From Podarcis filfolensis (taxonomy: Eukaryota): a stretch of DNA of 64,000 nt. The translations under genes and the position numbers were made by a program. How positions within the stretch are numbered: position 1 is the stretch's first letter; every line of letters begins with the position of its first letter. Under the pieces are notes generated by a model, which saw only the letters and a program-made list of their open reading frames with translations, was not told the origin of the DNA and ran no database searches. Below, in pieces: positions 1-64,000 of the stretch. Where the stretch lies: the NCBI GenBank assembly GCA_964270895.1, contig OZ185436.1; one strand, 5' to 3'.

Positions 1-179
1 GTTATTACATTTTGGATTCTTATAAACTCCATGTGGGTTCTATCCAATTAAAGGATGCTCAGAATAGACAAATTCAAGTTGGTGGGTGAAAGTCAGTCAT
101 GTCCATGATCTGCTCTGAGTAGGACTAGCGTTGGATACAACCCTATGTATCTTAGGGTTCACAGATTGTTTTTGCAATA

Positions 180-420
180 CAGTGGTACCTCAGTTTACAA
201 ACTTAATCCGTTCCAGAAGTCTGTTCTTAAACGGAAACCGTTCTTAAACCGAGGCGCGCTTTCCCTAATGAGGCCTCCCGCCGCCGGTGCCCTTCTACCG
301 TTTGGATTCCGTTCTTAGACCGAGGTAAAGTTCGCAAACTGGGACCCTACTTCTGATTTTGCAGAGTTCGTAAACTGAATAGTTCATAAACAGGGCTGTT
401 CTTAAACCGAGGTACCACTG
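180..420. mobile_element. Tc1/mariner-type (Tigger-like) MITE
   Basis: Terminal inverted repeats CAGTGGTACCTCAGTTT...AAACCGAGGTACCACTG with TA on both sides (178-179, 421-422), no ORF. Confidence 0.85.
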
Positions 421-527
421 TATAGCGATATATTCAGCCTCCGTGGTTTCATCTGCATGGTGTTTCCTGTGCTTTAATGTGATGTCATTTGAGTTGTTCT
501 CCTGTAGGAGGCATTTTGATTGGGTAA

Positions 528-530
<3 letters not shown>

Positions 531-582
<52 letters not shown>
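531..582 (+). repeat. (TC)26 microsatellite in the polypyrimidine tract before PPARGC1B exon 3
   Basis: Uninterrupted TC repeat seen directly. Confidence 0.97.
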
Positions 583-585
<3 letters not shown>

Positions 586-605
586 CTTCTGACTCCTCCC
601 ACCAG

Positions 606-818
606 ATTATTGACAGCGAGAATGAAGCGCTGCTGGCGGCTCTCACCGAGACACTGGATGACATCCAGGGAGACGACATGGGCCTGGCCGCCTTCAGACC
701 TATGGACGAGGGGGACATGCCCAACAGCGGCTGCACGTCACTCACCCCCTCTCCCAAACCTGCCGCCCCTCTCCCGAGGGGGCCTCCTCTGGCCCCAGAG
801 GTTGATGAGCTGTCTCTA
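606..818 (+). CDS. PPARGC1B: PGC-1beta coding exon (mammalian exon 3 equivalent); upstream exons lie outside the window
   Basis: ccag| acceptor and |gtaag donor; 213 bp, phase 0-0; [30 protein letters not shown]...PEVDELSL matches the PGC-1 activation domain. Confidence 0.96.
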
Positions 819-2943
819 GTAAGAACCCACTTCCTACTGTTTAAGGTGGATTTGGATGCGCCTCTGATAAGCCGGCTGCATGGGTATGATAGGAAGCAAA
901 GGTCTGAATTTTTTCATTATAGGCTTACAATTATAACAATACAAAAAGCATATACCTGTTATTGTATACGTATACATGTGCTGCACCATTGCTCTCACTC
1001 CATTGCCATCCTCATGGGGGAAAGGGTGTGACTGCTGTGGGGAGGGGGAATTGAGTGCGGGTCAGGCGTGTGAATGGCATCAGATGCATTCCAGAGCTGC
1101 AATCATCTTTAAACAAGCCCCACTCCAGTGGTGCCTCATTGTCTGCTGTTTCTTTCTCTTTTTTGATATATCTCATTTCCCAACATTCCCCCCTCCCCGT
1201 TCCTCCTCGCCCACTCCCACCCTCCACTCTCTGTGCCGCCAAGTCTCCCAAGTGCCGATCCCTCGCATGATCAGAGGCGTGAGAAAAGCTCCCTCCCCGC
1301 TATGAGGTTGGCTGGTGTCGCTGATCTGCTGTATCCCCTTATGGTCAGGGCTGAATGTATCTGCACCACCTTGCTGAAGCTTAGGCAGGTCTGGGTCTTG
1401 TCAGTGCCTGGGTGGGGGGACACACACAAAGACAACACTCCATGGCTGGGTCGCCCTGTGTTCCGTAATAGAAGAACACGAGAAAATGAGCAAATAAATT
1501 AGTATTTATTTGTTTTAAAAAACAAGAAACGGTATTGTGCACCATGGAATCCTGAATAAACTTATGGAAAAGAAATCTCTGCATGTATAGCAAATTGAAA
1601 GCTCAGCCCAGGTTTTCCAAATAAATAACTGAAAATCTGGAGTCTGTGACCACTATGCATTATGCATATTTTTCCTTTGGCGTAATTTTATTCTGCCTTG
1701 GCTAGTCTTAGGAACTAGGACTACCACCACCCCTACCCAGCCAACAACCAGAAGTTTAGTTACTTCCCACATTTTTGAGATTTCATCTGGTATTGCCCAC
1801 ACACTTTCAAGAACCCGAAGCTTGCCTTTACACTGAAGAGGTTCTCTGGAAAGCCAAATTCTGTGCCTAGAACCATATTCCAGCCCCTGCCCTGCACACC
1901 CTTTCTATGACTCCTGGAACTTGGGGGCTTGGCGAAGCTTGAAGTCCTAGCTACTCTGAGTTCTCTGTGGCTTCTGTCAGAGATCCCTTCTTAGCAAACT
2001 TGCAAGGAGTGGTGGAAGGGGAAGAGGGCACTGTGGATGGTGTCTTCACGGAGAACGTCACATTTTCAGAACCTGTTTTCACTTAGCACATGCCCAGAGC
2101 TGGAGGCTACAGAGCCTTTGACCTTCCACCCTTCTGTTACTTGGCCATGCTCTAAATCATCATACAAGAGTGTTGGTTTTAGAGGACTCCATATGTTCCC
2201 ACAGACTCCTGCCTATCATTCTCTATTCCCCCTCCTCCCCCTTCCCTTGTCTGTCATTAATGAATGTCATGATTTCTAAAAGTGTTCTGGCGGCATCTAG
2301 TGGTGAAATGTATGGCATTTTCACTTCACACAAAAGTGTGCATGTGTGTGGGTGTATAATATTTATATATTTATAGATATATATATATCACACAAATCCA
2401 TATGTGTATATATAGGATGTATACGTTGCAGGGGAGAAGGAAATAAACTTTTCATTTAAATATATTAGACAGCAGAAATTTTCACTTAATATTGTGATGG
2501 AGAAAGCAGGCATTTGACCGTGGGAACTGACTGACTGAATCTCCATCGTACGCTTAATTGTTAAAGAGCTTTTTTGAGTTTCCAGACTGCCTTTGAAGAT
2601 TTCCCCCGACTGCCACGTTCCCACAAGAGTCAAATCTGGCATTAATGTTAACGGATCCCATGTTGCCTTCAGTGTGAGAGTGTGGAATGTGAAACCTCGC
2701 CTCCCCCCCCTTTTTAAAAAAAACAAAACTGAAATATTCTAACCATGTAATCAGGAACATTTGGGTCATGATACCAGATACCCCAAGATAATTTTTCAGT
2801 CTTCTGTTTTGCCCACAACTTCCTTGATAGAATTAAAATAGCACTTGTCCCAAAGTTCATATTTATTTCTTTTTTTAAAAAAAGAACCTTGTAAATACTT
2901 GGCATTTGGACAGAACGTGCATCTTCAAAAGACTTGGCGAGCT

Positions 2944-2970
2944 GATCAATCAATCAATCAATCAATCAAT
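2944..2970 (+). repeat. (ATCA)n tetranucleotide repeat
   Basis: Seen directly. Confidence 0.9.
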
Positions 2971-3677
2971 CGAAGGCCATGTTGGAATGTTACATCCCAC
3001 TGATTGATTTTCAGGTGCTGATGCACTTGCTTCCTTGACACAAATTGGATGCCCGTAAAAATATATATTACAAGTTAGGGTTTAAAGGGTGGGTGGGAAT
3101 TAACCTCACTATCTAGAAGCCAGTTCAACAACAACAACACCCATGATTCTTCAAACTGCAAACTGCAGAGAGCTATCTCTCTCCCCCTCCAACTTTTCAC
3201 TTAAAGGAGCCTGGGGTGGAGGTGCCTGAATCTCTGCTGCCATGAAGGCAGCATGCTTGCAGAAGGCAGCATGCTTGCAGAATCCCGGACCTGCCAATTT
3301 TTAAGGTTTGGCAGGATAATTTTCACACTCTCACACACGTCTTCCTCTGTACCTAGGGGGTTTCTGCCATCGAAGGACACTTAACTCCACACATGGTGTC
3401 CCACCGTTTAACTATGGCAACAGAATGTTCATTTTGCACAATCAGACTTGATTTGATTATTCAGTGCCAAGACAGGTCTGGTCCTCCTTAGAGGAGGTGA
3501 CAGAGGTAGCAGCAGTTGGCAGAGCAGCACCGCACAACTGACTTCCTGACACTGAACTAAGATGGAGAAGGGCGGGGCAGGGCAGGGCAGGGAGAGCTCA
3601 GCATGGTGTAGGCATGGTGGCTGGAGCATCAGATTGGCTCCCGCCACTGCACCCACACCAGACCAGCTCTCTGTGCC

Positions 3678-3715
3678 CCTCCCTCCCTCCCTCCCTCCCT
3701 CCCTCCCTCCCTCCC
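3678..3715 (+). repeat. (CCCT)n repeat
   Basis: Seen directly; explains the GGREGGRE antisense ORFs. Confidence 0.9.
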
Positions 3716-4512
3716 TCGTGGTAAGCAGCAGTGACATTAGGCATTGCCTGTTCCACCCTGCCAACCACTGCTGGTAGTAAGGGGCACATACCTTGGTTTC
3801 CCTGGAAGATACTCCAGAGACGTTAAGGAGGAGTACCCAGAGAAGGATTGCGAAATGTTTTGTATAACATGCGATGAGTATTGTTGATAAGCCATTGCCC
3901 CTCCCCTATGCAGTAACTTTTGATACCTGCAGCCAAAGAGCTCTCCAGAAAGATGTTTGGTTTTTTGCAAAAATGATTTGTTTTTTGTGCGGCTCTTTCA
4001 GGAATTCTTCATATGCTATATAATTGCTACATGAACAGCACCTCCATGTAGGAAAATGGCACAAAACCTGCAGGCAGATCCTCATGTGTGATAGTCACGT
4101 ATGCAGGCTTTTTCGCTGCACGTAGCTATGAATGAATTTTTGTCATCACCTTGATGAGCTTTAACAACAAGGCAGTGAGCCTCCATGGAGCTGGGTCTTG
4201 GTAAGTATCCAATGCTAGTTGGAACTGCAAGCCAGACCCAACTCAGGAGGCAATAAATTCGGAAATGGTCTTTTCCAAGCCCCTGTTTGCTTTCAGTCTC
4301 AGCGTGTGTTGGAGCCTCCCCATGACCCTGATTCATGTGACTCTTCGAACATCTGTGGCTGCCAAAACTCATGTTGTGGGGGTGGGAGAGCTGAATCTCC
4401 ACTCCAACTGCTTAGAGGAGAGCAGGAGGGTTGACCTGGGATAATTTAAGCAGACGTGGCTGTTCATTTATGTAGGAATTCCGACTCTTTCTTTCACCGC
4501 TTCCCTTTCCAG

Positions 4513-4629
4513 CTGAAGAAGTTGCTCCTTTCTCCATCCAATGTGCCTCCAAGCTACGAGGTTCAGAGAGAGGGGAGCACATGGCGTCAAGGAACTCCCA
4601 AATCCAGACCCCAGCGACCCTGTACAAAG
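4513..4629 (+). CDS. PPARGC1B: PGC-1beta exon 4 equivalent with LxxLL motif
   Basis: ttccag| ... |gtattg; 117 bp, phase 0-0; LKKLLLSPSNVPPSYEVQREGSTWRQGTPKSRPQRPCTK. Confidence 0.95.
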
Positions 4630-7600
4630 GTATTGTTTGCCTTAGCAACCCTAACCTTTGCCCTAAGATAGCACACCGCACTATATTTACCCAAGATTAA
4701 ATCCAAGTTGTACATTACAGCTCACCTCCCGTTTTAAACAGAAGAAGTATGGTCAGGAGGGCCTAGTAAGCACTGGCACACTCCCATCAGTATTGTTAGA
4801 AGTGTTTTGTAAATTTTTATTTATTTGTTAAATGACTTCTGTCTTGCCTCTCCTTAAAACACTTGAGGTTGCTTGTAGTAACGGCTTAACTTCACCAATA
4901 AAACCAGAAAGTGGTGACAACGTTTTCACCAACAAAAAAGGTTGTAGCAGGCAAAAATAGTTCCCATGGCCACTCTTATCAGTGTAATCATGGTGATGTC
5001 TACTCAGAAAGTGGAATTTACTTCCAGATGAGTGTATATAGGACTGCAGCCTTAATCAGCTCACAACCTTTCCTGAATAAGCCCGGGGTTGGTTGTGTGC
5101 CAGGAGGTGAGCAGTGAGGTAGACAAGCAGGCCTTTTGTGCAACCAAGGTGCCACAGTCAAAAAGGCCCTCTTGTGCATGTTTGGCCACAGTGCTTCAAG
5201 CACATCAGAGCCTCCATCAATCATTTAATTGAGATGCATTCAGAAGTTGGGGCTTGAAAGCCCATGACATGCTGCCCAAAGTGAGGGTGGCATTGATTTC
5301 ACATTGAATGCATGTGGAACTTGGGCTGAGATGGCCGTGCCCTATGTGTGTCATCAGAGCAGTTTGAACTTATGGCAGCTGTTGGGGCAGTGGCACCAGA
5401 GGGCCAGCAGGTGACTCAGTTGCATCTTGCACTACCTGGAGCATCCAAGTGAGCCATTGGAGTAGCCCTACTTAGGGTGCATGATGGGACCCTGGCCTAG
5501 CTAAGCAAGATCTTTGCTTACTACTTTAAGCAAAAACAATGCATCTTGGTCATGTTGACTTAAATCTGGTTTTTTACTGTCACTGTTGTCCTTTAAAATT
5601 GAGGTGGTACCCTGGATCTTCAAATCTTTATTATTTAGCCAAAGGTCATCCATTGACAGGCCATCATGCATTTTTATGCAGTCCCTTGTGAACATACCAA
5701 ATGTTAATCAAGGGGTGGTTTAAAAAAGCTTGCCCTAGTCTCACTCATAGAGATTTTTTCTTTCTAAATTTATCAAGAGGCAAGGGATTTTTTTAAAAAA
5801 AACTTTTCGTTATTTATATCTCTCTGTGGGGATTTGAAGAAAGCAGCTAGGGCAGCTAGATGCAAAAGAAATCTGGGCTCCTGTGCCCTTTAATGGTGGT
5901 GTTGGAGAGGGAATTTCAGCCAGTGTAGTTTGTCATGCACATTTATGGATGTTGCAGGAGCCCTGTCCTCTCACATCGGGCCACTGTAGTAGTGCCCTAG
6001 CTACGGTGTCCAGGCAGACATGCTCCATAAACTGTGAGACCAGTACTGACAGGTGGAATCCACTGTATTGTACGGTTTGTCTACCCTTGAGGAATTTGGG
6101 TTGCGTAGCAGGAATAAAGAGCCATGAATACAGAAGCTGGCCATACCTGGGTTAAAGGAGAGATGAGAGAGAAAAAACAGGACACTGGTAGTGATATCAG
6201 AGTGAGCCTTCTCAAAACAAGAAGACTTTCATCTGTGTGCCCTTTGGAGTGCGGTGTACAAAGAGCCTCTTTATTTTCCCCAGATTCCCTTCGTCTTTAA
6301 ATTTTGTCATGGTGATCTTTCCCCTCTTCTCTCTCACTCTCATCCTTGACCCCAAATTAGAATGGAGCTTCCCAGCAGCTGACTGAATTGACTTTAGCTG
6401 GGCAGAGAGCTACACGTAAAGTTGCAGAACCAGTCCAGTCATTTAAACTAATCCCCTGAAATCCACACAAGATGCCATTAAAGATTTTCCACTTGGGTGA
6501 TGGAAATTGTGCAGTGCATTAGGCAAGTGGATTTAGATTGCATGGGAAAGGCAGGGCTAAGTGGGGAGGGGGGTTGGAGAAAGAGAGAGACAGTGACCCT
6601 TCCATGCCAACTGGAAAAAAGGGGAGGCAAATCAATACTATTTGCCACATACAGCAGCTAGAAAGAAATTTGATGCAAGGGGTGTGAAGAATCCCTTTGA
6701 TCTCTCTTGCTCTGTGCAGTTCTTGAAAGAAGCTGTTGAAAGTGTACATACATCCTCTCCTTTCTCATCTCCCCTTCCCAGTTCTTTAAACCCTGCATTA
6801 GCTTCCAGCAGCTTCCCCAAATCTTCATTTGATTTCTCCTACCCAGGGCATTCACTAAGGAACAAGGCTCTGCATCTCAACAGGTTATATCCCTCCTATT
6901 CTTCTGTTATATTTACACATACACAAACATAGGAGGATAAGGATGGGATCAATTTAAACTTCCACCCAGCTTTTACTGTTTCTCTTCAAGTTGTGCACAG
7001 ATGACTCTTATATATGATTCTTAGAGAACGGGCATGTCCTCCCATTACTTAGCTTGTGTACATATGCCATAGGCTTTGTGCTGAGAGATAGCAGAGATCC
7101 ATGCATAGGTAGATAAGCTTTCATCATCCATTTTCTTCTCTGATTCAGGCAGGGCAAGGGCCTCCTTGACCATGGTGGTAAGGAATGCTCCCCTCATTAT
7201 TAGTGGTGTCAAAGGCATCATCTGATAAATGCCCACAGTATTTGCTCAGTCAGCGTAACAGGAATTGAAACACAGGGCAGAGTGAGGCTTGCATTAAGCA
7301 GCAACCTTTACTGGAAAGTAGTATTGCTGCTTGCTACCAAAAAACTGGCTGCTGAGGAGGAAGAAGAAGAAGACGACAGATACAGTTTAGTGGCTTGGAT
7401 GCAAGGGCATTCATTTACTACCTTAGAATCTGACACGAAAAAGCCAAATTCTGCAAGTTATCTGAAAGTAGATGAGAACAAATAAGTTACACAAAGGGTA
7501 AAAGTAGTTGCTTTATAAAATTACATCAGACAGATCCTATAGGCATTAATGAAATGTAACTGATAAATTACCAGGGTAACCACAGAAGAGGCTGAATAGT

Positions 7601-7792
7601 TCTTCATATACAGTAGATTATTGATTCCATAAAATCTTCTGGGGGTAAACATTTCTACAGAAACTGCTGCAGTTGCTTACTGTAACCACCAAACATGGAA
7701 TGTGATGAGGAGATGAGGACTCTGTATATGATGTGGCTGGGAAGAAACTCATTCTTGGTTAGCCTAACTTCCTTTTCCCTCTGCTCTTGAAG

Positions 7793-8951
7793 GTGGACAG
7801 TGTCCGAGACCGAAAGCCGAGTTTTCTCCAGGCTCAGAGCCGGAGCTGCACCGAGCTTCATAAGCACCTCACCTCCATCACTGCCCACTGCCCACACACA
7901 AAGGACAACTGGCCGCCGGACGAGTGCCACAGTGGCGGCACGGAGCCCCAGAGATACTGCGCCCACCATGGAGAGGACAGCGACTCCGGTGAAGAGTTGC
8001 TGCCCTGCGGCAACATGGCAGCAACTCCGCCGTCTTCCTCCGAGGAAGGCACTGGAGAGAAGGAGCTGCACGCTACTGTGGAGCTCATCCGCTACATGCA
8101 CACTTACTGCCTTCCCCCCAGAAAGCTGCCCCCCACAGACCTTGCCGATGCGAGACACCAGCATTTCCACAGCCCCTCCAAGAGGGCCAAGCCGGATTGC
8201 CCCCTGCAGCGGCCTCCGCTCTGCAGCAAGGACAGTTGCCCGCCCAGCTCTTGGCAGCTCTCAGCGGGCTGCAAGCAGCCCAGAGCCCCCACAGCCAGTT
8301 TCTCCATCCTGAAGGAGCTTCTTGCCAGGGACCTCCCGTGTGATGTGAGCAAGCCATACCGGTTGGCCAAGCCTGCATACGCCTCCTTGACCAGATTGCA
8401 GCCACCCAAGGCTCCAGGAGCTCCACCACCCGAGGCTGCTGCGGGATCCACGGAGGCGTGCAAGTCCGCGGGCAGAATGCCACCAGAGGTGAAAACGGAG
8501 TCCAGGCAGGGCCCCAAAGCAGAGCCCGAGGTGAAGGAAGAGACCGGCAGCCCTGCAGAGGAGGAGGAGGACTGTGCAAAGCGGCCCCAGCTGGCCTTTG
8601 GGAAGGCAGGCCGCAAGCAGGAGAGCTTTATTTATGCCGTGCGGCGCTCCAAAAGACTCAACCCTGAGCTCAGTCTCTGGCTTTCGTTCCTTGATGACTC
8701 TCCCCCTGATCCGGCCACAGCCCCTCAAAACAAAGTGGCCTCCCCAGAACTGTCCCTGTGCTCCTCCACTCTGCAGAACTTTGACAGGGAAGCACCAGCA
8801 GCAGAGGTCGAAGTGAGCGGTGCAGGAGAGGCAGAGGACAGGTATCAGAGTCTCCCGATGGAGCTGCAAACCCCCTCACCAGAGAGCTCTGGGGAGAGCG
8901 AAGCATGTGAGATAAGCGAGAGCCAGTGCTGCGCCCTTTTGCATCAGACAG
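7793..8951 (+). CDS. PPARGC1B: PGC-1beta exon 5 equivalent (large exon)
   Basis: 1159 bp, phase 0-1; SFLQAQSRSCTELHKHLTS, ELIRYMHTYCLP, FSILKELLARDLPCDVSKPYRLA and VRRSKRLNPEL are PGC-1beta motifs; gaag| acceptor, |gtaccc donor. Confidence 0.95.
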
Positions 8952-9279
8952 GTACCCTAAGTAAGAGTCTGGACTTATGGGGAACATGGGAAGGGACATA
9001 GGAAGCTGCCTTATACTGAGCCAGACCAATGGTCCATGCAGCTCAGGGTTGTCCACAGTGTCTGGCAGTGACTCTCCAGGTCTTTCCCAGGCCTACTTGG
9101 AGATACTGTGGGTTGGCTCCTTCTGCAAGCAAGGCACATGCTCTTTGGTTGAGCTCTGTCCCTTCCTGTAAGGGAAGGCCCGTGCTTTGAGTTGAACACA
9201 GGGAACATATCCTGTAAAAGCTCATGGAGCACAGAGAAGGTGGGTTGTGGCAGTGTTGTGGCAAAGGAGGAATTCAGTA

Positions 9280-9432
9280 CAGTGGACGCTCGGGTTGCGA
9301 ATGTGATCCATGCGGGATGCATGTCCGCAACCCGCAGCGTTCACAACCCGCAGCGTTCCAGTATCCGGGTTTCGGCAGGTCCGTAACCTGAAAAAACGCT
9401 ACCTGAAGCATCTGTAACCCGAGGTATGACTG
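9280..9432. mobile_element. Tc1/mariner-type MITE related to the 180-420 element
   Basis: Imperfect TIRs CAGTGGACGCTCGGGTT...AACCCGAGGTATGACTG flanked by TA on both sides. Confidence 0.75.
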
Positions 9433-10069
9433 TACAGGCAAAGTTTGATGGGAATATCTTTAGAAGTTACACACACTTTGTGGAGGGACTCTTATACTGT
9501 CAGAGCTGCAGAGGACACTAGAACTCTGAGCTTCCAGCTTCTTACAACCCAGGTGACTAAGGAGCAAACCAGGCGTGGTGTGGGAAACCCAGGATCAGAC
9601 CCTCAGTGTCTCTCCTTTTACATCTTAAAACAACAGTAGAGAGTCCTGAATTGGATCAGAGCTTCAGTATTGGGCGGGGGGAGGGTAGTCCTTTTCCCTG
9701 TGGCAATTCTCTAATTTAACTCTTTCCTCCTCCCCCAACGGCTGCTATTGATTATTGAGGGTAGGGGTTAAAGGCAGGCATTACAGGCCTCTCTCTTTTT
9801 CCCAATAGCAGCTTGTGGGGAGGGCAGATTTAAATCAGGGAAACTGCAGAAGCAGGTAGGACTAACCCCTGCTCTCCCAGCCCTGCAACCCTGATCCAAT
9901 TATCTCCCTACTGCCTTTTAAGTGTTAAAAAAAAGATGTCAGATTCAGAAGATCCAATCTTGCTTTGTTTGGTCTTAATCTGCTTTCTCATGAGCAACCT
10001 AGTCCAGTTCAAAGGCACGGATATGGCTCACTGAGTCATTCTGCTTTTTCCTGTTTGTTTTTCTTTCAG

Positions 10070-10106
10070 AAGCACCAAGGTGTCTGTCGCTGCCCTTGGC
10101 AACAAC
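10070..10106 (+). CDS. PPARGC1B: PGC-1beta exon 6 equivalent (37 bp)
   Basis: Long pyrimidine tract plus cag|, |gtaagt donor; phase 1-2; EAPRCLSLPLAT resembles mammalian SPRCLMLALS. Confidence 0.92.
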
Positions 10107-10789
10107 GTAAGTGAAATACCAAAAATACATATTATTAGTGGAGGAGGATAGCCTCAGGTGTCAGGAACCTGGCACATGGCTGTCTCAGAACTTTGCTGCC
10201 CTTCTTCTTCTTTGGCGATCACTCGTAGCCGAGTAAGATTGTCTTCCATAAACACAGTTTTAACAATGAGTCCGTAAGTGGCTGTGGAGGCCAATTCTGG
10301 ATCCACACGTCCTTCCACAGTGGGGACATTGGTTTCCGGGCAGGAGTTGATCACGGTGTGGGTTTGCCAAGCGTGCCTTCCTCTTAGCACGTTTCTCCCT
10401 TGTGCCCTAATGCATGCATGAAAATATAACATAACTGTGTGCAAATAAATCCACAAATGGTATTAGCCCATATACACTTTTTACTAGCATATGCTGGTCA
10501 TTTGTGACACTGTAGTAGCATATAAGGGTGGTCATGGAGAGCAGTTTCCTTCTAGTTTGCAAAACTTTCACTGCATAGTTACCTGGAACTATTCCCTGCT
10601 CTCTGGTCCTTACCAGTTGCATGGCCATTTAGAAACATGGCAACTGACCCTTGATGGTTTGGCCAGAGTCACTTTATCTTTACAGCTTCCTTGTTTCTGG
10701 TTTAGTATGTGAATTGTGATGTCTCCATCTTTAACATACACCTTATCTCTTCCATGACCTCTACACTCTCCTTTTCTCCTCCTCTTTAG

Positions 10790-10854
10790 AGAACCAACAT
10801 TTGGAAAGCGCAGTTTCGAGCAAGTTCTGACTGTAGAGCTGTGTGGCACTGCAG
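10790..10854 (+). CDS. PPARGC1B: PGC-1beta exon 7 equivalent (65 bp)
   Basis: tttag| ... |gtaagg; phase 2-1; EPTFGKRSFEQVLTVELCGTA. Confidence 0.96.
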
Positions 10855-11126
10855 GTAAGGGTGGAATTCGTTTTAAGAGTCTGCCACATCCTGCAAAATG
10901 TGAAGAGAAGGTGGGCCAGTGCCAAGGACCTCATGGTCAGCTAGTGACTTCAGGATGTTAATAGCCATTGACTTGAAGGAAAGGGACCCCCTTCATCTGA
11001 AATGGCAGCTATCTAACATAAGTGCCTGTGTCCTCACCAACTCCTTGAGAACTGCTATTACCATTTCCCCAAGACAAGAAGCTAGCTGTAAACAGAAGTG
11101 TGGCTGGCCCAGAATCAGTTATGCAG

Positions 11127-11262
11127 CAGGGTTTCCCAAACTTGGGTCTCCAGCTCGTTTTTGATTATAATTCCCATCATCCTGGACCACTTGTACTGCT
11201 AGCTAGGGTTGATGGGAGTTGTAGTCCAGCAACAGCTGGAGACCCAAGTTTGGGAAACTCTG
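11127..11262. mobile_element. Palindromic hAT-like MITE
   Basis: Long TIRs CAGGGTTTCCCAAACTTGGGTCTCCAGCT...AGCTGGAGACCCAAGTTTGGGAAACTCTG around the common squamate aattcccatcatcc core. Confidence 0.8.
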
Positions 11263-11389
11263 GTTTGACAGATGTGGCGGTGTACAATGAGGGAACAAGT
11301 CTAACAAGTCAAGGCAGCTTTCTTGTTTGTTTTAACTTTCCTGCTTCTGTACTGAAAGACCATCCTTTTGCTTCCTTGGGGGAGATAAG

Positions 11390-12161
11390 GTCTCACACCA
11401 CCAACTACACCACCATACAAGCCTTCAGAGGAGGACCTGTATAAGCCAGACATTCACCAGAGGCCAGCCAAGGAGACTGCCATCATCACCAGCTCTGAGC
11501 CACAGCCAATGATAGGGGACAGGGCAGCCTCTGGGAAGAAGCAGAAGAAGCACCCGGTGCGGACAGAGCTGTACGCACACCTGAGTCGGTCCACCCCCCA
11601 CCTGCCCCACCCCGAGCCACATGGGGTGCTGAAGCGCCCTTTCTCACGCTCTTTCGGCGACCACGACTATTGCCAGGTCTTGAAGCCCGAGGCCTCGCTC
11701 CAGAGGAAGGTGCTGAAATCCTGGGAGCCCCTGAGCCATGTGGAAAACAAACACAAGCGGAGAGCCCCTGATGTGCACTACCAGCACGAGAGTCAAGAGG
11801 GCGTCAATGTGACCTCAGTGAAGGAGGGAAGCCAGCAGCTGAGGGACCAGGAGATCAGGGCCAGCTTGACAAAACACTTTGGCCTCTTGGACAGTGCCCT
11901 TGATGCCGGGGAGGCGGCCTTCTGCAAGACGCCTGAATATGACACCGTCTTTGAGGACAGCTGCAGTGAGATTGGTTCCCCGCTGGAGGAAGAGGAGGAG
12001 GAGGAGGAAGATGAGGAGGAGGAAGAGTGCTGCACAAGTCCATTGGAATCCAAGATGTGCCCCTACAAGAACCCTCTTTCCAGGGCCAGTTTGCACTATT
12101 GCTCCCGAAGCAGGTCTGATTCTGAGTCTTCGTGCTGCAGGTCCAGGTCTCCAGCAAGCAG
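11390..12161 (+). CDS. PPARGC1B: PGC-1beta exon 8 equivalent (TPPTTPP, DHDY HCF-binding motif, acidic and SR-like tracts)
   Basis: 772 bp, phase 1-2; GLTPPTTPPYKP, KRPFSRSFGDHDYCQVL, EIRASLTKHFG, CKTPEYDTVFEDS, RSRSPAS; donor AG|gtgggc. Confidence 0.94.
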
Positions 12162-13057
12162 GTGGGCTTCCCTGCACAATTGTGAGTTCACAGGGTCTTT
12201 GGCGAAAGGGGTCAGGGAGACCAGTAGTGAGCAAAATTATAGTGGGTTGCATTGGCTGGCCTTTACCGGCTCTCTCACAAAGGCACCTACTGCTTTACAG
12301 GTGCCTCTGGCAGAGGTGCTGACTTTTTGCTTATGTTTCTCCAGGAGGTGCCATGCACATCCATGCTGCTTTATAGATAATACAATTACTCTGAAAGAGA
12401 CTGGGTTGGGTGGGTCCAGAGATCCCTGTGAGCGAAGTTTCACTCACAGGACCTCTCACTTACAGAAGTAGCAGAAGCCATTTTTGCCAGTTCTCCTCTG
12501 CATCCCCTGAATATCTGTTTTGGAAAATTGGAGGACCCTCGGGAACAGCCTGGGCAGTGGCAGAAGAGACTGAAGGGAGCAATCTCCTTCCCCCTTCCAT
12601 TAGCAGTTTGCCCCACTAGATTGCCAGCCCCTTGTGTGAATGTCTCAAGCCTTTCCCTTTGCAGAAGAAATACTCTTGATAGAAGGGGAAAAAGAGGGAA
12701 GAAACATCCAGGTGGGCAGAAATAAGTTTTAAGACCTTTTGCATCAGAATTGGAAGCCAAAGACTCAAATTGGTTGTACCTAAGCATGGAGAAAAATTTT
12801 GAAACATATTAGGTTCTGCAAATTTATTTCTGTCCACCCTTTCCCCCCTGTATTTGATGCCTTGCTGTTTCTCCTTTTTATGCTGGATGCTGGTGTTTGT
12901 CTTTGAAAGCCTGCTGTTGCAGACACAGCATTCTTTGTGCTGTGAGCCTGTCCCTGCAAGCAACAAGTGTGCCTCTACTTCCTTATGATTTCTAGCGCTC
13001 AGACCAGCCAGAGTCCATTCAGGACTAAATTCATGTGCCGTCTTGTTTATCAAACAG

Positions 13058-13124
13058 ATACGAAAATGGCAAGCAGTGTCAAGATGGAACTGTTGGACAG
13101 ATGGAGAAGAGAGAAAAAGCCATT
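13058..13124 (+). CDS. PPARGC1B: PGC-1beta exon 9 equivalent (67 bp)
   Basis: aacag| ... |gtaagt; phase 2-0; ends EKREKAI, matching KRREKAI before the RRM. Confidence 0.88.
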
Positions 13125-13730
13125 GTAAGTGACCTGTTTGCTGTGTGGGGGCTTCTGTAATAAATCAAGTGGGAATGGTGCAGTTTCCAACCAGATCGGT
13201 TGACTCCCTCTTTTGAAAATTAATCTGAATTTAGGGACAAAGCAATTTTGGTTTGACTCCCACTCCAAGTAGGAGTGGCACAGTACATGTTGCAGTATCT
13301 CTTGGCCCAACACCAGTTTAAGATGATGAATTAGAAAGAAATAAAGTAAACATAACCGGCAACAGATTCAGTTCTTGACCCAGGAGAAACTTGGTGCCGA
13401 ATTCATCAACAGGCACTTACAAAGAGCAGTGGGAATTGTAATTCCATGGCAACTTTGTAGTGAAGCTGAAATGGGGGAAAGCTGCAGCTTTTGAAAGAGA
13501 GACATAAAATAAGACGATAAAGGGTGCACGATAGGCAAGCTAGCCGGGAAGCGCTAGCAGGCAGCTACTCCTCAAAGAGCCGTTTCAGCAGATAGAGTTT
13601 GTGCATTTGTTACACAACATCATGCTGCCTTGTTGTTAAAGCAGGTTGGGGGATAGGAAGAGTTCAGTCGGAAGAAGAAGAAAGAGTTGTATCAGGACAG
13701 GCCTAAGCAATTATTCTCATCCCTGAACAG

Positions 13731-13852
13731 GGAGAAGGCCGCGTAGTGTACATCAGAAACCTTGCCAGCAGTATGAGCTCCACTGAACTGAAGAAGCGCT
13801 TTGAGGTGTTCGGAGAGATTGTTGAGTGTTGCGTTTTGACCAGGAATAAAAG
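13731..13852 (+). CDS. PPARGC1B: PGC-1beta exon 10 equivalent (RRM, RNP2)
   Basis: 122 bp, phase 0-2; [40 protein letters not shown]. Confidence 0.97.
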
Positions 13853-14576
13853 GTGGGTCAAAGCTATGCTTCCCCCTCCCTCGCTGCTAGAACCAGCAGG
13901 AACTTTTGGAGAACTGAGCACCAGGAACCTAGCCTGTCTATCCTGCATGACATGAGAGGCAGGACTTCGGTCTTATTTGGGGATTGAAAGCTGGAGAGTG
14001 TTTTTTGTGGGGACGACTCTGGAGATGTCTGTTCTTTGGGAAAGTGTCTGCTGCTGTGGTACAATGGTGATCTGAAGAGATGCTGCTTCACAGGATTTTA
14101 AAGAGACATAATGCTTTCTCCAGTGTTATTTCATGGGACTGTTGCCCTCTGAAATCCTTTTTGTTCTAGGGATCTGCTTGATTATAAAATAACGAGTCCC
14201 CCTTTCTCCTAAAAAAAAAAAGGGGAAATGTGGAGGCCTATATATTTGGACTCAAGGGTTCTAATGACCTATAAAGTGTGGCATGCAAGGAGAACTAGAG
14301 GGTGGTATTCAGCTAAGCCTTACTCAGAGTAAATCTGTTGAAACTATTGGACCTCACTTAGTCATATCCATTCATTTCAATGAGACCAGTGTAGGCACCT
14401 GGCTTCTAATCCCTGGCTAACCACAAAGGCTCACTGGGATGTCTATTACCTTCCAGCTCTACCTACCTTCTTTGAGGAGAAAACGATGTGTCCTTTTGGA
14501 GGTTTACAAAAAACGTAACACAAATAAATGGCAGTAAATTGTTGCCTATGCTTAAGTTCTTCATTTTGTTTCTCAG

Positions 14577-14731
14577 GGGAGATAAATATGGCTTCATCAC
14601 GTATCGGTGTTCAGAACATGCCGCCTTATCCTTGAAGAATGGTGCCTCGCTAAGGAAAAGAAATGAGCCCTTGTTCCAGCTGAGCTACGGTGGCTTTGGG
14701 CACTTCTTCTGGACCAGATACACTGACTTGG
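14577..14731 (+). CDS. PPARGC1B: PGC-1beta exon 11 equivalent (RRM, RNP1)
   Basis: 155 bp, phase 2-1; [39 protein letters not shown]. Confidence 0.97.
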
Positions 14732-15149
14732 GTAAGCCACCCCCATGTCACTCCAAAGCGGTCCACGTCCTCCTCCATCCCTTGTTTCAGTGGTGATGAT
14801 TTCTTTGCTGTGCTGTCTCCCGTTGTGTTTGTTATCATTTGTACATAATGCTCATTGACGGCCCAATAGGTTCACTTCTATTTATTATCATTGATGGTTT
14901 GTTTTAGCTAATAGGGGAATACCTTGAGTTATTACAGACATTCGATGGAGCTTCAGCTTGCTCACTTTCTCTGGCTTGTCACTATTTTGTTGTAGTTGTT
15001 TATATTCCAGTTTATAGGCCTTTTTATTTTACTGGAAGGGCCTCCAAAGCAGTATACAGCAGCTATATAATACAATAAAAGTATTTTATGGTTGTATGAA
15101 AAGGCAAACCAACAAACCAACCCCAAACACATCCCAGATTAAGAATATA

Positions 15150-15660
15150 ATAGGGAAAATAAAAAGTACCGCAATATTTAGGACCTACGTTATTTGTATT
15201 GACAAACACACAAAAAGCAGCTAGGAGAACTGATGTCTTGCATTATTATAGACACTGTAAAATGTTACTCAAAATATTGGAAAAAACATTCAAATCCTAG
15301 GAAAAAGAAGGGAAGAGACTGTGAGGGTCATGTTGTCCAACCCCCTGCAATGCAGGAATCTTTTGCCCATGACCCTGAGATTATGCTCCTGCTCCAACTG
15401 AGAATGGGAGGCAAAAATGTATTGAATTTGCAGGAATAACTAAGCTTACAAGCTATATAACAATGAAAGAATGTAGGCCGAAACCTAACAGAACTGGAGC
15501 TTATTCATTGACTAATGGAATGGTAGAGTGCATTCATCAGGCAATCATAGGTCCTTATACAATGTGTTATTTTAGGATTAGGAAAGACTGTATTTAATAC
15601 AATAACACAATTATATACTGAAATATATATTGTGTATGTATTTCTTATTTATCTTAATAT
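15150..15660 (+). mobile_element. Decayed L1-like LINE 3' end with a short CR1/tRNA-type fragment near 15310-15400
   Basis: Frameshifted EWEAKMY-EFAGITKLTSYIT...WSLFIDY resembles squamate L1 ORF2 C-termini; AT-rich tail. Boundaries approximate. Confidence 0.45.
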
Positions 15661-16208
15661 ATTCTATGAAGCTGAACCTTGTATGGCGTTTTACTTTTTT
15701 TAAAAAAATACTATTTTTCTAAAAAGAACACAATAAACAGTGACAAAAACAAAAGTTTCAGCAGCACAAAAATGAATTGCAAAACACAATCAGCAGGAAT
15801 AAATCAGGAATCGAATTTCCTATTCCTCACTTGTATTTTAAAAAGTATTTTTGAAAAGTATTTTTTTTTTAAATAAACACACATTTTGGTGTTTTGCTGA
15901 GCTGGGAATTGTAACCTGAAGGATAACTGAACTACAGTCCACATTATTAGTCCAGAAGGTGTGTAATTGACTAACCCACTTAAAAATGTAGGCCAAAGGG
16001 AATTCTCCTTTCTCCTTAGTTCCTGTTGTGTAGTAATTACGTAATTCCTCCACACCAAATATCTGAGGGCTAATATTTAAAAAAAAAAAAAAACACCAAG
16101 AGGGAGAGAATGCATAGTATGGCTCTTCTCTGCCTCTTTTGGGGGGTGCTTAACAGGTTTTGCTTTTTCCTTTGACCAACATGTGTACTTCTTCTCTCCT
16201 GACACCAG

Positions 16209-16312
16209 ATTCCAACACAGAAGAGTCCTCCCCAGCTCTGATAAAAAGCAAATATGAGACCATGGATTTCGACAGCCTGCTGCAGGAGGCCCAGGAAAGC
16301 CTACATCGGTAA
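16209..16312 (+). CDS. PPARGC1B: PGC-1beta last coding exon
   Basis: accag| acceptor, phase 1; DSNTEESSPALIKSKYETMDFDSLLQEAQESLHR then TAA at 16310-16312. The ten exons total 2811 nt, a multiple of 3. Confidence 0.97.
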
Positions 16313-17208
16313 CAGCCTTAACCTTTGAGGAATACCTCAATACCTCAGTCAAGGCACTTCCAATATGTTTACGTTTTCAAAGAAATGATTAAGTATACAA
16401 CGAGAGAGAGAGAGAGACTGCTGTCCCTTTAAATCGATGTTTACATTGAACAAGCTGCTTCTGTCTGTGAGTCCCCATGGTGTTGATGTTCCACTGCCAC
16501 ACATTAGTATCTTTGCTTCTGACTGGTTGTGTTAGGATGAGCCTGCAAAAGCCTCCTGTCCCCTTCTTGTCCGGCCCCTTTCTCTGCCCCACCGTTACCC
16601 CACTTCCGCTGTGGATTTGCAGCTGTGTTCACCATAACTTTTTTTTTGTCTGTAGTGTGTGATGATGAAATTGTTAATTGTGAATAGAATCAGGATTGTA
16701 AACTAATTTTTAATAGAAGAAAGAAATATATACTTATAATGTATTTATGGCTCAGATGTACTGTAATTCAGATTTATTGTACCGCTTCCTTGATTTTTAA
16801 CTATGCACTGTAATGAGGTACTTGCCTGTCAGCAGATGTGGCCCTCCCCAAAGGGTGCCCTCCAATTGGCCACTCAGTTGAAATTGGCTTCAGCCCTGTC
16901 CATGGCGAACCAAGGGGTGACCGACTGATGTTGTGCTCTTGCTATATAAGCCATTTGTTCCGTTTCGTTTGGGCTGAATTCTGGGATCACCACTGCCCTG
17001 TTTGTTGATGGCACAAGGCACATTGTGATTCCTCAGTCCAGAGCTGGCTCTGGGTAGATAGGAATGGCGTTCTCAGGTGGTGCATTTTTGAGGAAGGGGA
17101 GGGAGGAAAAGGGTGCAAGGGGAGAGTGTGTGTTTTCCCGCTGTCTATGATGGATTGGCAGTGGTCACAAGGTAGTGAAGCCCCACCTGCCAGGGAAATG
17201 GTATGTAA

Positions 17209-17286
17209 GAAAAGCTCCCCTGGATCAGAACAAAGAAAAGCTCCTCTGGATCAGAACAAAGAAAAACTCCTCTGGATCAGAACAAA
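17209..17286 (+). repeat. 26-bp unit x3 tandem repeat (GAAAAGCTCCYCTGGATCAGAACAAA)
   Basis: Three adjacent near-identical copies, no spacers. Confidence 0.92.
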
Positions 17287-20200
17287 TGCCTATCTAGTCA
17301 AGCATTCTGTTTTGTGCCATGGGCGACTAGATTCCTAAAAGGTAATAGTCCTCTCCTTTTGATGCTCTCCAGCAATGTATGAAGGCAGTAGTCCTTTTGT
17401 TTGCTCTCCAGCAACTGTTACTCAAGAGGCGTTCTGTCTTTAAACTTGAAAGCTCTGTATAGCCATCGTGACCAGTAGTGCAGGAGCACAAGTCTACAGC
17501 AAGACTGAGAAAGTCTGAGAGCCAATCCCAGAACAATTATGCCCGGAGGTTTCTTTGCATTACATCTACCATCTAATGATAGCAGCTGCAGTTTCGCCAG
17601 GTCCACGTGGGAGTTTGAGGTAGAGGAATGTGGAGCAATTCATTTAAGGCCATACATGACATCACCAGTAGCCTCAGGAATAGTTTTTTACCCATCTGGT
17701 CATCTAACCAAAGCAAAATCTCCTGCCTGGTGGGCAACACCCAACAGAAAAAAAATTCAAAGGAATTCTCACACCTTGGGCTGAGTGAGTTCACGGTGCT
17801 TACCGTGACTGGCACATAGCACATGGCTCATCAGCTGATTGTCCCTGCTCCATTTTGAACACTACTCTCCTTATGAGTGGAATAAGCCATAAAACATAGT
17901 GTCATTGCTATGAAGCCTTGTGAAGTGACTTCCCCTCTCTCTCTTTCTCCCGCTCCCTGTCAAGATAAGGCATGGATGTCACTGCCTATTTGATGTTCAT
18001 TTTGACTTCCTCTTGGCGACGATCTTGTGCCCTCCTTTATTTCTTCCCTGGCTTCTTTCAGATTCAGAAGTTTGAGGAGTCATTACAAAGGAAGTCTTAG
18101 AGTGATTTAAGCAACTAGTTTAGGGGCTCTTTGATACGAACCGGGATGCTGGGACAGAGGCAGTGTAGAAGCCTCTAGCTCGGAAGACCGAGTAGTGGGA
18201 AGGAGTCGCTATCTAACTTCCGCAATTGTTTCACTCAAACATAGCTCGGACTTGCCACAATATACTGTGCTAATGCCTCATGCAGTATGGCTGTTCTCGT
18301 GCTATACTTGGAAGCCATGTCCAGGAACATGAGAGGCAGACCAAGAAACCAGCAGATGCATCAAGCGATAGCATTTTCAAGTGGGGACCAAATAACCTTG
18401 CTAATACCTTCATCAGCCACCATGTCTTTGGTTTATTTTTCACAAAGGATCAAGATCTCTGGCATTTAGCCACCCCATGTATACAGAATGCAACAACCTT
18501 AATTTGGCCAGCAGTTATTTAATCTGAATCAAAAGGAACAAATTGCCAAAGACCTTGGCAACTGCCTGGCTTAGGTCTAACTCATGCTTGCCTGTCTTGA
18601 GTAATTCCATTGACCCAGTAAGGACCACACGCATCAGAAACACCAGGAATGAGGTCAAGGCGTCGGCTCATGTGTTATCCCATACTAATTATGTGATCGT
18701 TTCTGTCTTTTAATGTGGAGCTTTAATAACAACAGTGCTTATTTTATATAGTAACTGGTGTCACAATTTCACGTGTTGTTGGCCAAAAAAAATAATAATA
18801 AACCTCACGATATTGGCTGCTTCAATGTTGCTTGCACCACCTCCATTCGAGAACTTACTGATGGATTGCAAGATCCTCTCATGATCAGCCCAGAGCAAAG
18901 TCTGGCCCAGATAAAGCATCTGCTGTTGACAAGTGCCTCATTGTAGCTCTGCCTTTTTCTGTCCTAGTATTTCCTCACCACAATGATGTTTACATGTGAT
19001 TGCTATAGAGCTTACTGTAGAATGTACATAGCGACACACTTAGGGTGGGTAGGACTGTCCTGTCCTGTCCTGTGCTGTGCTGATGTTTTCAGAGAACAAT
19101 CGAACAGAAGAAGAAGAAAAATAAGTAACCACCCCTACAACCGTTAAGTGGAATTCTTCCATCTCCTGGCTTGGTTACAAGGGTAGATCAAAGTTCACCG
19201 CTGGCTTTGGTCAGAGAGATGGAAAATGCATCAAATTTCTGAGCATGCTGAAAGTGTTGAATGCAGCTGCAGAGGAGAAGGAAGACTCCTTCTGCTCTCC
19301 AGAAAGAGCTGCCTTCAGTGCAGATCGCTTGCAAACATGGGTTTGTATTTAATCAGTTTTTATTATTATTATTATCTCAAGTTACTTTTAAGAGGCTGGA
19401 CTTACCAATGATGTTAGAGCATGCACACGCATGCTCTTTTGAGGAGGGAAGAAGGTCCTGTAACGCACATGGCCTCTCAATCCTAGATATAGGGAGAGGT
19501 GCAATAAGTGGTCTTTGTGTTGCCTGAAGCCTATAAAAATATTTATTTTAATTTTTTGTGAGAAATTTCACTAGGACTTTATGCAATATGCACACATGTG
19601 CACAAACGCACACATGTATAGGGAAAAGGTAGTGGCGGGGCATTGAGCCCCTCTGACTGCTGCTGGGTATAGCAGCAGCAGCTGTAAATCCACCACTGTT
19701 GAATGTAGAGCCTGAGTGGTATGGTTTGAAAAGCACGGACATCTAATGCTGGTTGTGGCACACTAGTAACCTGTGGCTTATTTTAATGGCTATTGGAAGC
19801 ACAGCTGTATCAGCCACAGGGATACAAACAGTGCAAAAACCCTTGGCTATCAGAAGCTTGGAAAGTTGCTCCATATGCGATGGGAGAATTTTAGGCAGCA
19901 AGCCTGTATTCAGGGTATATTCCAAGAAGGTCCTCATAGAGCAGCAAGCTGCTGTGCTCCACATGCACTGCAAGAAGTAGTTTGAGCTGCTGCTGGTGAA
20001 AAAAACAAACCCCAAAACTCAGTTCAGAATGGCACAGGAATCGGAAGGACCACTTGGAGGTCCTAGTTCATCTCCACGAATCAGAGCAGCTGGGTGGATA
20101 CCTTTTTAACAGATCTACAGAACTTGTGGCTTGCCTAACTACCAGCCTGCCAGAGGCCTGGTCAGGGGTCAAAGTGTCTTGCAGGCCTCCGTAGATGGCT

Positions 20201-22339
20201 GGCATACTGTGATGGGCTTGGTGGGTTCCACAGTCCTGGCCTATAATACAGAATAGGCATTTTGCTCATACTGTGAGGACAGTGGTAGGGTGGCAGTCCT
20301 CCCCTGACCTCCCGCCAGCTGGGTGGCTTGCTGCTTTCAGGAGGGTTGAGGCAGTAGTGGGGGGTCAGTGTGGTGCACAAGGGAACCAGCAAAGCCATCA
20401 GCAGTTGAGTGTCACCACCACTAGTGTGTGAGGAGCTAGTTCCATGGTGCAGTCCCCACAAGGCTCACTTCCTCAGCCTGAAGCCCCTCACTTGCTGAGT
20501 TCGAAGCACAGGTTGGAGATGAAAAGGGGGAAAGGAAGTTTATTCCTTATTTAGGTTGGGGGAATTAAAATGAGCTTTACACATTGCTATAGCCATCACT
20601 GCCGCCAACATGTTTGGGCAGATTTAAACCTTGGTGCAGTTCAGCTCATTTTGATTTCCCAAGGTGGCCGCACGTTGAGGCTAAGAAGAATAGCCGAGGG
20701 TCCCCTGCCCCCATTAGCTAAAGAAGGACCTTAATTACCTTAATGGTTACTTCCTCTGCCCTGTTTAGAAAGAGCTTGGGCTCCTGTGCTTTCCGTATAC
20801 TTCTGCGAAGTCTGCCTAACTTTCTCCCATATTCTTTCTCTTAATAATATGCATAAAGCCAAGGACCCCGTACCCAAGGGGTAGGCCTAGCCATAACAAC
20901 GATTAGCAGCAGAAACAAACCAAGCCTTTGCAAGATCAGGTGAGAAACCAAATAAACAAATTAAAAGAATTCAATTTTCCAGGGTGTTTCGGAATAAGAG
21001 GGTGTGTTGAGAAAGGCAATCATGAGGGAGACATTTATTTTTTTAAATAAACAGAACTATCTCTATATTATATGTAGGGGTGTGCGTGTGGGTAAGTGTG
21101 AGTGAAAAAGAAGTCCCTCCTAACTGCTTCTTAATTAGGAAAAATACCTTAACGATAGGAATAAGTCATAAGCCATTTCCTTGCCCTTGGTCCTTTAAAT
21201 AACCATGCTTTTATGTGAAACGCAAATGGTTCCTGCTAAATTCAGCAACCAGACAAAGGAGTGAATGCAGGCATCAGAAAAAGAAGATGCGTGCAGAAGA
21301 ACTGGGTTCCCAAACGTCACTTTCATTGTCAGTCGATGGAAATGTTCATCCCACGTTCCCTCTCAGAGTGACTGTCTTGAGCTTTGCTACCTCCATGAAA
21401 CTTTCATGTCAGCTTGGTCATGTGTTTCCATGATTAGCATCCAATTTTCTCAGTAGCCCATGTCAAAAAGCCTTAGAGGAATCAGAGAGCAAGGACACTT
21501 TGATTTTCATTTGCCAGATGAAAATAGCAAGTCCTTAATCTGTAGCTGAGCATTTCCTCAATTTGTTCTTACAGCAGGGTAGTCTATTTGTGACACACTT
21601 TAGCAATATGAGCATTCAAAGCCTTCTGCTTTCCCATCAACGTTCTGCAAATAATTGTTTGTTTAGGCCTCGTTCTCATTTGTGTGCTTTTTGACAATTT
21701 CCCCTGGCATCATTTCCCCCACATCACTGATGCCCATGCATCATTTTAACGTGACTTTTGGCCCAACCATAACATTTTCATGTACGTATGATTGCAGGTA
21801 CCTCCTTGCACTTAAGGGGGCAGTGCGCCTCCTCCCCCAAAGTAACCTGGGGGCTTATGCATTTTGCATTTTATAGCTGGAAGTCTACCGTTAATAGAGA
21901 AATGCACTAGAGGTGAGCACCTATGATGCTCTAACAAATTAATGTGTTGTAGGATAGATGCTACAAAAACAAGTACACAAGCATTGCTGCATGTCATGCA
22001 GCTTAGGGACGGGATCTCTATGACTGAGGTTGTCACTAACAGTCTGCAACTGAGCTTGCCACCTGAATGCAGGTGGGGGGCTCACATGATTGAACGCATC
22101 TCTGTACGCTCCCTGCACCTGAAAAATGACCATGTCGTGGGAAAAGGTTATGTGCAGAATCTCAGTGAAAACTCGGCTATGCCCTAGTGTTAAGGAGCAA
22201 GCTATCCAATCTGGCTTGGGTGAATTTATCATGGTATCAGGCTGTCACCCTAAACTTTGTGCCAGTGAGGCAGACTAAATCAAATGCATCAGCCTTACTT
22301 GGGTTCTCTGTCCTTGGAATACATAGCACATGTCATTGA

Positions 22340-22465
22340 TGGGAGAGCCTGTGTTGTTAGATGTTATTGGGGTACAGCTCCCATAATCCATGACCATGGT
22401 TCATGCTGGCTGGGGCTGATGGGAGTTGGAGCCCAACAACATTCAAAAGGTCACAGGTTTCCCCA
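22340..22465. mobile_element. Decayed palindromic hAT-like MITE inside the PPARGC1B 3'UTR
   Basis: TGGGAGAGCCTGTG...CACAGGTTTCCCCA ends; same internal core as 11127-11262. Confidence 0.65.
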
Positions 22466-23601
22466 ATCCATTACCTAGGCTGTGATCCAATGAGCAAATG
22501 GAGCTCAAAAAAATAGAAAGAAATAAGGTTGCTCCATATTCTTATGGCAGAATTCTGTCTTTCAAAGCTTTACACAACATTGAAGAGAATGCGTAGGCCA
22601 GTTTTCACACAGTTTTATATGCAGAAAAATGCACCTGTACTACTAGATTAGCCTACTGAATTTTTGAAGGGTCAATTTACACTGAAGGTTTTTGGTCCCC
22701 GCCCCCCCCCCAAAAAAAAGTCAAAACGTTTCCCATTTCCTCATGGAGGAAACTATGTCTGATGTGGATAACAAGGCAAACCCCTGGAGAGTCTGGTTTT
22801 AATGCAGCCACTGGTGCTTTAGGTGGCATTATTTATTGGAAAAGTGAAAAAGAGTGAATTAATACCACTGTTTGCAGCGTGTGTTTATGAGTGTATGTGA
22901 GCCAGAGAGAGTGAAGGAGACTAAATTGATGCATTTCTTAAGAAAGGTGTAAGAATTTCACCTAAAAGAGGGGCACATTTGCTATGTTATTTATAATAAA
23001 AACTAGATTTTTTGTTTTTTGAAGAGGACACTGCTAATAATTAGAAGGGGCCAATTCTGCTTCTCTTTTACATGTATTAACTAAGTGATAACTTATTTCT
23101 TGGTAAGTAAAAGCAGCAGGATTGACCCCTTTTGTAATCAATAAAATCAAGTTTTTAGTTCACTGTTTTAAAAAAAATAGTAGAAGATTTTTATATTTCA
23201 CTTAATTTCCCCCCAGTTGTGTTCTGTTGTGTCCTTATTTATGTAATATACTTTAACCTTAATCGGCATAGATTCTTATGCCTTTCCTTTGTTATTGTCA
23301 TTTTTTAAAAGAAATATTTCTTTCTAGTGTGATTTCAATGTCTACCTTCTAAATGAGAGAACGTTTTCTTGTATTTTTACATTGTCAGATTCTATAGTTT
23401 CGTAGATGATTTAACCAAATTGCTCAATGTATTCTCTATATCTATCTGGTAGGTATATAAAAGTTCTATTTTAAATTGTGTAAATACTTCAGAACTGGCT
23501 TCTTTTTGAAACTCCCCTGCCGTGGAGTTACTTGTTTACATCACAAAGACTGTAGAATCTCTACATTCATGTACTGTAAATAGTGAAGTGATCTGCCTAT
23601 A

Positions 23602-23611
23602 AATAAATAAA
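23602..23611 (+). terminator. Probable distal polyadenylation signal of PPARGC1B (overlapping AATAAA x2)
   Basis: AATAAATAAA at 23602-23611, U-rich upstream, GU-rich element downstream near 23660-23690. Confidence 0.7.
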
Positions 23612-23894
23612 TCATAACAAATATACTATGAAGTCCAACACGTCCTTCTTGCTTGCAACTCTGTGTGGAATTGTGTGTACATTTTTGGGAGGCTTTCTGC
23701 TCCTAAATTGCACCCATGTCCTCTCTATGAATCAGCTGGAGTCTGGGGACCCTCACACCTATCGTAGGCCTTGTTTACAGCTATAGAAGACAGAGGTGTC
23801 TTCTGAAAGATGCCAGCTTATGGAACAGCTGTAGTCTTTGGTTTCTAATAGAGATCCAGATTAAGTGCCCCATGCAGAAGCTCTGACACTGCTT

Positions 23895-24200
23895 TGAAGA
23901 GGTCCACCTCCGAGGGCCTTCTGGTGGTTCCCTCACTGCGAGAAGTGAGGTTACAGGGAACCAGGCAGAGGGCCTTCTCGATAGTGGCACCCACCCTGTG
24001 GAATGCCCTCCAATCAGATGTCAAAGAAATAACTACATGACTTTTAGAAGACATCTGAAGGCAGCCCTGTTTAGGAAAGTTTTTAATGTTTGATTTTTTG
24101 TTGCATTATTATTATTATTATTCTGTCGGGAGCCACCCAGAGTTCCTGGGGAAACCCAGCCAGGTGGGTGGGGTATAAATAATAAATTATTATTATTATT
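23895..24200 (+). mobile_element. L2-clade LINE 3' fragment
   Basis: GTRQRAFSIVAPTLWNALQ...FRRHLKAALF-type ORF2 end, followed by gggtataaataataaa and an (ATT)n tail. Confidence 0.8.
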
Positions 24201-25448
24201 AGGATGATTTTACACTATTCACATGCTTCGTTGGCAAAGATAGCACTCTGTGACAAAAGGGGCAATGGATGCAGCATGCAACCCTTGGTTCCCCATAATA
24301 CTGTTTGGGGATCTTTCCCTTGACCCCCAAGTATTAACTGATCTCCCAAGTAACACAAGAGGCAGGGCCAGGTGTTTAAAAAACCTATCATTAATGGGGA
24401 AAGCAACAGACACCAAACACAGCTCATTTTAATTCAAAAGCGCCAAGACAACTGCTCCATCTCCAGTTGTTTCATCCTCCTCCTACCACCTCAGGGTCAT
24501 TGCTTCTCCCTGACCCAGCCATAATTCAGCAATTTGGGTTTTCTGATTAATTGCTTTCAGGTTTTTGTGGGGGAAGTGCTGCGGGGCGGGGAGTGCTTGG
24601 ACATGGACTTGGAAAGCTGGGACCTGTCTCCAGAAATGCAGAGCAAAGGTAAGTTTAGATGAGCCCAGAGTCAGGTTTCATTGCACTTATGCTTCAGTCA
24701 TGCCACAAAGCCCCAGGGGGATGGGATTGTCGCTGTACGCACACAGCCCTCAGAGCCTTGGAACTTGGTGTGTTTATTATTCTGCTAACAGGACGAAAGA
24801 GTACTTTGGAGGTGTGTGGGCATGGGAAGAAAGAGCCAATTGTTATTTGCAGAATAAAAGTGTTTGAACAGCAAGGAAAGGAAAGGAAAATGTAGCAGAA
24901 AGCTTAAGGAGACCTCTAGGTGAGTAAGTAACATTGGGTAGAAAGGAAATTGATCATTCAAATGTGCGGAATTGTATTTTGCAAGTGTCCCTATTTACCA
25001 GGACTCTCTTTATGTTCTGGTCCCTGCCCTTATTTGCGATTGTGAGAGATGTTTTCAGAAATGCCGTTCATGTGCAAAAATCCTCATTTCAGACCCCTCT
25101 GCTCTCTAGGCATTAAAGACCAGAATCAAATACTTTGGTGTGCTAGCAGAAGCCAGCATAAGGACTCTTGCTTGAACAGCAGGGTGCCCCTGCACACCTC
25201 TGCTCCACTTCCAAATCCTTGGAGACTGGCAAATATATTGCAGCGATGTGCAGAAAGGAGTAGCCCATTAAGGCTGCTGGTTATTACCCGTGGCAAACAA
25301 AGCCATTCTAAGTACTGTATAGGTTTTGCATGTGGACAGGATGGAGCCAGGAAGTGAACACTAGCACATACTCAAAACAAGCTTGAATTGGGAGAAGAAG
25401 GAAGGAAGTAAAGCCTGAAAGGAAGGGATCCATGGCAGAGAGACAGCA

Positions 25449-26009
25449 ATGGAATTTGAAACAACCACCTGCTGGAACATGGTGACACACAGCATACATG
25501 GCCGTCCTGTGTCCCTGAGCTGGGGCTGCAGGAGTTCTCTTAGGACTCTGCCCAGGGCATACCGAACACAGTGCAGGAGTCCAAAGCCAGCACCTCCTAC
25601 CCTGTGTTCAAGGTTCATGCCAGGTTGTCAACAGACAGCTGCCAGTTCTTCACTGCCTCCTCAGAAGGAAAAGCCTCCTTGGAAACTCACAGAAAGGAGA
25701 ATCATGATTCCCTGCGATTTCTGCCTAGGGAAACCTCACTCAGCGGAGAAGAAGTGTCTGACCTGTGAGGCGTCCCTGTGCCGGGACCACCTGAGGAAAC
25801 ACAATTCGAAGGCCACCCAGAAGAACCATGCCTTGGTGGCTCTTGGGACTGCTGGGGCCCAGGAGGAGAAGAAATGCCCAGAGCATGCCATGCTGCTGGA
25901 ATGCTTCTGTCAAGACGACTTGGCGTGCGTTTGCAAGACCTGCTCCACCACCGGCTCCCACAGCAGCCACAACGTCGTCGCCCTGAAGGACGAGTACGAC
26001 AAGCAGATG
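25449..26009 (+). CDS. TRIM-like gene, first coding exon: B-box1 + B-box2, no intact RING; start codon uncertain (25449 or 25704)
   Basis: CDFC-x10-CLTC-x4-C-x2-H-x3-H-x8-H (B-box1) and CPEH-x7-C-x2-D-x4-C-x2-C-x5-H-x2-H (B-box2); ends KQM|gtaagg, phase 0. TRIM16/25/29/47-like arrangement. Confidence 0.88.
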
Positions 26010-26282
26010 GTAAGGGGCTTCAACCAGGCATGGAGCGTTCCAAAGAGGTCCTCCAATTAAATGTAACAGAGAGAGATGTTTTAAATAGAAACGGGTGTCA
26101 GAATGTGGAAGTAAAGAAAGGGATCCTGCAAGACTTTGAAACAAATAGTATTGGGGGGAGAAAACGAAGCAAAAAACATCAAGCATCAAGTAGCATTCAA
26201 AGCCTGATAAATAAGGAGTAGCAAATTATACGTGGGGTGTTTTTCTAATGGTGAGGCATGTATTTATACAAATATGTAGTCA

Positions 26283-26340
26283 GGGGAAGGGCTGTAGCTC
26301 ACTGTGGTAGAGCATGCGCTTTTCACCCAGAAGGTCCCAT
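26283..26340 (+). mobile_element. tRNA-Ala-derived SINE head, truncated
   Basis: GGGGAAGGGCTGTAGCTCACTGTGGTAGAGCATGCGCTTTTCACCCAGAAGGTCCC has an A-box and anticodon-arm resemblance but no T-arm or acceptor stem. Confidence 0.6.
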
Positions 26341-26840
26341 TGAACTGAGAAATGACACCAAACCAACAGTGGAGACTACCTATAGACCTTGCTTAGCCTC
26401 AGCACTTTCTGCAGGTATCTTCATTTCCGTGCTTGACAATGTGTTTGTGCATTACAGTTCCTGGCATTGATCATTGACTTTTTCTCCCCCTCTGAGCATG
26501 GCACTGTGCCAGCCAAGATTAACAAACCCTCCACTGCATGTTAACAGCCCTTCCCAGGGAATATCTTATCAACAGCCCCTGCTAGATTAGAGGACAATTT
26601 TGCAAAAAAGTTAGTGGTAACTAATGCTATTGCTTTCAATTTATGGCCTTCTGTAAGAACCTGCAGCCTGCTTCTAGAAGAACAAGTTTGCTCTTTGCTT
26701 GTTGTTTGCCGCCCTAGGCTCCTTCAGGAGGAAGGGCAGGAGATAAATTACATAAAAAATTACAAAATTACATAAAAAATAAAAGTCCTGCTGAGGCTAG
26801 TGGGACTTTGACCAGGATATGGGGACAGAAAAGCCTTGGA

Positions 26841-27514
26841 TCCATGCGACGGTCACCTCCAGACTGGATTATTGTAACTCGCTCTACGTGGGGCTGCCCT
26901 TGAGACTGACCCAGAAACTCCAGCAGGTGCAGAATGCCGCGGCGAGACTCCTTACGGGGTCTTCACTGTGAGATCACATTCATCCGGTGCTATACCAGCT
27001 GCACTGGCTCCCGGTGGAGTACAGGATCAGGTTTAAGGTGCTGGTTTTAACCTTCAAAGCCCTATACGGCCTAGGACCCTCGTACCTACGGGATCGCCTC
27101 TCCTGGTATGCCCCACAGAGGAACTTACGGTCTTCAAATAAAAACATCTTGAAGGTCCCAGGCTACAGAGAGATTAGGCTGGCCTCAACTAGAGCCAGGG
27201 CTTTTTCGGCTGTGGCTCCAACCTGGTGGAACGATCTGTCACAAGAGCCAAGGGCCCTGCGGGACTTGACATCTTTCCGCAGGGCCTGCAAGACAGAGCT
27301 GTTCCACCAGGCCTTTGGTCAGGGTGCAGCCTGACTCCCTCCTTTGGCAATCTTTATAGAACTTTAGTTTATGGTTGCCATCAATTTTGATTTTAATTAA
27401 TTTTTATAATGTTTTTATAATGTTGCACTATTTTAGTGTTGTTAGCCGCCCTGAGCCCGGCTTCGGCTGGGGAGGGCGGGATATAAATAAAATTTATTAT
27501 TATTATTTATTATT
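26841..27514 (+). mobile_element. L2-clade LINE, 5'-truncated, well preserved
   Basis: TSRLDYCNSLYVGLP...LHWLPVEYRIRFKVLVLTFKAL...RAFSAVAPTWWNDL...CKTELFHQAF plus a 3'UTR and TTA-rich tail. Confidence 0.92.
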
Positions 27515-27734
27515 GGAACATTTCTGTGTACTTGATTGCATGCTTGATTGTGCTTTAAATCATTAGGAGTCTAGCTACTTGGGAAGAAGACCCAACATAT
27601 TTGAAAAGACAAATAAAGCAGAAATTCACCATCATGGCAGCCCAAACATACAAATGGAGTTCAATGGGGTTTATTTCCAAGTCAATGAGCAATCCATTCT
27701 CAAACTGCAACCACAAGCATCCTTGCCAGGATGT

Positions 27735-28312
27735 ATGGCAGCCACCTGAGAGTTCTCAAAGAACTCAAATGTGAAATTGCTGGTCTTCAAAACAGAAATA
27801 TGTCCCTCGGATCAGCCTCCATACCAGAAGACTGGGAAGTAGCTAATGCAACGGCAGTTTTAAAAAAGGAATTGGGGGGGGGGGTCCTGGAAATTACAGG
27901 CCAGTTAGCATAACGTCAGTCTCTGGAAAGCTGGTGAAAAGTATTGTTAAAGATGAACTAACCAAGCACATAAAAGAACAAGCCCTGCTGAAGCAGAGCT
28001 AGCATGGCTTCTGCAAGGGAAAATCCTGTCTCACAAATCCATGAGGGTGTCAACAAGAGTGTCAGCAAGCATATAGACAAAGGTGATCTGGTTGACATAG
28101 CATACCTGGACTTTCTAAAAATGTTTGACGAAGTATCTCACCAAAGACTCCTGAGTAAGCTTAGCAGTCAAGAAATAAGAGGAGAAGTCCTCTTGTGGAT
28201 CAGGAATTGGTTAAGTTGCAAGAAGCAAAGAATAGGAATAAATGGACAGTTCTCCAAATGGAAAGAAGTAGAAAGTAGAGTCCCCCACGGATCGGAATTG
28301 GAACCTCTGCTA
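27735..28312 (+). mobile_element. CR1 LINE ORF2 (reverse transcriptase) internal fragment, frameshifted
   Basis: RVLKEL, IPEDWEVANA, PGNYRPVS, QHGFCKGKSCLTN, DIAYLDF, RLLSKL, WIRNWL, QRIGING motifs. Confidence 0.92.
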
Positions 28313-28388
28313 TAGTTGATTAATCTACCAAATAAACTTATTGAAATGTACAGTTCTGTGATTTCCCTTCTGTTTTTCTCTTAATCAG

Positions 28389-28484
28389 GCAATTCTCTCA
28401 CGGATTATGAAATCAATGCAGGAATACAAAACTGCCACAAAGAAGACACTCTTACAGCTTCAGAAAAGTGAGGATCAGATAAAG
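28389..28484 (+). CDS. TRIM-like gene, coiled-coil exon (96 bp)
   Basis: Pyrimidine tract plus aatcag|, |gtttgt donor; open, phase 0-0; AILSRIMKSMQEYKTATKKTLLQLQKSEDQIK. 96 bp is the canonical TRIM exon size. Confidence 0.85.
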
Positions 28485-28660
28485 GTTTGTGCTGTAACTT
28501 CATGATGCCATGCATCACTCTCAGGTCCCAGGTGGAAAATAATGAATGTGTCTCCAATATGCTTCTCCATCCAGCAGCCCAATCTTTTCATTTTAACTAT
28601 GCAGCACTTTTGGCCAGTGACTCTTTTCACCCGAAGGTTTATTATCTGACCATCTACAGT

Positions 28661-28667
28661 CTCTATC

Positions 28668-28710
<43 letters not shown>

Positions 28711-28716
28711 ATCTCT
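28661..28716 (+). repeat. (TCTA)n microsatellite
   Basis: Seen directly. Confidence 0.93.
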
Positions 28717-29054
28717 ATCACACATGGACACAGATTTAGTTAGTGCATGCTCTATTTACTGTCTGGACAGGCGTGTGTTTCTACACCCTCTTCAGATACT
28801 TAACCTCAGAAGGACTGGGTTTTTTAAAAATGGCAACTCTAGTGCGTGTGTATGTGCACTTTCAGTAGTTTACCAGGGACAAGTACCCAAAAACATGGGC
28901 TCTCCCTGGTTAAGAGTGTGTGACCACTAACAGACACTAGGGGGCTTCCAAGGCAGCACTTCATATCACAGACCCACGCAGAGCTGGTCTGAGGCCTGGG
29001 GTGGGAGTCTTGTTAGAATAAAGTTAAAAACTCAAGCAGAAAAGCAGCTGGGCC

Positions 29055-29255
29055 CATTGGCGGAGCTTCATGCTCCGGCACCGGGGGGGGCAGAGGGCAG
29101 GCGGAGGCGGGGCTGGCATGTGTCCGGGGGGCGTGGCACGCTGCCTGCAGTGGTGTGGTGCCCAGCATGGGCAGGGGCAGCCGCGATGGCACCCCACCAG
29201 GATCACGCTGCCAGGGGCAGTGCGCTCCCCCCACACTCCTCTTCCTCCGCCAGTG
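29055..29255. mobile_element. GC-rich non-autonomous DNA element
   Basis: Inverted ends CATTGGCGGAG ... CTCCGCCAGTG (10/11 match). Confidence 0.6.
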
Positions 29256-30115
29256 GCTGGGCTAGCTTAGCTCTCCAAGGCCCAGGACAAGGGCTACCCC
29301 CTGCCTCTGCACAGCCCTGCATATCAGGCAACCTTTTCTGCCACAACAGAAGACTGGTGAGATGTGAGCCTCTGGTACTACTTTGGTGCATGTGCTTCAG
29401 TTGCTGGGAAACCAGGAGGGCATGAGAAAAAGAGCACCCAATGGTAAGGAAGCCAAAGTCAAGCCAGGGAACAGGCAAGAGATCCCAGCCAAGGCACAAG
29501 GATTCAGTGAAAGGGGGCAGTGGGTGAACCATCACAACTGAACCAGAACTCCCAGCAGCACCAGACAGCAGAGATAGGCTAACTGAGGCTGATGACACCA
29601 GGTTGGGGGAGGTTGTATTAGGATCTGGGAATTAAAAAGCTCTGTTGACATTCAAGCTACAGTCCTACGCACACTTATATGGGACTTACTCTTGAGTATA
29701 TATGCATAAGTTTGCACTGCACATTACTCAGTGGTGGTAGCCACAGGATAGCTGAGGCAAGAATACTTTGGTGTGACCTTCTGAGGGGCTGATGCCCACA
29801 GTGCTTTTCAGAGCGACTGGCAACATACTTGGGAGGTTGCTGAGAGCTATAAACTTGATAGCTTGGTGGCCTGTTTTGCGGAAGCAATATGTCATTTTTC
29901 ACTATAAAAATGTTATCTGACATATATAGTCTCCACACCTTTTAAAATAATGGTTGTTTCCTAAGGGAGTTTTATGAACAGGGGAGGGACTGTGACCACG
30001 GAGCTAACAATCCTTTTTAGCCTAGATAGGGAAATCTTGCTCAAGACACCCCGGGTTTATGCCCTAAGTCCAACAATTCAATTGTAATAAAAAGTTGCCA
30101 TCTTTCTTTCCTTAG

Positions 30116-30349
30116 AACAATAAGAAAACGTTGACAGATCAGCTCTCCAGAATCTTCCAAGAGATCAAGTCTCAGGTAGATCAGAAGGAGAAGCAGATCC
30201 TAGGTGACATCCAGTCCAATGAGAAAAAGCAGCTGGCTGACATGGCAGCTCTGAAGAAGCAAGTGGCAGACAAGAGGGACGTGGCCGCCCAGGGCCTTCG
30301 GGAGCTACAAGCACTAACAGAGAAAACAGATGCTTGCCTCTTCCTCAAG
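30116..30349 (+). CDS. TRIM-like gene, coiled-coil exon (234 bp)
   Basis: ccttag| ... |gtgagc; phase 0-0; heptad-rich NNKKTLTDQLSRIFQEIKSQVDQKEKQILGDIQSNE...DACLFLK. 231/234 bp is canonical for TRIMs. Confidence 0.92.
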
Positions 30350-30453
30350 GTGAGCAGCTTTTTCTCCCCTCCAAGTTAGCAAAGTCTCATTTGCTGGATG
30401 CCCCCCTTTCTCTGCGTGCAATAAAAACAATTTCTTTTTTTTGCTTTCTGTAG

Positions 30454-30476
30454 GATTTTCAGCTAGCCCAAGAGAG
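30454..30476 (+). CDS. TRIM-like gene, 23-bp exon
   Basis: Strong tract plus tgtag|, |gtaagt donor; phase 0-2; DFQLAQER. A 23-bp exon after the coiled coil is canonical for TRIMs. Confidence 0.85.
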
Positions 30477-31401
30477 GTAAGTTGCACATCACACATTCCC
30501 CTTTGTTTGCCTGTCCCATAGACTACACTGCTCTCCACATGTACGTGGTTTCATATGGTGGTCCACTGAATGGACTCACTGCCAGGTAATGAGAAGCTTG
30601 GCATGATGGGAGTCTTTTCTCTTCCTCCTACATCTTCTGAAAGTATTAGCTTTCCTACCTTCAGGAATGTGCTTTGCCTCTTCAGTAGCAATAACGGGAC
30701 CATTTTGGATAATTGTGCTAATGATATGTGGCATCTAGTTCCTAGATTAATGGTAAAGGAACTCAAGAGTGGCTGGTGAGAGCCGTGTGGTTGAGCTGGA
30801 GCAACCAGTTCAAGCCTCTTCACACTTCTCATGTAGGGGAGGGGGACAATAGGCTTAATTACCTATTTCCTCCCAAGGTAAGGAAAATGACATAACTAAG
30901 CTTACTCTGTGGTATTAACCCCTTCATGCATTAATTGGACAAGCACGTTGGGTATATGAGTCTGGTTAACCCACACCTCACTCTCAGAAGACGGAATGGG
31001 GACTGATTCAGACGGTTCCCATTCCTTTTCTGTGGTGTCTGGAAACTATGGGGCAAAAGCCTCATCCAAGTCAGTGCTTGATCTTTCCCTACCCCCAATC
31101 TCCGCACCCTGTCATCTCTGCCCCATCCTGGTTGGCATTAGAAGGCCCCTGACAGGAGAAATCAGCAAAAATATCCTCCCCACTTCTTCCATTAGTGGAC
31201 AACTCTGCCAAAACAGACCCCTTCCTGTGAGTGCAAGGGCACCATTGGAATTTCACTCAAAAGCAACGACATACACAACCTCTTCTATCCATAGGTTAAC
31301 TTAGTATTTACCCCTAGGAGTGACAGACATTGCAATCAGGGGTGATGTTTGGTAGGTTGTTTGGTTGCATGGTTGGTTGAATGACCTCTTGTACATGCTA
31401 G

Positions 31402-31538
31402 GATTAAGAAACAGAATTTCAGCAATGACAGTGTGGAAGTGCTGACAGTGCATCTGGATCAGTCAGACATTCAGGATGTCAGAAGTCACACAGCCATGTA
31501 TATCTCCAACCTAGACGCCCTGATGCAAGTAGTACATG
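31402..31538 (+). CDS. TRIM-like gene, linker-helix exon (137 bp)
   Basis: gctag| ... |gtaagt; phase 2-1, open; IKKQNFSNDSVEVLTVHLDQSDIQDVRSHTAMYISNLDALMQVVH. Confidence 0.75.
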
Positions 31539-32627
31539 GTAAGTGAACGTACCAAAGAACACCTCCCCCAGCAGTGTTAAGTAAGCTATATAAGTTACAG
31601 TGAATATGCTGATATGTGAGTAATAACTAGAGATTATGCACTTTGATATATGTGCACAAGCAGTATGCACATTCTCCTGCTAGATACACATCTGCTATAT
31701 ATAGCAACTTGAATTACCCTATTTCCATGCTGCACATTTTTCATTGACTTGATTATAGGGCATAGTCTAATTTCATCTGTTTACTCAAAGATACAAAATA
31801 TAATATACCGGTAGGTTAAATAACCTTTACAATCTATCTAAAAAGATTTTGATGATCGGTCACAGCAGTATAACAACTACGGGACTCGTGGGACAGATTT
31901 TCTTTACCTTGTTTGTTTTTGGATATTTTATCCCTTCCAAATGTTTGGTGATGCAGAATCCCTATTAGACATTTCATTTATCCTCATAGCTGACTGCATG
32001 TGAAGGTTCTGTCTGCTGGTATGTGGGTGAGGTCCTGGGCTGGTGTGGAGCTATTTAACTGCTAAGGGACAGAGACTATTAGACACTCCTGCCACCACCT
32101 TTATGGGACTAAACCTAGCTATTATTAACCACACAAACTGGAAATATTAAGACATAGGTGAGTGCTAGAGAATTATCTTCTCAAAGGAGTCAGCCTCACT
32201 TTTTCTCCAGGACCTTATGGCAAACTCTCCAAAAGCAAACAGCTTCACTCAAATGTCTGCTTCAGATTTCACACTTCTCTGGATTTTGCAGTACTGTTCT
32301 TGGCTCAAACATGTACCAAAATGCATTTAGGACACCTGTTTCAGAATAAGATACATATAGAAATACATTCACTGAGATAAAATACTCATTTTGTGATAAA
32401 ATACTATTTAATTATGTATTTAAATTATTTAACTCTGTATTTAATAATTATGTACTGGGTTTAAATATGCATTTAAATTCAAACTTTAGAGTGGAGTTTT
32501 AAAAACATATTCACATATTAATTTAGAAATGACTCAGAACAAACTTGTGAATGAACACATGCAAAATCATGGACCAGAAACAGACTGATCCATCCCTTAA
32601 TGGTGTGTGCTGTTGGATTCCTTAAAG

Positions 32628-32748
32628 CAGAGGTAGGCAACGTGATGCCAGTACAGTTCCCATCTGCCCATCCCACACTGCCAGTGACCAGGGATGGTGG
32701 AAATTGTAACCCAAGAACAACTCAAGGGCACCATGTTGGCTACCCCTG
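32628..32748. mobile_element. hAT-like MITE
   Basis: TIRs CAGAGGTAGGCAAC...GTTGGCTACCCCTG; 8-bp flanks ccttaaag and ctttaaag (7/8 match) fit a hAT target-site duplication. Confidence 0.75.
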
Positions 32749-33010
32749 CTTTAAAGCAAGGAGAACATCCAAGTCTTACCTGCCTTGAGCTTGCATCTTC
32801 TTCTGGTGTTATGATTCATTACCTTGTTCTGAATGTAATTTCGCAAATGACATGCTGAATCACACCTACGGGATCTCTTGAGGCGGTTTGCTTCCGAAAC
32901 CTCATCATGCCAAATCTGTCCTGGAAATGGGTCTTGCAGAAACAGTTCCTGATTACAAGAGTGGTTTTGCATGAATCAGCTGTCTTGTCCTGTTTTCTTA
33001 CTCTTCATAG

Positions 33011-33041
33011 GTAAAATCATTAGCCAAACACAGTGGAGCAG
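33011..33041 (+). CDS. TRIM-like gene, 31-bp exon
   Basis: ctcttcatag| ... |gtaaat; phase 1-2 fits its neighbours; GKIISQTQWSR. Confidence 0.6.
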
Positions 33042-34090
33042 GTAAATCCCTTTTTGTCTTTCAGTCTGTTCCTCACATCCAGCACTGGGTTTTCCTTTCA
33101 TTTGTGCTTCAGTTTAGGAAATGAACAGCACAGGAATTAATACTTCAGATGAATGTCATGGGTTCCCCATACCTTTCTTCACAAAAGAAGAACCTAGTTG
33201 ATTATTTCCTGATAAAACACATGAAGAAGGATCACAAAGCACAGTGCAATCCACATATTAAAAAAAAAGAGACCAAGAGTGGGACAGGATTCCTGCAATT
33301 CATGTAACTCTATTTAGTGTTGAAATAAGCTTAGACACTAGCCGAGCCAGTCCAAGACATTTTTGCACCTGAGACAAGCTGCAAAATGGTGCCTCCTTCC
33401 CTGTCAGGGAAGAAGGGCTGAGTGAAGATCTACACCAGGAACAAGGAGTGAAGAAATGCTGCTTAGGTGTGATTTGCATGATCTGTGTACACAGTGTGTA
33501 TCATGCCTACATACACGTGCAGGCTTCTTTATGTATGTTATTCTGTCCACATGGACACTGGGCTCATGCAGAGGGTGCAACCCCCCCAGCCCATTGACCA
33601 AGAATGACAACAGCTTTGTGTGAACCACCTCTGTTGAAATGCATTGTGTTTTAAGTCGATGCTGCAATGCTGTTGAATTCAATGGGACATATGTCTAGAG
33701 CAACACTTTGCTTAGCAAAGAGGTGAATAATGTGTGTTGTAGGGGTATGAAAATTGCATTTTGCATGTGGGCAGGTTACGTTGCCCCTTTAAAGCAATTT
33801 TTAAAGCCTTTTTAAAATCTGAATTAAGTCAGCAGAATGCCCTTTTCACAAGATATATGCAATGAGATGGTAAAAAGCTATAATCAAAGTGCAATGAAAT
33901 CCTATGCATTCTACTTAGAAGTCAATCTCATTTAACTCAATGGGACTTACTCTCAGGTAAGTGCAGAAAGCGTTGCAGGTGTAGTGTTACAATTTCTAGG
34001 ATGTTTTCCCATCTTTGTGTGACTTTTCATTTGCTGCTTCCTCTTACGTTTTTCTTTCAATTGATACCCATTATTCTCTTTTCTCACAAG

Positions 34091-34122
34091 GACAATCCCA
34101 GCTGCTGAGTTCTCGCTTGATG
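34091..34122 (+). CDS. TRIM-like gene, 32-bp exon
   Basis: Long pyrimidine tract plus acaag|, |gtaggt donor; phase 2-1; TIPAAEFSLD. Confidence 0.6.
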
Positions 34123-34674
34123 GTAGGTGTTTGAAACATCACTACTAATTTTCAAGATGCCAGTCTATGTCACCTCACCTTCTCCAAAATTATGCTGCCA
34201 ACACCTTATAAAATGTAGTTCAGACCATGAATACTGTGTGATGATAGAGCAGGTAGGAAACTTATTAAATGGGGGATGCAATTGTTTCAAAACCAGTAGC
34301 AAACTGTAGACCTACCTACAATTTTATAAAAGCATTTGCAGCTATTCATATTGAAGCAAATATGCCTGCTTTTTCTGTCTCTTCCAAAAATTCCATGACG
34401 TACTGCAGCTTTGAAATGTGCTCATGGCTCTTATACCAAACTTCATGCAAAGTTACTTTTAGAGTTACACCAGACAAGGCAGATACACTCCTAGTATTCT
34501 AATATTATGGAACATTTACAATGATAGAATAAATGTAACACTTACTTGAATTAAATGAGAAGTGTATTTTATCAGGCTAGGTGTGAATAGCTGTACATGG
34601 AAGGGTTTATGACGTTCATTGTCCTCTGCTAATGATAAGCACGTTCAACTAGCTGTTCCTTTTGTTTCAATCAG

Positions 34675-34743
34675 ATGTGATTTGCAAAGTCTTCCCATCA
34701 CCACCACCACCACTGACCAGGGATATATCTGGAGAAAACGCAG
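34675..34743 (+). CDS. TRIM-like gene, 69-bp proline-rich exon
   Basis: tcaatcag| ... |gtaagc; phase 1-1; DVICKVFPSPPPPLTRDISGENA. Confidence 0.62.
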
Positions 34744-34969
34744 GTAAGCAAAACAGAATAAACCATGAACTATGAACAACTGACCACTGAATTGTCTGTC
34801 CAAGGTCCCCACTATTTCAATGTTTTGACAACTTTTTAGTGATAAAAATCTCAAGGAACAATATTTTCAAAGTTGTAGGCTGCAACCTACAAAAACTAGC
34901 TTATGCTGGTACTGTCTGCCCTGCAGATACTTGGAATCACAGCTTTGTCTCCTTTTGTGTCTCCTAAAG

Positions 34970-35007
34970 TGATCTTTATGAATTACTTCCAGCTGGAATG
35001 TAGCTAG
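34970..35007 (+). CDS. TRIM-like gene, candidate final coding segment (VIFMNYFQLECS-stop)
   Basis: Strong pyrimidine tract plus taaag|; phase 1 entry reaches TAG at 35005-35007, giving ~406 aa in total. An alternative acceptor at 35125 gives EISQWSTNCLLPTLAVAGY-stop. The true end is unresolved. Confidence 0.4.
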
Positions 35008-37199
35008 ATCTGGTGAAGTTGTTTATCTTGTTTAGAGCACCATGCAGGGCCCTTTCAAAGGTTTGTCCAAGTTAGGACTCCAAACTTTCTCTCATTACCA
35101 TAAAATTAAATCTGCTTCTGTTCAGAAATTAGCCAGTGGTCCACCAACTGCCTTCTGCCCACTCTGGCAGTAGCAGGTTACTGATGCCTGTCATTATGAG
35201 CTGAAGACTTGGCTTAGAAGAGAGAAGAAAAACGTGGAAAGTTCTGGGCTTGGATTTTTTAAAAGTGTTGATAATGAGCAGCTAGAAAAGATGATGATGA
35301 TGATAGCAGCAGCCTTTCTTCCTCTTCTAAAGGTGCAGACGTTCAGAAATGATGAAACTAAGAAACAAGAACTCACCCAGGTTCACTGGCTATAGAAACA
35401 CGAAGATACAAAACAGGAGGAATGCTTTGGAGCTGTCTGGTGGAACTGAGTTGCAAAAGAAACCTAGTGGGATTTGATAATGTCTCAGTTCAGAAAAAGC
35501 ACTCTATGGGTGCTCATTTAGGTAGAGTAGGCCCACTCTACCTGCTGGCTTTAGTGTTTGAAGGGGGGCGGGATCTGTTTGATAGTTTTTTGTGAGTGAC
35601 TTGGGAAATGCCTGGACTACTTTTGTTTCCCATTCCCTGTATTTTGATATGTGTAATAATAATGGAACTACAAAATGTTGAACAAAACATATAAGCAGCC
35701 AATCAAAATCCTTTGTGCCGTCCTGTCAAAACATTTTCTTTGAAGGGCTCCAAACTCTGTTATCATGTGCTGTACAACTCCCCTTAGATTCTGTTTTGCA
35801 GCCCTCTTGGTAAGCAATTGTTTGTATTGAGTATAGTTGTGTTAATTTGTTTTACAGCATGAAAAGCTAAAAGTGCTGGGTGATTCTTTTTGCTTTTATT
35901 GTTCGCTTGAAGCAAATCAAATGGAATCCATTGCCTTGCAAACATAACTCCTGCATAATTAAGCCAATCTCTGGTGATGGAAATAAAGCTTGGGTGGTGA
36001 TTAGCATAGCATTAAGTCCTTTGAAGGAGAAGATGTGTATTGCTGATCTGCTGGATTCACATTTAGCTCCCTGCAGTTTAAAATATGCTCTGTTGACTTC
36101 TGATGTGCTTTTTCTGCATTGGCTTCCCATTCCCATCAAAACAGAACCCCTCCCAGATCACTGGATATGCAGATCTGCCACTCTCCTCCATTCAGAAGTA
36201 AAAGGGGGCACCTTCTGGGAGTGGAAACTCTGGAAGATCTTAGGAATTTCTGTGTCCACAGCAAGTCACTGTGCTGGGGGTTTCAGAACAGGGTTCTTGG
36301 GGACAGAACGGTTTGGTGTCCTCTGAAGACCTCCCAATATGAAACACTTTCTAAGCATATGGTTGATGGTCCTTGTCTGTCAGAGTTTTTAAAAAATGTT
36401 CCATTAAAATTGACTGATATGGCCATTTCAATTTAGAGGGCTGGTTAGACTGTGATTGCAAAAGTGCCCTAATGAAAACAAGTGCTGAAAGTATGTACAT
36501 GGTGAACAATCTGTGAATAAAAGCCCCAGTGAACAAATCCTAACAAGTCTTAAATCCTTAAAGGGAGGAAGGGGGTGGGGAATGTTGCTGGAGAAATGTG
36601 ATACTTAAAATCAGCAGAACCTCGTGGTCAGTGAATAGGTGGAGCAAGGAGCCTATGTTTCTGTGGTGAATAAACATCCTTCAAGAAGAACTAATATTTT
36701 AAGCATTTCATCTCATCCCTTCATATGCATGAGTTCCCTTATGCATGTAGCCAGCTGGAAAGCTCCTGTTTCCTATTTCCACAAACTACATGTATGCCAA
36801 GAGGTTTACAGGGTCCAGAGATCTAGCTGAACTGTACCCTGAGCTAAGCACTACCTGTGCCATGAACCTCACTATCAGTTCCTTGCTTGGCTTGCACTTT
36901 CCTTATCATCTTTTGAGGACATATACTGGATTCTTGCCCAGGGCTTCTGCTGCTGCAGTTGTGATACTGAACTCCCGCACACATGGCATTTGAGACCTAA
37001 GATCCACACCAAGATGAAAAACAGTTGGGGAGATCAGCACAGTAAAGGAAAACAAAAAAGCAGGTCAGTCAATATTTCTATTCAGCTCTGGCCTCTACCT
37101 GCAGTAGAAACAGGAAGCACAAGCAACTCCTGAATACCTTCTTTGTTTTTGGAGCTTTGTTTCTCCTATGCTGGAGATCTTCAGCCAACAACAACAAAA

Positions 37200-37560
37200 A
37201 GGTCAGAGGGAGCAACAAATTATTTTGATCACTTTGGCTGCCCTTTATTGAAACTTCTCCTACACTACAGTATGCTTATCGTAGCGAGACAACCAGAACT
37301 GTACACAGTATTCCAACTGTGGTCGTTGCACAATAGATTTGTTATAATGGCATTATATCAGCAGCTTTGCTTTGAGTTCCTTTCCTAATGTTCTCTAGCA
37401 TGGAATTTACCTCGTTCACAGCTGCTGCAAAATTAATCAGCATATTCATCTGGCTATCTACCACAACCACAAGATCTCATTCCTGGCTGGCTACTGTCAG
37501 CTCAGATATACGTATATGTGAAATTAAGATTATTTTGCCTCTACATGCATCACTTGACAC
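37200..37560 (-). mobile_element. CR1 LINE ORF2 fragment
   Basis: Reverse strand reads a decayed PLYKSIVRPQLEYCVQFW...RAAKVIK motif. Confidence 0.8.
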
Positions 37561-39369
37561 AGGTGAACCTGTCCCTTGGACCTACCATTTCAAGTTGCAG
37601 GCAGGGACTCGCATGACTAAATGTTCCTTTATATATACTCACACAAAAAACTGAACGTGAGGGAGAAGAGTAGACTAGAACCCTTTCCCCTACCATCTAG
37701 TTTTGCAGGTGTACAGATTTTTTTGATTTTTTTGTATTGAGGATTGAATCCTGTGCACCCTCACTGACCGGATGGAATGGTACAGCCCAGAGACAAGTCT
37801 ACTGCACCAATCTGCAGACATAGCTGGATAGCTGCAAAACACTGCTATGAATGTGGAGTGAAAACAAGCTTTTGAGGAATGGTTCCTCTGATTCTGATTA
37901 ATTCAGTGTCGAGGGATAATGCCTGCTATCTTTAATCCTAGACTGTTTTAATTAAAATTGAATTTAGGGATTAAGTTGGCACACAAAAGTTCATTAAATA
38001 ATGTTTCCCGGAGCAGCCTCTTAAAATATATTTGGACAACTATAAAGAGATATTTCAGTAATATTTCACACATACTTTAGGGAGCCAAACTTGCTTTATG
38101 AGTATTCAGTGGTACCATGAATTAAAATGCTTTTGGCATTTGTAGTTACAAATTGGGCACCACCAGTGTGGGTGAGCTGAAGATACAAGCATCTTTCTTA
38201 ATTAAACCAAATTTCTGCATCCATACTATTGAGACTGAGATTTTAAATTAATGGCTTTTCCAATTCTATAATTGGCAATAACAGTCTTCCTCCCAGAGCA
38301 TTTAGAAATACTTGGTTGTTTTTATACAACATGATTTTTAATGCAATTCTCAAATTACATTTATGTAGTGCAGGGATTTTGTTTTCATATCATTTTGTCA
38401 TATTAATTACAGCACCAAAACCTGTCATAACCAAAGGCTCTGCAGCCTCAAGCGATTCTGCAAAATTAGCTGTTTACAGAAAGGGAGCTCTGAGTTCTTT
38501 TTCAGAGATGAAAAAAATTCAGTTCACGTTGCATCATGTTGAACACACAGTTTCAGTCAATCATCATTTGGACAGGTGACTCTGTGACTCCATATAACAA
38601 ATACAGTTCTTGTGTGGAGGATCATTCATCCGTCAAAGCTTTTAAAAGAAAGACGAAAGCTTATTCTGATGGATGCTGCATAGAACAAAACTGAGTAAAT
38701 CTGCCAAGATATTAATGAATGAAGAGATGTGTTTTCAGGAGTCTACAATTTTTGACTGGCCTTGTCGGCCAAGCCAAAGGCTACAGTCACCAGCTACCAC
38801 CCCCACCCACTGGTAATGGCCTTAAAACAATGATGTCCTACCCTCTCATCCCTACCTTTCCTACTCAGGAGTAGGAAAGGCAAGTGAAGAATGCTGCCAG
38901 TTTGGCCAAGGCTCTCCAGGCACCTAGGTCACAGAGATGCCAAACAACCTCCAGCCCTCCTCCCAACTATGGAGCAGGGGACAAAACAGGGGTTGCTGCA
39001 CAACTGCCAGGGCGATCTCTCCCTACCTCGGCACCTTCAGAATGGGAGGAAGGTTGGTTGCTCATCACACTTGAGTGTGGCAAGCAGAATTGTTGAAACC
39101 TATGTGTCTTGCCTTTCTCAGTTCCTCCACAGAGTGTCAACTGTCTTCACTAAAACCCTCATCCTGCTAAATTATGCACCCTTGCCTATATTTCAGGATG
39201 CCTTTTCCCATTGAAGTTGTATCCTAAGAGATTTAACTCCCCACCTTCCTTCTCATATTTTTTCTCCTTTTAACTAATTCTAAATCCTTGATTTGCCGCC
39301 ATTTTGATGTGTGACATACTTGATGGATGGTCCTACCAGCAGAGACGCAATATAGGAGAAGCATGTGGC

Positions 39370-39738
39370 AGCTATTTTGAACATTCGGGACAGATAAAAG
39401 ACAATTGCTTCTTCATGCAGTGCTTGGTTAAACTACGAAACTCACTCTCACGGGAGGCAGAAATGGCCACCAATATGGATGGTTTTAAAAGAGGATTGAA
39501 CAAATTCATGGAGAATAAGCCCATCAAAGGCTACTGGCAATCATGGCGATGCTTTCCCTTCATGACTGGGGGGAGTGATGCTTCTGCAGGTGCTAGAAAC
39601 TGCAGGAGGGGAGGATTCTCTCGTGCTCAGGCCCTGGTTGTGGGTTTCTCACAGGCATCTGGTTGGCCACTGTGAGAACAGGAGGCTGGACTAGATGGGC
39701 CTTTGGCCTGATCCAACAGGCTCTTTTTATATTCTTCT
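39370..39738 (+). mobile_element. CR1 LINE 3' end
   Basis: RTDKR..FFMQ..VKL.NSL, MATNMDGFKRGLNKFME, then the ggcatctggttggccactgtgagaacagga...ggcctgatcca 3'UTR. Confidence 0.85.
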
Positions 39739-40114
39739 AGTACTGTAGATCTGGTGTAATTATCTGGCCAGCATTGGTGAAGTCGTTCCTATTTTGATTT
39801 AACACACAATGAACTTCATGCTGCAGTTGTGGATATTTCTCAAACCAAGCAGATTCAGGTATAACATTGCATTAAGATCGGCATGTGGGAGCAAGAAAGC
39901 TGGAGTCAAGTATCTGGCATGGCATTAGTAGGCAAGCTTGCCTAAGGTATTTTGGCATTGTTTTTAAACTCCCACATGATTTCTCAGAAACACTTCCCAG
40001 GGGTATCATCACTCAAGCTCATTATAATTGTTAGGCAAGGTTGGTTTTGTTATCACTTGTGTAACTGCATTGGCTGGCTAAACATGCCAACTGGTTTATA
40101 CAACTGGCCCTTTT

Positions 40115-40456
40115 GGGACGTGGGTGGTGCTGTGGGTTAAACCACAGAGCCTAGGACTTGCCAATCAGAAGCTCGGCAGTTCAAATCCCTGTGACGGGGT
40201 TGCTCGGTCCCTGCTCCTGCCAACCTAGCAGTTTGAAAGCACGTCAAAGTACAAGTAGATAAATAGGTACCGCTCCGGCGGGAAGGTAAACGGTGTTTCC
40301 GTGCGCTGCTCTGGTTCGCCAGAAGTGGCTTAGTCATGCTGGCCACATGACCCGGAAGCTGTACGCCGGCTCCCTTGGCCAATAAAGCAAGATGAGCGCT
40401 GCAACCCCAGAGTCGGCAACGACTGGACCTAATGGCCAGGGGTACCTTTACCTTTA
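40115..40456 (+). mobile_element. Sauria SINE, near full length
   Basis: gggacgtgggtggtgctgtgggttaaacc head, gtcatgctggccacatgacc core and (ACCTTT)n tail. Confidence 0.93.
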
Positions 40457-41004
40457 TCGGCCCTTTTATTTTGTGCTCTTCTCCTTCCACCTCCACACAA
40501 AAAATGGTAAATAAAATCTTCCTAGCCGAAAAAGGCCTTTTCAAACTGAGCAGCCATCAGCTGGGTCTTTTCAGAGTCTGATGTGTTACTGCTGCTGCTG
40601 CTGCTGCCATCTGGGGCACCATGGGACTGCAGAACTGGTTCTCTTTCCAGGGAGGCACTGTTACTGTTTCTAATTCACCTACATATGTTGGTGGCTCATA
40701 ATGAGACGTAATATAGCAAAATATTTTAATTGTGTCATTTTAAAGTTTGCAAACTGAAGATAGTACTGAGTTTGAGACATCCATGTTTTGTACAAATAAA
40801 ATTGAATCAGCTCAGAGTCTTTTGGATACATAATGAAATGGGTAAGATAAAGTGTCTGTCATGGTGGCCGCAGGGAGGAAGAGCACCTTAATGGGCAGCA
40901 AGTTACCAGCCTCCTGCCTGGGCAGCAAAGAAGGGCCTTCAACCACTTGTGAGTCAAGAAAACACATGATGATTAAGTACAAATGCACATGGTTCTGTTA
41001 AAAT

Positions 41005-41088
41005 AGGCATCTGGCCGGCCACTGTGAGAACAGGATGCTGGACAATATGGGCCTTCGGCCTGATCCAGAAGTCTATTCTTACATTCTT
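41005..41088 (+). mobile_element. CR1 3'UTR terminal fragment
   Basis: Same ggccactgtgagaacaggatgctgga...ggcctgatcca motif as 39370-39738. Confidence 0.75.
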
Positions 41089-41621
41089 GATCTATTTCTT
41101 GTTCAGTTCTTCTGACCTGCTCATTACTGAAACAGAGCATTACAAAATACCTTAAGTGGCTCACAAATACTCCTAAGACATGACCTTTACTTGGTTTCAG
41201 ATTCTGTTAGCAGATATTCAGATATTCTCTTTCCTCTTCAGTTAACAGTTAGCAATATATATGTTAACTGGAGATAATGAAGCAACAGTATGCTTCCGTG
41301 TTCCTCTTTCTTCAAGTGCTAGGCAGTTTGGGGGTAGACTACACGTGGTTAAGGCTACAGTCCTAGTTGGAAGTAAGTCCCATGAAGTTCAGTGGGATGT
41401 TTCAGCAGGTATACTTTGGATTGGGCTCTTTGGGGAGGAGAGCAAATGGGGAAATTGTGGTGCCTATGTAATAGTCTTTTTTACAAGCATACAGGTTGAG
41501 AAGGCATCAAAGGACTGCAGCAGCAAGCATACAGGCTGGCTGGCTTTGCGAGTCCCACAGCATCCTTAGCACCCCCCAGGTACAAGCACCTTGCATAACA
41601 AGACAGTGGGGCTCACCACCG

Positions 41622-41757
41622 CAGGCTTCCTCAAACTCGGCCCTCCAGATGTTTTGTGACTACAACTCCCATCATCCCTGACCACTGCTCCTGCTAGCTA
41701 GGGATTGTGGGAGTTGTAGGCCAAAAACATCTGGAGGGCCGAGTTTGAGGAAGCCTG
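41622..41757. mobile_element. Palindromic hAT-like MITE, well preserved
   Basis: Long TIRs CAGGCTTCCTCAAACTCGGCCCTCCAGATGTTTT...AAAACATCTGGAGGGCCGAGTTTGAGGAAGCCTG; 8-bp flanks caccaccg and cgccacag (6/8 match). Confidence 0.88.
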
Positions 41758-42846
41758 CGCCACAGTATGCTAAGCCAGGTACTGCATAGTTATGTATTTG
41801 GGCTTCAGCTGTAACTTGTACTTATATGCAAATTTATATACTTGTACTTATATGCAAACTTACACATATGCAAATTGGGGAGGGGGAATCTCTTGTTGTG
41901 AGCAGCAGACAGGAGCGCAGCCGGGATATGTGAACAACCGAAATAACAGAAAGACAAAGCACCAAATGACACGCCCCCCCAAAAAGCAAAGCATTTTAAA
42001 TGCCAAACTGTGCTATGTAATCTCAGTGAAAATTTAATAATTTCTTATTTGAAAAGTTAGGAAAATATCCTTAAATCTGCACTAGGCGTAAGTTTTAATC
42101 TTTTTTGTCAGTATACATTTAATCTTTTAAATTAAGAGGATTAGTCCATTTCAACTAATTCGGAAGTCTGAATTCATCAGTAGTATTGTTGTCATTTCCC
42201 CCTCCCCTGTGCCTGCCCCCGGATTAGTGTCAGTGACTCAGTTGTGTCATCTGCTTCTGCTGAGTGGGAGGCAACCATTAAGCACATGAATTCAGAGAAG
42301 GCTACTGAATCTGTTAGCTGGATAGTGGTGAAGATATTTACAGTATTAGCCTAAAATGAAATTAAAACAAACACATTTTTTTTAAGTGATCCAAGTAAGT
42401 GATGCACAGTAGTGCTTTATTCTTTCAAGCTGAACGCAACTATTAATGCAGTTAAGGGACAAATGCTACACATGCACCATTTTATGGCGGAAGGAAGCCA
42501 CCTGAATGGAAGCCACGGGGTACTATCTGAATATCCATTTGCCAAAGCCAGAATCATGCTTGCACAACTACTGTACATATTCCAGAAGCTCCAGGCCTTG
42601 CTCGGAGAAGTTTAGCATTGTTAAGGTTTGTCCTCATCTTTCAGGGTTGCTGGCCAGTTGCTTACTTCCCATCATGATTATAAAATTACCATTTGTCTCT
42701 TCAACTCTAAAAATGTCATTTATCTCAGTATTGTTGAGCAGTGATATGGGCCTCAGGGGAAATGCTATAAGGTTAGTTACTCAAATCAAGTGTTTAATTG
42801 CCATTGGCATCAGACAGAGGTCAGTCACTCTCAGGCTGGATGAGCG

Positions 42847-42977
42847 ACCCTCAAACTCGGCCCTCCAGATGTTTTTGGCCTACAACTTCCATGATCCCTA
42901 GCTAGCAGGACCAGTGGTCAGGGCTGATAGGAACTGTAGTCTCAAAACATCTGGAGGGCAGAGTTTGAGGAAGCTTG
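42847..42977. mobile_element. Second copy of the same MITE, core in the opposite orientation
   Basis: CCTCAAACTCGGCCCTCCAGATGTTTT...AAAACATCTGGAGGGCAGAGTTTGAGGAAGCTTG. Confidence 0.85.
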
Positions 42978-45299
42978 ACCTAGAGGTCTGGCAAACAGTG
43001 GTCCTTGCCTTCTTATCTTACTTTTCCCTATTCCAACCTTCCTCTTTCCTTGGTAAATATTTCAGTTCCGTTTTAAAATGGAAATGTGAGTCCTGGATGA
43101 TAAAGCGATGCGAGATAAGCTTCATTTGAGTTATGAAAGATCTGTGGCCAACAGCAGATAGTTCAAACACTGACGGCCATTTATTTTCTTCCTATGTCCC
43201 TGTTCTGTGTAGAGAGATGCATGGAGAAATTCCAGTGTCAGCCAGGCTGGGTTGCTCCAGTGAAGTGCCTGAGCCAATACTTCCAAGGGGGAGTGGATGA
43301 TGAAGTGCATAGTTCATGGCTGAACCTTCCCACACCCTGCATTTTATTTGCATTTTTATGACTGCTTGCAAATTTCACAGTTGCTAAAGTGGCACTGGAA
43401 GGTAAAGATAGTTGCCTGATTATCTCGGTGGGGTGTGATCAAACGGCACATGTCTTCCAGCCTAATCAAACAATTCTTAAAACTTGTCCCGTGAGCTGCT
43501 GAGAAGATAGTAAGAGTCCCAGGCAACTGGCACTATATACTACTGCTGTGCTGCCAGGAAGCAGGGTGAATAAAAATAAATGATTCTTTAAAAATAATTT
43601 TTTTAAAAGTTACATTATAGTCCAAAGTCTATTACTCAGGAAATAAGGATTTGTTTACAGTTTTTCATGTGTGCTAAAACGCAGTCTAAGGTTTTTTTAA
43701 TTTAAAAAAATCGTATAACCACATTGGTTAACAAACATGGATACATATGCTATAATGTTGTTGTTTTAGCTACCGTAAATAAATTATTTAAATTGTTATT
43801 AAGGAAATGATTATTTTTCTCCTTCCAATAAAATACAGCAGAAAAGTTGTCCAAATATAAACAATAATTTCATAATTATCTGGCTATGTATTTCTGATAG
43901 TATAACCAAATCAGTAATTTTTGATGTAACTGTAAAAACTACTCTGAAAATTTATTATTCCAAAAACGAAACCTTCCTCTGGTTGTAAATATTCAGAGGA
44001 TGCCAGCAAGGTCAAACCTTTCTGTAAAAATGATTTAAATCAAGTCTTACTGACTAGTGATTCAATTTGATTTAAATCAAATCCACCCTGCCAGGAAGAC
44101 AGGTATAATTTGCCTGTTTGCCCAGAAATGTGGGAACACTTCCCAGTATTCTGATTCTGTGCTGTAAGAGAAGAGGAAGAAAGGCATGGAAGTGCCACAT
44201 GCTACCCAGGCAACTCATTTGCTCCACTGTGTTTTGACTCAATTTCAGTGGCATTCCCTCAAGAGATAGATGGCTGCTGTACACCATATTCGTTTACAGC
44301 CCCAGTGTGTAGCTGGTTCACTCCAAGGTTATTCTGCACGTGATTTGCATATAGGTGAGGAAAAGAATCAGCTCACCTGAGTGAATTAGTCCTTATTCAC
44401 ATTCTTATGTACCCCATGCCATTATTCATCACCATCTTGAAACACCCAAGTCTGCCACTTTGCATCTCCTGTCTTTCCTCTCAATAATCCCTGCGGAGTC
44501 ATGATCCATACTTTGGGGCGCATCCTCACCTTTGGCTGTTTATAGCTGTTAATTTAAGACGAACTCCTCCCATGTTTGAGAAACATTGCACTAAGCATTT
44601 GAGGCTACAGCACTGAGACTGCACTGTGCTGCCTAGTCAAGTAGGTCTTAACATTTGTTCAAAGCATGACCACATAAATCTGCAAAGCATTTCAATCGGC
44701 CCCATACAACTCATGATACAAGCCAGACAAGTAACAATGAAATATTATGGGCTGCCAGATGGCTGATTCCGCCGGACCTCACCCCCCCTGCCCCCCCCCG
44801 TCCCAGGCAGGCAGAAACAGCTCCACCAAACCTTTAGTGAGCCTCTGCCAATGCTCAAATATGCTCCACAAATTGTGCAAGCCTGCTGCAAATGATCTCA
44901 AATTATAAGCACGTGTATGTGTACATAGTGATAACAGAGTCGGCCTATATGGGCTCAAGTCCCATTTCCGCCCCCTGGTTCTGCCAGCCTCAGAAGCGCA
45001 TATATGAAATGGGTACAACAGTGACCTGGCTAAAAGAAGTAAATTGAATTTGGATATACAACTCTGAAATTATTTGATGATGGATGCTGCGCTCTTAAAT
45101 CTTCATTCTGTATAGGTCACATGCCAAGCAACGCGGGCCGTTCGGCATAAAGTTAAATGGGACTGCTCTGCAAGAGAGAGCTCGCAACGTTTGCCAAGTC
45201 GCAAGGTGTGTCAGGTCACTTACTCCCGAGTAAGCCCGCTTAAGGCTGAGCTAAAAGCACACGGCTCCCTTAATAAGGCCTCGCCGGGGGCAGGAGGAG

Positions 45300-46030
45300 G
45301 GGAGGCTGAAGGCACTCAAAGAAATTCAGTTTTACTTTTCATCCAAAGTTGACAGTACTTCCGCGCCTCCCGTCCCCACCGCCGTGTCAAAAGACCACGG
45401 AGGCCGCCGCCGCCTCCGCGTCTTCTTGCTTCCCGCCCGGACAGGGAGAGAGCCTCCCTGCTCAGGTTTCTCAGCAGGCGGGCCGAGGCGGGCGTCACAA
45501 GAGGCCTGACCGGAGCCTTGGGCCGCTCTCTGCAAGGTCGCTGAGCTGGCGGCCAAGGGGGGCGGCGGCCTCGCAGGGCGCGGGCGGGACCTCCCTCCCT
45601 CTCTCCTCCTCCTCCTTCCCCGGGCCGCTCGCTGGCAGGAACTCCGAGCAAGTCCCGCCGCCGCTTCTTGGAAGCGAGGAGGCCGCCGCGAGAGTCGCGC
45701 GCCGCCGCCGCCGCGAGCCGAGCTGAGCTTGAGGCTCCCGCGTGGAGAGGAGCGCAGAGAGAGGAAAGGCAGCTGGAGGGGGCGGAAGAAGAGCGCTCTT
45801 GAAGCTTGTGCGTTTCTCCTCGGAGGGTATCTCGGTTGGGAAGGGGCGGTCTGGAGTGGGGCAGCAGGAGGAAACTCGGGGGTCGTGTCTTCTTGCTTGA
45901 AAGGAGCTTCTTGCGCATCCACAGCCCATCCTCTCCTCGGGCTGAGTTTGGTGAGGGTCTTCTGAGCACTTTTGGGAGGCTTGGGAGTAAGATAGCCTGC
46001 TGCCTCGTCTTCTTCGCTTCGCTTCATATT
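45300..46030 (+). promoter_or_regulatory. SLC26A2: CpG island: probable promoter and non-coding first exon of SLC26A2
   Basis: The only extended CpG-dense region in the window, with several GGGCGG boxes and GCC repeats, ~6.8 kb upstream of the SLC26A2 ATG exon. Mammalian SLC26A2 has an untranslated exon 1. Exon limits not determined. Confidence 0.75.
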
Positions 46031-48289
46031 CGTCTAAAAACTCGGGAGTGCTCCAATCGTAACAAAGCATCTTTCTATTCAGCAGCTGCTGTTTAAACTG
46101 AATTTATGCAGTTAAGCACTTAGCACCCTTGGCCTTCATTATTGTCGTTGTGTCTTTGGCGGTTCTCATCTCTCAGTAGAGGGAGTTTGAGTGGCTAACG
46201 TTTAATAGTATTTATTTTATTTAAGAAAATTTATATACTGCTTATTGTATATATATTTAAAAGACTAAAAGGGAACCTGATTGTGAAAGAAAAGGTTTTG
46301 AAATATCTGTTTGGGTCTATCATCCATTCAGAACTGAAATAACACACCCACTTCATTGGAATGTTTGCCCTGTATAATCTCTCACACCATCCAAAAGCAA
46401 GCACAGGTAAATCAATAGTGCTTCTTTCCCCATCCTCTCTAATATATAGTGTTCAAAGTGGGATTCAGAGTCACACATCTCACCTGTAGCCGGGCAAAAA
46501 TGATCACAGATTCCCCAATTTGGATGTCAGGGTAGGAAGTGGGGCAAAAAGCATCAGTCACAGAAGTTGCTGCTTTTCCCATTTCCTTGTAAATGTTTGA
46601 AACAAGTCGTGAAATTGCAATACATGCACAGTTCAGTAATGGGAGAGAAAGATAAAGGTTTCAAGTAGATTCTCAAGGCAGACAAGAAGGAACATTTCAG
46701 AAATTGGATTGAGATTGATGTGACCTTTGTGCAGGGGGAAAGAACGGCTGTGGAAGGTACAGGACTGACATTTTTCAAGATCTATTTGAATATAAAATAG
46801 TTGAGCATCTTTTAAACAGGAGTGACAAGTTTGGAATCTAATCCTATAATACATGGGACTCTGGAGGAAAGTTTGGATAACATCACCCCAGAGGATGCAT
46901 ACTTCTTTTAATAAAAAAAGTGTGGTTTTAGTTATCATATGACGTGTAGTGGAAGCCAAGGGCCTGGCCTGGTGAAAAAAGAATGGACCTGTTGTAACTT
47001 ACTGCTACCTTCTGGAATGTGTGATTTACCTGTGAACATTTGCTTCTGATCACAGTGTTAGTGTTCTTTCTCTTCTTGTGGAGAGAGTGGTTCACAGAGT
47101 CTTTGGAAGAAGATGTTAAGCTTCAGTTATAAACATGGGTATTTGGATATGTGTGATCCCCCATTATTATATCCAGGTGTTTTTACATCCAATATTTTAG
47201 GGTTGATAAATAAAGTCAGTTTTCTCCATACAAAAGCAGTCACTGTCCAGCCTTGGAATGCAGCTTGTGTGGATAAATATTTGTACATGGATCGGACTGC
47301 AGCAATTTCCATAAGCATCGTGGTTGCAACAAATTCTGTGGTCATAGAGAAAGAACTGCATTCTGTGTATAGCCCTATTCATGTTAACTTTTTCCATGCA
47401 TAATTTCAGGCACATGATGCCAAAGGCAAACTATGAATGCTTGTATTAAGGGAAATTGACTTAGTAAGCCAAGCCTTTGTTGTCAAATCTGAAATACAGA
47501 TTTTGGAAGCTTTGTTATTTATTTCTGAAGGTCCTAAGAACTGAGCAAGGTCTCTGTATAGGTAGGTAAATATAAAAGGTAGATCCTGCCTGCAGGGTTG
47601 AGGTCTAAAAGAGGAAGGGAAGAACAATGACATTTTCCCTGGAAAAGCCAAGGTACATGTGGGTCTTTTAGTGAGGAAGTGTTGTAGGAATAATAAAACA
47701 AAAGAGAGCAGTCAAGCACAGAGGTTTAGTTAGTAGGAGGTGTGGATCCCTAGTGTTAAATCTGTAGGAGTCTTTGTCTTATTTCTATGGGCTTGTGTTG
47801 CTGTTTGATTTACACCTGGTCTTACTGGTGATGTGGTCATAATCGTAAACATTAATCTGGCAGTCAGGTACAAATGTAGATTCATTCACTCATGAACTTG
47901 TTGAATGGTCAAAGGCAAGCCATGAACTCTGGGGTCCAAACTTCATGTTATGAGGATACTAAAGGCTATCACATTTCTCCATGGTAGTTTACAGTAAAAG
48001 AATACATGTATGACATGACATTGTGTTAGCTTTTATCCACCCCATGTAACTAGCAGAAGCATCCCCTTGCAGAAAGCAAGGCTTGAACTGTACTGACCAG
48101 CTGATTGGCATTGACTTCAAGCTCCACATTAATCTTTCTTTGCAGTGTGGCTTGAATTCAAGCAATAGAAAAATGGGCTTTCTGACATCATTGCCCTGTC
48201 CACCTGTCATAGTAGTCCAATTTGGGGCAGCAGAACCAGGGTCCAGTTCAGTAGCTGGAAGAGATTCCCCGTCCTGATGCAGAGCTATC

Positions 48290-48850
48290 CCTCAAAATGA
48301 GCTGGAAATGGTTCAGAAAAGGTAACCAAAATGATCAAGGGACTGGAGCAATTCCCCTATAAAGAAAGGTTACAACATTTAGGGCTTTTCGTATGGAAAC
48401 AAGGCCAGTTGTTGGGGGATATGATACAGGTGTTTAAAACTACATATAGCATTGAGAAATTAGAGATAAGTTTTTATCTCTCTCCCGTAATGTTAGAATA
48501 AAGCTGAATGTCGAAAGATTCAGGGCAGGCAAAAGAAAGTGCTTATTCACTAAGCGCATAGTTTAAACTATGGGAATAAATCCCAAGAGATGTAGTGATG
48601 GTGGCCATCAACTTGGATAACTTTAAAAGATTAGACAAAGTCGTGGAAGATAAGGCTGTCAAGGAGGTCTGTGAGTAAAGATGCCTGTGTTCTGCCTCCG
48701 GTATTGGATGCAATATGCCTCTGAATACCAGTTGTTGGGGAATAAAAAATGGGGAGGGGCTGTTGCTTTCATGTCCTGCTTGCAGGTTTCCCATGGGCAT
48801 CTAGTTGGCCACTGTGAGAACAGGATGCTGAACTAAATGGGTATTTGATC
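48290..48850 (+). mobile_element. CR1 LINE ORF2 C-terminus and 3'UTR, decayed
   Basis: KMIKGLEQFPY.ERLQHLG, gatgtagtgatggccatcaacttggataactttaaaaga and the terminal ggccactgtgagaacaggatgctg motif. Confidence 0.82.
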
Positions 48851-50059
48851 TTAACAACAGATCAAATGCTTTTTGATTGCTCCCCTGTACTTTCTATTCA
48901 TCTCGTGCAGCAGCATTTTTTAATCAGCCAAATGTAGGTAACCCCTAGAATTACATAAACTTGCACAAATATCCTTGGAGCAGTGCTCATGTGTGAAGCA
49001 GGAAGTTGCACATTTCCACTATGCTTGTGATTCAGATGTGGGATGTCCCACGTCTCTTTGTCAGGTAATACGCAACACTTAGGCTGTCTCTGCAATATAA
49101 CTGTCACAGATGAGAGAAGCCCTAGCTAGGCTGTTTGTGAAGGTCGCATGCTTTCCTTGAACTAGGCCTTGATCTGAGCATGAAAATTGTTGCAGGTAGC
49201 TGCTTATGTGAACTTGGCCCTCTGCTTTGAATAGTTACCAGGTCAGTGGATCCGTTAGACCTCTTAGTGTTATTTTGACCCAGACTCAAGGAGCTGGAGG
49301 AGGAGGAAGAGGAGAGGACAGAGGTTGAAGAAAGAGCTGTGAGTGAAGGGGGGCCCTTTCCCCATCCTTTGGGCTCTCTGGGAAGTGCAACAAACCAGCT
49401 GCACCTGGAACTGGCTGGGTATGGAGAATGCAGTTAAATGAGACACAGCTGTAGGCAGCCTGAGGAATTACCATCCAACTTGGGCTTGCCCATAAAAACA
49501 AGTCTAGAGTGAGAGACTAGGGTGATTCCCCCTGTTTCCAGGAACTCTTCTCATTGAGACTTTTGTGGGTGAGGTGAGAGTTTGTTGGACCCTGGGTGAG
49601 AACCTAAGAGGGAAGATGTGTTAGAAGGAAAATGAATTGCTATTTATTTATATACATTTGTAACCTATATTAATTAGCATTTTTATATGTAATTGTGTGT
49701 TTTTTGTAATATTTTTGTTTAAATTGTCTTTTGCTTCTTTAGTTTTCCATACACTGCTTAGAGATATTTTGAAATATATTAAGCAGTGTAGAAATTAAAT
49801 GGTCAGATTATGCTTCAGATGAGTAATTTTGAACTGTGTACATTCAGTCCTCTGACAAGTGCAGGTGAACTGTGACAATAGTACACATTGAAACAGGAGG
49901 TTTGTGATTGTGCTCCAATAGAGAAAGACATTGTATAAACCGAAAGAAACAGAAATAGCCTTTAAAAAGAAATGGAGCATAGATATGCAGCATATTTAGC
50001 TACTAACTAAAGAGCAAATTGTATTAGAGTGGATTTCCAGTGGCACTGGGCAAATGGAA

Positions 50060-50260
50060 ATCTCACAAAACTGGGGAAAGAGGTGATGGTGATGGTAGAT
50101 GCTCACATTGTAAGAGAGAAAAAGGAAAATTTATACATTTGTGGTTGGAATGTGAAAAAAACTGGAACTTTTTGGTCCAGGGTCACTAATGCCCTTAAAC
50201 AAATCTACAGAAATGAAATAATATCACATCTTTTTTTTCTTGTTGCCTTATGCTTTTTAA
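50060..50260 (+). mobile_element. L1-like ORF2 C-terminal remnant
   Basis: Frameshifted GRCSHCK...IHLWLECEK...FWSRVTNAL resembles the L1 CxxC/HxxxxC region. Confidence 0.5.
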
Positions 50261-51116
50261 AAAAGTATTCTGTATTCCAGATACCTAAATTGATGAAAAT
50301 GAAAAATAAACAATGGCCAGCCTTCTAAGAATGAGTAGTGGTTTTTTAAAAGGCTATTTTGCATTTAGGCAAAATGATGCCCTTTCTTGGGAAAAAGCAC
50401 TTCCAGGTGAGGTTCTTGACTCATCACATGGACATCTTAGTCCTGGTGTTTTTCTGCTAACATTTCTCAGGCTACTCGGGGCAAATTTTAAGGGTGAAAT
50501 TTTTAGCTAAACTTAACATATCTTTAGGAATTAAAAGTTACTGACAAAAGCTGTAAGACAGTTTGTATACTGTAGAGAAAGTACAGTTATAAACTATTAA
50601 CTGCTTGTCCCAAAAAATACTTTCTCCTCTACAAAATGAAAGTGTACTGGTACATACTGAAGTGTAATGTGAGCAAGCCAACTTCATTGCCAGGCAGCTT
50701 TCTCACAAGCCATTCCGCCCCTTAGGACAGAAGTCTGTTACTGCAGTCTAGACACTCTTCAACATTCGTTGGATGAATATACAGCTGTTTTGCTGTGTGT
50801 GCATTCAAGGACACTAAGCTAGAATAAAGGCTCTTTAATACAGGCACTCTGGTTGGAATTAATCATAGCTTCCAGGCTGTCTGAGAAGCTACAGTGACGA
50901 TTACTTCATATTTGAAGAGGTCTTCGAATATGAATGCCCATGTTAGTGAGCTTCCTAAATGTAACATATATGATTTGCTGCTAAACATACTGTGGAGATG
51001 TGGAGTCAGATCCAGAGGTTTGAATCCAGAGGACTCAAATCCTCCAGCACACTCTGCTAGAGACCACTTTTGGAAGCACTGCTGTGCATTCAGAGTGTAC
51101 CACATTACCTCTGGAT

Positions 51117-51325
51117 TGGGAGAGCTGAAGTGTTTAGAGTGCTGAACTATGACCAAGGGAGACCTGGGTTCAAATCCCCACTCTTCTGTGAAGTTCATTG
51201 GGCCAGTAACTAAATTCTCAGCCTAACCTACCTCACAGGGTTGTTGTAAGGGGGAAAATGGGAGGAGGGAGAACTTGTACACCATCTTGAATGCCTTTCA
51301 GTAAAGGTGGAATATAAATGTAATT
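51117..51325 (+). mobile_element. CORE/MIR-like squamate SINE
   Basis: ggagacctgggttcaaatccc B-box and ctcagcctaacctacctcacagggttgttgt core; a more decayed copy lies near 52170-52360. Confidence 0.75.
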
Positions 51326-52822
51326 GATAATGGTGACACAGTGGACTATATGCTCCTGATTCTTAAGGAAACTTTAGAAGCAGCCTTTGACAAAACGCAA
51401 GGATCTGCTGCAGGGAAAGGAAAGTGGGAAGACTCTCATTTACCTGTATCTGATTTGGCCAGCATTATACATTTTCAGTTTACTTTGACTCTCTTCCATC
51501 CTGGACATGAGGGCTTTTTAAAGCTTTTGGGTGACTCACAAATCACAATATAAGAGCATTGTAAGGCATGACTTAGTGCAAATATTGCAAAGAACGTCTG
51601 CAAATAGTTCCAAAGTTCAGTCTTCCTTTTACTCTCACTCTGCTACTATTCCTTTAATATTCTTTCTTAAAATGGTGTTGTTTTCTTGAGGTCTCTTGTC
51701 TTGTCATTTGGTCTTGCTGAGAAGGGCAGTGAGCAAAAGTGGTTATGAAGGATGCTTGAGAAGCTGGCCACTAACTTCATCTTCTTGACCCAGTGAGAAC
51801 TGAGCCTTTGAAATATAGGGCTTTATACTGAGGCTACACTATTCCCTTTGGTGTGTGGAGGGAAGTGTCTCAAATGTCCTTTGAGCTGAGCTGTAGCCTA
51901 TACTATAGCTTTGCTTTTCTAACAGAGAGGTGTATGCATAAGGAAAGAGAAGGACATGGAGCAAGCTGGGTAGGAAAAAATGACCATGGAGACAGGACAG
52001 GTATGTTTGACACTGAAGCCTTGGTTTTGGGATTGTGAACCCTTTTACAAAGCTGGATTTAAGGTGTCAGTCATACCCTTTAAAGCCAATACAAATTTTG
52101 TTTTAAAGTAGTTTAATTTCAGCTGCATAAATTGATTGGGAGTTTTTCTTCTTCCTACCAGTGTTGCATAGTGTTCATTTTGGAAACCCAAGCCCAGATC
52201 CCTACTTGGCTCTGTTGCTGAATGGCTTTGGAACCATCAGTGGCTCTTGGCCTAACCTACCTCATTTGAGGATAAAAATGAGAGTATTCTGTGTATGCTG
52301 GTCTGATCTCCATAGAAGCAAGAGACAAAACTGACAAGGTGGGATATAAATGCAATAAATAAGCTATTCTGCTTACCTGCTTAAGAAAGCTGGAAGGGCC
52401 AGCCAGATAGAGATGTCAGTCGCCGATCTGGCATGCAGAGATCTCCATGTGGTTGCAATTGAACCTGTGCCAGTTGCAAAATGTGCCTGGCACCTGGGGA
52501 ATTTCTAACACTAGATGTCTCTATTGCTGCCTTCGCCCACTGTACACGTGTACCTGGCTCCAACACTGAAGTCAGTGGCAAAGTCTGCTTCCATAGGAGA
52601 CTCTCATGTCTCCTGTGTATCAGTGGAACTGTTTAGGCTTAGAGCTGCTGCTGCTGCTTCTGACCCAGGCTAGGGTGTTGTTGCTTTTCTTTGGTAAGTT
52701 GTTAGTTTTTTCAGATAACTTGTTGTGTTTGCTTTAATAAGCTTGAAATCTGTATGTCGGTTCAAAAAATAATTCTGTCTTCTTTTCCTTCTGTTTCCCC
52801 ACTGTTCTAGTGAGCCCTGAAG

Positions 52823-53467
52823 ATGGCAGCAGAAGCCAATCATGTCCATTCAGGGTTTGAGATGGCAGAAGTAAATGATGGCCCACCAAACAGCCGTCGC
52901 ACGATCTGCCTAGAACGTATAGAAAAGAGCACAGACATCAAGGCACACGTGCTGAAGAAAGTGAAGAAAAAATGCACCTGCACCCCAGCTACTGCCAAAG
53001 ACCTGCTCTTCAGCTTCCTCCCAGTGCTGAAATGGCTCCCCAAGTACAACCTGAAAGAGAACATCTTGGGAGATTTAATGTCTGGCTTGATCGTGGGGAT
53101 CTTGCTGGTTCCGCAGTCCATTGCCTATTCTCTGCTGGCTGGCCAAGAACCTATCTATGGCCTTTATACGTCGTTCTTTGCAAGCCTCATTTATTTCCTG
53201 TTTGGAACTTCCCGTCACATCTCTGTTGGCATTTTCGGTGTACTGTGCCTGATGATAGGAGAAGTAGTGGACCGTGAAGTACAGAGAGCTGGGTATGATT
53301 TGGCATCAAACGTTCCTAGTAGTTATAACTCAGACATGCATCTTTCCGTAAATAACAGCACACTGGGGCCTTTGACTGTGAATGAGACATCACATTTGTT
53401 ATGTGACAGAAGTTGCTATGCAATTAGCGTTGGAGCCACGGTGACTTTTGTTGCTGGCATTTACCAG
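52823..53467 (+). CDS. SLC26A2: Sulfate transporter SLC26A2 (DTDST), first coding exon
   Basis: Acceptor ctag| at 52810; ATG at 52823 in gaagATGG context; [49 protein letters not shown]; N-glycosylation sequons NNST and NETS; ends GIYQ|gtaaga, phase 0. Confidence 0.97.
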
Positions 53468-54517
53468 GTAAGAGGTGACAATCCAAAGGGCATCTGTTTT
53501 ATAGGCTTCTTGTAGTTTTCCTCTCATTGCCTTCCAAGACGAGGTTGGTGACAGACTGGTACCAAAGTTTCAATGCAGCCTTGTAATTAAGCATATACAT
53601 GGTGATTTGGAATTTTGTTTTTGCAAGAAAATGGTTAGATTCCAATCCCCATTTAGCCCTTTACCTTGTTGGGTTGGTTCAGATGTAATGCTGAACTGTA
53701 GTTGATGGGAAATGAAAAGTTGCTACTTTGGGGCTTAAATACTGCCCCCACCTGTGACTGAGAAGAGGAGCTTGAAAGATTTTCTTCCGTTTTTAGTTTA
53801 ACTGGAGGCTACTGTGTTGTATGAACTAAACAAACTGACGAATTTTAATTATGGTTTGTTGAAACACGGCAACTTCAAACTATAGTTAAGAAGCTGACTT
53901 GTTTCAACAAACCAAATTTAAGATTAACCACAGTTTGGGATTTGGCTGTAATGTTTAGCAGTGGTTATCCTAAAATGGAAGCATACACCCCCAACCAACC
54001 CACATACCCAGACTATTTCATTACACGGGTTAACCACCACAAATCCTCAGGTCTAACACAGGCTTGAGCCAGCCAACTCATCACAAGAGTCAAAACTTTG
54101 TTGTGGCATCAGACAACTCAGATTAATATTTAATAACAGTGTAAAGACACACATAACTAAATAATATAAAATGCATTCCTTACAAGAAAATCATCAGCCC
54201 CAATTTAATATGCACATGTACATACCTATATGTGCACACTTGCCCCATATACATGGTGCTTTTTTGAAATTTTTAAATAAAATATTGGAAAGAGGAAAAG
54301 CTGCAAATCCAAAAAGGTTAATAAACAAAAGCCAAAAAGAGAAAGAAATTCTGTAAAGAACTTGAAACAAACACAAGCCAATTTTAACTGGTCCCCCATC
54401 ATAACGGATAGTTATGAACTGATACTTTCATCTGAAATAATGTATGCATTGTCTAGTCATACTCTTCCATCCTGTGTTGCAAAATTGTCTTCTGATCTTT
54501 GGTGCATTTCTTTTCAG

Positions 54518-56023
54518 GTTGCCATGGGCTTCTTCCAAGTTGGCTTTGTCTCTGTGTACCTCTCTGATTCCTTGCTCAGCGGATTTGTTACAGGTGCTTC
54601 CTTCACCATCCTTACCTCACAAGCCAAATACCTCTTGGGCTTAGACATTCCCCGTAGCAACGGCATTGGTTCCTTGATAACCACTTGGATGAACATATTC
54701 AGAAACATCCACAAGACCAACTTCTGCGATCTCATCACCAGCTGCTTGTGCCTTCTTGTTCTTATCCCAACTAAAGAGCTGAACGAGCGATACAAATCCA
54801 AACTTAAGGCGCCCATGCCCACTGAGTTGGTGGTGTTAGTGGTAGCCACACTGGCATCTCATTTTGGGAAGCTAAAAGAGAAGTATGGCTCCAGTGTTTC
54901 TGGGCATATTCCTACTGGGTTTTTGCCACCGCAATCGCCAGACTGGAGTCTGATTCCCAGTGTGGCTTTGGATGCAGTGGCCATAGCCATTATTGGCTTT
55001 GCCATCACAGTTTCTCTCTCTGAGATGTTTGCCAAGAAGCATGGCTACACAGTTAAACCCAACCAGGAAATGTATGCCATTGGTTTCTGCAACATCATCC
55101 CTTCTTTCTTCCATTGTTTCACTACTAGCGCAGCCCTTGCCAAGACACTTGTCAAAGAGTCGACAGGCTGCAGGACTCAGATCTCTGGTGTGGTGACTGC
55201 CTTGGTCATCTTGTTAGTCCTCCTTGTGATTGCTCCCCTGTTCTATTCCCTCCAGAAATGTGTGCTAGGGGTCATTACCATTGTCAATCTCAGAGGAGCC
55301 TTGCGGAAATTCAGTGACCTGCCCAAAATGTGGCGGTTAAGCAAAGTGGACACATTGATCTGGTTCGTCACCATGTTATCTTCAGCACTGATAAGTACTG
55401 AACTTGGCCTTCTGATTGGGGTCTGCTTTTCAATGCTGTGTGTCATTGTGAGGACGCAGAGACCAGAAGGGCACTTACTGGGCTGGGTTCCAGAATCTGA
55501 AGTCTATGAACCCCTTCCTGAATATAGGAACCTTCAGATGAAACCAGGGATCAGGGTTTTCCGTTTTGAAGCACCCATCTACTACGCTAACAAAGAGAGC
55601 TTCAAGTCCATGCTGTACAAGCAGACTGGAGTCAACCCTCTGTGGGAGTTGGCAGCAAAGAGAAAAGCGGAAAAGCGAAAGCTTAGTGAGAAAATGGTCA
55701 ATGCCAACGGAAACCAGGCAGAGGTCTCAGTACAGCTTGTCACTCACCCACTGGAGTTTCACACTATAGTGATTGACTGCTGTGCGGTGCAGTTCTTAGA
55801 TACAGCAGGGATCCACACGCTCAAGGAGGTTCACAAGGATTATGGGGAAATTGGCATCCAAGTGCTGCTGGCTCAGTGCAGTCCCTCTGTGAGGGAATCC
55901 CTATACCGAGGGGAGTACCTTAAAAAGGGGGAGGAACAATTCCTCTTCCATAGTGTGCACCAAGCTGTGGAATACGCATTTTGTGCTCACGGGAAGCATG
56001 GGCTCTGCGCCTCCGAAAGCTAA
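54518..56023 (+). CDS. SLC26A2: SLC26A2 second coding exon (transmembrane core + STAS domain)
   Basis: ttttcag|GTTGCC; [60 protein letters not shown]; TAA at 56021-56023; total 716 aa. Positions I recall as human disease residues R279 (PRSNG here) and C653 (IDC here) are retained. Confidence 0.97.
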
Positions 56024-57689
56024 TTTCACTAAAGAGTGAATGGTGAATATTAGCCAAATTCAGGTAATGGCAGACGTGTGTGAGAGAGATGATGCTGGGC
56101 ATACACTCGCACAGAAGTAAAGGGCTAATTATTTTATTCATACGGTGTGGGATCATACAAGAAGTTTTGATGCTTTAATTTTGCTCTGTTGGACACAACA
56201 TTAAGAAGGTGAGAGGCAAGGTGGATTATTATGTCTACAAGCTCTCGTGACAGACAAGCAGAACAAATACTCTTTAACACCAGATGTGCCTCATAGTCAC
56301 ACCCCCTTCTCCTTTTAGTGTTTTCATGTCCCCAATTTTTCACCTCGCCTTGAAGCCCACTTTGGTGTGTGAAAATAGTGCTGCCATTCTGGGTGGTTCC
56401 CCCCGCCTTGAAATAATAAATATGGTTTGGATCCTAAACAACAGGAAGTTAATGGAAGGAAGGTTTTCGGTCCTTTTTGCTTAGCTACAGAGGGTCAGGA
56501 GCCCCTTCTGAACAAAGTAGATGAGGTACTGAGGGCTGCTGGGGAAGGATAGAATATTTTAAGATTGAGTGGAAATCTGCCCAATATGAGGTGATTCTCC
56601 CCTCCCTCAGCAGGCTCTCACATTATTCAGGAGGATCCCCAGATACTGTGAGGAGGTTTTTTAGGGGGCCCAGGCAGTAGCAAGGCGGAAGATGGAATAG
56701 GGAACTTTCGTTCCATTCACTTACCTTAAAATCTAAGCTTGTGCCATTTGATCAAATTTGTATTTTCAACTAATCATTCTGGGGAGAGCAGTTGCTTGCT
56801 GACTTACCCCTTGATCTGTTCGATAAGTTACTGGGGAAAAAATATGTGTCCTGTTCTAACCTGTTGATAAGAAAATGGTCAAAACTTTCTGCTGTTTAAA
56901 GCCAATCATAAGTGCCTTTACTAGGACTGTAAACAATGGAAAGAACATGTTGTTAGCTGTTTCATAACTGAGGGTTCTGGTTGTGTCATTCATAGTGTAT
57001 GAAACAACCTGGATACTTAATCAACTTCTCAGACATTCCTTTGGTAAATAAAGCAGTGGCCCTTCTATTAAGAAAACCAATGGATGATGGCTGCAGGGTA
57101 ATCAGAGCAGGTTATAGGACATTTTGTAAACAGTCTTTTCTTTGTCAGTTAACTGCTATTACATAATGCATAAAGTAAACAGTTCTACAAGGATAGAGTT
57201 TCTTTGCACTTTTTATTGTTCATGACCCAAATGTCTTTGCAGAAATAAAATCAGTTGGTTGTTTCCAAGTTGTTGCAGGTTAGGTATGTAAAATATAAGC
57301 AAATGAGAATGAAATAAAAAAACTTTCCCGCCACTTTTAAGTTAAATATTTATTTCCATCACGTGTTAGTGGTGGTGGAGCTGTTTAAATACTGGATTGG
57401 GAATGTGCAAGTTCAGTTGCAATGAGGGGTTTTGTTTTGTTCTGGAGGGAGGATAATCTTGCACAATTAAAAACAAAAACAAATTAGGGATTTATGAGAC
57501 TGAGGAAAGGGAAAGCTGAACATAGTCAGCTGTTCTGATTTCTACTAGTATAGAGAAATACCAGGTACAATCCCATGGATAGAACATATTGGACGAGAAG
57601 AAAATTTTAGAAGAGAGATATTGAAGGCACAATTAGGAATCATTCGAGTGAGCAAGAAAATAGGTAGGGAGACGTATTCCCCTTCTTCA

Positions 57690-58135
57690 AAAGGGGTGAA
57701 AATAGTTCTAGGTTGCACTATTCTGCTTTGTCCAGACATTACCTGGAATACGGTGTCTCATTCTGGGCACTGCAATTTAGGGATATTGACAAATGAACAT
57801 GTCCAGAGAAGGGTGGCAAAGATGGTGAAGTGAAGGGCCTGGAGACTAAGTCCTATACAGAGAGATTGAAAGAGTTTGGTGTCTTTGTCTGGAAAAGAGA
57901 TGTTTAAGAGGTTATATGATAGCCACTTTCAGATACATGAAGGGCTGTTGTGTAGATAATGGAGCAGACTTCTTCCTGAAGTAGGACCTGAAGCAAGAAG
58001 TTCAAATTTCAAGAAAAAGAATGTAGACGAAACATTAGGAAGAACTTCTTGATGGTATGATCTCTTCAGCAGGGGAATAGACTGTATTGATGGATTCTCA
58101 TGAGAGCTCTTTAAGCAGAAGCTGGATAGCCAACT
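57690..58135 (+). mobile_element. CR1 LINE ORF2 fragment, decayed
   Basis: YSAL.R.YLEYGVSFWA...VQRRVAKMV.GLETKSY.ERLKE motifs. Confidence 0.8.
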
Positions 58136-58999
58136 GGCTTAATTCCCCTGAGATAAAAAGGGCTAAAGTGGTTTAGGAAAGCCATCTGTGGATGCTGACA
58201 GTTCCTTCTTGTGACACCATTTCCTTTTCTTCATAGGAATATAATTTCCGTTAACTTGGTGAGGGAAACATCAGTTATTTGATCTCTGTGTCATAGGGGC
58301 TCCCCCTTCAGGAGGTTTTGTAATAAAAAGAAGTAACACATACACAACATATAACCCTTGCTGTAGTTTCCCACCATGTTTACCAAATTCATACAGAAGT
58401 TTGATGTTTAAGGTAGGATAGTGACCTTTTCCCAACAGTGGAGTTGTGTTTTTATGGCTGCACTGCAGACAGGAATTCCAAAGTTGAGACATTTCCCTCC
58501 AAGGGATGTGAGCGTATTTTGCCAGTCACTTTGTGGAAACAGGTATACATATGTACAACTCTTTCCCATGCTTTGTATAGAAGTATGAGAATCGTATGCA
58601 GGAGTGCACCAGTAACTTCTGAAACTTAAGATGAGAAGTAGTTGCAAGGCAGTAGTGCATCTGTCTTCCATAAATCAGGACTGGACTTTGGTAATATGGC
58701 ACCCTGAGTGAGGGCAAAATGTGGCACCCCCCTAAATTGCCCCCCCCCTCACAACTCAGTCGCCCGTTTGACCAGGGCCTAACTTTGTGTAGATATCTGT
58801 AAAATTGAGTTGGTGGTGTTGTTGCTCTCCCCTTGGCTTGGTGTCCTATGCAGGGGAACTGCCTGCACCACCCTAAATCCAGCACTGCATAAAAGTGCTC
58901 TGCAGGTTTACATACTGCATTCAGGAGTAAAGAAGTCCAGCAGAACAGTTGATGGATTTCATTTAACTCTCACCATTAATTCCATTAAAATTTGTGGAA

Positions 59000-59001
59000 T
59001 T

Positions 59002-59049
<48 letters not shown>

Positions 59050-59050
59050 T
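59000..59050 (+). repeat. (TTTC)n microsatellite
   Basis: Seen directly. Confidence 0.95.
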
Positions 59051-62000
59051 CAATGTAATTTTTTTAATTGCCAAGTAAATACATCAATACATCAATACCA
59101 AACCATGCATAAAGAATAATATAAAGAAAGAAAAAATAGAGAAGAAAAAGAAAAAGAAATGCGAAGAAAAGTAGTCAGTAAAAGAATAAAGAAAAGTATA
59201 ATATTTCAATACAATAAACACTATTTTACAAAATAATAGTAATAATAGACTTCCATCACTCTCACAACACTTCCTTTCACATTTTATATTTTATCTGTAT
59301 TTCAGTATTATTTCCATCTTAATATATAGATATTTGTATTTCCCCTTTTCCATTCATGAGGTCATTCTAGACACAGCCAAATTTTTACATTAGAACCTTG
59401 TCTTTCATTCAAGTACTTCCATTCCTTCTTGACTGTATTACTTTTATTATGATGATCCACATGTCCCAGTTAAGTGTGCTGCATGTCCTGGTTTGATTTG
59501 GGTTAAAAAAAAATTCTAGGAGACCACCATATATTGGAATTAACACAGCTAGAAAAATGAACGGCTTGACAGGCTCTTCACTTCCCCTCAAATCTGCAGT
59601 GTTGCTGAACTCAATTTGTTTTGCTATCAATCTGCATGTAGCATCATGGTTTAGTCTCAAAGAGTTGGCGTAGAGGTAACCTTTCCCATCCCAAGATAGA
59701 GAGGGCTGCTTTTCCTATTTCAAAGTTTAGCTCCTGCTTCTGGGCCAAACTAATGTGGCTTTGTTGACGTAAATCGGAGCTGTTGATCCTGACTTCATGG
59801 CCTTGTTTTGCATGTGAGTTCTACTTGATGCGGCAATACCCTTTACAGAGCCAGATTTTGTGTATGAGATTGTACAATCTGCTCAACAATATGCAAGTTT
59901 TCATCAAGCAGAAGAACTTTTAATTGAACAATACAGATTTCTCCCACTGAGACTTCAGCCTTTTTAATGCCAAAAGGTCCTATTATGGTCTTTGCCAGCT
60001 GGAGTGACAAGAAGTATTACATTTTTAGCACTTTTCTGTATTTTAACAGCAGGGCATTATGGAAATTAATATCCACAGAGCTTCACTTATAAACTTAAAA
60101 TATCTCTTAATTTAGCTTTTCTCATATTACAGCTGCTGTTTATAGCAGTTTCTGTTGCTCTTAATGTATCTAATGCACCATAAGTGCTGGCATTTAATAA
60201 CTTAACAGATTTTACTTCTTGAACTATGTGTGCAATTTCAGTAAGTTACTGTGGTGTTAATTTTAATCGGGCATTTACAAGACTCCTAAGCATAAATACT
60301 TAGAAGTGTGCATGCAACTGTTCCTGATCGAAACACTTCCTCTTTTTAATCACATAAACAGAATTTTTAGTTACATTGTGTGTCTAATGCCATTTTATGT
60401 TTGCTTTTTTGGCAAAAACAACAGTGGGTGGCATATTTCCAAAAAAGGCATGATATGTGACAGTAAATGGAGCCGTTATGTCTTTCTATGTTTAATATAT
60501 CTTTTTATTTGGGGACAGTTCAAAGCACTTTTAAAGGGGCATGCTCCGTGACTTAATTCATGCTATACAAATTGATGATGCTATATTATATTACTTTGTA
60601 TTCTGCTACATACAACGTATTGCACAAAGTGGTTATGCTTCCTGCCCCAAGTGATGGCTGCTTAAGAACCACCTTGACCTGAGAGGAAGGGAGAGAAGGC
60701 AGAACAGCCTAGCAAGCTGCTCATTTCAAGTGGTTCCAGTTGACAGCATTCCCCTCCCCTGGTCGTTCTTCTTCACCTTGCTTGCTGGGCTCTGGGGATG
60801 CTCTCTCCGAGATGCTATTGCTGGGTCATCTGAATTCCCGTGGGATTTTGTGAGAGCCTCCCAGAGCCCCATAAGCAAGACTGAGAGTTTAAAACCTCTT
60901 TCTGTTCCGAGAAAACCCTGCGCAAGAAGGAGCTCTCTGTCTTCTGTGCATATCATTTGCGTGATTTCAACTGCATAAAGTTGAAGTCGCACATTTTAAA
61001 ACGTGCATAAGTTGCGATCATATATACTATATTTTTCTGGAACTAAAAGATTAGGAGCGGCTACCTTTCTGTGCTTCTTTATCCCTTCTGTCCCATAACA
61101 CAATTGGCCTCTTTCACGTGCCACAATGAGCCAGGGTTTAACATTGACTAGTAATCATGGCTTAAGTGGGAGATTAACAAATAGCGATCTTTGGTTTGGA
61201 CATACCAGGTTTTCCTGCTTTTTATCTTACTTCTGCCAAGTGGCAACAACTGGGCAGCATGTGCCAACACACTGCTCATTCACAATAAACCAGATGTTAC
61301 TAACGCAGCACCTGTGAGTCCAAATGTGCCCACAGAGGCTTTCCATGGCACCCACAGGGCCTCCTCCCCCTGCTGATATTTGGCTTGAAAGAAGCATTCT
61401 GTTGCATCCAGTGGAATAAGTTGCAGCACATGCTTGGTTGTGGTGTGAGAGTGGTGTCTGTGACAGTTTCTCCAGTTTGTAAATGTGCCCACAGGCCTTA
61501 AAAGCTTGCCAAACCCTGCAAGAAACCATGATAAGTAATAAAAAAAGGGGGGTTCCCACTCATTGTAACATGTAAATGTGGCCAATGTGTGATGTGAGTT
61601 TCCTTACGCAGAGAGATGATGTGATGTCACATTGTGTTAAACTACACATTCTCAGGAAGAGGAAACATTAGGAAGCAGCAGCTCTCTTTCCCTTGTGAGT
61701 TCCAGGATTGGCCCTTAGGGATGTTTTAGAATTTTCTCATTTTGAGTGCTTAGTGTTTTATAGTGTGGAAGATTGCCAGTGGCATGCTTTGCTTTTGCTT
61801 TGCAATACATTGTTGTTAAGGGCCCGGAATGCCCTATTACTATGAAGCTTTAAGCCTCTTAAGTAGTGTGAAATTAAATCTCACTTCAAAATAATAGATG
61901 ATCATTTTAAGCCTTAGGACCTGGATATTTCTGTGCTTTTGAGAATAGTAATTGAGCTTATGCACCAAAGTAACCCAAACTGCACCATTACATACTAAAT

Positions 62001-64000
62001 TTTGTAACTTGTATAAATCTTGCAGCTATGCAAATATATTAAAAATTGCTTTACTTTTCATTTTTTGTGTGCGAGTCACACAAAGGGGGAAAGGCTAAGT
62101 AGGCCCCTAAACAGTGAAGAAACTTGATCAGGGCTTCCTTTGGGTTCTGAGATTTTATCAGACTTTGCCTGAACTGCAGCCATAGATCTCTCTTTTGAAC
62201 AAAAATGAAAATTTGATTTTATGGGGTGCCAGTTCTACAGAATATCCACAGCACTGCCAAGTTCTTCACAAATATAATGATCCTCCTGGGCAATAGTTAC
62301 TGAAAATCCTCAGTTGTCTTCCATAACAATTGTACAAAGTTTTCTATAAGATTCTAGCAGTTGCTCAGTTGTTTGCATTGATAATCACAATGAAATCAAG
62401 AGATACTATGCAGCACTCAAGTTCTCAGTCCTCAGTTCAAACATAGCAAGGACAATGTTTCGCTACTGCTAGTCTCTCTCCTTTAACACTTGGCTCAATT
62501 TGTTATTTCCTAGTTTGTGGCAAATCATAGTTTGTTGTTACATGTTATCAGGCAAACTACGGTATACTGCCCGTGAGCTTGAGTTTAGGTTGTGTAATAC
62601 AAAACTCTGGTTTAGTGTTACATGTGAACCAATCCAAAGTCTATTTGCTATGTTGACTTAAGACCAACATAACCCTTCCCCATGGCCTTGTGACATTTAC
62701 TGGCTACTTCCTGGTAGGCCTCAGAGATCTAAGTTATCAGTATGCAACAGACTGTTTAACAACCATGTGTTCAAAAAACTAGTGTCCTTTCTGAAATATA
62801 GTAGATGTGTTGATTGGACCCCTTCAGAAATGTTCTTATGGAATATCTCTGCTCACTGAAACAGGGAAGTATTCATCCCAATAACCATTAGAAGATAATT
62901 ATCCAATCATAATTCAAATGTTACTCTGAGGTGAAAACCGACTTTGTTTTTGCATCTGGAATATTCAAGACAAATTACTGGCTTAGTATCCATAATGTGA
63001 AATGTTATAATGATCTGTATTAAGCAGTCACAGCTTTCTGAAATGAATGTCCCAAGACTTTCCTTTAAAAGACATACCACAATGAAAATGAATATAGAAT
63101 TGATCAGCCTTCCAACACTTACGGGGCTATTCACTTACATGCCATAGGATACCTTGAGTTAAAAGGTCTGGCAGAAAAAAATCTTTTGTTTTCTCAGGGT
63201 ACATGGCAGAGATTTGTGTGTGCATGTGTCATTTTAGAAGAACAGTTGTGAGCTATGCAAATATTTGCTCTGAAATTTCCAGCGGCTTAGTATTGTGTGT
63301 GTGACATTATCTTCATGCTATCAAAGATAAAGGGATTTTGATATTTCCCCCTCTAAACTGAAGAGTTGTATGTGAAATATTTATGAAACAAAAATATTAA
63401 GGATATTTTTATGGAGAGGCATTATTGCACAATATAGATTTCTTTCTCAATATCTGATTTTATTGTGAAGGTGTTTTTGAAAAAGGAAAGAGACTGGTGA
63501 GAGAGTTTCTTTTTCTTGAGTGATATTTGTTCCTGACATGCGTGCAGCTTAGCTTAGCAAACACTTTTCCTGTTTGCTCTTCATCAGCCATTATTTATTA
63601 TGACACTCCAAGAAATGGCTGGTGGTTCTTCTGGCATTGCTCCAGTAGATCAAATGGAGCCAGCCTGTGTTGTCCCCACCACCACCCCCGCCGCCGCCGC
63701 TGCCACCGCCGCCCTAGGAGTATATGAACAAGTTGTCTCAGGAAGAGATCTTCAAATTAGATGGAGCTCTTAGTGAAATCCACAAGCCCCACCCCAACTC
63801 CATCCATTGTTCGCCAAGTCACTTATTACAAAAGGAGACACCTGCCTCAAATTTCAAGCACTGATTCCAAACCAAAGAAAAAACATAAGAAGGCCAATCT
63901 CAGAAAGCATGATGGGAACTGGATCTTTGTACTTTACAAAATTGTTATGAAATGCAATCTTCTATGAACCAAATGTTTACTACTTTTATTACATAGTTAT

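Follow-up and report, generated by a model that had tools for sequence, protein, structure and literature searches.

A maintained lizard TRIM gene with two B-boxes, a coiled coil and a decayed RING finger

A TRIM gene was found in a 64,000-nucleotide stretch of DNA from the lizard Podarcis filfolensis (contig OZ185436.1; hereafter, the window). This gene is real, transcribed and selectively maintained, and its product keeps two B-boxes and a coiled coil. Its ubiquitin-ligase RING finger has gone through decay, and a B30.2 domain was never present in it. Sauropsids have a TRIM gene of their own between PPARGC1B and SLC26A2, and this is its orthologue in squamates. The best explanation as a whole, which we hold with moderate confidence, is that this decayed-RING sauropsid TRIM orthologue encodes a putative ligase-independent coiled-coil adaptor. 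The gene is already predicted in many lizard genomes; it is therefore instructive as an example of domain loss and does not represent a new kind of gene.

Results

Gene structure and transcription

The gene has nine GT-AG exons on the + strand, extending from 25449 or 25704 to 35352 (Table 1), and its open reading frame of 400 or 315 codons is intact. The joined coding sequence was used for the frame check, the dN/dS analysis and the tree; searches employed as queries either single exons or the Podarcis muralis protein P0272 (97% identical to the window product and annotated as "TRIM29-like"), not the spliced window protein. An initial annotation of this DNA had placed the gene at 25432-35007. 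These boundaries had to be revised, as the ATG at 25432 belongs to another frame, where it starts a uORF of 17 codons, and the coding sequence runs on to 35352. The coiled-coil exons of 96, 234 and 23 bp in that annotation were borne out, being AG/GT-flanked and in phase, with junctions present in the spliced contig of a relative; its gene start about 1.8 kb past the PPARGC1B poly(A) signal at 23602 was also upheld. The upstream 3′UTR block, conserved with Phrynosoma at 89% identity, stops at 23635.

Translation could start in frame at 25449 or at 25704. The Met at 25704, conserved in all squamates and situated immediately 5′ of B-box1, would most likely be the translation start. From the ATG at 25449 the B-box frame happens to be open, and this part would be either an 85-codon N-terminal extension or 5′UTR; this upstream ORF could contribute 85 residues. 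The donor of exon 1 is the GT at 26010. When the P. muralis gene encoding P0272 was threaded, the same nine exon sizes were obtained, and the internal exon sizes in Rhineura and Eublepharis were identical to those of the window gene. The 96-bp exon was also present at six other sauropsid loci, and the 234-bp exon was found in all threaded orthologues. The 31-bp exon is shared by squamates and two bird genes encoding proteins of ~425 aa, but is not conserved in the crocodile. A read-through stop at 34773-34775 is spliced out in the P. muralis and Rhineura models. The 3′UTR probably ends at the AATAAA at 35982, and the block 35579-36096 shows 78% identity to Phrynosoma.

Table 1. Features of the TRIM gene and its upstream flank (window coordinates)
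Feature	Position	Strand	Basis or remark
PPARGC1B (by synteny) poly(A) signal and conserved 3′UTR end	23602..23635	+	AATAAA at 23602
Fossil of the former RING-coding segment of exon 1	25425..25703	+	HMM, weak here
Exon 1, conserved coding part	25704..26009	+	Pfam, zinc-ligand alignment, spliced contigs
B-box1	25713-25829	+	Directly after Met at 25704
B-box2	25875-25970	+	After linker behind B-box1
Exon 2, 96 bp, coiled-coil start	28389..28484	+	AG/GT flanks, phase 0 open, X1/X5 junctions
Exon 3, 234 bp, coiled coil	30116..30349	+	TRIM_CC 28.8 bits; X1 contig junctions
Exon 4, 23 bp	30454..30476	+	In phase, AG/GT; junctions 30349>30454, 30476>31402
Exon 5, 137 bp, third predicted helix	31402..31538	+	tblastn to lizard orthologues; X1 contig
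Exon 6, 31 bp	33011..33041	+	AG/GT flanks; P. muralis and Rhineura protein matches, outside read coverage
Exon 7, 32 bp, start of squamate-specific C-terminal motif	34091..34122	+	Comparison with orthologues
Exon 8, 69 bp, remaining conserved motif and proline-rich tail	34675..34743	+	Donor GT at 34744
Exon 9, last five codons and TGA at 35350-35352	35333..35352	+	Orthologue threading

Transcription was examined in runs X1, X5 and X8, which were obtained in three studies on a relative with ~97% identity, not on P. filfolensis. These runs, labelled "RNA?", were taken as RNA because they yielded GT-AG-spliced contigs at a depth of ~20 from only ~100 million letters. A spliced 873-nt contig from X1 joins 26009>28389, 28484>30116, 30349>30454 and 30476>31402, and over exon 5 the X1 contig showed 0 differences in 143 nt. 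The junction 26009>28389 was present in spliced contigs of both X1 and X8, and the junctions of exon 2 in contigs of X1 and X5. An upstream RING exon spliced into the AG at 25663-25664 was considered and rejected, the X5 and X8 contigs being collinear with the genome there. A simple scan of the 2 kb upstream (23.6-25.7 kb) revealed no ISRE or GAS motif, and interferon inducibility is without sequence support.

Domain content

Both B-boxes, described as intact in the initial annotation, have complete sets of zinc ligands. B-box2 matched Pfam zf-B_box (PF00643) at 33.1 bits (cutoff 24.1) in the exon 1 frame, with the full ligand set C-x2-H-x7-C-x7-C-x2-C-x5-H-x2-H. B-box1 matched the ANCHR-like family PF22586 at 25.9 bits, slightly below the cutoff of 27; 8/8 zinc ligands are present, and the domain could be aligned to B-box1 of TRIM25 and MID1. 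The best PDB match of exon 1 was TRIM25 residues 103-181. The coiled coil lies directly behind the B-boxes, as the TRIM/RBCC arrangement requires, and TRIM_CC was matched at 28.8 bits by exon 3 alone and at 30.7 bits (cutoff 30) by P0272. AF2 predicted the B-boxes, a long coiled-coil helix (94-203), helices 207-223 and 240-277 (the latter encoded by exon 5), and a disordered tail. Foldseek matched this model to B-box/coiled-coil structures of TRIM5alpha, TRIM72 and TRIM28, with TM 0.42/0.65 for TRIM5alpha.

Pfam gave no RING match for exon 1, the 85-aa upstream ORF or P0272; the upstream extension gave no Pfam domain of any kind, and neither RING nor SPRY was matched in any squamate orthologue. 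When 282 relatives, including bearers of PRY/SPRY, were compared with the 64 kb by tblastn, only the known exons were matched; no B30.2 exon and no other TRIM-like exon was found in the window. The end of the coding sequence at 35352 leaves the product without a C-terminal PRY/SPRY, the feature of TRIM25/16/47/65-like proteins of class C-IV. The earlier proposal of a gene without functional RING and without B30.2 thus agrees with both the Pfam and the tblastn searches.

Decay of the RING finger

An HMM built from 68 archelosaur N-termini was run against the DNA upstream of B-box1. It scored 38.6 bits in Eublepharis, 27.7 bits in Phrynosoma and 9.9 bits in Rhineura, and only 2.4 and 1.7 bits in the window, in two frames. 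The window fossil is split over these two frames, and a stop interrupts the ancestral one. When the 93-aa upstream translation was compared by pairwise BLASTP with crocodile and gecko-like N-termini, neither match reached significance (E = 0.37 and 0.67), and the window fossil therefore rests on its position, on the profile matches of other squamates and on the weak split match. These comparisons show a decayed RING just 5′ of B-box1 that is clear in the gecko and the horned lizard and faint in the window. In all four squamate RING fossils that were read, the Cys of the last zinc ligand has become Phe. The RING would have been inactivated in the squamate ancestor, after which the RING-coding DNA would have decayed in place within exon 1.

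Orthology and synteny

The window contains, on the same strand, an RRM exon with its 3′UTR, the TRIM gene and a Sulfate_transp/STAS gene. The Phrynosoma locus is collinear with it, the PPARGC1B 3′UTR included, and the order in the bird Caloenas is TRIM (539 aa)-TRIM (425 aa)-SLC26A2; outside squamates, synteny was assessed from this one bird locus and from the literature. Searches of the crocodile locus (tblastn, blastn) found no neighbouring genes within its 10-kb flanks, and the turtle locus had no other called gene. The gene sits in the PPARGC1B–SLC26A2 interval, from which sauropsids lost PDE6A (PMC4906994), in line with its earlier assignment to the PDE6A slot.

In a family tree that left out TRIM29, the squamate genes (100/100) grouped with turtle genes and the bird ~425-aa genes (97/96), and this clade fell inside a sauropsid family (98/97). 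Exon sizes of 96/234/23/137/31/32 were common to two birds and three squamates. The turtle and bird orthologues have RING, B-box1, B-box2, coiled coil and a short tail, without B30.2; therefore, the lack of SPRY is ancestral and the loss of RING squamate-specific. Among the 120 archelosaur relatives listed, RING was matched in all but two, both predicted turtle RING-less isoforms, and PRY/SPRY in none listed. By interval and by tree, the window gene is orthologous to the genes with RING that are labelled "TRIM25-like" in turtles and birds. Orthologues without RING or SPRY have been annotated in geckos, iguanians, an amphisbaenian, a skink and a cordylid. When the lizard protein was used for a word search, no close squamate paralogue with a RING was recovered, and no snake orthologue was among the matches listed.

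Selection and lineage-specific erosion

For residues 86-400, dN/dS values of 0.13, 0.22 and 0.26 were obtained (P from 9e-6 to 8e-13) in comparisons that left out Phrynosoma, which shows purifying selection. For exons 5-7 taken together, dN/dS was 0-0.19. The B-boxes differ from those of P. muralis by 3 nonsynonymous and 5 synonymous changes (P = 0.013); such intact, constrained B-boxes may matter in the lacertid lineage. Erosion of zinc ligands is lineage-specific, B-box1 being destroyed in geckos and B-box2 in iguanians. The coiled coil and the squamate-specific C-terminal motif were kept in every complete squamate orthologue examined, and the tail motif of ~30 residues is conserved from gecko to lacertid. 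Purifying selection has thus acted on the remaining protein ever since the split between geckos and the other squamates.

Discussion

The proposal that this is a maintained gene is substantiated by the intact nine-exon ORF, by spliced contigs in a relative and by dN/dS of 0.13-0.26. The initial annotation was right that the gene is RING-less and SPRY-less; it is not an unnoticed gene, as "TRIM29-like" is an existing NCBI prediction in about ten squamates. Of the two domains that it had described as missing, RING was indeed lost, with a fossil still visible, whereas B30.2 was already missing in the ancestor of the entire sauropsid family.

The function of the lizard protein is most likely that of a putative ligase-dead coiled-coil adaptor. 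What remains is made up of tandem B-boxes, a coiled-coil helix of ~110 residues, two more helices and a disordered tail with the squamate-specific motif. We infer that such a protein would self-associate through its coiled coil and, without ligase activity, display its C-terminal motif to a binding partner. Since B-box1 has been destroyed in geckos and B-box2 in iguanians, the B-boxes would play an accessory part. More tentatively, and at somewhat less than even odds, an E3 ligase may have been converted into a ligase-dead adaptor at the squamate base, with the new disordered C-terminal motif fixed simultaneously and either B-box later dispensable. If so, the selected function would reside in the coiled coil and the short motif only; the protein might, for instance, regulate an undescribed signalling complex or act as a decoy for it.

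It is unlikely that the lizard protein is still an E3 ligase in which tandem B-boxes substitute for the lost RING. E3 activity has been reported for TRIM16 despite its lack of a RING (PMC3357404), for which reason "ligase-dead" remains putative, and the lizard B-boxes have complete ligand sets and are constrained relative to P. muralis. However, the rest of the gene is still selected in geckos and iguanians, which lost B-box1 and B-box2, respectively; therefore, B-box-based activity cannot be the common squamate function. We assign a similarly low probability to a dominant-negative partner, as suggested in the initial annotation, or a modulating one, which would form coiled-coil heterodimers with an antiviral TRIM bearing RING and SPRY, such as TRIM25. 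Among relatives of solved structure, TRIM25 is closest in sequence, with E = 2e-10 across the B-boxes and coiled coil, and TRIM16 forms heterodimers with other TRIMs (PMC3357404). Moreover, the predicted turtle isoforms P0257 and P0260 start inside the RING, suggesting that RING-less and full-length forms coexisted. The identity to TRIM25 is low, however, and both the word search for a RING-bearing squamate paralogue and the upstream scan for ISRE or GAS motifs came back empty; TRIM coiled coils, as is generally known, mostly homodimerise.

That the gene is a transcribed pseudogene being lost, kept in RNA by read-through from PPARGC1B, seems very improbable. Such a course could account for the stepwise loss of domains (RING, then B-boxes lineage by lineage) and for the lack of a snake orthologue among the matches listed; the gap to the PPARGC1B poly(A) signal is only 1.8 kb, and the duck gene at the locus is a pseudogene annotated within the PPARGC1B 3′UTR (PMC10445537). 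Yet the nine-exon ORF is intact in the window lizard, P. muralis, Rhineura and Eublepharis, full-length orthologue models are listed for other squamates too, splicing is exact, and nonsynonymous changes are significantly below neutral expectation. Conservation of the 30-residue tail motif from gecko to lacertid would also be unexpected in a pseudogene.

The putative adaptor can be compared with several known TRIM proteins. Mammalian TRIM29 (ATDC) likewise has B-box1, B-box2 and coiled coil without RING or B30.2 (PMC8720877), and from this architecture the lizard protein would therefore work like a RING-less TRIM of class C-V. The lizard gene, however, nests in a sauropsid-only family, other members of which have RING. 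In phmmer searches, TRIM25 (2e-10) ranked above a TRIM29 B-box (6e-6), the latter entry being a single B-box domain only. Mammalian TRIM29 lies in a different chromosomal neighbourhood. The data also correct database naming, since "TRIM29-like" does not stand for demonstrated orthology to TRIM29. TRIM25 gave the best match among solved structures across the B-box pair and the coiled coil. Its RING and PRY/SPRY, which bind E2 enzymes and substrates, have no counterpart in the lizard protein; the TRIM25 locus, in the TRIM25/47/65 cluster, is also unlike that of the lizard gene (PMC10445537). Like the lizard protein, TRIM16 has no RING but two B-boxes and a coiled coil, through which it forms homo- and heterodimers (PMC3357404); it retains, however, the B30.2 domain that is lacking in the 64 kb.

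The lizard gene does not reveal a new type of system. It allows domain loss in a TRIM to be followed as a natural experiment that is dated and anchored by synteny: one orthologous gene has a RING that works in turtles and birds and is a fossil in all lizards examined. The pattern of erosion and constraint points to the parts that carry the selected function, and the matched active and inactive orthologues are available for biochemistry.

Our data also extend to squamates an avian locus described in 2023, when the bird gene pair at PPARGC1B was named TRIM210/TRIM211 (Campbell et al. 2023, PMC10445537). These avian genes (in NCBI, "E3 ubiquitin/ISG15 ligase TRIM25-like") share with the lizard gene the PPARGC1B–SLC26A2 interval, the 96/234/23/137/31/32 exon series, the tree family and the absence of B30.2 in every member. 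They differ in that RING is intact in the bird and turtle proteins and only a fossil in squamates, and in that birds are without the motif conserved in the squamate tail. The "lizard TRIM211" of that study is a different, TRIM47-like accession. By-eye comparison indicated that the duck "TRIM211" sequence in its supplement resembles the ~540-aa clade, and the 539-aa swan-goose protein is TRIM210 in its table; the duck sequence and the swan-goose entry thus conflict as to which name, TRIM210 or TRIM211, belongs to the ~425-aa clade.

Gene model and transcripts of the TRIM locus

The window is free of N runs and carries three genes, all on the + strand, whose features are collected in the table below. 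The name PPARGC1B rests on the initial annotation, on the RRM exon, and on the avian literature; the placement of the TRIM gene in the PDE6A slot, proposed in the same annotation, agrees with the loss of PDE6A in sauropsids described by Lagman et al. (PMC4906994). Within the open frame 25449-26060, Pfam detected a B-box2 (PF00643, 33.1 bits; cutoff 24.1) and, just short of the threshold, a B-box1-type finger (PF22586, 25.9 bits; cutoff 27), both with complete zinc ligands, and TRIM_CC matched the 234-bp exon with 28.8 bits. The two B-boxes and the 96/234/23-bp exon series read initially from the sequence were correct, as judged by Pfam, zinc ligands, AG/GT flanks, and phases. The proposed limits of the gene required revision: the ATG at its start (25432) is out of frame and opens a 17-codon uORF, and its end (35007) lies outside the coding sequence. 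Splice sites were canonical on all nine exons, and the joined exons give an uninterrupted frame of 400 codons if read from ATG 25449, or of 315 if read from ATG 25704. The Podarcis muralis gene threads exactly, with nine exons of 561/96/234/23/137/31/32/69/20 bp. The nearest AATAAA 3′ of the stop (35982) lies in a non-coding block just past it (35579-36096) that matches the iguanian Phrynosoma at 78% identity and is probably a conserved TRIM 3′UTR.

Features of the window, with the TRIM coding exons downstream of exon 1
Feature	Position	Strand	Basis or remark
PPARGC1B exons (name from the initial annotation)	7.7-14.8 kb	+	includes RRM exon (Pfam RRM_1)
PPARGC1B 3′UTR	conserved up to 23635	+	AATAAA at 23602
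TRIM gene	25.4-35.4 kb	+	exon model
96-bp exon	28389-28484	+	AG/GT flanks, matching phase
234-bp exon	30116-30349	+	AG/GT flanks, matching phase
23-bp exon	30454-30476	+	AG/GT flanks, matching phase
137-bp exon	31402-31538	+	tblastn of lizard orthologues, splice-site inspection
31-bp exon	33011-33041	+	tblastn of lizard orthologues, splice-site inspection
32-bp exon	34091-34122	+	tblastn of lizard orthologues, splice-site inspection
69-bp exon	34675-34743	+	tblastn of lizard orthologues, splice-site inspection
20-bp last exon	35333-35352	+	TGA at 35350-35352; tblastn, splice-site inspection
Sulfate transporter gene	52.8-56.0 kb	+	Sulfate_transp and STAS (Pfam)

Transcript evidence was drawn from the contigs of four small runs, since no public run covering this stretch is catalogued as RNA; such contigs show joints rather than expression levels, transcript starts, or tissues. 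An 873-nt contig of run X1 (depth 19.5) spans 25686-26009, exons 2, 3, 4, and 5, and 55 more letters, and its joints are GT..AG and fall exactly where predicted. The joints 28484>30116 and 26009>28389 were also found in X5 and X8, runs from other studies, so that the junctions in all three runs agree with the predicted exons. In exon 1, the contigs diverge from the window by about 3% and share two amino-acid changes with P. muralis; they therefore come from P. muralis or a close relative, and not from the species of the window. An upstream exon spliced in at a possible acceptor at 25664 was ruled out, as contigs of both X5 and X8 follow the genome there without a break.

Relatives and phylogeny

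For search, fold, and family tools, single exons and the P. muralis protein P0272 (400 aa, 97% identical to the window product, 12/400 residues differing) stood in for the spliced window protein; so close a match places the window in a lacertid. With the B-box exon as query, an exhaustive profile-free search recovered 1367 relatives. Highest in identity were lizard predictions that lack a RING, together with "TRIM25-like" proteins, RING included, from birds and one crocodile. When the Phrynosoma protein served as query in a word search, RING-less, SPRY-less orthologues came back from Sceloporus, Anolis, Rhineura, Podarcis, Eublepharis, Paroedura, Gekko, Heteronotia, Hemicordylus, and Lerista, most of them named "TRIM29-like." This one search listed geckos, skinks, lacertids, an amphisbaenian, a cordylid, and iguanians, and no snake proteins, which may reflect loss in snakes or a limit of word searching.

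The exon series 96/234/23/137/31/32 is common to Rhineura (an amphisbaenian), Eublepharis (a gecko), and two birds, and the window is collinear with the Phrynosoma locus from the PPARGC1B 3′UTR through every TRIM exon. In the pigeon Caloenas the gene order is TRIM (539 aa), TRIM (425 aa), SLC26A2. A maximum-likelihood tree recovered a sauropsid family (support 98/97) split into two clades, one of crocodilians and the ∼540-aa bird genes (88/85), the other of turtles, squamates, and the ∼425-aa bird genes (97/96). The squamate sequences were monophyletic (100/100) on a long stem, with internal branching that matches the species tree. Among the outgroups found, frog tandem arrays and a RING-B-box protein of cartilaginous fish were nearest.

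Campbell et al. 2023 (PMC10445537) gave the names TRIM210 and TRIM211 to a pair of neighboring chicken genes that have no mammalian orthologues; the duck copy, they reported, is a pseudogene and is annotated within the PPARGC1B 3′UTR. The naming looks inconsistent in the supplement of PMC10445537 (tables and sequences): the duck "TRIM211" fragment printed there resembles bird genes of the ∼540-aa clade, yet the name TRIM210 is given to a swan-goose protein of 539 aa that belongs to this clade too; the accession entered as "lizard TRIM211" is TRIM47-like and differs from the gene at the PPARGC1B-SLC26A2 locus. Because tables and printed sequence disagree, we matched the lizard gene's clade to neither name.

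The gene was thus already predicted in about 10 squamate genomes, its avian relatives were described in 2023, and RING-less TRIMs are a known kind; its history is more interesting than its existence. What is added here is the correct nine-exon model, the recognition that turtles and birds carry RING-bearing orthologues where PDE6A once lay, the RING fossil, the loss of either B-box by lineage, and a conserved tail motif.

Loss of the RING and ancestral lack of B30.2

No B30.2 exon was found in the 64 kb, where tblastn of 282 relatives (including PRY/SPRY proteins) matched known exons only, which bears out the initial reading. Moreover, Pfam gave no PRY/SPRY match among 120 listed archelosaur relatives or among the squamate orthologues, so absence of B30.2 is the ancestral state of the family.

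For the RING, a profile of 68 archelosaur orthologue N-termini was searched against three-frame translations of the 330 nt 5′ of the B-box1 Met. It scored 38.6 bits in Eublepharis, 27.7 bits in Phrynosoma, and 9.9 bits in Rhineura, and only 2.4 and 1.7 bits, divided over two frames, in the window. The Eublepharis and Phrynosoma matches are interrupted by stops and out of the B-box frame. The readable remains retain a "PVSLS" core, Phe replaces the last zinc-binding Cys in all four squamates, and the remaining ligands were lost in a nested, lineage-specific pattern. Judged from sequence, the RING is a fossil and not merely missing; the shared Phe and the nested losses argue for a single inactivation predating the gecko divergence, followed by independent decay. 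The turtle "isoform X2" predictions P0257 and P0260 begin inside the RING end and so are without a functional RING, while both genes also have isoforms that retain it. A product without the RING may predate its final loss in squamates.

The lacertid frame continuous with the B-boxes is open from ATG 25449, which the NCBI P. muralis model uses; in Rhineura the equivalent frame contains a stop. Most of this extension is read in a frame other than that of the ancestral RING; it has no Pfam match, and between the two lacertids it shows 5 nonsynonymous vs 3 synonymous changes, indistinguishable from neutral (P = 0.27). Met 25704 is present in all squamate models and is the start in most of those other than P. 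muralis.

Selection, mosaic erosion, and possible function

Nei-Gojobori dN/dS over residues 86-400 of the window gene was 0.13 against P. muralis (7 nonsynonymous, 14 synonymous; nonsynonymous deficit P = 9e-6), 0.22 against Rhineura (P = 9e-11), and 0.26 against Eublepharis (P = 8e-13), so that the maintained gene initially proposed is upheld by a significant deficit at 0.13-0.26. Constraint was tightest in the coiled coil and exons 5-7 (dN/dS 0-0.2). For P. muralis, dS was 0.07 and dN 0.009, the whole locus with introns being ∼94-97% identical.

The squamate alignment showed B-box1 to be lost in geckos (ligands replaced, five residues deleted) and B-box2 in iguanians (first Cys missing, C-x2-C…H-x2-H part deleted). 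Rhineura and skink-like sequences carry 2-residue B-box2 deletions, and lacertids retain both B-boxes. From geckos to lacertids, the coiled coil and a tail segment of ∼30 residues (roughly "IINQTQW…IPAAEFSLDDV.CEVFPSPP") are near-invariant; the latter has no bird counterpart, and turtles have just its first few residues.

AlphaFold2 modeling of the P. muralis protein (41 aligned sequences, mean pLDDT 76) gave two B-boxes and helices spanning 94-203, 207-223, and 240-277; from 278 on, the tail is disordered and contains the conserved motif. Foldseek matched the predicted fold to the B-box/coiled-coil structures of TRIM5alpha, TRIM72, and TRIM28, and TRIM25 was the top PDB match by phmmer.

These data show a transcribed, selected gene whose product has TRIM self-association modules and lacks a RING and a substrate-binding B30.2. 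A dying gene, as lineage-specific loss of domains might suggest, is contradicted by the selection data. From known TRIM coiled-coil behavior, the protein would form antiparallel dimers, with the B-boxes, where they survive, contributing higher-order assembly, and it would probably act non-catalytically by offering its conserved disordered tail to a partner. Two other readings are less probable. One is that the B-boxes retain some ligase activity of the kind reported for TRIM16. The other, put forward in the initial annotation, is a dominant-negative role in complex with a TRIM that has a RING; the word search found no close squamate partner of that kind.

Flanking and intronic sequence

CpG observed/expected over the TRIM gene was 0.15-0.39, i.e., without a CpG island. 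An island at 45000-46000 (GC 0.53-0.67, CpG observed/expected ∼0.8) lies ∼7 kb before the sulfate-transporter coding exons begin and probably marks the promoter or 5′ exon of SLC26A2. Conservation of the upstream gene's long 3′UTR is unusual: over 17252-23907 the identity to P. muralis is 96%, and Phrynosoma matches three blocks within 18916-23635 at 66-89%; the top block (89%) exceeds every TRIM exon block in identity.

At the P. muralis locus (L005, 8238-9978), ∼1.7 kb of extra DNA lies directly 5′ of the first in-frame TRIM ATG (window ∼25367-25426). Given that the two lacertids differ in this immediate 5′ flank, the promoter or transcription start must tolerate the extra DNA or sit 3′ of it. 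Intron 1 contains a ∼670-bp repeat (26840-27512) whose translation resembles a common squamate SINE/LINE tail ("LDYCNSLY…"). The P. muralis alignment skips from 26840 to 27512, and the repeat is thus either an insertion private to the window's lineage or a deletion in P. muralis. Contig depths over it were in the thousands in all four runs, and a related copy lies at ∼23.85-24.1 kb.
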